Source: Schmidtea polychroa (lineage: Eukaryota). Taken from it: a DNA stretch of 42,447 nucleotides. The stretch covers positions 122,326,001 through 122,368,447 of the forward strand of contig CM097886.1 in assembly GCA_044892525.1 (NCBI GenBank), written 5' to 3'. The position numbers were made by a program, and so were the translations under genes. The notes beneath the pieces are model-generated. The model saw only the letters and a list, made by a program, of their open reading frames with translations. It was not told the origin of the DNA and searched no databases. The stretch's first letter is position 1, and every line of letters begins with the position of its first letter. Positions 1 to 42,447 of this stretch are shown here, piece after piece.

Positions 1-615
1 GAATTACGAGAAGAGAAACGAGAAAACGAGAGATTAGTGAACAAATATATGGAAGACCGGAAAATGATTAAAGTATTAAAGAAAGAATGCAAAGTGCTAG
101 GAAAAGTAAAGAGAGAAGCAGAAGAGAGAAATGAATGGCTGCAGGAACAACGAACACGAGGAAGAAATTGGGAAAGGATTGCAGCGGAATTATGGCAAGA
201 GAGGGCAAGCTTCAAAGCAGAAGAAGTAATCCAAGACTACTGGAAAACAGAGGCGAAAGAACGCCAAACAACTATAAATAAATTAAATCAACAATTGGAA
301 GAAAAACAAAGAGAAAGTGAAAAAATGAAAAAATGGATCCGCAAATACAAAGAAATCGAGAGACAACAACAACAACGAAACCCTCCACAAGAGAACGAAC
401 AAGATTTCCTACAAATCGAGTTAAAAAGAAATCTCGACAAGAAACGAGAAGAAATAAGCAAACTAAAAATGGAGATAAGACACCTAAAAAGGGAAGCCCG
501 TGAAAAGGATCGGCAATTAGAGATGATGTCGGAATTAAGACACCGGGTCATTGAAGCGGAATCTACCCTGATGAGAAATGCCGAAAATAATCCCAAAGGA
601 GAACCATCTAACTAA
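1..615 (+). CDS. 5'-partial coiled-coil protein of unknown function, probably a retroelement accessory ORF
   Basis: The frame is open from base 1 to TAA at 613-615. E/K/R/Q-rich heptad-like sequence throughout (e.g. INKLNQQLEEKQRESEKMKKW, ISKLKMEIRHLKREAREKDRQL). A-rich sense strand, TE-dense context, no recognisable catalytic motif. Confidence 0.6.
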   Translation, partial: ELREEKRENERLVNKYMEDRKMIKVLKKECKVLGKVKREAEERNEWLQEQRTRGRNWERIAAELWQERASFKAEEVIQDYWKTEAKERQTTINKLNQQLEEKQRESEKMKKWIRKYKEIERQQQQRNPPQENEQDFLQIELKRNLDKKREEISKLKMEIRHLKREAREKDRQLEMMSELRHRVIEAESTLMRNAENNPKGEPSN

Positions 616-654
616 AAGCAATTAAAGCCAGTGTAAATAATATAATAATAATAG

Positions 655-1266
655 ATGTATATTAGTACAATGCGGTATGGAATCGTGATAACGGTAATGG
701 TATTGATAAATCACCTGATGGAGAAACAACAATTAAACGCTCAACTGACAAGCATACGAGATCACCGCAATCGAAATCAAAAAGCCAAACCAGAACCTTG
801 CCAATGCCAATACCCCAGTACAATAAAAACCAACATCCTCCACAGTATCCAGTCAACTCGGTCATATGTTAATAACGTCAGAAGTCTGTGCAAAAATCAC
901 CCCATATGCCGAATGATGGACCGAAAAATACTCGAACAAGTCCAACACTTCGATCAGTTGGAACAACAAATACAACAAGAAGTGTTCGAAAATCCGGCCG
1001 AGACAACAGAAACACCCTCAAATAACAGCGACACCCACTACCTTCTCTACGTAGTGATCGCAGAAACTATCTTGTTATGCCTCATAACCTTCCTAAAAAT
1101 CCTCGAAGTTAAGAAAAAATGTCAGAGCTCGAAATCCAGAGCCACCGTACAAAACCCAGCCGAAATAACCAATGTTATCCAAACCACAAGCTCACCCAGA
1201 TTAAACCATAAAGAATCTCCTCAACCATCGTTCAATCGCCCAATCTACCATAACACCAGTTCGTAA
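655..1266 (+). CDS. Small predicted membrane protein (hydrophobic N-terminus, Cys-containing luminal part, C-terminal TM helix followed by a basic patch)
   Basis: Intact 203-aa ORF starting 39 nt after the previous stop. N-terminal YGIVITVMVLINHL; TM-like YLLYVVIAETILLCLITFLKIL followed by EVKKK; four Cys in the luminal part; NNS sequon. AATAAA about 150 nt downstream (~1418). Confidence 0.6.
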   Translation: MYISTMRYGIVITVMVLINHLMEKQQLNAQLTSIRDHRNRNQKAKPEPCQCQYPSTIKTNILHSIQSTRSYVNNVRSLCKNHPICRMMDRKILEQVQHFDQLEQQIQQEVFENPAETTETPSNNSDTHYLLYVVIAETILLCLITFLKILEVKKKCQSSKSRATVQNPAEITNVIQTTSSPRLNHKESPQPSFNRPIYHNTSS

Positions 1267-1892
1267 TTGTAGCAGCAAACCCCAACCAGAACCATCAGAG
1301 TGACCAAACAATGCCAGAACTGAACTAAAAACACTATGTTGTGAAAAACTTTGTTGTGTATATAAACCATCACCATAAGTGATGCCTGCTTGGTCTTGAT
1401 TTGACCTATATCTTATTAATAAAATTTTATTGATGTTTATAATTTTGTTAATCACTATGTTATCTTTTTATGAATGTGCTTATTTTTTTCTGAGAGAATA
1501 AGAGTAACTCAAGTATGTAATTGCGGGACGCAATTTTGTCGGGTCCCCAAGTGATTTGTTGGGCTGAGTCGAAGGGTATCGGAGAGATTAGGTTAAGCAT
1601 AACGAAACTAAAATTAAAAATAAAATTAAAATAAACAAATCTACGAAACAAAGTAGAAAGGAAACAAGAAAAATAATAATTAGAAAATAAGAATTAAAAC
1701 AAAAAAATATAAAAACACGAAAAATTGAAATAGGACAATAAAATGACGGAAAATGACGTAAAATGCAGTAAATAATAAGGAAATTAAAGAAAATAAATAA
1801 AAAATACAATAAAAATAAGGAAAATAGGAGGAAATAGCTCAAAAACAAGGAAAACAAATTAAAGTAATAAAAATAAGCGGTACTCCATTCTG

Positions 1893-1980
1893 ATTGGTCC
1901 GCATAAATAGAAAACTAATATATAAGCAGACACTAAAATCATAACAATTACCGTTCATCTAACCACTACATTAGGTAAGT
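1893..1980 (+). promoter_or_regulatory. Pol II-type promoter directly after the A-rich arm: ATTGG (reverse CCAAT), TATATAAG, then a GTAAGT splice donor
   Basis: gATTGGt at ~1892-1898, TATATAAGCAG at ~1917-1929, GTAAGT at 1975-1980. The spacing is typical of an LTR promoter. Confidence 0.45.
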
Positions 1981-4051
1981 GTATTTTAATTAACAATGAC
2001 CGTTCATCTAACCACTACATTAGAAACCAAAATTCACAGCGACAGCCACAGATTCACCGAAATCATTTCAAGGACTATTCTAGGAATCCAGGAAAACTCA
2101 ACCTATTCTAGTATTAACCATTTCTGTTCAGAACTTTTCGATTCAGCCTATTTGAAAATTTGGTAAGGGATTTTTTCATTATTTAGGTTTACCATGCAAC
2201 GATCATGTATATTTATGAATTTATAGTAGTCTAAATTTAACAATAATTTTTCTCTTTTCGTTTGATTTGAAGGTTTTACTTAATTAAATGTTTTAGTAAT
2301 TTGGTAATAAACGTTTTATTAGGAATTAAAGGATTTTTTATTATTTGTTGATTTTATGATATTTAAAAATTTTGGAGAAACGTGGTGTTGAGATACTCCA
2401 TGTCATGGTGTGAGGTGCCTTCGGGAGCTCAGCCGGTGGACATGGGGTCTTTTCAATCACGCAGCTGATTCGGGCCGTAATGTGGGGGCTTCCTCACGGG
2501 TCCGTCGCTGAAGGAGTGACTAAATTCTATGAAAAACTCATACGAGGAAGTAGGGTAGGAGAATGAATCGATAAATAGGAGAAATTTTGATATGTTCGCG
2601 CAGTGATTGAGGGTGTCACACTAGCGTATTATAACAGCGTCTGATCAAGTTAAAAATCTTCTTTATCATCCAGTAGATCTAGGCAGGTCTTTCGTTAACA
2701 AAACCGTCCAACCTTGGTAGTGCTATAGTTGCCATAGTTCTCGAATTCGCTAGAAATTTAATCTTGAAGTTTTCAGCTACCGATTTTTGCGAGATCGCTA
2801 TTCCTATCGGCTATATGTCCTCTCAAGGATAAAATTGTATGAAATCGCGTAATTAAATAGGTTTAAGTAATCATTAAAAATAAAAGCGAATAACTCCAAT
2901 CAGTAAAAATGTATTTCTCTAAAAAATAATTCATTAGAATAATGTTTACCCAGTAAAGCATAAAATGTCCACATCCCGTCGAGTGGAAAATCCAGCATTG
3001 GAATAAGTAATAAATCTCCAATTTGACAGCAGTAGCCGGCATACATTGATAGCGATGGAGGGCCACGAGACGAGCTGGTAAATCATATTTGAGGGATCGT
3101 GAATTAATTCCAATATTGATGATGTAGAAATCCGGTTTTTCCAAAATATCCATGAGAGATAGCAGGCAGCATTTGAGGTAGATACATGGTTCGTCAGTGA
3201 TGTAATATGTCATAAGGGAAAATACATCTGCATGCATACACAGGCATAGCATAGAGCATGAAGACATCAGTCAGCGATTATGACTAAGTAGAAGTAGGTG
3301 AGAGAAAATTTTCATGCGCCATGCGCTTTAGAATAATCACAGAGGCTACTCGCAATATGTAGATTATACAGACTGTTAATCACAGGAAATCCAACCTGAC
3401 GCGTCAGCTGAAACATAATTCACTGAAACATACTACTGACAGTCACCCGATTTTCTCACCGATCAGAAATGATAGATAGCGGCCAGACAGACATTTTGGG
3501 TACACGTGGTTAAATTCATTTAAATATTCAACTTTGTCTTAATCATTATTATTTTCTCACAACTAAACAAGTGCAAATTAATTTAACAAACTTTTACTCA
3601 TCACAACAAATAATTGTAGAGCAATTGATAGAGTCTTATTTAGGTTGAATAATTAATTTAAAGATAAATCGCCTATCCATGCATAAGATCTACACATCCA
3701 AATTATTTGTCTTGGGGTAAATCTATAATTTAATTTAAACTCTCTTTAAATGCGAGGTACTGTTTTCAGGTAAATGGATTTAATTGTAATTTCATCAACC
3801 TGTAATTTCCCTTATCCAGGATAATACCTTACTTTCCTTCGGTAAAATCTTGCATGAATGATCCACTCTCGTATGAATAATGACCCCAAGCGTACAAGAT
3901 CTGTAGGGTAACGAAATCTCTTCAGGCTAATAAACTCGTTTTGTCTGTATGATAATCTATGATCGGTATGGTATGAGTGTGACTAGATGATGATGTCTCA
4001 CATTTGCCTTAGTTTGATTTTATTCGCATTTCCTCTTCATAGCTATTCAAG

Positions 4052-4792
4052 ATGTCTTCAAGTACCAACAACATTCTTAAACCTTGCTTTTCTTGCTCGG
4101 ACAAGAATTCAATTATCAGGGATCTACAAGCGCAAATTGGAAAATACAAAAGGAAGATCGATGAGTTGGAGGGGACATGGTTTAGTCCCACGCAAATGAA
4201 AGAGACCCAAAAGAAATTGTATCGAAGCGAGCACTGTCGTGATGCTCTCATTTCCGAAAGTCGGGCACAGAGGAGCCTGATAAAAGAGCAGTCGGAAGCA
4301 CTGCATAAACTATACATACAAGCGGCGACCACTAGAAAAATAGCGAAGATCCCAATTAACGAAGCCAGCAATCTCTTCCCAGCGCACCATGATACTTCCG
4401 TCAAGTTTTCGTCTCCACTCGCGAAGTCTTGCCATGGGTGTGTAGAGTCCGAGCTCTCTCCTAAAGACCCAGAGATTGTATTCACCGGAACCAGTAAGGT
4501 CCAGCCAAATCTCGCGTCCTCATCAACCATACAAACGATCACCTCCTCAAAGCCTAAGCGTCGACAGCTGTCTCGAGCTGAACGCAAACGGAAACAACGG
4601 GAACGGGCATCTGTCAAGCAGTGTACATCGTCAATCATCGCTCCAGTCAGCAATAGTGATCTGACGGTGGTCGTCCCAACAACCGGGATCTCCGGGCGAG
4701 TCATCTCCGCCGCCGGGGCGACGTGGGAGGAAAACGCCGCCGAGTTCTTTAATCTGGACGAGTTACTCGCCGACTCGGAGTGGGAGAAATGA
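4052..4792 (+). CDS. Uncharacterised 'TWFSP' coiled-coil/basic protein, intact copy (246 aa)
   Basis: Intact ATG-to-TGA ORF with higher GC than its flanks. KRKIDELEGTWFSPTQMKE motif, basic SKPKRRQLSRAERKRKQRER segment, acidic/aromatic C-terminus. Homologous to the ORFs at 12362-13024 and 20067-20507. AATAAA at 4928-4933. Confidence 0.75.
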   Translation: MSSSTNNILKPCFSCSDKNSIIRDLQAQIGKYKRKIDELEGTWFSPTQMKETQKKLYRSEHCRDALISESRAQRSLIKEQSEALHKLYIQAATTRKIAKIPINEASNLFPAHHDTSVKFSSPLAKSCHGCVESELSPKDPEIVFTGTSKVQPNLASSSTIQTITSSKPKRRQLSRAERKRKQRERASVKQCTSSIIAPVSNSDLTVVVPTTGISGRVISAAGATWEENAAEFFNLDELLADSEWEK

Positions 4793-4952
4793 GGATTTCC
4801 CCGGAAAATGGCCTCCTTCTCCGTAGAGGATTGAACTTCTTCTGTTGTCGTTTTCTACCTTGGTGTTATTCAGTTCGTGTAAAATTCCTTGTATAAATTC
4901 TCTAGGTGTTTATATAGTAAATTTAATAATAAAAATTTTTCGTTTATGTATG

Positions 4953-5563
4953 TGTTATCTTGTGTGTTGAACTTAGAGAATAATATGAACTTGCAAATGG
5001 CACTGAGAGTTGCAGAGAATAAGGAGTATTGGTCAATTGGTAATTCCAGCTAGAAATCTTGCGATGGGCGACAAAAGAAAATGACGTAAGTCCTTCTATC
5101 GGCAGTCAGGGTTAGGAAGTCGAGGCCTCAGTAGGGAGTAGTCCGAAGGAGATGGCTCACCTGCCTACTGGCGTCTCGCCGGCATAGCACAGTTCCAACG
5201 TGAAGCGATTCACGGGTGCTATGTTGGAGGGTAGATTATGTACGGGTCCTGCTCGGCAATGACCAGAATCAAGACGAGCGTAATCGATATGGGGCATTCA
5301 TCCTCTGGACTGAAAGCGGTAATGAAGGGGGTCATCCGGGTAGTCACCCGCCAACAGAAACAGTATTTTAAAAATATCATGGATATTAATGAATAAGGGA
5401 GTAAATAAAAATATAGATTATTACTCAATTGTATTAAACTGAATTTAGATTTAACACGTTCACCCCGGCGCGGATCACCGGTGGCCCGCACTAACCTGTC
5501 CCATCGGGCGGCGTGTACCACCGGTGGGACGTATTTGATTGTGTTGTTAGACGGTACGTAACA
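4953..5563. mobile_element. LTR-like segment (family 2; TGTTATC...TACGTAACA) nested in copy 1
   Basis: TGTTA/TAACA inverted termini. The right end gttgttagacggtacgtaaca resembles gttgttaaggttacgtaaca at 21675-21694. No matching TSD (tatg/ttaa), so the boundaries are tentative. Confidence 0.45.
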
Positions 5564-5619
5564 TTAAATATTTAGATCTTTAACACTGACTGCCGAAACA
5601 GAAGATAGTGCGCAATTTT

Positions 5620-6152
5620 TTATGAATATACCAAGCATTCGCGAGGGAAGTTACGAATATTAATTGTATTACTACTTTTTGATACCATTTTTCGAGTCCA
5701 TTTCAAAAATTTTACACTGCTACGATTTTCGAAACTCATAATTTCACTACGTTTTTGTTTTTGTTTTGCCTGCGGTGGAAGGAATTTTTTGTTTATTTTT
5801 TTACAGTACCACAAATAAATGTATTTTTCTCTAAAAGTTCTTCACCCAAAGTGACACTTGTATAATAATTATTAGTAAATAATATGCGGCCCTCAAATAA
5901 TAAGCCATTTAGTAATCTCATTACTACATCGTGGGAATATGATTTTTCAATGATCGTTACATTTTTTCCGGTATAAATTTCGATATTATAAGTGTAACCT
6001 TCAGGCAAACATAATTTGTATAACTTTATGTCATACTTATGTCGCTTGCCTTGGATGTATTGACGAAAACCTTGACGTCCTCTCCATTGAACCATACTTT
6101 TATCGATAACGATATTTTTGCCAGGTTTAATAGCACTTTTGAAAGTATCCAC
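5620..6152 (-). pseudogene. piggyBac-family transposase fragment (DDE_Tnp_1_7 / PGBD-like)
   Basis: IVIDKSMVQWRGRQGFRQYIQGKRHKYDIKLYKLC...GYTYNIEIYTG...NNYYTSVTLGEELL...CGT matches the piggyBac IDESM..F.GR...QY...K..KYG and DN.YTS..L motifs. Catalytic residues are altered and the frame is broken. Confidence 0.9.
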
Positions 6153-7014
6153 AATTGCTTCAACAATTGTTGTGATATAGTTTGGGTCTATGTTGATAGT
6201 GTGGTAATATTAATTAAATTGTTATTATTATTGTTTTATTATAGTTGTGGTAAGTTTGCTGGAGAGTTTAATAGAGCCCAACCGAGTTTCCTTTAAAAAG
6301 AACTGTCTCAGGATAGCTGGGATGTTTGTTTGTAGGTTATTTTATACAAGTAACAACTAAAATAAATACGAAATGGGTAAATTACAACAAAAAATAATAT
6401 TAAACTTTCAAAACGTTTATTTAACAATAAATCAAAGACCTTTATGAAATTCACGGGAGTCCGTGGATCAGAAGGAATTGTTATTGTTGCTTTGTACTTG
6501 GATATTCGGCATGAATTTCGACGTTTTTCATTATTTCCTATAGGTATTGTAGTGTTATCCTACGATGTTATATACCTAGAAGAACCCGAAAGAGTTACCG
6601 TTTAAAAAAATATATTGTAGCGGGACAATCGGGGTGCATTTTTGTATTGTTCTGTATAACAAAAAAAGGGAGAATGATAAAACTTATATGATATAATATA
6701 ATTATTAATAACTACAATTATTATTATTAAATATTAAAGTCAAATGATTAATCAACCTTGATGATTTTCAGAATAAAATTGGAATTTACAGCTGATTCTT
6801 CTTTTTTATTGTTGACGTTTGTTAAGGTATTCCAAATCCTCGAGGATATTTCTAATATAATGTTTTAACAGTTGATGGAATTCTAATATAATGTTTTAAC
6901 AGTTGATTGAATTCTCGAAAGACTTCGAATTTCAAGATTGAATGGGATATAATTAATTTTATTCTTTCAGTTAATTTTTATGCTTGATTATTTTATTTTT
7001 TTTAAACTATTTCC

Positions 7015-7050
7015 TATAGCGATAATTCACCAAGGTAAATTATCGCTATA
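7015..7050. repeat. 36-bp near-perfect palindrome (copy A of a dispersed hairpin element)
   Basis: tatagcgataattcacc-aa-ggtaaattatcgctata followed by TAGTTTTTTT. Related copies at 18977 and 40564. Confidence 0.85.
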
Positions 7051-8386
7051 TAGTTTTTTTAATAAAAAAGATAAGTAACAAACACATTCTTCTCCACGTG
7101 CAACATGTGAGATTGTAATTTACATTTAAATCATATAACTAACACAAGATAAAAAATAAGGTATTACAATACATTACAGGTATCTTCTTAATGTTGGATT
7201 AGAATCTTTTGTTTCATAGACTTTCCTTGACTCTTGGTCGGTTAATATGCCATTTCATACCACTGTGTATTAGGCCCGACAGATACAGATCGAATCTTAC
7301 CGAAGGGAGGGGTATACGAGGTCTATGGTGGTACTCCTTACGTGTGGGTCATAAATGGGCATAATCACTGCGATGAACTAAATTTTCCCTATATTCGTTT
7401 GGTAATCGCTTTATATTACTGTTACCTAGCTTAATGAACTATGCTAATATCTTTACTTTAATTATTATTTAGGATTGAAAACACATAAACATGAATTAGT
7501 CCACTGGTTTTTTATGACAAATTAATTTTACATTGATTTATTTGGCTGAATGTGTCGAATTTTAATTTATTCAATAAACACAACTATAGACAATTACTGT
7601 CAATTACCGAGATATTTTCCGCTAAGTGGAATCTATGGATTAAAGGTGACTTTATTTCTCTCTACTGATGTCTGGCATTTATGTGTAGTAATCGTGTTTA
7701 TTTTGATGTTGACATTACTAGCTCGGAATGGTAAGACAGTAACATTTAAAGATGTGCCAGTCTCCTTGCCTCTAACAGAAGACTCATTACTAACAGAAGA
7801 TATCCCTCCTATATAATTTCAGATTCCTTAATTGCTTGTCTCCCTTCACCTCCTTTACGAGAACCAAATGACTACTCCTTATATATTCCTTTAAAAACCT
7901 TAAACGAATATCCTTCTTCATCAGTTAAGAAAGCTACTAATTCTACACTTTCAAATATTAAATTTACAAAAGAAAACTAGACAATATAGTTTTACTAATA
8001 GAACTGATGTCCCAATTCCCCGATCTAATTTTACTACGAGTTTCAAGCAACTATTCCAAACAGTTTAATTTTAAATTGATAAACTTTTTCTGTTGAATGA
8101 AAATCGGTAAAGTTTATACAACAATTAGGTAAATTAACTTAAATAAAAAGCTTTAACATTTAACACAAGCTCCAACCGTGGATTAATAATCATTATTCCG
8201 CAGTCAGGCAATCTTTTACTTGCCCTTCACCTTATCACCAAATTCTACTAGTCCAACCCTAACATTTAGTCGCCCAACTGATCTGATAAAGTAAACATTT
8301 TGGTTGTCTCAAAATCTGAGCATATCATAGATCAAAATTACAATGTTAGAAATATTAATATTTATTGATCCAGATAATTAACTTAC

Positions 8387-9851
8387 TGTTGGGTCGCTTT
8401 GTGGTGTGTTATATTTAAATGTAGTAGGGGTATTTATGGATTTCGAATCGACTCCTTCCATAACGCCTTCATGACTATTGTCTTTAAACCATCTGTGTAC
8501 CCATGGAGACGACCATGTTGGTGCTGTACACAATGGCTAAAAATCCATGAACAGATGAGTTCTACTTATAAAACTACTTATTATATTTTCATTTTCGGGT
8601 TCTGGACTGCCGATTGGATGTCTTATGTCATTGTTAATTAGCTATTTATTTCTTAGATTATTGTTGTTGGTTCATGTAATTATGGTCCTCATTATGAGAT
8701 GTTTTCTAATGCTATCGTCCAAAATTTTACACGGGGATCCACCTTTATTTCCCAGTTAATAAATGTTGCAATATTCAAATTATTCTTCAAAAAATATTTC
8801 AGCAGGAATCTGCCTATATTTCTAATCCTGACCTATCTGATCTCATAACTACTCGAGGATTCTAGAATATTATCCCAAAAACTAAACCTATCTACTTGCA
8901 TTGGTCTTACTTCCTATATTTCTTACTCATTACAGTAAATAAAATGGTATCAGCGATCGACTCGGCGGAGAAGCCTCCGAACTGTACCGAATCATCTGAG
9001 TGTCTTGCACCTACGTCTATCTACCCATAAGATCAGAAGCCTGATCTTTGATTGATGGTGAGATCCATCTCCACCGTAACTATTATTCAAATCATAAAAA
9101 TTAAAAACGAACAATAAAAAGAAATTAACTAAAACTGAATTAAATACAAAGATTTATAAACTTAGAACATTACATTACCAAATCCAATTCAAGCTTACCG
9201 CAATGGCATAAACCGAAAAACTGAGAGCTACAGTTGAATTACATACAGTTGAATTACGTTATACACACGTATATGAGTGTGTGCAATTTTTTAATTTAAT
9301 TTAATTAATCAATTTATTTAATTTTTCTTAATTTTAATTATTTAATTTTATTATTTTATCCATAGAAATGTTTAGTTTCCATTCTTAAATTTATTTCTTT
9401 ATTTTATTTCATTCAATTTTTTAAATAAATTTTTCTGTTCCTTCTCTTAAAGTATGCACACATTGCCATAGCTCCTTCGTGTGTAAATACGAGCCATAAC
9501 ATCCCCAAATAGTTCGATTATGGTCCTTCGTATATAAATACGACCAATAATCCTATTAAAATTTCTTCATTTAATTAATTATTTTATTATTAATTATTAT
9601 TTTATTTATTATTATTTAATTTTCTAGTATGCAGATTTTCAGAATGCATTATTTTTCTCATAACTGTGTTGATTGCAACTTCTTGCGTTTCGTGATTTTA
9701 TTATACGTGTTTTATTTATCCTCCATGTGTTGTGTACTTTATTTTGTATTATTGGTGTATAATCATAAATTTTAATTCAATTTTGTGCGGTTTTTATGCT
9801 GTATTTTTGGCTCATTAAAAGAAACTCTCAATCTTTGGTTCTAGTTCAACA
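8387..9851 (-). mobile_element. Family-1 solo-LTR-like element (copy 2, 1465 bp, no ORF)
   Basis: Left end TGTTGGGTCGC. The block 8387-8630 aligns by eye with 11730-11965. Right end TTCTAGTTCAACA resembles TTCTAGCCCAACA at 26039, preceded by a T-rich arm. Flanks TTAC/ATAC (3 of 4 match). Confidence 0.65.
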
Positions 9852-12361
9852 ATACAAAACTAAATTTTTATTTACATTAACTTAGAAAACAAAATTAAAC
9901 TATAACAATTATTTAAATGGGCTTATCGTTGAGTCTCAAAAAATATGTTAAAAGTGTTAGTAGTATAACGCATTTTGGTATCTGTCAGGGTGGCTTTATA
10001 TATCCAAATCAGATTTTCTCTCGAATGGTCAGGTAGGAGCATAATTCCTTCTCTCTCATTGGTTAATACTATAGTTTAATTTTACTATTTTACCTGGTTT
10101 CAACCTGCTCAGGCCAACGAACACAAGAAAATATTCTGCTTAGAAAAGTGACGGGATGAACTGATCACAGAGAAACTTTTATCGGAGAGTAATTGTTTAT
10201 TTTTATTAATCTTAACGTTTATTTATTTTTCAAAAAGTGATCTTAAATGATTGAAGACAACTAGAAAAATTTTCTCTTTCTCTAAGTTGCTTAACTTGTA
10301 TTTTGGAAAAACAACTTTGCGAAAAATGTAAATTGTCATTTTAAACACAAGATAAACAAAAGAAACAATAAATTTGATTAAAAAGTGAAAAAAAAACATT
10401 ATTTCCATAAGAAGGTAAAGAAGTAACCTCAAATTTGTGTTATTTATCAAGTGAAAATTTGCATGTTTTAAGTTAGTTTTATTCGAATAATTGTTAATAA
10501 TAATATAATCAAGTTTATTTTTTATTAGGATGGATACATTTTTGTTAAATAAATCAGTTAAAGCACCAAATTCAGTGACCAAAAAAATCGAAATGAAAAG
10601 AAAATATGCTGAAGACTTCATCGAATTTGGATTCATTGCGATAGAGAAAAAGGGACAGGAGTTTCCCTTTTGTCTGGTGTATAATGAGACATTGTCAAAT
10701 GCGTCAATGATTCCCAACAAATTGATTAGACACAAGGATACTAAGCATCCAGAGCTCTTTTAAGAATCAAAACAATAATTTGATATTCGGCGAGCACAAA
10801 GCGAAAAACAAGCGTTTAAGATGAAAATTTTCTACAAGATTCCTGAAAAGGCTCAGATTGCAAGCTTCCAAGTAACATATCTACTCGTGAAAAAAAGAAA
10901 ACCACACACAGAAGCTGAAAGTATTATTGCTGCTGCAGTTTCGATTATTTTTAGCACAATCCTGGGATGTGAAGCTGCTGAGAAAGTGAAGAATGTACCA
11001 TTGTCAGCAAACACAATTTCAAGAAGGATTCAAGATCTATCAAAGGACATTGAATCTCAAATCATCGAGAATTTTCAGAGCTCGGAGGAGGAATTTTCCA
11101 AATTGTGGTCGCTGCAAGCTGACGAAACCACCGACATCAGCGGAAAAGCACAGCTCATTACATTCATCATATTCGTTCACGGTACAGAAGTAATGAACCA
11201 ATATTTGTTTTGCCAGGAGTTGATTGAAACGACCACAGGAAGAGATATTTTCAACTTTATCGATTACAATGTGAAGAACTATCAACTTCAACAGCAGAAA
11301 TGCGTCGGAGCTTGTACAGATGACGCTCCTCGTCTTGTTAGCCGTTCAGTCACCATTCAGAAGCTTTAGTTTCAAAATCAATTCCTTCGCAGCTCCTTAT
11401 TGTCATTAATCAAGTCGTCTCGATTGTCAACATTATCAAGTCAAAGCCTCTGAACTCCAGAATTTTCGGCCTTTTTTGCGATGCGATGGATTCGATTTCA
11501 AAACTCTACTCTACAACACAGAAGCTCGATGGCTGTCCAAAGGAAAAGTTCTTGAGCGTGTTGTTTACCTCAAAACTGAAATAATTTCATTTCTTGAAGG
11601 TGAGGATATCACATTCGATTTTGATTTTCGAGACAGTGACTGGTTGTTGAAGGTATCATTTCTTATTGATCTTTTCAACAGACTCAATGTTCTTAATAAG
11701 AGTCTTCAGGGATTAGCTGAAAATATTATTGTTGGGCGCTTAAGGTTGTGTCCAACTTTTGGATGTCAGGGGTAGTTGTAGGTGCACAGGTAGACTCCTT
11801 CCTAAACGCCAATGATGATTGTTGTCTTTACAACACCTGTGTACCCATGGCAAGGGCCATCTTGGTGCTGTGCACAATGGCTGGGAATTCATGAGCAGGT
11901 CCTTTGATAAAACTACTCATAATATTCTAAATTCGGGTTCAGGAATGCCGATAGAAGGGCTTACATCTGTATCGACTACATATAACAAGCTACACTCGAA
12001 ACCTCTGGTCCAGTGATCTCTTTCGATCTCTTTCGATCTCTTTCTCATTGAAACTCACATCACCGTGTCACCATGATTTTACCTCTCGGAAGACAGGTCA
12101 CCGAACAATATCATTTTATTTTTAAGGAATAGAAATTGGTAAATTACATAGGACATTGAGATTACATCAAGACATCATAAACATAAAGAGGGAATTTATC
12201 ACTCATAAGTTCAAAGTAAATTACGATCAAATGTGTCGAAGCGTGTCAGAACACTGAATGAGTCTATGTGGTTGGGGATTTTCATTGCTTGACATCGAAC
12301 TGAGGTATTGAGATATTACCGAGTTCCCTCACACGCCTATTTCGAGTTGGTTGGCTAAAAC

Positions 12362-13024
12362 TCACTGCCCTGGGCTTCCAGCATTAGTGTCGACATCAAT
12401 CTCCAGTTGCAGATCTATCACCCACGGGGTGTTTGTTGCCGGTATGATCCTGTAAGGAGGTGGATCTGTTGCTGCCCGAGCTGGATATGGTCTGGGCTTG
12501 GTGGATAGCGGGGCTGCAAATAGTGCGGCTTCGACAGTAGCTAGTTCGTCCCTTTTCCGCTTGGATCGTTCCGCGCGTGTGAGACGCTTTCGTTTCGGTC
12601 GGACAACCGGGATAGAAGTCGATGACAAGGCTGTAGGAGCTGGTGGGGGAGTGACAGGTACTAGTGCCTTAGCTGGCATCGTACTCGTCTCCACATATAC
12701 GACATTCGGCTGCGTGGTTAAGGCAGGAAGACTTGGTCAGGCCAATAATGAATCGGGAAAATGTTGTTCCTGTCGGTAATCGGATATTCGGAGACACGCT
12801 TTTGTAATTCATGTTCGGAGTAAATTTATGTAGCGTTTCCGACTGGGCTTTGATGGTGAGTCGTGGCTTTGATTTTCTTCTAGCAAACTATCTCGGCAAT
12901 GTTCCAAGCGTAAGATTTTTCTATTGGCTTCCTTCATCTGTGGCGGGGCGAACCACGTCCCTTCCATCAGATCAATGCGTTTCTTTAGGTTTCCGTTTTC
13001 GGTGCGTAGCTGTCTCGTCTCCAT
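12362..13024 (-). pseudogene. Frameshifted 'TWFSP' family ORF
   Basis: KKRIDLMEGTWFAPPQMKE...LEHCRDSLLEE. Alternative frames give RLTIKAQSETLHK and YSEHELQKRVSEYPITDRNNIFPIHY, matching the 4052 ORF (RSLIKEQSEALHKLY...PINEASNLFPAH). Then RPKRKRLTRAERSKRKR. Confidence 0.8.
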
Positions 13025-13078
13025 GGTCTTAGGCCAGTTTTAGGGAGGTTTGACTCGGACATATCTATAAAAGGAAAG

Positions 13079-13091
13079 ATTTATAGCTGAA
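13079..13091 (-). promoter_or_regulatory. TATA motif TTCAGCTATAAAT upstream of the TWFSP ORF
   Basis: 13-mer identical to 20580-20592, 55 nt upstream of the ATG at 13024. Confidence 0.6.
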
Positions 13092-15105
13092 TTCGTCACA
13101 TAACAGATACTAGGTCGTCGACCAAAGTATACCAGATGGTCTATTAGGATTTATTTATACATCGGAGTCGTTACGATAAAGATTGAGGGTCGCCGAAGAC
13201 ATCTATCGTCGGTCAAGTATGACAGTTAGATTTTTAGAGAAAAATATATACTCTGTTCATGAAGTCATTTCAAAAAATATATACTTGCCCCATCCCCCTT
13301 GATCGTTTAACCTTGTGCATTTGATAGTCATTATCTAGTTTCAATTTCTGACCTCTCAATGCCCTATTCTCGTAGCTAAATCACTCTATTTAAACGAAGG
13401 TTCCTTATGGGTTAAATGGATAATTTGATCGATGGATGACTGAAATATTTTATCCCACATTTTTACAAGTTTTAATCAATTTTACCACATCGATGTCAAC
13501 GCACTGGCTACTTCAAATTATTCTAGTGGTTTATTATACCCCGCAAGCAAAACATTCGCATTTCCCATCATAAATAATTCATTCTATATGAAATTAATAT
13601 CACGCTAGTGGGGTTTGAAATGTTTATATTTGTTATACAATCAATGCCTATTCATGCTTCCTCATTTCTGTTCCACGACAATCTACGCGTAATGATGTTC
13701 CGTAGTATCAATACTGATGGATTTCAGTCAGAAATGTTTACATTATGATATGTGAATTGCGTTTCCGGTCTCGCTAATGCCATGCTAAAATTTACTGTTG
13801 TTTACATTTTCCTATTGAATCGAAGTGCAAAGATTACGATAGACGAGGGCGATATTTCCGGCCTTGCATACGATTTACTGATTATAATGAACCACGACAC
13901 CCTGTGCCGTTTAGTTTTACTTTTGAAGGTTTTTAGTTTACTTTGATTTCTAATTGTTTTCTAAACTCATTCTATTTTATCTGTCTTCGTTTTCAATTTA
14001 ATTACTACTTTTACTCTACTTTATTTTAATTATTTTAAATTAATTGCTATCCTTAATCTATTTTATTTATAATTGTTTTAAATTATTATTATTTATTAAT
14101 ATTTTTTATTACCTTGTTGTTTTTAATTTACTTTTCTTAGTTGGTGTCCTCATCTTAAAAAAGAACCAAGGTGCTATGTTTAACTAAGAGAAAAAAAACT
14201 GATTATTGGAACTTTTACTGTTCCTGGCCCAACATTATGGCGGTAACATTAAAGCTTCTTTCATTTAAAGAAAAACTTCACTTGTTCTTCAGAAAAATCA
14301 AGGAAAAAAGCTTTGATCTTCTCCATCGTTGATAAATTCGCCAATAAGGATGAAATTTCTGAGTTTGCTCTCCAAACCATGGAAATGCTTTTAAAAGCAC
14401 TCGGCAATTATTTCCCCTCCTTAAACGTCAACCTTTATCAGTGGATTTTGAATCCATTTGGAACAAACGAATGTCTTGAATTTTCTACGAAAGAAGAAAA
14501 ACAACTTATTGGTTTAAAAAACGACATGGTCAATAAAATTAATTTTGAACAAAAAGGACTGGAAGAATTTTGGATTTCTCTAGGCAAGGATTATCCCGAG
14601 TTGAGCATCAAAGCGTTAAAATTATTAATTCCGTTTTCTACTTATATGAACTTGGATTTTCGGCACTGGTTGAAATCAAATCAAAGAAACGTGAAAGATT
14701 GCGGACAGTTGATGAAGAAATCCGAGTTAGTTTGTCGTCGCTCTTGCCCGGAACATCAAGCACATCCATCACATTGACGTTTGAGAAGGAACAAATAAAT
14801 AATAATGTGTTAATTTTTGTTTCTCAAACCCGCAAGTTAAACAGCATTAAACTTTCATAAAATTTGATGCAAAATCTTATATCGAAAATATTTGTCAGGG
14901 GTGTCGCGAATTTTTTTTAAGTGAATTGGCTGTTGCTATTGAAAGAAGTTTGGAGAACACTGAGCTTTTTTATTTTATTTAAATCTATTAAATTATTCCA
15001 AATTTATCACCAGAATTAAATTATTATTATTATCAGTCATCAAAATCAAATATTTCATTATAACTGGTCACAAACTCACTCTACATTTCACTGTCAGTTG
15101 GTTAT

Positions 15106-16378
15106 TTATGATTGCTCGTGAATCAATTGGTACAGTGAGTACTTGGTATCCAGCATTTCTGTCATATACTGGCTTCGCCCATGCCGAATGATTAGCGCTG
15201 TCAGCATATTTCTCACTGTTTTACTCCGTAAAATATTTCCGTTTTTAGTATCGACCGCATCAATTGTCACTGCATAACCAAATGGCCATCCCATTTTATC
15301 ATTAAATTCTCCATATAACAAATGAAAAAACATAAATTTCACTTGACTTATTAATTATGCTCAAGCACATTTTGTAACCGGGTCGCCCTGAGTAAAATGG
15401 CTCGCTATAGATCTGATAATCATATTTATGTGATAAATTTATTATTTTACATTCAAAAAATCCAAAATTTTCAATTTCCAAATTTCCTTTAATTTCCGAA
15501 ATTTTGCTCAATTCATCCTGAACATAAATTCCACCTTCAAATATTTCAATTATAAAATCAATTTCACTTTTATATTCTCTTTCTGCTCATAATTTTGTTA
15601 TAATTCATCAATTTGCAGCCTCATCTACTCGGCATTTGGAAAATGATATCGAATCAATATTAAAATAAAAATCAAACTTCATTTATTTATTCCACATTTG
15701 CTTTATTCTCAGCTCTCAATGATCAATTATCATTCTTCTCTGCCATCATTTCTTCATTCAATACCTCTATTTCTTTACTGTTGTCCATTTCGCACATTTT
15801 CTGCTACCATCGCAAATTTCAAAATATTTCAATAAATCAATTTACTTGTTGTATAGCTAATTGTAACTTCATTGATTCCATTTCCTTTCGTAAATTATTG
15901 ATGAGATCAACCATCAGGTTGTTATGGTAGCAATGGTCTTCATTAAGATGATCTTTCATTTCGTCAATCATCATTTTATTCATTCCACACCCAATTCCAA
16001 AAAATGGACAGCTAATAGCCTTTTTGGTACATTTTCTCATGTGATATTCTATCATGCCCAATTTATCTTTGAATTGGCAATTATACAATGGACATTTTAC
16101 TACTGTTTCCGAAATTCTAAAATTAGCTGGATTATCTTCACAAATGTCTTCTTTCAAATTTAAAGTTTGCACGTGACAAAATTTTGCTGCTCCTGGACAG
16201 AATTTATCGATCCCATCAAATAATCTTTGATGTAATCGGAACAAAAGCGACAACCACAAGGTGCGTTACAGGCGTTTTTTATTAAACATTTGCAAATTCT
16301 GCATATTAAATCATTACTGATTTCATTGTCAACTTCAAATTTATTCTCATTCATAATTTTCCAAATACTTGTAAACAT
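15106..16378 (-). pseudogene. TRAF-like gene with frameshifts and stops (RING, TRAF Zn finger, coiled coil, MATH)
   Basis: CRICKCLIKNACNAPCGCRFC RING; KCPLYNC...HMRKC...SCPFFGIGC...HLNEDH Zn finger; MATH fragments SEPFYSGRPGYKMCL and LLYGEFNDKMGWPF lie in different frames. Could be a pseudogene or assembly error. Confidence 0.85.
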
Positions 16379-16769
16379 TTTCTAGATTAATTAAAATAAT
16401 TATTGATTGATAAAAATAGAAATATTTAAAGTACTCTTAAAAAAATCGGAGAATTAGTTATTATATGTTATAAAAATAATAATTAATTTAATTTATTATT
16501 TTCAAGTATAATCAATTTATATTTAGAAATAGATAAACAAATCAATATCTGAAAAATGAAAAAAACACTCTATGTTAAATAAGAAAAATATTGATTCATA
16601 TTCGAAATGAAGTAAAATAATTCAAGAATTGGAAAAGCGATATTTCTGTTATTGATATGGAACGGATTAAAGTTCTAAATTGTCCTAATTTACCAGTTTA
16701 TTATAAAAGTCATATTTAAAGCTATTTATAAATAATTGGTTCAGCAATTATGCCACTGGAAGGAATATG

Positions 16770-17891
16770 TTAATCACTGGACACTGAGCACTTAATAATA
16801 ATAATATCATCTTTACAGAGAGTTGCATTTCCGATCAGATCAGTGAGAATGATGAACTTCGACGTTCCGAATCCTCTATTTTCATTTGTTGTTGGTTGAT
16901 TGTAGATAAACTTCATATTTTCTATGGTCGAAGCAAACCGATACTTCATGAAACAATGGCTACTTCCAGTATCTTGATTGATCAACGCGATTGTAATTTC
17001 CTTTTTCATTGGCCATCTCAGGCAATTGTCATGAGGTCCCTTCATCAGACAGAATACAACAGAGAGATGGGTATTTTTCCCATCCCCAAAACCACTGGGA
17101 AATACTGTTAACCGCATTTTGTATCCAACGGGGTCTGTGAAAAACGGTTCGCTTTTGATTTCGGTTTTTATCCAATATTGAGCAGATGTTTTCTTTTCGG
17201 AAAATTTATCAATTTTCCATATGAATTTTGTTTCTGAATCCGGATTTTTAAGTTGAAGTTCTTTAGAAAAGTCATTTTTACTAATGTGACTAGCGTCCTG
17301 ATAATGGTGATGACTGATAATAAACTCTTTCTCCCTTTCCTGCAAAACATTCATCGCATTCAATAATCTTGCGTTTTCATTTTTCAAGTTTTCGATGTCC
17401 TTTTTCATCAGTCGCATTTCGTTATTTATATTTTCCTTCCATCCGTAGGACGGGATATGCTTCAAGCTCACAAATCCACTGTCGGATCTTGATTTTAAAG
17501 AGTCTAAAATACTATTTGTCGAGGAATCGATATTGAAACAATATTGTAAATGCATACTCATACTCTTTAATTTCCCGCGATACTCACAAGTTGAGTTTGG
17601 GCACTTTACTTCAAGCTTTAATATGATATCATTTATGTAAAAGTCCATCTCGATATTTCTATTCAAATTAATCCTTTCTCGAGTACATTCATCTTGTTCG
17701 CCAATGCAATATTGACCGTCGAATTCTTTGATACAATCATAGCAATATCTGCATCCACATGGAGGGAAACTCGCTTTAATCAACACATTTCTACATTTGA
17801 TACATGCGAGATAGTGAAATACCTTTAAATCTATTTCAAAATCATTCTCTTTCATCAGATGCCAGACATTTTCGTATTTTGAATATGCCAT
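16770..17891 (-). CDS. TNF receptor-associated factor (TRAF)-like protein, single exon, 373 aa
   Basis: RING-like CIKC...PPCGCRYCYDC, Zn finger KCPNSTC...HLQYC, coiled coil, and a complete MATH domain (FIWKIDKFS...SEPFFTDPVGYKMRL...HLSVVFCLMKGPHDNCLRWP...CKDDIIIIKC). Orthology to a numbered TRAF cannot be assigned by eye. Confidence 0.92.
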   Translation of the reverse strand: MAYSKYENVWHLMKENDFEIDLKVFHYLACIKCRNVLIKASFPPCGCRYCYDCIKEFDGQYCIGEQDECTRERINLNRNIEMDFYINDIILKLEVKCPNSTCEYRGKLKSMSMHLQYCFNIDSSTNSILDSLKSRSDSGFVSLKHIPSYGWKENINNEMRLMKKDIENLKNENARLLNAMNVLQEREKEFIISHHHYQDASHISKNDFSKELQLKNPDSETKFIWKIDKFSEKKTSAQYWIKTEIKSEPFFTDPVGYKMRLTVFPSGFGDGKNTHLSVVFCLMKGPHDNCLRWPMKKEITIALINQDTGSSHCFMKYRFASTIENMKFIYNQPTTNENRGFGTSKFIILTDLIGNATLCKDDIIIIKCSVSSD

Positions 17892-18598
17892 TTTAAATAC
17901 GAATCTACGAGATTATGAAATTCTACATGAATTATACAAATAGTTGAATACGTTGAACATTACAATATGAAAATTCAGATTCAAGCCTAAAATATAATAT
18001 TATCAGCTTTATGATGGTTAGTCATTTTACATCTTCAAAATGACTAAATAACCTTTGGACTAAAGTCAGCTTCAAATTTATAAACATTTACATATAGAGA
18101 TTAAAAAAATTTAGAAAAATTTGAATAAAAAAGAACGATATCTAGAAAAAACAGCTTTTATGCTGCATTAAAACTTGGACTTCCAATTCCGGTGAAAAAT
18201 TCTGATCCCAATATGTCTATATTGACTTTTTTCCGTAGAAAAAATCATTATAAAGTTAAAACCTCAAGTTAAAATTAATTAACACTGTTGGGGTTCGTAT
18301 AAAATAAGCTCAAAATAATTTGAAATTTGCAAAACATTAAATGTACAAATCAATGAAATGTTAAAACCCATTAAAATCTAAAATTAACAAATTTGTAAAA
18401 AATCAAAATGATATATCTAATTAAAAATAAATGAATAATTTATTAGTTATGTAGGAAACTTGAGCATTTAGAAAACCCAAGCAGTAAACAAGATGATAAT
18501 GAAATTAGACATCCTTTCAAAATCAATAAAATTGATTTGTTTTGAATTAGCGAAAGGAGACCGGTGAATGAAAGCGAGAGAGCGCCTGTTCAATTATT

Positions 18599-18862
18599 TT
18601 GTTTTGTAACGAAAATTTGTTGCCAAAGGTGTTCTATCAAGGTGATGACTTAGAAAAATTCATTAAAAGATGCGAGATTTATTTCTATGCTAAAGGCATC
18701 AATAAACAAGAACAGGAAAGATTGACTGCATGTATAATCGACGAGGATCTACTGGAGAAATATGCAAAGACAGTTAGAAAAGCAGAAGGATTTCAAGCCA
18801 GGTCACGAATGGCATTTGATTATTATAGAAGATTCATCAGTGAGTATACAAAGAAAGTGTAG
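18599..18862 (+). pseudogene. Ty3/Gypsy gag N-terminal fragment
   Basis: PKVFYQGDDLEKFIKRCEIYF resembles Gypsy gag N-termini. Lies on the same strand just upstream of integrase. Confidence 0.55.
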
Positions 18863-18976
18863 TAGAATGTTACATTTTTATCATAATTATGAGTCAAAAC
18901 AGAATCTCAATTAGGTTTTGTTTTTACTCCCGTTTTGGCGCCCTCAAAGTCATGAAATAAAGAGTCTTAAAAACTA

Positions 18977-19012
18977 TATAGCGATAATTTACTATAGTAA
19001 ATTATCGCTATA
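18977..19012. repeat. Perfect 36-bp palindrome (copy B)
   Basis: TATAGCGATAATTTACTA|TAGTAAATTATCGCTATA. Confidence 0.95.
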
Positions 19013-19119
19013 GTAAAAATGACAAATCGAAATAAAATAGAAAATAAATATTTGAAAATAGAAAGAAAACGTAAATTTGAAAAGAAGAAAATAAGAATCA
19101 ACAGCAGATAAATCCTAGC

Positions 19120-19692
19120 AAGAATTATATGAAAGATTATATGAAAGATAGATATATTAGGAAAGACCTGTGCCGTCAGATTCAGGAAACTATTCAAAGT
19201 TGTGAGACTTGTCAAAAACCAAGGCTATAACAATTACAACGAAGGAACCAGTAAAAAACTAGAATCAACTGAAATGTTCGAAATTATATTCGTGGATATA
19301 TGTGGACCAATGCAAGAAACAAAAGGATGTAAGAAATATATATTGGGTATAATAGACCAGTATAGTAAGTATCAAGTCTTGACAGCTATAACAAGACAAG
19401 ACGAGGAAACAATAAAGAAAACGATTTTAGAAAAACGGATTTTAAGATTTGGGTGTCCAAAGGAGATAAGAGTTGATTGTGGGAAGGCGTTTGAATTAGG
19501 ACTGATGAGAGAATTTACAAAGAAACTTGATATTAAGTTATGTTTTTCGAGTCCATAGCATCACCAAACAAATGGACAGATAGAAAGGCAATTCAGGACA
19601 ATACGAGAGCTGATAAATACTACTTTACGAGGCAGAATGAAGACGGATTTGGCAGAGATACTACCAGAAGTCTAATTTACATTAAATGCAAC
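19120..19692 (+). pseudogene. Ty3/Gypsy integrase, Zn-binding and rve core part (interrupted)
   Basis: IQETIQSCETCQK; IIFVDICGP...YILGIIDQYSKY...FGCPKEIRVDCGKAF...SP*HHQTNGQIERQFRTIRE. Frameshift near 19258 and in-frame stops. No RT/RNase H between gag and integrase. Confidence 0.92.
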
Positions 19693-20066
19693 TGGTGGGT
19701 TACTGGTAGTTAATTAATTATGCTCTTATGCTGTTACCAGCGTAACCCAGGATACAACCTTATTTTCCTCTTGGTACCCGTTGAGCAATCAACGTTGGTA
19801 CTGTACCAAGGGGTTGAGTACTCGCAAAAAGTGAGCGCGTCAAGCACTGTAATTGTCGAGCACTCTATGGGTTCACGGACGCCGATAGAAGGCACGTGTC
19901 CGATTTATTTCGGTCTCTCATCGAGATCGTTTTTCCAAGCGCCTTCCCGCCAACCATCCTGTTTCAGACAACCGCAAAGTTCAATCACATACTCATTAGA
20001 TAACAAGAATCATTTATTAAGCCACCACTATATTACAAAGATTGTTTACGCACTCTCGAACGTCTC

Positions 20067-20507
20067 TCAGGATCGTGGATTGGCTTCAGTCTCCTTCAAT
20101 TTCTCCTGTTCGGCTAACCAGGGCCTTTTCAATTTGTCGCGGGTATTCCGCCCTAGCCGTTTGCGTTTCGGCTTGCTTGCCTGGGCTGGTGGGTATATCT
20201 GGGCCAACTCCACGGAAAGTGGACGAATCTGCTCGCAAAGGGTGTCCTGGACGACTCTTTCGTTCAATTTACTCTCGAGCGAGCGCACTTGTAGCTTCAG
20301 CGCTCGGATCTCGAGTTGATCTTGCTCCGCCTGGGTCTGGAGTTGCGAGATGCGCGTGGTTTGTTTCTTCATCTCAGCCGGACTGAACCACGTACTTTCG
20401 AGTTCCCGGCATTTGATCTTGAACTTCTCGACCCGACTTCGGAGGTCTTCGGCTTGCTGCTGGGCCTGTTCACGGTCCTTTCGTAGGTTTTCGAGGAATG
20501 TGTACAC
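20067..20507 (-). CDS. Divergent 'TWFSP' family ORF (start uncertain)
   Basis: KIKCRELESTWFSPAEMKK and SKPKRKRLGRNTRDKLKR. The ORF track starts at GTG; the nearest ATG (20547) is 40 nt upstream and out of frame, so the 5' end may be frameshifted. AATAAA at 20018-20013. Confidence 0.7.
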   Translation of the reverse strand: MYTFLENLRKDREQAQQQAEDLRSRVEKFKIKCRELESTWFSPAEMKKQTTRISQLQTQAEQDQLEIRALKLQVRSLESKLNERVVQDTLCEQIRPLSVELAQIYPPAQASKPKRKRLGRNTRDKLKRPWLAEQEKLKETEANPRS

Positions 20508-20579
20508 TGAATGGAAACAATAATAAAATTCCCTCGCTCGTTGCCATGCGCGTAAAGGTGATTCACTTAGTGGTGTAAA

Positions 20580-20592
20580 ATTTATAGCTGAA
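20580..20592 (-). promoter_or_regulatory. TATA motif TTCAGCTATAAAT upstream of the TWFSP ORF
   Basis: Identical to 13079-13091. Confidence 0.6.
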
Positions 20593-20816
20593 AGGTGAGT
20601 GAGGTCCCCCCGATCCTGGAGACACCCATAAAATATAACCGCAGAGAAATTAATTTGCTATATGAGGAAGACACATGAACAAATATAATATTAATAAGTT
20701 TAATAAAGTAACATCCTACAAATTGTCGTATCAATTATTAAAGGAGTCAAACACAATTACAACAACATTATGTCCGATTGATCATATAGTTCATTCAAGT
20801 CATCACAGTCGTGGGA

Positions 20817-21185
20817 TTAGGCAGGGTTCTTCCGGGGCCTTCCCCGTTTCCTCGGAGGTGCCTCGGCCTCTTCTAATTCTTCCAGGGACACCCCTTCTCT
20901 TTCGGCTCTGATTTGTAGATCGATCTTCCTGAGCCGGGTCTGGGCAGCTTCCACATCCCAGGCCGCCTGATCTCGGGCCTCTTGCAAACGGTCATTCTCC
21001 GGTTCCACCTTCACCCATGCCTGGGCATCGGGCTCTGGGCCGGTCCGGATAATCCGATTGGAACAGTCCAGGTCCCGCCCCTGATACCATCGATGAATAT
21101 GGTGCCAGATGTACCGCGTGCGAAGGCGGGTGATTGTCCATTGCTCGTCCTCTTCGCTGCTGGGGTTATCGTTTGGTGGTGCCAT
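20817..21185 (-). CDS. 122-aa protein with a short coiled coil and a C-terminal AT-hook
   Basis: Intact ATG-to-stop, GC-rich ORF. LQEARDQAAWDVEAAQTRLRKIDLQIRAE, then PRKRGRPRK (canonical R-G-R-P AT-hook core). Confidence 0.7.
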   Translation of the reverse strand: MAPPNDNPSSEEDEQWTITRLRTRYIWHHIHRWYQGRDLDCSNRIIRTGPEPDAQAWVKVEPENDRLQEARDQAAWDVEAAQTRLRKIDLQIRAEREGVSLEELEEAEAPPRKRGRPRKNPA

Positions 21186-21294
21186 GCCTGGAATGTATAC
21201 GTTAATACCCGTTTAACTCACGTCACTTATCAATGGTCGTCATAATAAAATACATCGAATTAACTCACATATCAATGACTAAGTTTATTACGAT

Positions 21295-21694
21295 TGTTAT
21301 AACTACTTTTATCAAAGAAAAATAAGTTTTGTTTATAGGTTTTACCAATTTAATTTTTAACTACTTAAAATTAAATAACTTTTATCAAAAAAAAAATAAA
21401 GTTTGTGTATAGGTTTTACTAATTTAATTTTTAACTACTTAAAATTAAATAACTTTTATCAAAAAAAAAATAAAGTTTGTGTATAGGTTTTACCAATTTA
21501 ATTTTTAACTACTTAAAATTAACTAACCTTTATCCAAAGAAAATAAGTTTTGTTTATAAGTTTTACCAATTTAATTTTACCTACTTAAAATTAAATAACT
21601 TTTATAAAAAAAAATAACACTTACAATTATTATCATCACCCTGATTTAAGGCCTTTTGTTTGATCACGGTAATCGTTGTTAAGGTTACGTAACA
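21295..21694 (-). mobile_element. Family-2 LTR (TGTTACGTAACC...TATAACA on the minus strand), probably a 3' LTR
   Basis: On the minus strand it is preceded by the purine-rich AGAAATGTGGGAGT (PPT-like, 21695-21708). Terminus resembles 5543-5563. Partner LTR and TSD not found. Confidence 0.45.
21305..21620. repeat. Tandem repeat, ~73-74 bp unit, ~4.3 copies
   Basis: Unit ttttatcaaa...ataggttttaccaatttaatttttaactacttaaaattaaataac recurs at about 21307, 21380, 21454, 21528 and 21600. Confidence 0.9.
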
Positions 21695-22278
21695 ACTCCC
21701 ACATTTCTTAATTTTAGTCAGCACGGATATAATAAAGGGAAGAAATTCAGGTATCCAATATTCATATCTTAAGATTTTTCATCGCAACTTAGTGATATCA
21801 GTAGCCGACCCCAAATCTCGATCAGTTACTATTGACTGATAATATGCTATGGTCCCTCGCATGGACGAAGAGAGCTTGGCGATGCCAAGGAGAAAAGTTG
21901 GCGATTGCCTCGATAATTGAGTCGATATTAACTTATAAAGAACTCAGTGATCTCGATTAGTAACCTTTGTTTGGAATTTTTTGTTTCGCTTGGATGCTAA
22001 TATAACGTGAATCTTCGATTTTGGACAAAGTAAAACTTTCTAGTAAGGAAAAACTTATTTTAACGAAGATGCTTCGATTTCTTTTAATTTTTGAAATTTC
22101 GGGAACTTCCCAGATCGGGATCGGATCGATGAATAAGGTTAGTATGGATGATGATGATGATAACAATAGTAATTATAGTAAGAGTAATAGCAATGTCAAT
22201 TATGATAATAGTAATAAATAATAATAATGTTTATCCTGACAATACCAATGGTAATAGTAATCACACTAGAATAACGGT

Positions 22279-22428
22279 AATCATGATAATATTAGTAATG
22301 ATGATAATAACTTTGATGATAATAATAGTGTTAACAATAGCAGTAGGATAGTTAATCATGATAATATTGGTAATGATGATAATAACTTTGATGGCAATAA
22401 TAGCATTAATAATAATAGTAGGATAGTT
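22279..22428 (+). repeat. 75-bp tandem duplication within an AAT/GAT-rich low-complexity tract (~22145-22430)
   Basis: Two units, each aatcatgataatatt[a/g]gtaatgatgataataactttgatg...agtaggatagtt. Confidence 0.85.
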
Positions 22429-25400
22429 TCCCATTTTTCCATTCGAGATTCCCCTTTCCTAATTGTAGAAATTCTACGCTTATGATTTAGGGAGTTACCT
22501 TTACAATCTACAGATTTCGGTCTAGAATTCAGCGTTTATGTTTTACCATTTATGAACTTCTACCTTACAGTGTCTAATTAAATATATCTCGTATATAGTT
22601 TAATACTTTATGATTTGCTATTCTGTATTTTGTTATTTTATAATCGCTGCTTCAAGTGTTGTAATTTATAAATTGGTGTTAGCTGAACTTGTAATTTTCG
22701 GATTCCTAATTCGTAGCGTTTTATAAATTTATAATTTATCAGTTCTCGTTTCATGAGTTAATTTTGTCGATTTTAGAAATTTATCCTCTACGATCTACAA
22801 ATTTCCTTTCACTATGATAATTGTGCACTCTTGGCTCGGCAATTGGTATGGTAAATGCGGGACTATCGTCTAGATTCTAGTCCATGTTGATTGGACGTCT
22901 AGCTGCAGTGCGAGGTCAGAGTTACCAGTCGGTGTGCTTGCAACTTCTATGCCCCGCAGAGTGAGAGCTTTTTGGTTTACCACTCATACGTTCTAGGTAA
23001 CCTACAATCCTGGTAAGATAACTGGAATAATTAATCGATTTCTCGTTCCTCTAATTCCAGAATGCGGAATGTGCAACTACGTCACTGGTGACTCACAAAT
23101 TTGTAGATTATATCAATTACCTGATTGGTCTACCGATTGGCTAGCATGACTGCATGTTACTAAAAATAGATTTCATGCGTGTTGTATCGATCGTTTGATT
23201 CCTCCGTAAGTCTAATTTTGTATAATTCTTAAGCCATAATTTATGATGATTAAACAGGTTCGTCGTAATGCTGTCGGAAGCCTCTTTGCGGATAATTTTA
23301 ATTCTGAAGATTTTGGACTATCGGAACTATTGAGTTCCTAATCAGGCGATACCCGATATAACGTTTGCCCTGCCAACTGCTTTGTCGAATGCTCCATGGA
23401 TTTATCAAACCCACTCGCTTCAAGTTATTCGTTGGATTTCGAAAACGATCTCACCGATACAATTGGACGTAAAACAGGATGACATCGCAATCGCTCAACT
23501 CCAATCTCAGATATCCATATTGAACGTTGCATGTGATTCCAATGACAATTATGATTTCCCATAAATTTTTTTATGTAATAAAGTATTTGTATGGTAAACT
23601 GTTTTTGTTTTTATTCAAGCTTAGCTGCACAAAATTATTCGAGTTTACTTGGTAGTGTGACCTACACTTTGGCTTTAGGGTATCTTTATTAATCGTTTTG
23701 CACCAGGATTTTTCATAAGTGGGACGGAATTTCCGTTTATTCTAGAAGCTGGACAAAATTAAGATTTATAGTTCGGAGGTCTTTAGAGGACTTATAGAGC
23801 AAACAAAACTTAGATTATCATCGGAAATTTTTAATCATTATTCTAATCGAGAGTCAAATAAAATCAGGTGTCTGGGTTATACGTTTCTAAAGCACAAGCA
23901 TCAATCATAGACTCAGAGTTTATACTTTGGAAATTCCAGAAAACATAACCTAAATATCTCGAGATTATGAACTCAGTTACCCTATCAAGCTAACATTATG
24001 CTTTAAGTATTCAGTCAAATTATAGTTTATAATCAGTTACCTATTTAAGGAAATGCCTAATACTACCCTATAATTTAGGTATGCATAAATTATCGATGGG
24101 GGAATAGAAGTTAGCATTATACCTTTCAACACTCAAAAATTATATTTTATATGAAAACCCTAATTTCTAATTTAAATAGCTAAATATGTAAATAATTTAT
24201 GAAAGGCTATTATATTTTTCTACCTTATATTTTAAAACTAGATTCCGTAATCTATTAAAGTTACACTTTATCAATTGGTACTATTACATAATATACTCTA
24301 TATTTTCAACGGGCATGCAAAGCCATATTTCTACTTCAACATTAATAAAATATACTATAACCCAAAATTATATCCCAAGATCTTCACACATTATATTTTA
24401 AATAGGCATAAGGTTATATTTCATAGTAAAAATTTATAAATTATTTCTGAATGCAACATAAAAGTATATAATTAATAATTATAAATTATACTTCAAGCAA
24501 AGTTATTTTAAAATTTCTAAACATTTAACATTTTTAGATTACATTTTCGGACTCATTATTAAGACATATTTCATAAATAAAGGGTAATACGTATTTATAG
24601 GTTGTAGCTTCGACTACAAATTTGAGCCATAGATTTAAAGTTAATTAAGTACTTTCATTTGATTACTTACGTTTGTCGAACTTCTTTACGAGGATTTCTA
24701 CATTTACTCTAAAAATTAAAGAAATTTTAAAATTATATATCTCAATGCAGTTCGACAAACGTATAGGCATAATCGAGTTTTCCCATGATGATCAACCGAC
24801 TACATGTGTTCAATTTGGGTCTGAGTTCTACTCAATTATGACCTTAGTGTAACCCTATTGTCTACGATTTTTAATGTTGAGATTAAATATGTTTGCTTGT
24901 ACTCGGGAAGAATGCTTGCTTACACGGCCCCACTGTGACCGCTACGACAAGCCCTATTGTAATGTTGAGTCGAAACATCACTGTCGACCGATAAATAAAT
25001 ATATGGAGCCATAGCGGAGGGGTTTTATCGACACAACTCCATGGTAGAACCATGAAGTGGCCGACCTCCGATGACCGAACAAAAAAAAATATATACAGGA
25101 TATTGCATGTCTGCATGTTTCAAAAAAATTTAACATCAAATGCAGGACTGAATAGAGACGCACTGAGACGCCGCTGATCAGTCGTATTTTAAAAAAAATT
25201 TTAATAAAAAAAAATTTGGTCTTATGGATATTAAAATTAGTTTACATTAAAATGATTACATTAACCATAGGTGACATCAAAAAAAAATTTCTACTTACTA
25301 TTAGTTTTCGGAAAAACTTTAACAAAATATTGGCATAAACAAAAAAATGATTGATTGTGACTGAAACGTGTCAGTATATATACCTATTTTGTACACGTGT

Positions 25401-26043
25401 ATGTATTGATGCATTAAAACAAACTCGAATTCTTTTTATTCCAGAATTTTCTATTTTGCGATTTTGATATTTTTAATGGCAATTTTTGTGCCATAATTTT
25501 TGTTTTTATTTTTATATTTTTATTTTTTAATTATTTTTCATTAATTTTACGTCCATGATGGATTTGGAACGGTTCCAGAACATTCTGTTTTACTTTTAAT
25601 TTAGTTTTTATTTTAACTGATGTTTTTTATGAATTTCTTTTTGAGATTTTTTTATTTTTAATACTAATTTATTTATTTTCCTTAACTTTTGTTGTTCTAG
25701 ATGACTTTTGTGATGGTCATCGCCATTTTATAGAATGTTCTGGGTTTTTCTGGAATGTTTTACTGTTTTTATCGTCTTTTAAGTTATTCGAGTTTGCTTT
25801 TGGTAATTCTATGTTTATTTGGTTATTTTTGAGTTAGATTTTTGCATCACTTCTTGCTTTTGTATAATTTTATTTAATTTCTTTGTTTATGTTTTTGTTG
25901 CTTTCTCCTTTAGTTAATATTGTTTATTTGGTGTAGGTTTTAATATTTAACTCTACTTGGTGCTTTTTTACTTGCTGTGTACCTACACGTTTCGGTCATA
26001 ATTAGAAGTTTGGGTCTAGAAATCAGTTCTAGCCCAACACAAC

Positions 26044-26275
26044 CAAACAAAAAATGACAGGGAAAAGCCCGGCAGAGATAGTTTTTTGGTAAAAGGATTA
26101 GCATGGAGAAATGGTACGGGTCAAAATAAAAACAAACAAGGAGAAGATTTAACGTAGGAGAAGATGTGTTAATAAAATTAAAAACAGCAACAAAAGCCAG
26201 AACAGATAGGAGGGACCATATAAAGTGGTCGAGAAAGTGCATGACAGACGATATATCTTAAGAAACGAGAATGGT
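26044..26275 (+). pseudogene. Ty3/Gypsy integrase C-terminal part (continuation of 19120-19692)
   Basis: QKMTGKSPAEIVF...FNVGEDVLIK...EGPYKVVEKVHDRRYIL contains the GPY/F motif. Frameshifts present. Confidence 0.88.
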
Positions 26276-27838
26276 AAAAAATGTCCGATTTACTCCAAAA
26301 TTATGATCCGTGTGGCAACTCCTTATTAGATCCACGGTCCCACCAACCTTGCCTGCACTTAACACAGTCTCTACATTAAGCTCAAAACCGTTGCAGCTGA
26401 TTTCTTTTTTCAAAATTTCATTTATTTACTTTTATAGCTAATACAATCAAATTATTCGAAGTTTCCCAAATGATTTTTTAGTTTTTTATAATAGTAAAAA
26501 TAATAATAAAAAAAAATAATAATAATTATAATTAAATAAAAATTAAATAAAAATGTAAAAAAGGTAATAAAATTATATTTATAAACTCGAAATAAAAACA
26601 TAAGATTTTATATGATGTGATAAATTTTCGTATTTCCATGAATTTATGTTGCTTGCCTCATTTTGTTTCCTGGGCCTTTTATGATTTCCTGGACGATCTA
26701 AACAAAATAGTCAAATCTCAATCAGAATATATATATTGTAAGAATAAATGGAAGATTCAAGGCCTGGCTCAAATACGGAATGTTAATGAAGAACCTCAAT
26801 GACCTGAATTTTGTTACTTTTTACAGCACCCGACTCAGTGAATTGCGAATTCTTCTCGGTTATCAGGATTCCATTTCAAAATTATACATTTTCAATTATT
26901 TTCTATTACAGACTCTTGTGAAGACTTGGGAAATTTTTATAATTAAAGCCTCAACAAGTACTCACTGAAGTAAAGGAAAGAAAATTTTTAATTAGTCTTT
27001 GAAAAACAATACTTTTTATCCCGTTCGTATCAAATAGTTCATATAAACAAACTCAAAATGATCCAGAAACTGAGAAAGATTCAAATAATGTAGTTCTATG
27101 TTCACGTCTACGCTGTTTGCACATTTAAGCTTTACTACCTGTCATGAAAATATACTTCTTATGTGATAAACCAATTTATTTATTTCTTGGGGCTCAAATC
27201 TATGTACTAAAATAACAGATGGAATCAAATGTTATCAATTATACTATCCCAAAGAATAGTGATAATGGTAAATGAGTGATGCTATTTGATCCCCTTTTCA
27301 TATTCGTACTAAAATAAAAAGATAAAATAGACTTTATAAACTGTTTTTTATATGTTTTTTCAAACTCTTTCCAAGCATCCTCAAACTTAGGACCATAAAG
27401 ATCATGTTTAGATGTATTCTACTTTCTATTACCATTGTCAAAGCAAGCAAATTGACTGAAATTAATAAAATTGTCAGCATACGTTTCACAACTTTCATTC
27501 TTCCATAAATTGCCAGGAGAAAGAATTGAAGGTGTAGGATAACCACATTAAATCTTTCAATGTAAAATGTTTGCAAATGTGTTGTGGATTTTTTGCATAA
27601 TGTTCATTTACAATTTTGAGATTTGAGATAAGCAAGACATCCATTACAATTCATTTTCCTTGGCTTATGAAATTTTAATATTTTGTTTACATTTTATTTT
27701 TTTATAAAAACATCATTAACTTAAGAAATTATTGCAAAAAACATTTATATTTCAGTTTACTCACATTTATATACTGCTAAATTAACCGGTTTGTCGACTT
27801 TATTGTCTTTGGAAGAATCTGTGGAACATGTTTTTACT

Positions 27839-28149
27839 NNNNNNNNNNNNNNNNNNNNNNNNNNNNNNNNNNNNNNNNNNNNNNNNNNNNNNNNNNNNNN
27901 NNNNNNNNNNNNNNNNNNNNNNNNNNNNNNNNNNNNNNNNNNNNNNNNNNNNNNNNNNNNNNNNNNNNNNNNNNNNNNNNNNNNNNNNNNNNNNNNNNNN
28001 NNNNNNNNNNNNNNNNNNNNNNNNNNNNNNNNNNNNNNNNNNNNNNNNNNNNNNNNNNNNNNNNNNNNNNNNNNNNNNNNNNNNNNNNNNNNNNNNNNNN
28101 NNNNNNNNNNNNNNNNNNNNNNNNNNNNNNNNNNNNNNNNNNNNNNNNN
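27839..28149. other. Assembly gap (311 N)
   Basis: Run of N. Confidence 1.
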
Positions 28150-29045
28150 GTAATATGTTTTCAGTATTTGGTTGGAATTTTACTTTCATGTTTAAAATTA
28201 AATACAAAATAAATAACTTTTTACTAAATTTATATTTTTGATCGATTTATTTATGATCAAAGTGCAAGTGAGTAATGCGAATTCTATATTCCAATCATTT
28301 GTATAGCTCTGCTCCATACTTGGGTCACACTTAAGCTAAGTTGGTAGTTATATCCATACTTTAATAAAATATTTCAGTTTAACCATTTACTTGCATAAAT
28401 AATTGGTAGGGTTTTACAGTCGTTCGGTTTATTAATAATATCGGTAGGATATCTACCAAATATGACTTTGAGTTTCTTCCGAAATCACCAAATTATATAT
28501 AATTGTTTCCCATCAATCATTGCAGTGAATTTTCTTTTTCTTGGGTTTCTTTGAACAACATCATTAGATTGCAAATCTTAATCAAAATTTATCTTATCCA
28601 TCAGTCATATAAAGAAGAAAAACAAAAATTATTTGACGATCAAAGGATCAAAAGTTGACATACACGTAATTAGGGGAGTTTAATTAATTTGTTTGTATTT
28701 TCACAATTATACCTGTTTTGATTATGAAATTAATTTTTTTGCATTTATATTTTCAATCGCCATCTGCTTCCAATATTTCAGCTAATTATTGAGAAAACAG
28801 ACAGAGAAAAATCCATAAACATAAAATAATATTAAAATAATAACATGTGCAAGAAGTTCAGCAAGAAAATTATACAAATATAATGGAGGTCTAGTGTCAA
28901 CAGAATTAAATTACTTTTTCGGAATAATAGAGGCAAACGTAATTTATAAAATTTTTAAACATGATAATAAATTTTAGTAAACATTAATCAAAATTGATAA
29001 GAACTTTTTATTCGAATATCACCACTGATTATTTTTTTCATTGAT

Positions 29046-29152
29046 TTTATTAAAAAGAGAGCTTGAAGTGAAAGGCAGTGCCGAAAATTCATAAGTATCA
29101 AAAACATCGATATATTACTGATTTATAGTCTTCAAGCTCTCTTTTTAATAAA
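29046..29152. repeat. Miniature inverted-repeat element, 23-bp perfect arms with a 61-bp spacer
   Basis: tttattaaaaagagagcttgaag ... cttcaagctctctttttaataaa. Confidence 0.8.
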
Positions 29153-30131
29153 TTTAATGAATTGCTAAGTCTGTTTAACTGATTGCTTTGAAACATATGG
29201 TCAATGATTATACGCATAATTTTAGTCTGAGAAGGAGAACAACGGATGTCTATTTGCATTAAATTAGCGATGAATGATTAATTTTTGTGTATAATAAAAT
29301 TTAAATGAATTATGGAGATCTAATGTTCTTACATTTCTTATGTTTTCCGTCGAGCTATAAATGACAGCAGGGACCGTGAAGTAAATCGGACAAATATCTT
29401 CTATCGATAGTCCGTATACTCATGACAATCTTAGGTAATTATAGTTCAAATTAAGCTCAAATTTTATTAACATTCGACAAATTGCCAACTTTGTTAATTC
29501 AACAGGTGTCGAGTGGTAGGGGAGCGTTGTATTCTGGGTTAAACTGGAAACAGCACGGAGGTGCATAATTTTGTAAATGTATAACCTACCACGTATATTG
29601 AAAAAATATTTCTCATTTAGTATTATGACAAATTGATAATTTAAGATAAATCATTTTTTGACTATTTAATTTATAATTAATTTTGAATTTATACATATGT
29701 CAGATTTCCAAGATTACTACACTGGTGTAGAAATTTGACTCAAGAATGTTTTCACATTGATGTTGAAATCCCAAATTTCTTCGAAAATTCGAAATTATAG
29801 TTCCAAAAAGTGAATGTTACTTTTGAATTTGCCAACAACAAGAGCACTAAAACAAATATTTTCACATTTTGACAAGTCTACCATTGCATCCCTTGAAAAA
29901 TATTCCAATCTCATGAATATTAATTCCCTAACTCCATATTCCTCGTTGAAAATTGCCATTATCAGGGATAATCAACCTTCTCTTGAGAAAGCAGCAACTT
30001 AATTGCTATAAAGAGCAAGAACTTGGCGACAGAAAACAAGAGCAGGTTCTTTGTACTCTGATATTCAGCATAAATTTCGACGTTTTTTTTATTATTCCCG
30101 TTATCTTCCTTTTTTTCTATTTCAGTATGGT

Positions 30132-30358
30132 TAAGGTGACCAGACGTGCCGATTTTTCACGATTTATCCCGCGTCAAAATGAATAAAAAATATGTCAAGG
30201 AATAAAGTATTATACAATTTTTTATATTTATAAATTGTACTTATGTTAAAAATCAAAAAATATTACCATATTATTTTTATTCTATATGAAAATCTTTGTT
30301 GATATCCCGCTCCTTCAAAGTTGTTCCGCTTTGCCCATCTAAAAATCTGGTCACCTTA
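30132..30358. mobile_element. hAT-type MITE (227 bp)
   Basis: TIRs TAAGGTGACCAGA / TCTGGTCACCTTA. Perfect 8-bp TSD AGTATGGT (30124-30131, 30359-30366). Confidence 0.92.
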
Positions 30359-30789
30359 AGTATGGTCCAACTATTTTGGTATTTATCTTGTAAATTTTTT
30401 TGTTAATTTATTGAATATTTTTTTTTAATTTTTCATTTTGTAATCAATTCTCTATAGTAATTATTTACTAGAGAATTTAAACTATATAGTCTGAATAAGA
30501 AACGCGACGACTAAACGGGGGGGGGGTGTTCACCCATTCAAGACTACTTTATAATATACACCAAAGCGCATTTGATTATCATAAATGAGGCATTCATTTA
30601 GCTTTGTCAAATAAGCTTTGTTCTGGATTTTAGTTAATTTTAAGATTTTTTTAAAAATAATGAATAAAGAAGTAAGATATTTATTTATTTATTATAATAT
30701 ACATTAAATTTTTCATAGTTTTATTAAAATATCCAGTATTTAGGGAAGAATCTTTAATGTGATTATTAATATGATTTTTGAAATTATTA

Positions 30790-31130
30790 TGATCTGGTTT
30801 TCGAAGTTCCTCGTTAACTGCTTGGAATATTGCAGTAAATCATTCATTGAAGGTAAATCTGTCTGGGAAATCCATCAACCGAAGAAACTTTAGTCCTTAC
30901 CCCATTTTTAATTTTGCTCAACACTTTCGATGGGGTTCAAAAATGGATTATATGGCAATTTTTCTATTTGAATAGTCAATGAAGATATTATTGTAAATGG
31001 ATTAGCTCATCTTTGAAAATTGAGACCTCGATTTGTTGGTATATTGTTATAAATTCTTTTGTCTACTCGTGATCTACCGAAGCTCTTGTTCGTCCATCTA
31101 TTGAAGAGCATTCATCTATGTATTTCTTGA
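30790..31130 (-). pseudogene. Tc1/IS630-like (DDE_3) transposase remnant
   Basis: Across frameshifts reads YIDECS-FNRWTNKSFGRSRVDKR...PTNRGLN and LPYNP(F)LNPIE, matching FIDESGFN...GRS..G.R and LP.YSP.LNPIE. Repeated gctaattgaatgtc motifs at 31218-31378 may be subterminal repeats. Confidence 0.7.
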
Positions 31131-32885
31131 AATGAAATAGTCGATTTCTGATGAAGTTTCTGACATATTCTTGTATATTTTTTTATAATTAATTAATTTT
31201 AAATGGAAAATTTTTTCGCTAATTGAATGTCCGCATCATAAATCAATGTCCTATAGTGTGTATTTTTTATTATAGAACCGTGTTTGTATGTATTTATTTA
31301 TTTTTCTTCCAACAGCGATTTTTTCTATCTTTCTATAGTGTAAGAGCTAATTGAATGTCACCTAGCTAATTCAATGTCCCTTCTGGCTATGACACACATA
31401 CATTTATTATAAGTAAGTTAATATTTATATTATTAAATATGCAAATCAATGGCCATTTGATGATAATCAAATGCCGGTTGGTGTAAATAACAATAATGAA
31501 AAATTTGGCAATACAAAATACATTCATCGAACCCATCGTAACTGGAAGAATAAAATGTGATTATTTCAAAAGCAAAAAATAGGTAGATATTTTATTAGTG
31601 TACAAAATGAACTATAAATTAGTTACACACAAAATAACCGTCCTCAGTGAACTTAACCAACAAAACGTGAATTTCACATAAATACAAAAAAAATTACAAA
31701 GCATGTTTTAAGAATCTGATTTTTGCTGTTGCCTTTCAAAGACAAGTTAAAAAATTCGTGGCTTCATCTTGGCAAGTGACACTCGCACGTCACCTTTGTC
31801 ACCTTTGCAATAAAATTTGCTTGTTTACTTCATTTTTATTTTTTCATCCTGGAAAGGAATTCCTCGCAAAGAAACGATGTAGCAAACGGTATAAGTGTCT
31901 CAATGACTTTCTTAGCAATATGAAGGTACGCCACTATTTAGTGAATCCAAAACGTTGAGAGCGTTGTTGTTCTGAAGTGTTACTGTTGAACCTTACAAGT
32001 ACAATGATTTTGTCAAGATATTCATCATTGACAACTGCTGGAGAAATATCCATCGAAGGGCTCTGCGAACTCATCTGGGTGCACTACATTTCCTATTTTC
32101 AATTTCCTCAGATTAGAAATGTCGCCAATTTTAGACACATCTTGCTTAGAAATTTGTTCTAAAGAGGATGGTTTGCTAAATTATCATTTTCTGTTCGTCA
32201 TTTTCCTAACGGTATCTTCTTTTGACTAGCACTCAGGTTTTCTCCTACTTCAATGATGTTGACTTCACCTTCTGGCATCTGTTGATTGGGATGGTTAAGG
32301 GCATCAAAGATATCATATCAGCCATAAGCAATAAATTCAGAATTTTTGAAGCAATCTGCATGAGTAGATTATATGAATCAGGAGTATGTGACTTTCTCTG
32401 TTTTACAATGAATATATGACCAAAAGCAAAATATCCATTTAATTCAATCAAGTTCCTTTTAGCAATATATTTAACAAACGCTAAATAACGCAAACATACA
32501 ACTTTAAAAAATGTTTCCTTAGTTTTTTCGGTGCAAAACTAGAAATCCTCAATTTTGATTTGGAAATCATTCATTGAGAACGCTCATTCCTATTATGTTC
32601 CTGTTGGATTTTAATAAATAATTACCTCGATAACTTATTCCTTGTGGCCATTTATAAAAAGAAAAGGAAATTTCTACATATATTAAAAATCAAATAAACA
32701 ATATTATAAAATGTAAAATTCAAGTGAATAAAAGGATCAGGTATCGACTTCTCGTATTGAGCTTTTTTTATATAAATTCCCTTTCCTTAATGTCGTTTAT
32801 TCTTATTTTACTTAATTCTACCTAAGCCTAAAGATAAATATCTGAAGTTCGAGTCTCCTTTATATACTTCTGTTAATTGTTTCAT

Positions 32886-33530
32886 TGTCGGGGTCAGGCT
32901 CGGTTAAAGACAATAGCCATAAGGGCTAATCTGAAAATAATAATAATCATAAATAAATAATTACCAGAAATAACCATTATAATTAATTAATCACTATAAA
33001 TAGGTAGTAGGATTATATAATTACGATAAATAAATAAATATTTACTATAAACATAAATATTATAAAAATAGCATAAATTAATTACTATAAATAAGATAAA
33101 TATTAAATATAAACATTTATAATATATATATATATATAATTTATAAATAGTAATTGTTTAAGTTAATAGTGAAAATTGAATGAATATAAACAAAGGAGAT
33201 TAATAGTCATTGGAGAGAAATATTCACGCTTCAGTGAGTATTGATTAAAAAACAATAAAGATTAATCCCCAGATTTGACTAGAAAAACAACAAGAACGAG
33301 ATTCAAAAATCCATAGAGATTAAAAAGCAATTATAAATAATAACAGCTATGACCAGAAATACCAGAAATACCAGCTGTCGTTTTTATTTGAGTATAAAAG
33401 GAAAATCATTAGTCGGTAAATTAGAGAGAGAGCGAGAAAGCTAGCTGTGAAAAAATACTAGATTTTTAGCCATAAGGATATTTAATCTATTGATTAATTT
33501 TAAAATTAAATGGAAAGCACACCCGACCCC
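32886..33530 (+). mobile_element. Possible LTR fragment
   Basis: TGTCGGGG start, A-rich arm, TATAAAAGG followed by CATTAGTC and a GA run, and CCCGACC near 33522. No TSD found. Confidence 0.3.
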
Positions 33531-34029
33531 AAGCATCAGTATTTCGGACTGATTTGTTTGAGTGCATTAAAATTCTGAGAGGGTAAAATTTAGGAAACGA
33601 TACAACGATTCTGATTTTATTCAATAGAGCAAAATTCGGGACTTACCCACCAAATCTTGGCCCAATCTTATCTAAAAGTACTGAGAAGCAATTAGATCCA
33701 GCGTGTGTTCTTTTCTTGAGGACTGTTCGTATAACCGATTTCTGTTCTTTATCATCAGTGGCATTTTTGGTAAACACAAATATAATTTTGAAAATACAAA
33801 AATCGTTATCTTAGTTAAATCATATATTTATTTATACACGCTAAATTATCTTTTGGAGTCAGATAAATTAGTAACTGTGTTAGGTATCTTATCCACCAGA
33901 TTAATCCTAACATAATTAACGACTTATATCTGCATTCCAGTGGAAGTTTCAGGGAGCAGTTGAGTAATTACTCCACCTAAGAATATTTTGTTCGCTTATT
34001 TATTTTTATTCTTAAAAATCACAATTTTA

Positions 34030-35119
34030 TTGAAACAAAGGACTGAATTCAGTGTCTTATTTGACAGCAAACAATTGCAGTAGCAAAAGGGTTCAATCTT
34101 AGTCACCATTATAACACACTTCATGGCAACAAATTCCATGGAAAATTAAGAGAAGAGAAAATTATTCAGTTCAAATCATCATTTAAAAAACAAACAAGTT
34201 TGTTCTCCAAGTACAATAAAGTCAGTGAAGATTCTGTCAAAGCAAGCTATATTCTCTGAAATGATAGCAAAAGCATCCAAACCTTTTAAAGAAGGACTTT
34301 TTGTCAAAGAATGCATGGTACACGCCTGTGAAATAATGTGCCCTGAAAAGAAGAAAGTGTTTGAGAGAATAAGTCTATCTGCTAATACAGTTTCTGCTCG
34401 AATTTCTGAGTTGACAGATGACACACAACTGACACAGCCCAATGTGCAGTCTTCATTAGAGGTGTTGACAAACATTTGATGATTACTGAGGAATTGCTAG
34501 AATTGATACCTTTGAAGGGCACAACCATAGGAAGAGATATTTTTCAAAAGCTTGAAAAGTGTACTGCTAAAGCTGAGCTACCTTGGTCAAAATTAGTTAA
34601 TCTTGCAACAGATGGTGCTCCAGCAATGCTTTCAGAAAAAGTCGGAGTTGTTCGTCTACTTAAAAACAAAAATCATATTCATATCTCCAACAAGAAAGAT
34701 TTCCAAGGTTGCATTCTCAGGCAGTAAAGATTATTACAATGTTTGGAAGCACTTTTTTTTCATTGATGAAATTCAACAAATCTTCAATAAAAACAAAGTT
34801 AAGTGACGAACATTTACAAGCCACACTAAGACTGGCAACATCTAAAAAGATTTTTCCTAATATTGATGTTATTGTGGTGGCTAAACATTGCCAACTAAGT
34901 AGCCAGAAATAAAAATAATATATTTGACGCTTTGTTTGTCTTTAAATAATTTTGTGTTACATTTTTATGTTCATAATAATGTTTTTTTCCTATTTCTAAT
35001 AAATTGCAATTATGATACATTTTCGAGTATTTATTTTCTAAAAAAAATATGTTGCGGCCCGCCGGCTCATGATACTAGTCTAATGCGGCCCGCAGGCCAG
35101 TTTGAGTTTGAGACCCCTG
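34030..35119 (+). mobile_element. Internally deleted hAT (Charlie/Buster, GTF2IRD2-like) transposon remnant
   Basis: KASYILSEMIAKASKPFKEGLFVKECM...ISLSANTVSARI; LIPLKGTTIGRDIF; LATDGAPAM; MFGSTFFSLMKFNKS...LSDEHLQATLRLAT. Right TIR tttgagacccctg (35107-35119) preceded by GCGGCCCG subterminal repeats. Left TIR not seen. Confidence 0.88.
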
Positions 35120-35325
35120 ATATACATCGACATTTTCCGAATAAGGTGGAGAATCTTCAGTATCTTCATTAGGTTGCTCACAGCACAAGAAAAGGAAAAC
35201 ACAAGAAGAAGAGCATACAACATGTACATCTAGTAACGTTGAAATTTACATTTATATAGGTAAATTTAGTAATGTTAATGTCGAAATTGATAAATTTCGA
35301 ATTTTAAATTGTAAATGAAAACCAA

Positions 35326-36620
35326 ATGATACCTTTGTATTACCCAATTCTTTATATAAAGGGGGTTGGGGAGATGTTAAATATTACTTATCTGAAAAAA
35401 ATTTTAGACAATTTAATTGGTAATGTTTTCAAGACATATTGCATCATTTTTGCAAAATTTGGTGGGTTTCATCAACAAATACCATTGCAAAAATTAGTCT
35501 CTCAACCAATATCGAATTGTTCTAAATAATCAGGTAAAGATGGTGTTTTGATAAGTCATGAAAATACTAAGTACCATAAAAATCCAATGGTTTTGGGGGA
35601 AAATTTTAAAAAATCACTCAATACCCCATCACGAGATATAAGAAATAAATTAAATATTGCAAGACTTCAACAAATTGAAGAAAACAGAAATAGATTAAAA
35701 CCAAGTCGAAACTATAATTTTTTTGGAGAAACAAAGTATTCCCTTACGAGGTCATCGTTGCGATGATTCTCTCTTATATACAAAAAATTCGTTTGCGAAA
35801 TGACATAACTTAAAAAAATAATTTGGAAAGCGATCGATCAAATGCCACCTATATAAGTAAATCGACTCAAAATTAAGAAGTTAGACATATTATTTTAACA
35901 CAAGTTAAGAAAGCAACATATTTCACCGTAAAGCCCGATGAAACCATTGATATTAGAGATAATTTCATAAAGGTCTCTTGAAATAAGATATATGAAATCT
36001 GATTGTTCGGAAATATAGATTTTGTGGAATTCATTGATTGTCAGAATGATAATTATAATGATGTTACTCATGAGCCTAATCTTAGGGAATATTTTGGCAA
36101 AAACAGTTTTGAAATTTGTGAAAAATCATGATTTAAGTTTTAGAAATTGCATTGGAATTGGAACAGATGGATGTTACGTTATGATGGGAGAATTGAAGGG
36201 GGATGTATCTGTATTGCAGTCAACGTTGTCCAACACCTGTAAAGACACGATGAATTTGTTCAATTTTAACACAGTAATAACTAGTGTTTTATTAACAATA
36301 ACTGACGAAGATTTGGATGTCACTTTAAAATCTGTTGACACATATTTAAATAAAATTTTACTAGAAAATGCAACATAAGTCTAAATTGGAATTTTGGAAA
36401 TTACTATGCCATAGAAAAATAAACTAAAAGAACTTTTACCAGAAAATGCTTCAGATACATACAGAGAATGTGGCGCCAATATTTAACAAATATTAAAAAT
36501 ATTTTTTCAAAAGTTATGTACCCTGCTCGTTAGCGTTGGTTCTGCAGAAAGAAGTTTTTCTGCGCAGAAAAAGATTAAAATCGTAGCTGCGAGCCACTAT
36601 GTCTCGAGAAAGACTAACCG
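35326..36620 (+). pseudogene. Decayed hAT transposase, ZMYM1/THAP12 (DUF4371)-like
   Basis: Fragments IEENRNRLKP..., IPLRGHR..DDS, CIGIGTDGCYVMMGELKG and VSVGSAERSFS (hAT dimerisation motif) across many frameshifts. Confidence 0.8.
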
Positions 36621-38439
36621 GGTCATAGATATAAATTTAGTTATAAAAATCTATTTCAAATTTTACAGAATATTTTAATATGTTTCCTGTATTTTTTTCG
36701 GGTGTGATAATATTTTGTTTTTATTTAAAATGAATAGAATTTTATTTTTATATTCTATTCCAATAATATTCCTTTTTATACTAATTATATTTTTTGATAT
36801 TTTTTTTAAATCCCCTCTAAACCAGTTGGCTGGAAATGCTTTTACTGTATTCTGACAAATTATTTCAACATTTTCTCTGTCCGTTATCCAAAATCATCAA
36901 GATAATTAATGATCTTTCTTGAAACTGACCATTTCTTGAACTTATTGTCATTGTCAAAAATTAATCATATTGTCATAATAGTCGAATTTCGAAATTCATT
37001 TTGTTGACTTTTGCATTTTTTATTCAACTCAAGATTGCATTTTCTTAATTAATTAATCAGTAAACAATTTTTTGTATGACAAACATTTTTAATGGTTTCC
37101 TGGACCCTTTTGACTTTTTTGATATTTTATTATGTTACTCTTCTATATTGATGTATCTAATTGTACACTTTCAGCTCTTTTTCTTACCCCTATTTAACAT
37201 CATAGTTTTCTTTTACATAAATACATCGTTTACCAAGCTTTATATACAGTGACGTTTATTCATAAGTTCATTTTTGTATCCATGTTGTACATATTCCATC
37301 TTTAAAACCCTAGCATTTTGATAACCACATAAAATTTTTCTGACCCTTTTTTATTGTTAGATATTTTTAGTATAAATGAATTAATAAATTGAGATGGAAA
37401 TCAGAAATGATTTACAATAACGACAGTCACAAGTCAACTATTGAACTCACTAAGGTTAGCACACATATAATACCAAAAACTCCTGAGACTGTCTCACAGA
37501 CATACTGCAAGACATAAAATTGTCGTCACTTCCTCGCGATTGCAATAAATTAAGGACACCACAATATGTAATTTATCAATTAACTCCTTATTTACTCGAA
37601 CAAATAATCTAATTTCAAGAACTCTGTTATTAAAATATTTTAAATTCAAACAGATAATTATTTTTAATTACAGTTTAAATAGACCCTTACATTGTTTTTC
37701 CACGTAGCAGATCTCAGAATGTATCTCATATTCTTTAAGCTCACTATAATAACCTGATTAAATCCAATGCTGATAAATTCAATATTAAAATCAAGTGCAA
37801 ATAACGGAACTTTTGGCAAAAGGAAAATGTCTTTTCTATAGGAATAATTTTGACAACCTATTTTGTCACCATAAAAAATCAAATGAGTAGTAATTATAAT
37901 TTTACAGTCAACATGATTTAATAGTTGTAAAAATTATATAAATATCATGAATGTGGCAAATCTTCCAAATTTATGAATCTTAAATTGACGTTTTGACCAA
38001 AGAAATGCACTAGCACTAATTTCATGTAAATCAATCTGAATTAAGATGGAAATTGTAATTCATTATTGGGGCCATAAATCAATAAATATTAACAGGAACA
38101 TTATACCTGTCGATATAATGAAACATATGTGATTAGTGAAAATTCCGGAAGGTGCCACAAATACACCTTAAAATCCAAATACAGTACTGTGAATACTAAT
38201 ATAACAAAATGTAACGGAAGAATATTTTATGCTTCATAATAGCAAATCATCAAATAATAGTAACAACACTACCAGTATTATATATAACAATTATAATCAC
38301 CACCAATCAGAAAACAACGGATGGACGAAGGAACCAATCACTAATCAACTATCACAGACGACAGCAGCACATCAATTTATAGTTTTCACGGAGCACGTGT
38401 TTATGTGTGTGTGACTCAAACTCATAATAGATGCATGCA

Positions 38440-38474
38440 CTATAATTATATAATAATAATAATAATAATAATAA

Positions 38475-38517
<43 letters not shown>

Positions 38518-38540
38518 TAATAATAATAACAATAATAATC
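38440..38540. repeat. (AAT)n microsatellite; further AT/ATAC and ATGT/GT repeats at ~38700-38805
   Basis: Directly visible simple repeats. Confidence 0.95.
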
Positions 38541-39571
38541 ACCGAGTGCACCGGATATCATATCCGGGAACCTTTCAAGCAAACAATAACACAAATTAGC
38601 GTGAATCAACCTATTGCAAATAAAACGCAACACAAAAGTAAAAAACGACTCGAAATCGATAACGATACGAAGAGCTATCCGATAATGCGGTAAAACATTG
38701 ATATACATATACATATACATATATATAAATATATATATTACATAGGTCAAAATTGATACTAGATGTCTGTCTGTGAATATGCATGTATGTGTATGTGTAT
38801 GTGTGTCGGTATGACTACGGATTATGTACGGCAGTGTTATTGTGGACTTCAAATTATATTTAATTATATTTATGATTTTTCTAATAATGTTGGAAACATG
38901 AGTATTTCCAGATGTCGAAACAATAGTCGATCCCATGATTGGTTTAATTGCTTGACTCGATATCTAGAATAAACATTTAGTTAATAATAAAATAAAAACA
39001 AAACTAATAATCATGAATAATTTTAATTAAATAATTTTTATAAATCTGATTGAAATTATAAATCATTGGATAGTTAATTATTTATGAATTCAGAAATCAA
39101 TAAGTATAATAATAATTTCACGAAATTATAAACAAGATTCTAGTTAAAAACCAAAAATAGAATTTGCGATTACCTGCTTCAGTAAATTAGATAGCACGAG
39201 AATTCAAAGATATTAGTTTTTACTAACTGAATAATTTTAAAAAATTTATTGTTTTTGAAAATTTTCCATTAGTTTTTGCCATTATGCGACACTAAAAAGG
39301 AGGGACCAAAAAATTTACTAAAAAAGAAAATACTTCTGTCCTTAAATTACACTCACCAGTATTCCAATTCGCATCTACCAACAGTAAGAAAGGAAACACT
39401 TGAAAAATCAAATTGGATTAGGTACAAAGCGAGAGAGAAAATATATATTTTAAGCATGAGGGGAGGGTTTCATCAAAAAGTAAAGAGCGCGTAGATCCTT
39501 GTAGTAATTCAAGCATCTTTAACATTTCCAATTTTTAGTAGGTCCAAGTAATCGATAATCAATCCCAAAGA

Positions 39572-39976
39572 CATGGGCGTCCACAAGACACGGCCCCCCC
39601 CCTCTGAATTTCCCAAACCTTTCTATTTTTCGATTAATTTAAACACATTTTGGGAAAACCCAAGACAAAAAAAATTAATAAAAAAATTTAATTTAAGAGG
39701 CTTCCTATTTCTTTTTAATGTTATTAATTATATCTGGAAATCAATGATTTCAAATCATCTTATTTGTATAAAAACTTTCAATATTAACTGACGTTCTGGT
39801 TTTAAAAAGTGTTCATTTTGTAAATTAGCGGAAAAAAAGTCCTATTTTGTATAATGCCCCAAATATTTATTATACACATGCATTTTTTTCAACTCTCTTC
39901 ATCCCTAGAAAAATTGTCTACTTGGTAAAAAAATTATTTTTGACCCCACCCTTGTAAACTCCTGTGGACGCCCATG
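39572..39976. mobile_element. hAT-type MITE (405 bp)
   Basis: 14-bp perfect TIRs CATGGGCGTCCACA / TGTGGACGCCCATG. Perfect 8-bp TSD CCCAAAGA (39564-39571, 39977-39984). Confidence 0.95.
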
Positions 39977-40563
39977 CCCAAAGACGAAGCAAATGACTTA
40001 ATTTTCGGTTGACAATAATGAAAACAGATTGGATAATAACCATGTATGAGAAATAAAGAACATTACTGTTAGATTAGTACCTGTTGTGGTTAACGTTGTA
40101 GTAGTGGTTATGTTGTATAGAGAAAATTGTAGGATCCAATAGAGTCACCGCAAAAATTTGTTTGGGACAGTTGGATTGTTTATATGTTGATATAATTTAC
40201 GATAAAATTTTGGTAATAACATTTATTTAACAATAACAATAAAAATTTAAAACGACCATAGTTATTTCCTTGGTAATTAGGTCAGTTATTCTCAGTAATT
40301 CTCTTGAACTGTATTTAAAAGTTGGAAAATTCAGCTTCTAGATCGTATATTTGCTACAGCAACTTTAATTATCCTATAAATTATATTCAGGAATAGAGCT
40401 GTTCAGCTCTTGAGTAGTTTGTTTCTTTTAAATAATCTTCTACGATTTTTTAGGATTATATTTGCTTAACTTTAGATCCTTTTACTTTCTTTTGTTAATT
40501 TTGTTCTTTGTAGAAATTACTTAGGTTTATTTTTCTATCGATTTTTTTAATTTTTCAATTTTC

Positions 40564-40590
40564 TATAGCGATAATTCACTATATAGTTTT
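40564..40590. repeat. Truncated copy C of the TATAGCGATAATT palindrome element
   Basis: tatagcgataattcac-tatatagttttt lacks one arm. Upstream T-rich flank resembles the reverse complement of 19013-19045. Confidence 0.7.
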
Positions 40591-40835
40591 TATTTCTTTT
40601 ACCACCGCACGTGGTGTGACAACAAACAATAGAAATTCATTACCATCTCTATTTATAAATCAAAAAATAACGTAACGTTACACACTACAGTACTAAAAGA
40701 AAATCTAAATTAAAAAATAGTACTTGGTATTGCTTTAAAAAAAGTTATTATTGCTTTAAAAAAAGTTATATTTTATTTTATTTCTAAAATTTGGCGACCT
40801 AGCGATGGCTAAACGGTAGGACCTACAGATTAGAG

Positions 40836-41511
40836 CAGTCTTTCTCAAAGACGGGGAGGTAATGGGTCCAGAAAAAAATAGGGGCGTTGACGTGGGTTAA
40901 GAGGGCGTTGGTAGATTTGTAATTTCATTTACTTTATATTTTAAATTTCACTAAAATCAAAACCTACTTACTACACAATAACGAATAATTAGCTTATATT
41001 TCTACCCTGTATGATGGTATAAAAACTTAAAATACTTAATTATATTATACTCGTTTCTGTTCATTAACAAATTCAATAAAAAGTTTCATAATTTCAAATT
41101 TACACCTTTCTTTACTATAATTTACGAAAGGGTGGAAACATTAATACATATAGGTTGTGTGACGGTTTAGTAGACTTAAGAGGCTTCTTCATAAAACTCT
41201 GTACTTTAATTAAAATTTATCTCTTTATATACTTTTTCTCCTCTCCTTTCAAACCTCCCTTTTTACTAATCACTAATTTCCTTATTAGTACCATCATTAC
41301 CTATCTTGATCATAACTTTCCATATTGGTTAATTATTCCCCATCTGGGAATCACTTTCCTTTTCCGATCAATCAGATTCTTTTAGAATATGCAACTAATA
41401 TATATTTCTGCTTAAATGCTATTAAAATTGAAAAAAGTTCAGGGGGGCGCTGATTAATATATTTTGTGGAAAGGGGAGAGGCGGTAGATCAAATAAGTTT
41501 AGGAACCACTG
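40836..41511. mobile_element. hAT Buster/Charlie-type MITE (676 bp)
   Basis: Ends CAGTCTTTCTCAAA / TTTAGGAACCACTG (degenerate CAGTGGTTC.CAAA). Perfect 8-bp TSD GATTAGAG with central TA (40828-40835, 41512-41519). Confidence 0.9.
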
Positions 41512-41613
41512 GATTAGAGTGACCAACGGACTACTTGACAGCCTCATATAAATATTTCGAATATAATACTATTTTTTTAGTAATATCATAATATCATGAT
41601 ATTTATGGCTGTG

Positions 41614-42270
41614 AAAAGGCTTAAATTATCACTTAATTGTTTTAAATAATAAATGCTGCTATCAAGAAATCATCAATTTATACTTCCAAAAGGTCTGAGC
41701 CGGGCTAAATACTTGGAAATACGGAATTTAGCCAGAATCAACGAGAAAATTGCGAAATTATACTGCTAAATAAATTTCCTTCACCGCTGTAAGGAAATAA
41801 AGATTTATCCTACAGCAATTGATAACATGCACTTACCTCAGATTCTCAACAAAGATCAAAACATCAAGAGAAATAGAAACGTCAAAGAATATATTTTAAC
41901 AAACTCATTGGGAACAAAAGAATCAAAAAATCATTTTGAAAAGGTATTTGAATAACAATCCAAAAGAATTGATCTATGAAGTACAAAGACAAGCTTTCAT
42001 GACAGCAGAAGCATATTATCACCTACGATTTGACAAAAGAATCAAATACCTTTCGAGGAAAAAGGAGCTCAAAGCATGCCTTAGTACGAACAATGAAACA
42101 CTGGACGAAAATGAAAGCATTACAGTGAATAGAAATTAACCGACTCACAAATTGTTTATCCGAGTGTGAAAAAGGATTACTTTCACTAGGACCAGCGTTC
42201 AGTATAAGCAGAGAAATATATGAAGCAGTCATCCTCAATTCGCAGCAAAAGGCTTAAATTATCACTTAAT
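41614..42270 (+). mobile_element. Penelope-like element fragment (N-terminal pre-RT region) flanked by a 24-bp direct repeat
   Basis: Decayed frames NEKIAKLYC*INFLHRCKEIKIYPTAI and NRLTNCLSECEKGLLSLGPAFSIS resemble the PLE FL.RC...IP and NLS...E..LL.LG..F segments. aaaaggcttaaattatcacttaat occurs at both 41614-41637 and 42247-42270. Confidence 0.6.
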
Positions 42271-42375
42271 ACTATTATGCATAACAAGGATAAAACACCG
42301 AGTACACCGAGTAAATAATTAAAAATGATATAATAAATAATTATAAATAAAATAATACAAAATAAATAATAAAAA

Positions 42376-42447
42376 AAATATTAAATATAAATATTAAATA
42401 TAAATATTAAATATAAATATTAAATATGAATATTAAATATAAATATT
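42376..42447. repeat. 13-bp AT minisatellite (aaatattaaatat)n running off the window end
   Basis: About 5.5 units. Confidence 0.9.

What the first reader, a model, noticed from the sequence alone, without database searches (positions are those of the whole stretch)
4052..4792. Uncharacterised 'TWFSP' protein family carried by three separate elements
Seen: three divergent homologues (4052-4792 +, 12362-13024 -, 20067-20507 -) share K.KI.ELE[GS]TWF[SA]P.[QE]MK in a coiled coil and [SR]KPKR[RK].L[STG]R..R.K.KR downstream, while nucleotide similarity is low. This pattern suggests protein-level selection. The intact copy ends in WEENAAEFFNLDELLADSEWEK, an acidic-aromatic tail. I recognise no known domain. 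Inference: a nuclear (NLS-like basic segment), oligomerising regulator, possibly a trans-activator or anti-silencing factor, conceptually like retroviral accessory proteins such as Tas/Bel1, Tat or HBZ.
Basis: partly seen in the sequence, partly recalled or inferred. Interest (0 to 1): 0.85.

Follow-up and report, generated by a model that had tools for sequence, protein, structure and literature searches.

The report
Conserved gene inside LTR-like repeat units
The 'TWFSP' reading frames are real, selected copies of an uncharacterised protein gene that sits inside repeat units looking like the long terminal repeats of a retrovirus-like mobile element, an unusual place for a conserved gene, though its function is still only inferred.

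Summary
Three homologous ORFs lie at the stated coordinates: c1 is intact (246 aa), c2 has two in-frame stops, and c3 has no ATG. A decayed fourth fragment lies near 10092-10172.

The copies share no detectable DNA similarity. First and second codon positions are 63-67% identical and third positions 29%, which indicates purifying selection.

A profile search of 1.84 billion proteins found about 15 relatives with the same motif spacing. Nearly all sit inside chimeric gene models fused to unrelated host domains, so they are dispersed insertions. No Pfam, PDB or fold match exists.

The three carriers are not unrelated elements. They belong to one family of 1-4 kb units with this layout:
- a 5' end TGTTRNR followed by A-rich tandem repeats
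- a TATA-like motif (c2 and c3)
- the ORF
- AATAAA with a GT-rich stretch after it
- a conserved roughly 250-nt 3' module with a hairpin supported by compensatory changes
- a 3' end ...AACA

Unit c2 is a clean 2,505-bp insertion in a hAT transposase gene, flanked by a 4-bp TTAT duplication.

Best reading: an accessory gene embedded in solo-LTR-like units of a Gypsy-type retroelement. It would encode an oligomerising, arginine-rich protein, probably RNA-binding.

The parts
4052..4792 (+). c1: intact TWFSP ORF, 246 aa. Contains the helix - GTWFSP turn - helix, the FPAHH motif, the basic segment and an acidic-hydrophobic tail.
   Evidence: Motif spacing GTW +28 ESRxQR +40 [IVF]PxxH is identical to that of the database relatives.
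1557..5356 (+). Candidate full extent of unit c1. Its 5' end is TGTTGGG, followed by A-rich repeats; its 3' end is ...CCAACA. The 5' bound is tentative and no target-site duplication is recognisable.
   Evidence: The exact 8-mer TGTTGGGC at 1557 on the + strand matches the 5' end of c2.
4928..4933 (+). c1 AATAAA, followed by a GT-rich stretch (GT fraction 0.67 over 60 nt).
5080..5356 (+). c1 conserved 3' (U5-like) module. It holds the exact 12-mer CCTTCTATCGGC at 5092-5103 and a hairpin at about 5180-5226.
11730..14234 (-). Unit c2, 2,505 bp, with ends TGTTGGGC...GCCCAACA. It is inserted in a hAT transposase gene. The flanking 4-bp duplication TTAT lies at 11726-11729 and 14235-14238.
   Evidence: The hAT frame ends ...AENI on the left and resumes MAVTLKLLSFKEKL on the right; the two pieces were compared apart.
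12362..13024 (-). c2: TWFSP ORF, broken by two in-frame stops with no frameshift. It keeps GTWFAP, the basic segment and a PPPY motif.
11730..11972 (-). c2 3' module, with the 12-mer at 11947-11958 and the hairpin at about 11835-11879. AATAAA starts at 12120 on the - strand. The TATA-like CAGCTATAAAT lies at 13079-13089.
19732..21694 (-). Unit c3, about 1.96 kb, with ends TGTTACG...GGTAACA. It lies inside a decayed Gypsy-type integrase gene. Bounds are approximate and no clear duplication is seen.
   Evidence: Integrase-like frames are present on both flanks.
20067..20507 (-). c3: TWFSP ORF of the short subfamily (146 codons). It has no in-frame ATG before the conserved core. The closest database relative is P0001 (157 aa).
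19732..19905 (-). c3 3' module, with the 12-mer at 19881-19892 and the hairpin at about 19768-19812. AATAAA starts at 20018 on the - strand. CAGCTATAAAT lies at 20580-20590.
21314..21616 (-). 74-bp A/T-rich tandem repeats (4 copies) in the 5' (U3-like) part of unit c3. Unit c2 has 43-bp repeats in the same relative place, at 13938-14109.
8387..9451 (-). Unit c4, about 1.07 kb, with no TWFSP ORF. It shares the 3' module (8440-8632, 77% identical to c2), the 3' end ...GACCCAACA, and a degenerate 5' end plus A-rich region.
10092..10172 (+). c5: decayed fragment of a TWFSP ORF covering the TWF..P..Q.. to ..RD.LI.E region. It is interrupted and AT-rich.
   Evidence: Two independent queries hit it, with E = 0.001-0.015 within the window.
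5581..5612 (-). c6: inverted partial copy of the start of the 3' module (TCGGCAGTCAG core), tail to tail with c1. This is a weak call.
   Evidence: (I5). nhmmer did not detect it.

Best explanation
The TWFSP ORF is the gene of a mobile repeat family whose 1-4 kb units have the anatomy of long terminal repeats of a Gypsy-type (retrovirus-like) element.

Unit anatomy:
- short inverted ends TGTTRNR...YNYAACA
- a 4-bp target duplication
- a variable, A-rich, repeat-bearing 5' part (U3-like)
- a TATA-like motif
- AATAAA with a GT-rich downstream element
- a conserved 3' part (U5-like) holding a strand-specific hairpin

The ORF lies between the TATA-like motif and AATAAA, that is, inside the LTR-like unit. 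The four units in the window look like solo copies from different, long-diverged subfamilies. Protein-level selection acted while those lineages were active.

Inferred mechanism. Each unit can act as its own small transcription unit. Its product would be a roughly 150-250 aa protein that oligomerises through a conserved N-terminal two-helix region and binds nucleic acid, most likely the element's own RNA, through an arginine-rich helix. In several subfamilies it also carries a PPPY motif that could recruit NEDD4-type WW-domain proteins. This is an accessory RNA-binding/RNP-forming factor in the manner of Rev/Rex, delta antigen or LINE ORF1p.

What is shown and what is inferred:
- Shown: homology, selection, unit anatomy, the c2 insertion and the hairpin covariation.
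- Inferred: LTR status, the transcript bounds and every statement about function.
For: Family and selection:
- Pairwise hits within the window.
- Codon-position identity of 0.63/0.67/0.29 with saturated synonymous sites. The short subfamily shows the same pattern against a metagenome contig, 0.48/0.62/0.38.
- A profile search gave 17 hits at E <= 1e-3. The relatives keep identical spacing between GTW, ESRxQR and [IV]PxxH, plus an arginine-rich block.
- Nearly all relatives are fused to unrelated host domains in their gene models, as expected for dispersed insertions.

Unit anatomy:
- The exact 12-mer CCTTCTATCGGC occurs only three times in 42 kb. Each time it lies 175-404 nt downstream of an ORF on the same strand.
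- A composite pattern hits exactly the four modules, and nhmmer finds the same four.
- The hairpin has 92.6% of cells paired against 32-43% in slid controls. Nine of 17 pairs show compensatory changes, 0 of 500 shuffles reach the observed value, and G-U pairs occur on the sense strand.
- AATAAA with a GT-rich stretch follows each ORF.
- CAGCTATAAAT lies upstream of c2 and c3.

Insertion and end motifs:
- c2 has the ends TGTTGGGC/GCCCAACA and a TTAT duplication, and it splits a hAT reading frame.
- These ends match the published LTR consensus TGTTRNR...YNYAACA and the LTR motif set of TATA, AATAAA and a GT-rich stretch (PMC3601003).
- TGTNR ends are typical of Gypsy LTRs (PMC2836005).

Protein:
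- AlphaFold2 gives helices 15-41 and 46-99 at pLDDT above 90 and a basic helix 175-193 at pLDDT about 87. The rest is disordered.
- One relative's arginine-rich block matches the arginine-rich part of Pfam REV below threshold.
- PPPY is present in c2 and in three relatives.
Against: - No pair of units in direct orientation flanks gag-pol in this window.
- No primer-binding-site-like or polypurine sequence abuts any unit.
- All four units look solo.
- A target duplication is clear only for c2.
- The 5' bound of c1 rests on one exact 8-mer, and the TATA-like motif is absent upstream of c1.
- An R or U3 region holding a complete 740-nt ORF would be very unusual.
- No transcript data were available, so start and poly(A) sites are unknown.
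- The hairpin statistics rest on only four sequences.
- The function is inferred from composition and predicted helices. No homologue of known function was found.
- The host genome could not be searched. No related DNA was found in metagenome or viral collections.
Confidence: 0.5

Rival explanations
1. The 1-4 kb unit is not an LTR but a complete, non-autonomous mobile element. It would be inserted by an integrase-type DDE enzyme supplied in trans (Ginger-like, or a retroelement integrase), and TWFSP would be its only gene.
For: - All four units in the window are single, and c2 and c3 are simple insertions into other transposons.
- Ginger transposons share TGTNR ends and 4-bp duplications with Gypsy LTRs (PMC2836005).
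- Keeping an ORF under selection fits an element that needs its own protein.
Against: - The inverted ends are only 6-8 bp, against 40-270 bp in Ginger.
- The duplication TTAT is not the CCGG/CCGT of Ginger1, and the site does not fit the RTATAY target of Ginger2.
- The unit carries a same-sense TATA, AATAAA with a GT-rich stretch, and a sense-strand RNA-type hairpin. That is the LTR motif set.
- No transposase is present.
Confidence: 0.22
2. Functional rival, and the reader's idea: the protein is a nuclear transcriptional trans-activator or anti-silencing factor acting on the unit's own promoter, in the way retroviral trans-activators do.
For: - c1 has a basic segment usable as a nuclear localisation signal, oligomerising helices and an acidic-hydrophobic C-terminal tail.
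- The gene sits next to the unit's putative promoter.
Against: - No similarity to any known trans-activator was found.
- The acidic tail is not conserved. The short subfamily ends soon after the basic block, and relatives carry PPPY-containing tails instead.
- The basic block is an arginine-rich motif of the RNA-binding type.
Confidence: 0.15
3. An ORF1-only ('half-LINE') non-LTR retrotransposon: a coiled-coil and basic ORF1-like protein followed by a 3' UTR stem-loop that a LINE reverse transcriptase recognises.
For: - The protein is a coiled coil plus a basic region.
- A conserved 3' hairpin with covariation is present.
- An ORF-less shorter unit, c4, exists.
Against: - The ends are defined as TGTTRNR...AACA with a 4-bp duplication.
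- There is no poly(A) or microsatellite tail.
- c4 keeps the 5' end and A-rich region, so it is internally shorter rather than 5'-truncated.
- AATAAA lies upstream of the hairpin, not after it.
- No RRM or C-terminal ORF1 domain was found.
Confidence: 0.04
4. A multi-copy host gene family unconnected with mobile DNA.
For: c1 is intact, has GC-rich coding sequence and has its own poly(A) signal.
Against: - c2 and c3 interrupt other transposon genes, and c2 has a target duplication.
- The copies share a non-coding 3' module and end motifs.
- Relatives are scattered into many unrelated gene models.
Confidence: 0.03

Closest known systems
ORF in the LTR of mouse mammary tumour virus (sag) (PMC2119085)
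   Same: A complete protein-coding ORF lies inside a long terminal repeat, so every LTR copy carries the gene.
   Different: sag encodes a type II membrane glycoprotein in U3. TWFSP has no membrane segment and is helical, arginine-rich and largely disordered. It lies between a TATA-like motif and AATAAA, and there is no sequence relation. LTR status here is inferred.
Accessory or additional ORFs of LTR retrotransposons: rotifer ORF3 types (PMC5408684) and accessory ORFs of the giant planarian Burro elements (PMC6431247)
   Same: These are lineage-specific extra genes carried by Gypsy-like elements and kept under selection alongside gag-pol.
   Different: Those ORFs lie in the internal region and mostly have recognisable domains (env-like, GDSL esterase, exonuclease, MATH/TRAF). 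TWFSP has no known domain and lies in the terminal unit.
Arginine-rich-motif RNA-binding regulators of complex retroviruses (Rev/Rex type; Pfam PF00424)
   Same: Small proteins with oligomerising helices and an arginine-rich helix. One relative's arginine-rich block aligns to the arginine-rich part of the REV model. A structured RNA element lies in the same terminal unit.
   Different: The match is below the Pfam cut-off (19.1 against 22 bits) and found in 1 of 11 members. The order of parts differs. No RNA binding or export signal has been shown.
Coiled-coil plus basic nucleic-acid-binding proteins of selfish RNAs and retroelements (hepatitis delta antigen; LINE-1 ORF1p). Named from my own knowledge, not returned by any search.
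   Same: An N-terminal coiled-coil oligomerisation region is followed by basic nucleic-acid-binding segments, in a small, partly disordered protein that coats its own RNA.
   Different: No hit to either family in Pfam, PDB or fold searches. The genomic context differs (integrase-type ends).
Ginger DNA transposons (PMC2836005)
   Same: TGTNR ends and 4-bp duplications.
   Different: Ginger has 40-270-bp inverted repeats, a specific target and an integrase-like transposase. None of these is seen here.

Membership tests
LTR of a Gypsy-type/retroviral element | Short inverted ends 5' TGTTRNR ... YNYAACA 3' (PMC3601003) | tested here: met
   c2 has TGTTGGG...CCCAACA, an exact 8-bp inverted repeat. 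c4 has the 3' end ...CCCAACA. c1 has TGTTGGG...GCCAACA. c3 has TGTTACG...GGTAACA, 6 of 7 positions.
LTR of a Gypsy-type/retroviral element | Target-site duplication of 4-6 bp | tested here: met
   c2 has TTAT on both sides, and the hAT reading frame is in phase across the site. No duplication is recognisable for c1, c3 or c4.
LTR of a Gypsy-type/retroviral element | Same-sense promoter (TATA) and AATAAA with a GT-rich downstream stretch; the 3' part more conserved than the 5' part | tested here: met
   AATAAA with a GT fraction of 0.60-0.67 follows 3 of 3 ORFs. CAGCTATAAAT is present in 2 of 3. Only the 3' module is conserved between units.
LTR of a Gypsy-type/retroviral element | Occurs as two direct copies flanking gag-pol, next to a primer-binding site and a polypurine tract | tested here: inconclusive
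   No pair, primer-binding site or polypurine tract is present in this window. All four units could be solo copies. The source genome could not be searched.
Ginger1/Ginger2 DNA transposons | Terminal inverted repeats of about 40-270 bp, a specific target (CCGG/CCGT or RTATAY) and an integrase-like transposase | tested here: not met
   The inverted ends are 6-8 bp, the duplication is TTAT, and no transposase ORF is present.
Lentiviral Rev (Pfam PF00424) | Score at or above the Pfam gathering cut-off | tested here: not met
   The best score is 19.1 bits against a cut-off of 22. It comes from one relative only and covers only the arginine-rich stretch. c1 itself gives no hit.
   No such hit in Pfam, PDB sequences, PDB folds or viral predicted folds.
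Non-LTR ORF1-only ('half-LINE') elements | A 3' poly(A) or simple-repeat tail, a 5'-truncation series, variable duplications, and an ORF1 RRM/CTD | tested here: not met
   The ends are defined as TG...CA, there is no tail, c4 keeps both ends, and no RRM was found.
Retroviral Gag late-domain carriers | PPxY motif with a Gag capsid fold | tested here: inconclusive
   PPPY is present in c2 and three relatives and absent in c1 and c3. No capsid-like fold was predicted.

The most novel reading that the evidence does not exclude
Each LTR of this retroelement family is a self-contained gene. The element's promoter and poly(A) signal would bracket a complete ORF, so the repeated (R-like) part of the LTR is about 1 kb and coding, and solo LTRs scattered through the genome keep making the protein. 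The protein would be a new class of arginine-rich, oligomeric RNA-binding factor that recognises the conserved hairpin in the adjacent U5-like segment of the element's RNA.
Probability: 0.15. Interest if true: 0.8.

Novelty: new variant of a known kind. Interest (0 to 1): 0.55.

Why it matters
Extra genes of LTR elements are normally internal. A conserved gene inside the terminal repeat is known from very few cases. If that is what this is, three things follow:
- Every solo LTR left by recombination would remain a potential source of an element protein, which changes how 'dead' LTRs in such genomes should be read.
- The family is an unannotated protein fold with a strictly conserved 70-residue helical core. 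It is common enough to contaminate many host gene models in at least one related genome, so recognising it would clean up annotation.
- The pairing of an arginine-rich protein with a covarying hairpin in the same unit offers a concrete protein-RNA pair for descriptive study.

Tried and rejected
Searches that returned nothing useful:
- A word-indexed protein search with c1 found nothing. With an 11-sequence profile it returned only its own inputs.
- Exact look-ups of seven window ORFs found none in the collection.
- Rfam gave nothing at gathering thresholds. In the c1 3' region it gave only chance-level hits. No tRNAs were found.
- PDB sequence searches with two profiles gave only compositional or fusion-partner hits.
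- Foldseek against the PDB and against viral models gave only generic helical hairpins or meaningless superpositions.
- Related loci were sought in metagenome and viral contigs by protein profile (one search failed for lack of a conserved stretch; two searches found none). A specific DNA pattern of the module also found none.
- The only DNA relative is a 638-bp metagenome contig (L001).

Ideas tested and dropped or left open:
- Homology beyond the ORF between the flanks was tested by six-frame comparison and rejected.
- An env-like reading of the 1-1266 region found no support.
- A second hAT copy does not cover the c2 insertion site, so it could not serve as an uninterrupted comparator.
- The last protein search, with the TRAF/MATH ORF, did not identify the host.
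- The idea that the units are LTRs of the planarian Burro elements is only a lead from the literature. The primary Burro paper is not held in the library.

Full report
**Setting.** The window is AT-rich (about 30% GC) eukaryotic DNA full of transposon remains:
- a piggyBac transposase fragment at 5793-6152 (-)
- a hAT transposase gene at 10530-11729 and 14235-14777 (+)
- a Gypsy-type gag/integrase remnant at 18599-19713 (+)
- a second hAT copy at 34225-36378 (+)
- an intact RING/TRAF/MATH ORF at 16770-17891 (-)

The TWFSP ORFs sit in three GC-rich islands of 45-60% GC. The host was not identified.

**The observation.**
- c1 (4052-4792, +) is an intact 246-codon ORF.
- c2 (12362-13024, -) reads in one frame with two in-frame stops.
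- c3 (20067-20507, -) has 146 codons but no in-frame ATG before the conserved core.
- c1 matches c2 at E = 9e-17 and c3 at E = 1e-5 within the window (BLASTP).
- A further decayed piece lies at about 10092-10172 (+).
- blastn finds no similarity between the copies.
- In aligned codons of c1 and c2, identity is 0.63/0.67/0.29 at positions 1/2/3. pS is 0.88 (saturated) and dN is 0.50. The other pairs behave alike. c3 against a metagenome relative gives 0.48/0.62/0.38.

The copies therefore diverged under selection on the protein.

**The family elsewhere.** A profile of the window copies was searched against 1.84 billion representative proteins and returned 17 hits at E <= 1e-3.
- About 15 are clear relatives. 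They fall into a short c3-like type (P0001, P0005) and a longer c1/c2-like type.
- The spacing from GTW to ESRxQR (+28) and to [IVF]PxxH (+68) is identical in c1 and nine relatives.
- All complete members carry an arginine-rich block. c2 and three relatives carry PPPY.
- Nearly every relative sits inside a gene model fused to an unrelated domain: neurotransmitter transporter, subtilase, CH domain, mitochondrial L21, glycine-cleavage P protein, actin, CRAL-TRIO, tyrosine phosphatase, ankyrin or hAT transposase. This is what dispersed insertions swallowed by gene prediction look like.
- The entries carry only UniParc identifiers and no names.

**No known domain or fold.** Pfam, PDB sequences, PDB folds and viral predicted folds gave nothing significant.
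- AlphaFold2 with 4 and with 15 sequences agrees. It gives helix 15-41, a four-residue turn at GTWF, and helix 46-99, all at pLDDT above 90. It also gives a basic helix at 175-193 (pLDDT about 87). The rest is disordered, apart from short low-confidence helices in the acidic tail.
- The only named lead is a sub-threshold match of one relative's arginine-rich block to the arginine-rich part of Pfam REV (19.1 bits, cut-off 22).

**What carries the gene.** Homology between the three neighbourhoods is confined to the ORF at the protein level, but a non-coding module follows each ORF.
- The exact 12-mer CCTTCTATCGGC occurs three times in the window. Each time it is 175-404 nt downstream of a TWFSP stop on the same strand.
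- It opens a conserved stretch of about 170-280 nt. A fourth copy, without an ORF, lies at 8440-8632 (-).
- One composite pattern hits exactly these four places.

Inside the module a hairpin is kept by compensatory changes.
- 92.6% of cells are paired, against 32-43% when the partner column is slid.
- Nine of 17 pairs change on both sides, and the inner stem differs in all four copies.
- No shuffle out of 500 reaches the observed values.
- G-U pairs fall on the sense strand.
- With four sequences this is suggestive rather than proof.

Other signals on the sense strand:
- Between each stop and the module there is an AATAAA followed by a GT-rich stretch.
- Upstream of c2 and c3 the 11-mer CAGCTATAAAT lies 65-83 nt before the ORF.

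**The ends.**
- Unit c2 is bounded by TGTTGGGC and GCCCAACA (11730-14234) and flanked on both sides by TTAT.
- The hAT frame stops at ...AENI on its left and resumes at MAVTLKLLSFKEKL on its right, in phase once the duplication is counted once. The pieces were compared apart.
- c4 ends in ...GACCCAACA and c1 in ...GCCAACA. c3 has TGTTACG...GGTAACA and lies inside the integrase remnant.
- An exact TGTTGGGC at 1557 (+), followed by A-rich repeats as in c2 and c4, is the candidate 5' end of unit c1.
- c2 and c3 carry A/T-rich tandem repeats in their 5' parts.

Ends of the form TGTTRNR...YNYAACA, a TATA box, AATAAA, a GT-rich stretch and a better-conserved 3' part are the published common plan of retroviral and Gypsy-type LTRs (PMC3601003). 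TGTNR ends with 4-bp duplications are typical of Gypsy LTRs (PMC2836005).

**Interpretation.** The simplest reading is that the units are LTRs, here as solo copies from several old subfamilies, and that TWFSP is an accessory gene embedded in the LTR.
- If the TATA-like motif is the promoter, the ORF lies in the repeated part of the LTR, each unit is a small gene, and the hairpin lies in U5. In retroviruses, U5 is where structures that serve reverse transcription and packaging are found (established knowledge).
- From its parts, the protein most likely oligomerises through the two-helix core and binds RNA through the arginine-rich helix. PPPY would be a WW-domain docking site in some subfamilies. 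All of this is inference.

What is missing:
- no paired units
- no gag-pol between units
- no primer-binding site or polypurine tract next to a unit
- no transcript data
- a clear duplication only for c2

The main rival is that the unit is itself the whole non-autonomous element. Ginger-type transposons share the end motif but not the short inverted repeats, the target or the signal set. A half-LINE and a host gene family fit poorly (see the rival explanations).

- The retroelement-accessory-gene context is supported.
- Trans-activation is untested, and the acidic tail it leans on is not conserved in the family.
- The three carriers are one family, not three unrelated elements.

**State of the copies (counts only).**
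- c1: no break.
- c2: two in-frame stops and no frameshift.
- c3: start codon missing. Its short length is normal for its subfamily, as in P0001.
- c5: a fragment with an internal stop.
- The integrase remnant around c3 and the hAT gene are decayed by several stops and frameshifts.

Noticed in passing
window 15837-17891 (-): An intact 373-aa single-exon ORF with RING, TRAF zinc-finger and MATH domains (Pfam MATH, 2e-28), with a second TRAF zinc-finger ORF just downstream. The nearest database relative is 61% identical and unnamed. The literature reports MATH/TRAF domains inside, or as accessory ORFs of, giant Burro Gypsy-like elements of planarians (PMC6431247). Whether this is a host gene or element cargo is open.
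   Followed up: partly
window 1-1266 (+): An open coiled-coil reading frame runs off the left edge of the window (1-612) on a strongly A-rich strand (AT skew 0.47). A 203-aa ORF with a transmembrane-like segment follows. Neither has a family or structure hit.
   Followed up: partly
window 20817-21185 (-): A GC-rich (0.58) 122-aa ORF with an AT-hook-like basic C-terminus lies inside unit c3, upstream of its TWFSP ORF. It has no counterpart in units c1 or c2 and no family hit.
   Followed up: partly
window 10530-11729 and 14235-14777 (+); 34225-36378 (+): Two decayed hAT-type transposase genes. The first is split by unit c2. One database relative of TWFSP (P0008) is likewise fused to a hAT transposase in its gene model.
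   Followed up: partly
window 18599-19713 (+) and right of 21695 (+): A remnant of a Gypsy-type element with a gag-like ORF and an rve integrase core (Pfam, 1.5e-12), decayed by stops and frameshifts. The integrase-like frame appears to continue on the far side of unit c3.
   Followed up: partly
window 5581-5612 (-): An inverted partial copy of the start of the 3' module, 16 nt and 94% complementary to 5099-5114. It lies tail to tail with unit c1, beside a GC-rich stretch at 5460-5530 of unknown nature.
   Followed up: no
window 2390-2520 (+): A short GC-rich island inside the candidate 5' part of unit c1. It could be a nested fragment and was not examined.
   Followed up: no
window 5793-6152 (-): A fragment of a piggyBac-type transposase (Pfam DDE_Tnp_1_7, 1.2e-26).
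   Followed up: no
window 27839-28149: A run of N (311 bases), left as it is.
   Followed up: no
L001 1-638: A 638-bp contig from a public metagenome (ERZ2271643) carries a complete short-type TWFSP ORF (P0001). It has about 52% GC and a TATA-like motif roughly 120 nt upstream. The organism it comes from is unknown.
   Followed up: partly

Follow-up and report, generated by a model that had tools for sequence, protein, structure and literature searches.

From the sequence, we consider it probable that each intact LTR of the giant Ty3/gypsy elements studied here carries a conserved sense gene, with a likely CCAAT-TATA promoter, a spliced leader and a likely poly(A) signal, in an R region that would span 3–5 kb.

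Four LTRs of giant Burro-type elements

The window analysed is a stretch of 42,447 nt from Schmidtea polychroa, and positions are counted from its first letter. The four repeat copies in it are LTRs of giant Burro-type Ty3/gypsy elements:

1557..5356, + strand: copy 1, a 3' LTR of 3800 bp with gag-pol on the same strand
655..1266, + strand: last internal accessory ORF of the copy 1 element, 203 aa, AG directly before ATG
8387..8640, − strand: copy 2, same superfamily, recognised by its LTR 3' end only
11730..14234, − strand: copy 3, a solo LTR of 2505 bp with TG..CA ends and a 4-bp target duplication
19693..26039, − strand: copy 4, a solo LTR of 6347 bp with a 4-bp target duplication, inside an integrase gene fragment

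The parent element of copy 1 is 26.5 kb long and starts upstream of the window (G000:C2:122304895). Target duplications of 4 bp also flank elements A and B and the spliced-LTR element described below, and the LTRs have TG..CA ends. A section of PMC6431247 describes Burro / GYPSM1 as planarian giant gypsy-like elements with an internal region of up to 25 kb and a total of more than 30 kb. The elements studied here resemble them in size (26–37 kb), in a gag with CCHC knuckles, in an env-like domain between gag and protease (the PF24664 fusion domain, in A and B), in RT-RNase H-integrase (this order in element C, headed by PR in B), and in ankyrin repeats and MATH/TRAF and RING accessory ORFs, the described features by which we assign them to the Burro type. 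Element C, at about 37 kb, reaches the Burro size, whereas A (26.5 kb) and B (29.8 kb) fall slightly short of it, and TRAF differs in being a separate ORF downstream of pol. No purine run was seen by eye before the 3' LTR in the four of four elements inspected, and the subset of element frames scanned gave no Pfam match to BIR or BCL2-like motifs at E 0.01.

The initial annotation had allowed for an antisense, HBZ-like arrangement of the LTR ORF, which we tested on full-length copies. The ORF shares its strand with gag, env-like, PR, RT, RNase H and ankyrin domains in elements A and B, and with RT-RNase H-integrase in element C. The primer site also lies on this strand, 7 nt behind the 5' LTR and complementary to the 3' end of the host tRNA-Pro(TGG), as read from tRNA genes of the same genome. 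Since the LTR ORF and gag-pol are thus read in one direction, the antisense idea fails, and it is refuted for families 1 and 4; in the copy 3 family, of which no full-length copy was found, orientation was inferred from homology. Alternatively, an overlapping opposite-strand frame could be the gene, given a 231-aa ORF in copy 1 and an end block that, by eye, reads as a good opposite-strand donor in many copies, but this frame contains stops in 20 of 21 copies examined. We give either version of an antisense gene virtually no credence.

The LTR ORF is conserved as protein

Two families carry LTR ORFs in the window:

4052..4792, + strand: intact LTR ORF of copy 1, 246 aa
20817..21185, − strand: second LTR ORF of family 4, 122 aa, AG 2 nt before ATG

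The copy 1 protein comprises a CxxC motif, two long helices, an arginine-rich helix and an acidic-hydrophobic tail; the conserved basic helix, residues 175–191, qualifies as an arginine-rich motif. With a median dN/dS of 0.12 over 61 pairs, the ORF is under purifying selection by this sequence measure. At its C-terminus, the 122-aa protein has an AT-hook-like motif. For the LTR ORF protein we found no Pfam family above cut-off, no PDB match, no fold match at E 0.001 (atlas matches all below 0.9) and no homologue among proteins of 135–431 aa, while a profile search returned one repetitive low-complexity match only. By the same Pfam, PDB, fold and profile searches, homology to Rev, Rex, Rec or Rem was not detected.

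A likely promoter and leader near the LTR start

The initial annotation had proposed a TATA-ORF-poly(A) layout and noted, as a caveat, a second TATA following an A-rich arm. That second position is where the likely promoter lies, as part of a conserved module:

1890..1926, + strand: likely promoter of copy 1, reversed CCAAT box at 1890–1897, TATA box at 1919–1926
1950..1974, + strand: predicted leader exon 1 of copy 1, from TATA+31 to the donor
1975..2023, + strand: mini-intron of copy 1, 49 nt, GT..AG, its last 25 nt (1999–2023) duplicating exon 1 exactly, preceded by a G
2024..2162, + strand: predicted exon 2 of copy 1, with 2135–2148 complementary to LTR nt 6–18; second donor at 2163
25298..25382, − strand: family-4 promoter, its TATA at 25382, with a leader exon whose last base is A, followed by donor 25298

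The CCAAT-TATA-donor module, 360–660 nt into the LTR, gave 360 genome matches, a second promoter pattern 33 further matches, and the family-4 promoter motif 657 matches, each against 0 in the control. We take this module as the likely promoter. It lies upstream of the ORF by 2.1 kb in copy 1 and by 4.9 kb in copy 4. The order promoter, ORF and poly(A) signal of the earlier proposal therefore holds, but with another promoter and with an intron in between.

Many LTRs contain a second, exact copy of their own leader behind the donor. Among 29 distinct loci of a first set, 24 have such a copy of 22–31 nt and 5 do not; it begins at TATA+29 to +31 in 16 of the 24. In a second set the copy is present in 16/27 loci (12 beginning at +28 to +30) and missing in 11/27, counts that overstate independence as the loci are related. 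Only 2 of 111 other donor-like sites used as controls show a copy, and family 4 has none. Leaders vary among loci (mean identity 57%). A G immediately precedes the copy in 8/24 and 6/16 cases, compared with 8% G in the spacer. Cap copying by reverse transcriptase is a source of an extra base, and an extra G before the leader copy is what such copying would be expected to leave. Of 50 loci scanned for recombination breakpoints at the leader, just two (L149 and L185) were suggestive.

Given the promoter module and the leader copy, we dropped our initial model, in which the ORF lay in U3 and the promoter near the LTR end. A related reading treats the promoter-intron-ORF-poly(A) unit as a passenger gene in U3, in a position comparable to that of MMTV sag or nef, with genomic RNA made from a second promoter that lacks a TATA and precedes the LTR end by about 320 nt. 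It would yield an R of normal length, and it draws on the strongly conserved and structured block at that end:

5086..5224, + strand: conserved end block of copy 1, donor-like GTAAGT at 5086, hairpin at 5182–5224

The end-block hairpin is 94% paired, both partners having changed in 8 of its 12 pairs, and an initiator-like TCAGTT precedes the donor-like GTAAG by about 52 nt in the copy 1 clade. Other families do not retain this word and have what resembles a small hairpin in its place, and family 4 lacks the GTAAG; moreover, a leader copy starting from TATA+30 with an extra G needs reverse-transcribed RNA begun at the upstream promoter. We consider the passenger reading improbable.

Predicted splicing of the leader to the ORF

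The features that would connect leader and coding sequence are:

4035..4051, + strand: pyrimidine tract and predicted acceptors of copy 1, AG at 4041–4042 and 4050–4051
20067..20506, − strand: coiled-coil coding exon of family 4, starting with TG after the invariant acceptor 20507

Of 42 loci, again not independent of one another, 38 have an AG no more than 11 nt ahead of the ATG, and in 33 the distance is at most 3 nt. The family-4 acceptor reads AG|TG in 20/20 loci. Since the exon begins with TG after the acceptor, the start codon would be split by the intron; the last leader base in the 20 distinct family-4 loci is A in 14 and G in 2, with no donor called in 4.

Support for this arrangement comes from one element, G000:C1:78918511-78953687, in both LTRs of which the leader is joined exactly at donor and acceptor with 4.8 kb gone, creating an in-frame start codon. 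Its LTRs (1561 bp) are 99.8% identical, and target duplication and primer site are present. This fossil splice junction represents one event, found only in these two LTRs, and taken alone it would also arise by intron splicing from the 3' copy. Because the junction uses the element's own leader, spliced-leader trans-splicing is not needed for the ORF.

Further junctions were sought in the genome. A stricter family-4 junction probe had no match; a pattern for exon 2 joined to the ORF in the copy 1 clade had 5 matches, none of them a junction by eye; and of the patterns joining the end-block donor to the ORF, one found nothing and another a single point mutant. Contigs of runs presumed to be RNA, which are blind to transcript starts and ends, contained no leader-to-ORF joint. 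Contigs of runs X1 and X2 do skip the 49-nt mini-intron, but the skip also exists as genomic DNA, and its presence in X1 and X2 is therefore not proof of splicing.

Likely poly(A) signals would place the ORF in R or in U5

Conserved AATAAA signals occur at two places, behind the ORF (pA1) and behind the leader (pA0):

4928..4933, + strand: pA1 of copy 1, followed by a T/GT-rich stretch
20013..20018, − strand: pA1 of copy 4
12115..12120, − strand: pA1 of copy 3
2306..2311, + strand: pA0 of copy 1, 143 nt behind donor 2

The AATAAA that the initial annotation placed after the ORF in copies 1, 3 and 4 was found at 4928 (+), 12120 (−) and 20018 (−), lying 429, 391 and 326 nt ahead of the respective LTR ends; the signals it saw before the terminus of copy 2 are at 8650 and 8749 (−), at distances of 263 and 362 nt from the end of that copy (8387). 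Of 20 sequence clusters, 13 have the canonical AATAAA or ATTAAA at pA1, against an expectation of 2.7. Counting the five hexamers reported for planarians in PMC5068929, the figure is 19/20, with 3.0 expected, and the stretch behind pA1 is 53% T. The initial annotation cautioned that AATAAA is common in AT-rich DNA; by these counts pA1 exceeds chance.

We consider the ORF, which lies behind a likely promoter and before a conserved pA1, likely to be in R; pA0 in the copy 1 clade would put it in U5 instead. If genomic RNA ended at pA0, R would be about 380 nt long, the ORF would fall within a U5 of 3 kb, and only 5' and solo LTRs would express it. By analogy with foamy viruses, U1 at the donor might silence the 5' pA0, while the 3' pA0 might be freed when the LTR start pairs with exon 2. 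Consistent with this account, pA0 lies 119–164 nt behind donor 2 in 17 of 21 copy 1 clade clusters (3.0 expected), AATAAA being depleted from TATA to +240 and enriched from +320 to +440. In 37 of 44 loci, LTR nt 6–18 pair with a motif that precedes donor 2 by 10–43 nt, and 4 of the 13 pairs have changes in both partners; foamy virus, according to PMC3694450, has a donor upstream of a signal whose use depends on structure. Against it, family 4 lacks both pA0 and the pairing, and shows no poly(A)-signal enrichment over TATA+20 to +920 (a scan ending before the middle 4 kb of the LTR), which leaves pA1 as the one signal detected in every family. The signal is also irregular in relatives of copy 3, and a common fold hiding pA0 was not supported. 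Finally, the duplex stops about 10 nt or more before the donor, making occlusion of the donor only putative, and could equally join both RNA ends. We regard termination at pA0 as unlikely, though the most serious competitor to an ORF in R.

In run X6, one contig terminates in 21 A behind position 5263 of the window. This tail is likely internal priming and not the end of R, because relatives are A-rich there and the hexamer before the site is not enriched (1/20). Searches for processed copies with poly(A) tails at 5263 or pA1 gave no match with one set of patterns and then 8 matches, none LTR-related.

The flagged TATA of copy 3 lies in a relic

The TATA that the initial annotation took for the promoter belongs to a 13-mer upstream of the ORF in copies 3 and 4. 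The corresponding part of copy 3 reads:

13079..13091, − strand: flagged 13-mer, no conserved TATA box, just upstream of the splice acceptor
13065..13074, − strand: predicted splice acceptor, pyrimidine tract and AG, 2 nt before the start codon
12389..13062, − strand: LTR ORF remnant, start codon at 13062, broken into three frames
11838..11964, − strand: conserved end block, donor-like GTAAG at 11964, covarying hairpin with internal loop at 11838–11876

The 13-mer is indeed identical in the two copies, and these two minus-strand sites, 13091 and 20592, are its only occurrences in the window. As a shared promoter, however, it fails, since its offsets from the homologous coding part differ and relatives do not conserve it. 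A TATA box directly upstream of the ORF might drive an unspliced ORF mRNA, and an identical TATAAAT 13-mer is expected only 0.0016 times between two 150-nt windows, but 1.13 times anywhere between two LTRs of such size (both computed post hoc). In copy 3 the TATA is 23 nt before the real start codon, so that the start site would fall inside the ORF; the two closest relatives (L100 and L004) and copy 1 lack a TATA at this place, and it is the acceptor that is conserved there instead. We find transcription from this TATA very hard to credit. At the same site, family 4 has the motif in 12 of 20 loci (7 ATA, 5 ATG) and lacks it in 8; the idea that the copy 4 TATA is a lost start codon was rejected, as ATA is as common as ATG and is present in more distant members.

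Copy 3 resembles its relatives only at LTR nt 1–305 and again toward the ORF, and their promoter module is missing from it. Its ORF is not intact, matching an intact relative in three reading frames. On this sequence comparison, the flagged stretch is a relic whose promoter has been lost and whose frame is broken.

A model for expression

In the model we favour, transcription would start about 30 nt behind the TATA box. RNA from a 5' or solo LTR would be spliced and cleaved behind the ORF, giving a short mRNA; alternatively, the long intron would be kept and read-through to the primer-binding site would give genomic RNA and other accessory mRNAs. This choice between short accessory mRNA and genomic read-through, already put forward in the initial annotation, is still the best model for an ORF that DNA places between a likely promoter and a conserved pA1. 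Most likely, pA1 would also end the genomic RNA. Both LTRs carry donor and poly(A) signals, and signal use must therefore differ between the ends. Minus-strand DNA of about 3.4 kb or more would extend from the tRNA-Pro primer to the cap and land on the leader copy of the 3' LTR. The protein may regulate the splice/read-through choice or the promoter in a Rev/Rex-like or Tat-like manner, which is the weakest step of the model.

Comparison with known systems

In a textbook LTR, a long promoter part is followed by a short R and a short U5, and any LTR gene lies in U3. A short promoter part followed by a conserved spliced gene behind the likely start site, in R or U5, likely departs from this plan. 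The original Burro description is reportedly that of Grohme et al. 2018; the literature we searched on Burro, LTR-encoded ORFs, introns in R and cap copying, a scope lying outside that paper and its supplements, does not describe the layout. MMTV sag and HIV nef lie within U3 or overlap it, ahead of the main start site, and the 3' LTR is the copy from which they are read. They are likewise LTR ORFs reached by splicing from a leader, whereas the ORF here lies 2.1–4.9 kb downstream of the predicted start site. HTLV-1 Rex/RxRE and HIV-1 Rev/RRE or Tat are small spliced arginine-rich regulators with genes outside the LTR. Shared with them are a small spliced protein, an arginine-rich stretch, structured LTR RNA and an intron to be kept in genomic RNA; the protein here showed no sequence or fold likeness to them in the searches above, its RNA-binding or export role is putative, and its gene lies inside the LTR.

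For structured LTR RNA, R and TAR of HTLV-1 and HIV-1 offer a comparison (PMC12789967, in part). The Burro section of PMC6431247 describes no gene, intron, promoter or R border in the LTR. Retroviral R regions measure 15–250 nt according to part of PMC12789967. Foamy virus also has a splice donor inside the LTR upstream of the poly(A) signal (sections of PMC3694450 and PMC12789967), but the retroviral R described there is without a gene, whereas here R would be about 380 nt, or 3–5 kb with introns and an ORF.

Implications

The fossil junction and the leader copy point to exact positions in copy 1: start at about 1950, donors 1975/2163, acceptor 4042/4051 and signals 2306/4928. Whether the gene belongs to R or U5, several kilobases have to be copied in the first step of reverse transcription, and at a poly(A) signal that each of its LTRs contains the element has to opt for either short mRNA or read-through. 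More tentatively, and with somewhat less confidence than in the favoured model as a whole, R may be 3–5 kb long and contain a complete intron-containing regulatory gene, with a first minus-strand product of at least 3.4 kb, and a promoter-bearing solo LTR may be a self-sufficient gene whose protein exerts feedback on genomic RNA splicing or export. An R of 3–5 kb, if true, would exceed the length of any retroviral R ten- to twentyfold, and hundreds of solo LTRs could be expressing the LTR ORF protein in the host.

Copies in the window and orientation of their parent elements

The window (G000:C2:122326001-122368447, in a 781-Mb animal genome whose host, judging by the element type, is probably planarian-like) contains LTR sequences from giant Burro-type Ty3/gypsy elements:

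1557-5356, plus strand: copy 1, 3800-bp 3' LTR of a 26.5-kb element
Copy 2: LTR end only
11730-14234, minus strand: copy 3, 2505-bp solo LTR with TG..CA ends and a 4-bp target duplication
19693-26039, minus strand: copy 4, 6347-bp solo LTR with a 4-bp duplication, within an integrase fragment

At least 150 genomic sequences match the copy-1 protein, many of them paired at a spacing of 20-32 kb, and the two LTRs of the copy-1 element differ at 5 positions. In elements A and B of the copy-1 family, gag, an env-like fusion domain, protease, RT, RNase H and ankyrin repeats lie on the same strand as the conserved LTR ORF, as do RT, RNase H and integrase in element C, a copy-4 relative; the opposite-strand frame of the ORF contains stops in 20 of 21 copies. 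The primer site, 7 nt after the conserved LTR end, is complementary to tRNA-Pro(TGG) genes of the same genome (2164 pattern matches). The overall organisation matches that of Burro elements as described in PMC6431247. A search for a full-length member of copy 3's own family found none, and its orientation was assigned on the basis of the homologous ORF and the end block, a conserved stretch near the LTR 3' end.

By eye, no polypurine tract was seen immediately ahead of the 3' LTR in any of the four elements inspected (including window 1500-1556, L066 and the L138 locus); elements A and B carry a short G/C-rich inverted repeat there instead. The tRNA-Pro(TGG) fitting the primer site occurs in a tandem gene array of 475-bp period (G000:C1:130.90-130.95 Mb, L208-L211). 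A primer-site-like word lies at 2423-2436, inside the long LTR intron and within a block conserved in the copy-1 clade, and a shorter one in the end block.

Several rearrangements accompany these elements. Upstream of the window, at G000:C2:122304895-122310101 (L036, L037), the element A 5' LTR is followed by a 1171-bp duplicate of the 3' flank (5357-6527), then, ahead of the primer site, by a repeat of the LTR's final 237 bp; gene conversion may have left this scar, or the assembly may be wrong there. A 29-kb tandem duplication of at least five units at G000:C2:132.99-133.12 Mb (L016-L020, L070-L074) carries nested LTR fragments, not complete elements with shared LTRs. A 2564-bp family-4 solo LTR (L302, G000:C1:4407288-4409852; family 4 comprises copy-4 relatives) has lost 4 kb internally, with deletion ends that do not match the splice sites, and the family-4 LTR intron contains 74- and 75-bp tandem repeats (21305-21617 and 22278-22428).

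Among neighbouring genes, an intronless TRAF-like gene (373 aa, MATH domain; 16770-17891, minus strand) lies between copies 3 and 4, adjoined by what, by eye, resembles a second, broken TRAF-like stretch (about 15900-16300, minus strand); giant elements also carry a TRAF ORF. Copy 3 is inserted in a broken transposase (10550-11729 and 14235-14800) without Pfam match that resembles the hAT/Buster type, and the copy 1 flank holds a piggyBac-type transposase fragment (5793-6095, minus strand; PF13843).

The flagged TATA box and the status of copy 3

The initial annotation had proposed a promoter TATA box, inside a 13-mer shared by two copies, ahead of the ORF. Both occurrences of the 13-mer are present in the window, yet the TATA is too near the start codon, and missing in too close a kin, to serve as the promoter of the LTR ORF. 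Transcription starts about 30 nt downstream of a TATA box; the copy 3 start codon (13062, homologous to that of its relatives) lies 23 nt after the first T, and the start site would therefore fall within the ORF. Both closest relatives of copy 3 lack the TATA, and the motif is found in 12 of 20 family-4 loci, five of which read ATG in place of ATA. Conservation ahead of the ORF instead covers a run of pyrimidines and an AG, located at most 11 nt from the ATG in 38 of 42 loci (at most 3 nt in 33; four loci lack it), an arrangement that in element A precedes six accessory ORFs, the LTR ORF among them.

Ahead of the ORF region, copy 3 resembles its relatives only over LTR nt 1-305 and is missing the promoter module that they carry 570-610 nt into the LTR. 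Because, in addition, matches of its ORF to an intact relative are spread over three frames, the flagged stretch is a relic.

A likely promoter and RNA start

The A-rich arm of copy 1 is followed by a CCAAT box in reverse orientation (1890), then by a TATA box at 1919 and, 56 nt later, a predicted donor (1975). This pattern has 360 genomic matches against 0 in the control, and a variant covering the relatives of copy 3 has 33; family 4 carries a separate conserved TATA block (657 matches). The CCAAT-TATA-donor module is likely the LTR promoter.

After the first donor, the preceding 22-31 nt are repeated exactly in 24 of 29 distinct loci, the leader copy ending at an AG 44-53 nt past the donor and starting at TATA+29 to +31 in 16 of the 24. 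A second locus set gave a leader copy in 16 of 27, with 12 starting at +28 to +30, compared with 2 of 111 other donor-like control sites. Leaders differ between loci (mean identity 57%), so that each copy corresponds to the leader of its own locus. A G precedes the copy in 8 of 24 and 6 of 16 loci, versus 8% G in the spacer, and genomic copies with the mini-intron precisely removed exist. These features suggest that packaged RNA starts at TATA+30 and then loses the mini-intron, that reverse transcription would copy this RNA up to its cap, and that the cap-terminated product would land on the second leader copy in the 3' LTR. Because the reverse-transcribed RNA start is placed 2.1 kb upstream of the ORF, the ORF would not lie in U3.

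At seven loci (L178, L181, L182, L186, L200, L262 and L266) GTAA directly follows the leader duplicate, and removal of the mini-intron would there expose a new donor, like recursive splicing. Two loci are apparent recombinants: L185, where the leader of one subfamily is flanked by sequence of another, and L149, which shares promoter and leader, and not the downstream sequence, with one subfamily.

Splicing of the LTR ORF

In family 4, the acceptor AG|TG before the coding exon is invariant (20/20 loci), and no start codon is conserved within the exon itself. Of 20 distinct loci, 14 have A as the last leader base and 2 have G, with 4 not called; three further loci have a final A by eye. One integrated element (G000:C1:78918511-78953687) is bounded by two LTRs of 1561 bp that are 99.8% identical, and it has a target duplication and a primer site. 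In both LTRs the leader is fused exactly donor to acceptor, with 4.8 kb missing, creating an in-frame start codon; the ORF contains an internal stop. This fossil junction, a single event, records splicing in cis, by which the leader of the element itself was joined to its LTR ORF.

Likely polyadenylation signals and the position of the ORF

In 13 of 20 clusters (2.7 expected), an AATAAA or ATTAAA is present downstream of the ORF, 120-165 nt short of the end block. With any of the five hexamers that PMC5068929 gives as enriched at planarian cleavage sites, this rises to 19 of 20 (3.0 expected), and the downstream sequence is 53% T. Given this enrichment across clusters, the initially annotated AATAAA after the ORF is real; the initial observation holds in part, and the proposed order of promoter, ORF and poly(A) signal is right for a different reason.

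The copy-1 clade has another conserved AATAAA 119-164 nt past donor 2 (2163 in copy 1; 17 of 21 clusters, 3.0 expected), and base pairing is possible in 37 of 44 loci between LTR nt 6-18 and a motif immediately upstream of donor 2, 4 of 13 pairs being changed on both sides. This is reminiscent of foamy viruses, in which, according to PMC3694450, U1 bound to a donor that precedes the signal shuts off the 5' site and another fold frees the 3' site. Genomic RNA ending at this signal would place the ORF in U5; we consider this less likely, although the signal's conservation speaks for it, as neither AATAAA nor pairing was seen in family 4 within the first 900 nt past the TATA. The post-ORF signal is favoured because it is the only one common to all families: genomic RNA probably ends there, with the ORF in R. 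Retroviral R regions measure 15-250 nt (PMC12789967).

Under this favoured model the end block would be U5. The last 270 nt of the LTR contain a donor-like GTAAG and several stems. An end-block hairpin with an internal loop, drawn from the same 11 sequences in which it is 94% paired, shows changes in both partners at 8 of its 12 pairs; pairing in slid controls reaches 26-62%.

LTR-encoded proteins and the literature

The LTR protein has a median dN/dS of 0.12 (21 near-full-length copies; 61 pairs with dS 0.1-1.5) and of 0.07 in its N-terminal half. The predicted model (mean pLDDT 63) comprises helices 13-40 and 46-98 and a basic helix 175-191, the rest being disordered; a search for homologues found none. 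The arginine-rich helix and acidic-hydrophobic tail would suit an RNA- or DNA-binding regulator. As genomic RNA must keep the intron that the ORF mRNA loses, our first guess is a Rev/Rex-like role, and our second a transactivator. Family 4 has a further LTR ORF of 122 aa (20817-21185, minus strand), which has its own acceptor and no Pfam match and ends in an AT-hook-like motif.

The element type is already known. A spliced gene behind a start site inside the LTR, in R or U5, was not found in the literature searched, which included PMC8532177 and PMC11410931 and had the original Burro description outside its scope.

What the first reader, a model, noticed from the sequence alone, without database searches (positions are those of the whole stretch)
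11730..14234. Family of gene-carrying solo-LTR-like elements (TGTTGGG...CCCAACA, 4-bp TSD): four copies within 25 kb
Seen: four elements share asymmetric ends (an A-rich arm starting TGTTGGGC.AG.A at one end; a conserved block ending GCCCAACA or GACCCAACA-like at the other), only 7-8 bp of terminal inversion and 4-bp TSDs (TTAT and CAAC perfect; GATT/C and T/ATAC 3 of 4). They have no internal direct repeats and no gag/pol, yet three contain an ORF cassette. Established: TG...CA ends with 4-bp TSDs mark Ty3/Gypsy integrase products; solo LTRs arise by LTR-LTR recombination; ORFs inside LTRs are rare (MMTV sag, nef overlap); very long LTRs occur in giant Gypsy elements such as planarian Burro. 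Inference: multi-kb LTRs that themselves encode an accessory protein, so every solo LTR leaves an expression cassette behind. Alternatively these are non-autonomous units mobilised by a Gypsy-type or Ginger-type integrase.
Basis: partly seen in the sequence, partly recalled or inferred. Interest (0 to 1): 0.9.

Follow-up and report, generated by a model that had tools for sequence, protein, structure and literature searches.

The report
Long LTR-like units carrying a gene
Four diverged mobile units, most likely solo long terminal repeats of Gypsy-type retroelements in an AT-rich animal genome, share integrase-type ends, a conserved orphan protein gene and a conserved hairpin, an unusual cargo for an LTR whose LTR identity could not be tested here.

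Summary
Four discrete insertions, re-delimited as E1 1557-5356(+), E2 8387-9851(-), E3 11730-14234(-) and E4 19693-26039(-), make up 33% of the window. They share TGTTG...CA ends, 6-8 bp of terminal inversion and an A-rich 5' arm. They have no terminal direct repeats and no gag/pol. E3 and E4 have perfect 4-bp duplications and each splits another gene. E2 matches 3 of 4, E1 only 2 of 4.

The four are not close copies. Only a ~230-nt 3' block aligns at DNA level.

Two things are new:
- The ORF belongs to a real orphan protein family, with 17 database clusters and no Pfam, PDB or fold match. It has a (G/S)TW..P helical hairpin, a basic helix and sometimes PPxY. Non-synonymous change is far below saturated synonymous change.
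- Every unit carries one two-stem hairpin 69-181 nt from its 3' end, with compensatory changes in 9 of 17 pairs.

Best reading (0.55): solo LTRs of a Ty3/Gypsy-type lineage whose long LTR carries an accessory gene. No paired copy flanking gag-pol could be looked for, so this stays inferred. Ginger and TRIM/LARD membership fail tested features. "Every solo LTR leaves a cassette" is overstated: one unit lacks the ORF and two of the three ORFs are broken.

The parts
1557..5356 (+). E1, 3800-bp unit. 5' TGTTGGGC, 3' ...CGCCAACA. Flanks GATT/GAAA (2 of 4).
4052..4792 (+). E1 ORF, 246 aa, intact. The (G/S)TW..P helical hairpin and the basic helix are both present.
5092..5104 (+). E1 copy of the CCTTCTATCGGCA motif, preceded by TGACGTAAG.
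5175..5231 (+). E1 conserved two-stem hairpin.
   Evidence: z = -4.25
8387..9851 (-). E2, 1465-bp unit without the ORF. 5' TGTTGAAC, 3' ...GACCCAACA. Flanks TTAC/ATAC (3 of 4).
8485..8541 (-). E2 conserved hairpin.
11730..14234 (-). E3, 2505-bp unit (the finding). The TTAT duplication lies at 11726-11729 and 14235-14238. The unit splits a hAT-like gene.
12362..13030 (-). E3 ORF of the same family, broken by two in-frame stops. A PPPY motif lies after the basic patch.
11946..11958 (-). E3 copy of the CCTTCTATCGGCA motif.
11829..11885 (-). E3 conserved hairpin.
19693..26039 (-). E4, 6347-bp unit. 5' TGTTGGGC, 3' ...CCCACCA. The CAAC duplication lies at 19689-19692 and 26040-26043. The unit splits an integrase remnant.
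20067..20507 (-). E4 ORF, 146 aa as listed, of the same family (STWFSP subgroup). It has no ATG start ahead of the conserved domain.
   Evidence: P0004, E = 3e-28
20817..21185 (-). E4 second ORF, 122 aa, with an AT-hook-like C-terminus. It is not shared with the other units.
19880..19892 (-). E4 copy of the motif, with one mismatch.
19762..19818 (-). E4 conserved hairpin.
21305..21617 (.). Tandem repeats of 74 bp, about 4 copies, inside the AT-rich 5' part of E4. A second array of 75-bp repeats lies at 22198-22428.
10821..11729 (+). Neighbour: left part of the decayed hAT-like gene split by E3. The right part resumes at 14239.
19140..19692 (+). Neighbour: left part of the integrase remnant (rve) split by E4. 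The right part is 26044-26330. It is 5'-truncated, with at least six in-frame stops and at least one frameshift overall.

Best explanation
The four units are solo long terminal repeats of several old, related families of a Ty3/Gypsy-type (integrase-inserted) retroelement lineage. The host has an AT-rich, probably flatworm, genome.

Shown:
- Each unit is a discrete insertion with TGTTG...CA ends and 6-8 bp of terminal inversion.
- Where the duplication is preserved, it is 4 bp.

Inferred:
- The internal gag-pol part was lost by recombination between the two LTRs.

The LTR has two parts:
- A variable A/AT-rich 5' part of 1.1-5.4 kb.
- A GC-richer 3' part of 0.9-1.4 kb. It holds one ORF, an AATAAA, a conserved motif (CCTTCTATCGGCA), a conserved hairpin, and the terminal CA.

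The ORF encodes a small orphan protein with a helical hairpin built around (G/S)TW..P, a basic helix, and in some members a PPxY motif. I infer that it is an accessory or Gag-like adaptor. The helical hairpin would serve oligomerisation and the basic helix nucleic-acid binding or nuclear import. PPxY would serve contact with WW-domain ubiquitin ligases.

I infer that the hairpin acts in the sense-strand RNA of an R/U5-like region, in reverse transcription, packaging or 3'-end formation.
For: - Ends, duplications and split neighbour genes.
- TGTNR termini and 4-bp duplications are reported for Gypsy LTRs (PMC2836005).
- Multi-kb LTRs are reported for Ogre (1.9-6.5 kb). For planarian Burro, LTRs of at least about 2.5 kb are my arithmetic from a total above 30 kb and an internal region of up to 25 kb (PMC6431247).
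- There are no terminal direct repeats, so the units are not complete LTR elements.
- All four share a homologous 3' block.
- The hairpin has 95.6% of cells paired and 9 of 17 pairs changed on both sides. No shuffle of 500 reaches this, and slid controls give 32-41%.
- Three of the four fold into the shared hairpin as their minimum-energy structure, with z = -2.1 to -4.3.
- There is exactly one hairpin per unit, and the high-scoring matches (64-71 bits) all lie on the ORF strand.
- The ORF family is real outside the window: 17 clusters, best E = 1.6e-16.
- The ORF is under long-term constraint: pN 0.39-0.51 against pS 0.78-0.93.
- The fold is predicted with confidence (pLDDT above 90 for residues 20-100).
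- The units are compositionally bipartite.
Against: - No pair of units flanking gag-pol, a primer-binding site or a polypurine tract was seen. The defining LTR context is untested.
- In the 17 database gene models the ORF is fused to many unrelated host domains and once to a hAT transposase, never to gag, RT or integrase.
- E1 lacks a matching duplication (2 of 4).
- The TATA-like box (AGCTATAAAT, 55-79 nt before the ORF in E3 and E4) and the AATAAA are weak signals in an AT-rich genome. There are no transcript data.
- The function of the protein is inferred from motifs alone. Pfam, PDB and Foldseek gave nothing.
Confidence: 0.55

Rival explanations
1. The units are complete non-autonomous elements that are inserted as single units by an integrase-type DDE enzyme supplied in trans. 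That enzyme could be a Gypsy integrase or a Ginger-like transposase. The ORF would be their only gene.
For: - All four stand alone and have their own ends and duplications.
- E2 looks like an internally deleted derivative that keeps both ends.
- The ORF has its own TATA-like box and AATAAA.
- Database gene models never join the ORF to gag or pol.
Against: - Terminal inversion is only 6-8 bp, against 40-270 bp in Ginger. The duplications are not CCGG/CCGT (PMC2836005).
- A unit without terminal direct repeats has no known route through reverse transcription (established knowledge of LTR-element replication).
- The strongly asymmetric subterminal sequences fit U3 and U5 better than transposase-binding ends.
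- No two units are close copies, so nothing here points to recent independent spread.
Confidence: 0.2
2. The ORF cassette is a separate cargo, either a nested insertion or a captured host gene, and is not part of the original unit.
For: - The ORF region is GC-richer than the 5' part.
- E2 lacks the ORF.
- The protein has no retroelement domain.
Against: - The ORF lies in the same orientation and position class next to the shared 3' block in E1, E3 and E4. The GC-rich part runs without a break to the terminus.
- No repeats or duplications bracket the ORF.
- The relatives found are not stand-alone host genes. Most are gene models that fuse the domain to unrelated host domains, and a few are short models or fragments without context.
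- Constraint has lasted across units that no longer align as DNA.
Confidence: 0.08
3. One or more units, E1 above all, are single LTRs left by truncation or by recombination between different elements, not by clean LTR-LTR recombination within one element.
For: E1's flanks do not match (GATT/GAAA) although its ORF is intact.
Against: No remnant of an internal region, primer-binding site or purine tract lies next to E1. E3 and E4 have perfect duplications.
Confidence: 0.1

Closest known systems
Solo LTRs of Ty3/Gypsy LTR retrotransposons, including the very long LTRs of Ogre and planarian Burro/GYPSM1
   Same: TGTNR...CA ends, a short terminal inversion, a 4-bp duplication, multi-kb size, tandem repeats inside, and no internal genes.
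   Different: A conserved protein gene sits inside the repeat. The link to a gag-pol partner is not shown. No Burro LTR sequence was at hand to compare.
Retroviral genes that lie in or overlap U3 (MMTV sag, primate lentivirus nef; from my own knowledge)
   Same: An accessory ORF sits in the LTR, upstream of the R/U5-like end.
   Different: No sequence or fold likeness was found. Here the whole ORF, with possible signals of its own, lies inside the repeat. The host is an invertebrate genome.
Ginger1 and Ginger2 DNA transposons and their non-autonomous copies (PMC2836005)
   Same: TGTNR termini, a 4-bp duplication, and a size of 2.6-7 kb.
   Different: Ginger terminal inverted repeats are 40-270 bp, and the Ginger1 target is CCGG/CCGT. 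Here the inversion is 6-8 bp and the targets are AT-rich or mixed.
TRIM and LARD non-autonomous LTR retrotransposons
   Same: No gag/pol, and integrase-type ends.
   Different: TRIM and LARD elements have two direct LTRs around a core. None is present here.
Structured R/U5 RNA elements of retroviruses and LTR retrotransposons (from my own knowledge)
   Same: A conserved stem-loop with covariation about 70-180 nt from the U5-side end, on the coding strand.
   Different: Rfam has no match. Its role is untested.

Membership tests
LTR of a Ty3/Gypsy-type retrotransposon (solo LTR) | 5' TG...CA 3' termini following the TGTNR pattern, with a short terminal inversion | tested here: met
   All four start with TGTTG. 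Three end in CAACA and E4 ends in CACCA. The inversion is 6-8 bp.
LTR of a Ty3/Gypsy-type retrotransposon (solo LTR) | Target-site duplication of 4-6 bp | tested here: met
   TTAT and CAAC are perfect and lie at split reading frames. E2 matches 3 of 4 and E1 only 2 of 4.
LTR of a Ty3/Gypsy-type retrotransposon (solo LTR) | The same repeat occurs as a direct pair around gag-pol, with a primer-binding site and a polypurine tract | not testable with these tools
   The 42-kb window holds no pair. No other genomic copy could be fetched.
LTR of a Ty3/Gypsy-type retrotransposon (solo LTR) | U3-R-U5 layout with a promoter and a polyadenylation signal | tested here: inconclusive
   A TATA-like box lies before the ORF in E3 and E4, and an AATAAA lies after the ORF in E1, E3 and E4. 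There are no transcript data.
Ginger1/Ginger2 DNA transposon (non-autonomous copy) | Terminal inverted repeats of about 40-270 bp | tested here: not met
   Only 6-8 bp are inverted. The criterion comes from PMC2836005.
Ginger1/Ginger2 DNA transposon (non-autonomous copy) | Ginger1 target CCGG or CCGT; Ginger2 target RTATAY | tested here: not met
   The duplications are TTAT, CAAC and TTAC/ATAC. The Ginger1 target is clearly not met. No RTATAY site was evident around the insertion points, but this was not checked formally.
TRIM/LARD non-autonomous LTR retrotransposon | Two direct terminal repeats around a non-coding core | tested here: not met
   Self-comparison of each unit finds no terminal direct repeat.
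Burro/GYPSM1 giant Gypsy elements of planarians | Sequence identity of the unit to a Burro LTR | not testable with these tools
   No Burro sequence or Repbase copy was at hand. Only the LTR size range is comparable (PMC6431247).
Known protein families (Pfam, PDB, BFVD folds) for the ORF | A significant profile or fold match | tested here: not met
   Pfam gave nothing above its thresholds. A PDB profile search gave only furin, from the host part of a chimeric row. Foldseek had no match at E <= 0.001: best PDB E = 0.19, best BFVD E = 0.0099 with poor overlap.

The most novel reading that the evidence does not exclude
The units are a new kind of single-unit, integrase-inserted element. Each would be a self-contained module with one selected gene, its own expression signals and a structured RNA signal. 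It would spread without ever being part of an LTR pair, using the integrase of Gypsy-type elements in trans.
Probability: 0.12. Interest if true: 0.85.

Novelty: new variant of a known kind. Interest (0 to 1): 0.55.

Why it matters
LTRs are normally seen as non-coding control regions. If these units are LTRs, a whole lineage of invertebrate retroelements has kept a protein gene and a structured RNA signal inside the repeat through very deep divergence.

Every insertion, and every solo LTR while it stays intact, would then place a gene with possible signals of its own next to host genes. The database gene models that fuse this ORF to about a dozen unrelated host proteins show that this already confuses annotation and may create chimeric transcripts.

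The protein family is unannotated. Its PPxY and basic-helix features make a testable link to ubiquitin-ligase adaptors and Gag-like proteins.

Tried and rejected
Searches for relatives:
- A word-indexed protein search with the E1 ORF found no hits.
- The same search with a family alignment added only P0019, P0004 and P0022.
- Exact look-ups of four window ORFs found nothing on record. The source genome and organism therefore stay unidentified.
- The TRAF ORF search gave only unnamed MetaClust hits.
- Related-locus scans of JGI metagenomes and IMG/VR found nothing. Two alignments were too diverse to use.
- A DNA pattern scan of metagenomes gave 19 matches. None has the hairpin, so they are chance.
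- The only outside DNA is two short ENA contigs, L001 and L002. They differ at only 3 nucleotides in the ORF, too few for a selection test.

Other tests:
- Rfam and tRNA scans found nothing relevant.
- I tried to show that the hAT flanks of E3 abut on one protein by comparing each flank, apart, with P0014 and with a second hAT copy. This was not informative. Pfam did not name the hAT pieces, and only a weak match to a hAT catalytic region was found.
- Aligning the DNA upstream of the ORFs was uninformative.
- I found no primer-binding or purine tract next to E1.
- The 3' region of the integrase remnant shows no unit-like LTR start.

Slips, stated as required:
- Searches printed raw frame translations in which stops show as asterisks. 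No break coordinates were listed and nothing was built from these translations.
- Consensus lines printed by the alignment tools were not used.
Full report
**Setting**

The window is AT-rich, with 30% GC outside the units. It is full of transposon debris:
- a piggyBac transposase fragment (DDE_Tnp_1_7, E = 1.2e-26);
- a decayed hAT-like gene;
- an integrase remnant (rve, E = 1.5e-12);
- a TRAF/MATH ORF.

It holds one N gap at 27839-28149, which I left alone. The organism could not be identified. Exact look-ups of window proteins found nothing. The TRAF search gave only unnamed entries. A flatworm source is my guess from composition and gene content, not a result.

**Observation**

The unit at 11730-14234 has the stated ends and a perfect TTAT duplication. 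TGTTGGGC occurs four times against 0.48 expected.

By following the homology of the ends I re-delimited four units.

| Unit | Coordinates | Strand | Length | Flanks |
|---|---|---|---|---|
| E1 | 1557-5356 | + | 3800 bp | GATT/GAAA (2 of 4) |
| E2 | 8387-9851 | - | 1465 bp | TTAC/ATAC (3 of 4) |
| E3 | 11730-14234 | - | 2505 bp | TTAT/TTAT |
| E4 | 19693-26039 | - | 6347 bp | CAAC/CAAC |

Together the units are 33% of the window.

The CCCAACA at 4675 and 10713 lies inside reading frames, and neither these nor the TGTTGGG at 18286 are termini.

For E3 and E4, an open frame of another gene stops at one edge and resumes at the other. These genes are the hAT-like gene and the integrase remnant. 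Both units are therefore clean insertions of their whole length.

**What the units share**

In element orientation, each unit has these features:
- It starts with TGTTG(G/A)(G/A)C.
- An A-rich arm (45-66% A) follows from about nt 100, for 100 to 500 nt.
- It ends in CA, with 6-8 bp of terminal inversion.
- It has no terminal direct repeats. The only internal repeats are tandem arrays in E4.

The units are not close copies. blastn links only E2 and E3 (177 bp at 77%) and a 25-nt stretch of E1 and E3.

A multiple alignment of the last 300 nt shows one homologous 3' block in all four, with 58% mean column identity. In it, the motif CCTTCTATCGGCA occurs in E1, E3 and E4 against 0.47 matches expected. 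In E1 it is preceded by TGACGTAAG.

Each unit is compositionally bipartite. The 5' part has 29-34% GC and the 3' part has 36-49% GC.

**A conserved hairpin (new)**

Sixty to eighty nt after the motif, all four units can form the same two-stem hairpin with a conserved one-sided bulge. It lies 69-181 nt from the 3' end.

- 95.6% of cells pair.
- 9 of 17 pairs have changes on both sides.
- No shuffle of 500 reaches the observed values for the share of cells paired, for changes on both sides or for the covariation score; one shuffle reaches the count of further pair types.
- Partners slid by 1-3 columns pair at 32-41%.
- Three of the four sequences fold into it as their minimum-energy structure, with z = -2.1 to -4.3.
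- A covariance model built on these four finds them back, as it must, at 64-71 bits on the ORF strand. It finds no further copy in the window; the best other match is the reverse strand of E4's own hairpin at 15 bits.
- Three G-U cells would be mismatches on the other strand. This is weak support for a sense-strand RNA.
- Rfam has no match.

With four sequences, and a structure derived from them, this is good evidence but not final.

**The ORF (new)**

E1 carries an intact 246-aa ORF. E3 carries the same gene with two in-frame stops. E4 carries a shorter version with no ATG start. E2 has none.

The copies share L(E/M)(G/S)TWF(S/A)P and a KPKR..L.RAER.KRK-like patch.

A profile search of 1.84 billion representatives found 17 proteins with E-values from 1.6e-16 to 3.3e-4.
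- Two close members (P0004 and P0021, one cluster) are intact 157-aa ORFs on short ENA metagenome contigs.
- Most of the others are UniParc gene models in which the domain is fused to unrelated host domains. These include an SLC6 transporter, ribosomal L21, furin, actin, a tyrosine phosphatase, a citrate transporter, ABC, ankyrin and CH domains, plus one hAT transposase. I also read CRAL-TRIO and glycine-cleavage P parts from the sequences of P0011 and P0009. That reading is my own and no tool confirmed it.
- None is fused to gag, RT or integrase.

The invariant positions are G/S-T-W..P and E.R.QR.

In most members that carry the motif, a basic cluster follows it by about 70-125 residues. PPxY follows 30-47 residues later in E3, P0011 and P0014, and is also present in P0009.

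AlphaFold2 gives a confident helical hairpin (helices 15-41 and 46-98, pLDDT above 90) and a basic helix at 175-195. The rest is disordered.

Pfam, a PDB profile search and Foldseek against PDB and BFVD give nothing meaningful.

Between E4 and L001, between E1 and E3, and between E1 and E4, the non-synonymous difference is 0.39-0.51. The synonymous difference is saturated at 0.78-0.93. The protein has therefore been kept by selection while the surrounding DNA diverged beyond alignment.

**Signals**

AGCTATAAAT lies 55-79 nt before the ORF in E3 and E4. One or two AATAAA lie between the ORF stop and the motif in E1, E3 and E4. These are weak signals in such a genome. Without transcript data I cannot say whether the ORF lies in U3 or in R.

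**Interpretation**

The ends and the 4-bp duplication are those of an integrase-type insertion. TGTNR termini are shared by Gypsy LTRs and Ginger transposons (PMC2836005).

Ginger membership fails on terminal inverted repeat length and on the Ginger1 target. TRIM/LARD membership fails for lack of paired repeats.

Very long LTRs are on record for Ogre (1.9-6.5 kb). For planarian Burro they follow from my arithmetic: a total above 30 kb with an internal region of up to 25 kb (PMC6431247).

The strongly asymmetric subterminal sequences and a structured element near the CA end fit a U3...R/U5 layout. I therefore favour solo LTRs of a Gypsy-type lineage whose LTR carries an accessory gene (0.55).

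The defining test is a pair of units around gag-pol with a primer-binding site and a purine tract. It could not be run, because no other genomic copy was reachable.

The main rival is a single-unit element inserted in trans (0.2). It is not excluded, and it gains a little from the absence of gag-pol fusions among the database models.

The idea that the ORF is a nested or captured cargo is unlikely (0.08). Its place is constant, it is continuous with the terminus, and nothing brackets it.

E1's unmatched flanks may mean recombination between different elements.

"Every solo LTR leaves an expression cassette" is too strong. Of the four units, one has lost the ORF and two carry broken copies.

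**Novelty**

No paper in the library describes such units in planarians. I had no access to Repbase or Dfam, so the family may already be listed there without its ORF being noted.

I rate it a new variant of a known kind, of moderate interest.

Searches printed raw translations with asterisks for stops.

Noticed in passing
window 7010-7058 and 18969-19017: A 49-nt palindromic sequence occurs twice, with arms 90% complementary, and each copy is itself a hairpin. The second copy sits just upstream of the 5'-truncated integrase remnant. It may be the end of another transposon.
   Followed up: no
window 16770-17891(-) and 15837-16259(-): There is a TRAF-like gene. A 373-aa ORF has a MATH domain (E = 2e-28), and a second ORF has a TRAF zinc finger. 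Burro elements are reported to carry MATH/TRAF domains (PMC6431247), but no gag/pol lies next to this one.
   Followed up: partly
window 5793-6152(-): A piggyBac transposase fragment (DDE_Tnp_1_7, profile positions 118-237 of 349), decaying towards E1.
   Followed up: partly
window 20817-21185(-): A second 122-aa ORF lies inside E4, upstream of the family ORF, and ends in an AT-hook-like RGRPRK stretch. It is absent from E1-E3 and its relatives are unknown.
   Followed up: partly
window 1-1556: A strongly A-rich stretch (AT skew 0.37) carries two long K/E/R-rich ORFs of 192 and 203 aa with no Pfam match for the one tested. They are probably compositional artefacts.
   Followed up: no
window 34225-34727 and 36022-36378: These are fragments of what looks like a second hAT-like gene, read by eye from the ORF translations only. 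They were too diverged to help place the E3 insertion site.
   Followed up: partly
L001 (638 bp) and L002 (549 bp), ENA assemblies ERZ2271643 and ERZ2270917: These low-coverage metagenome contigs carry intact 157-aa members of the ORF family, about 41% identical to the E4 ORF. A related animal's DNA or RNA is therefore present in those samples.
   Followed up: partly
window 38350-38940 and 42368-42446: Microsatellite-like and 13-bp tandem low-complexity tracts.
   Followed up: no
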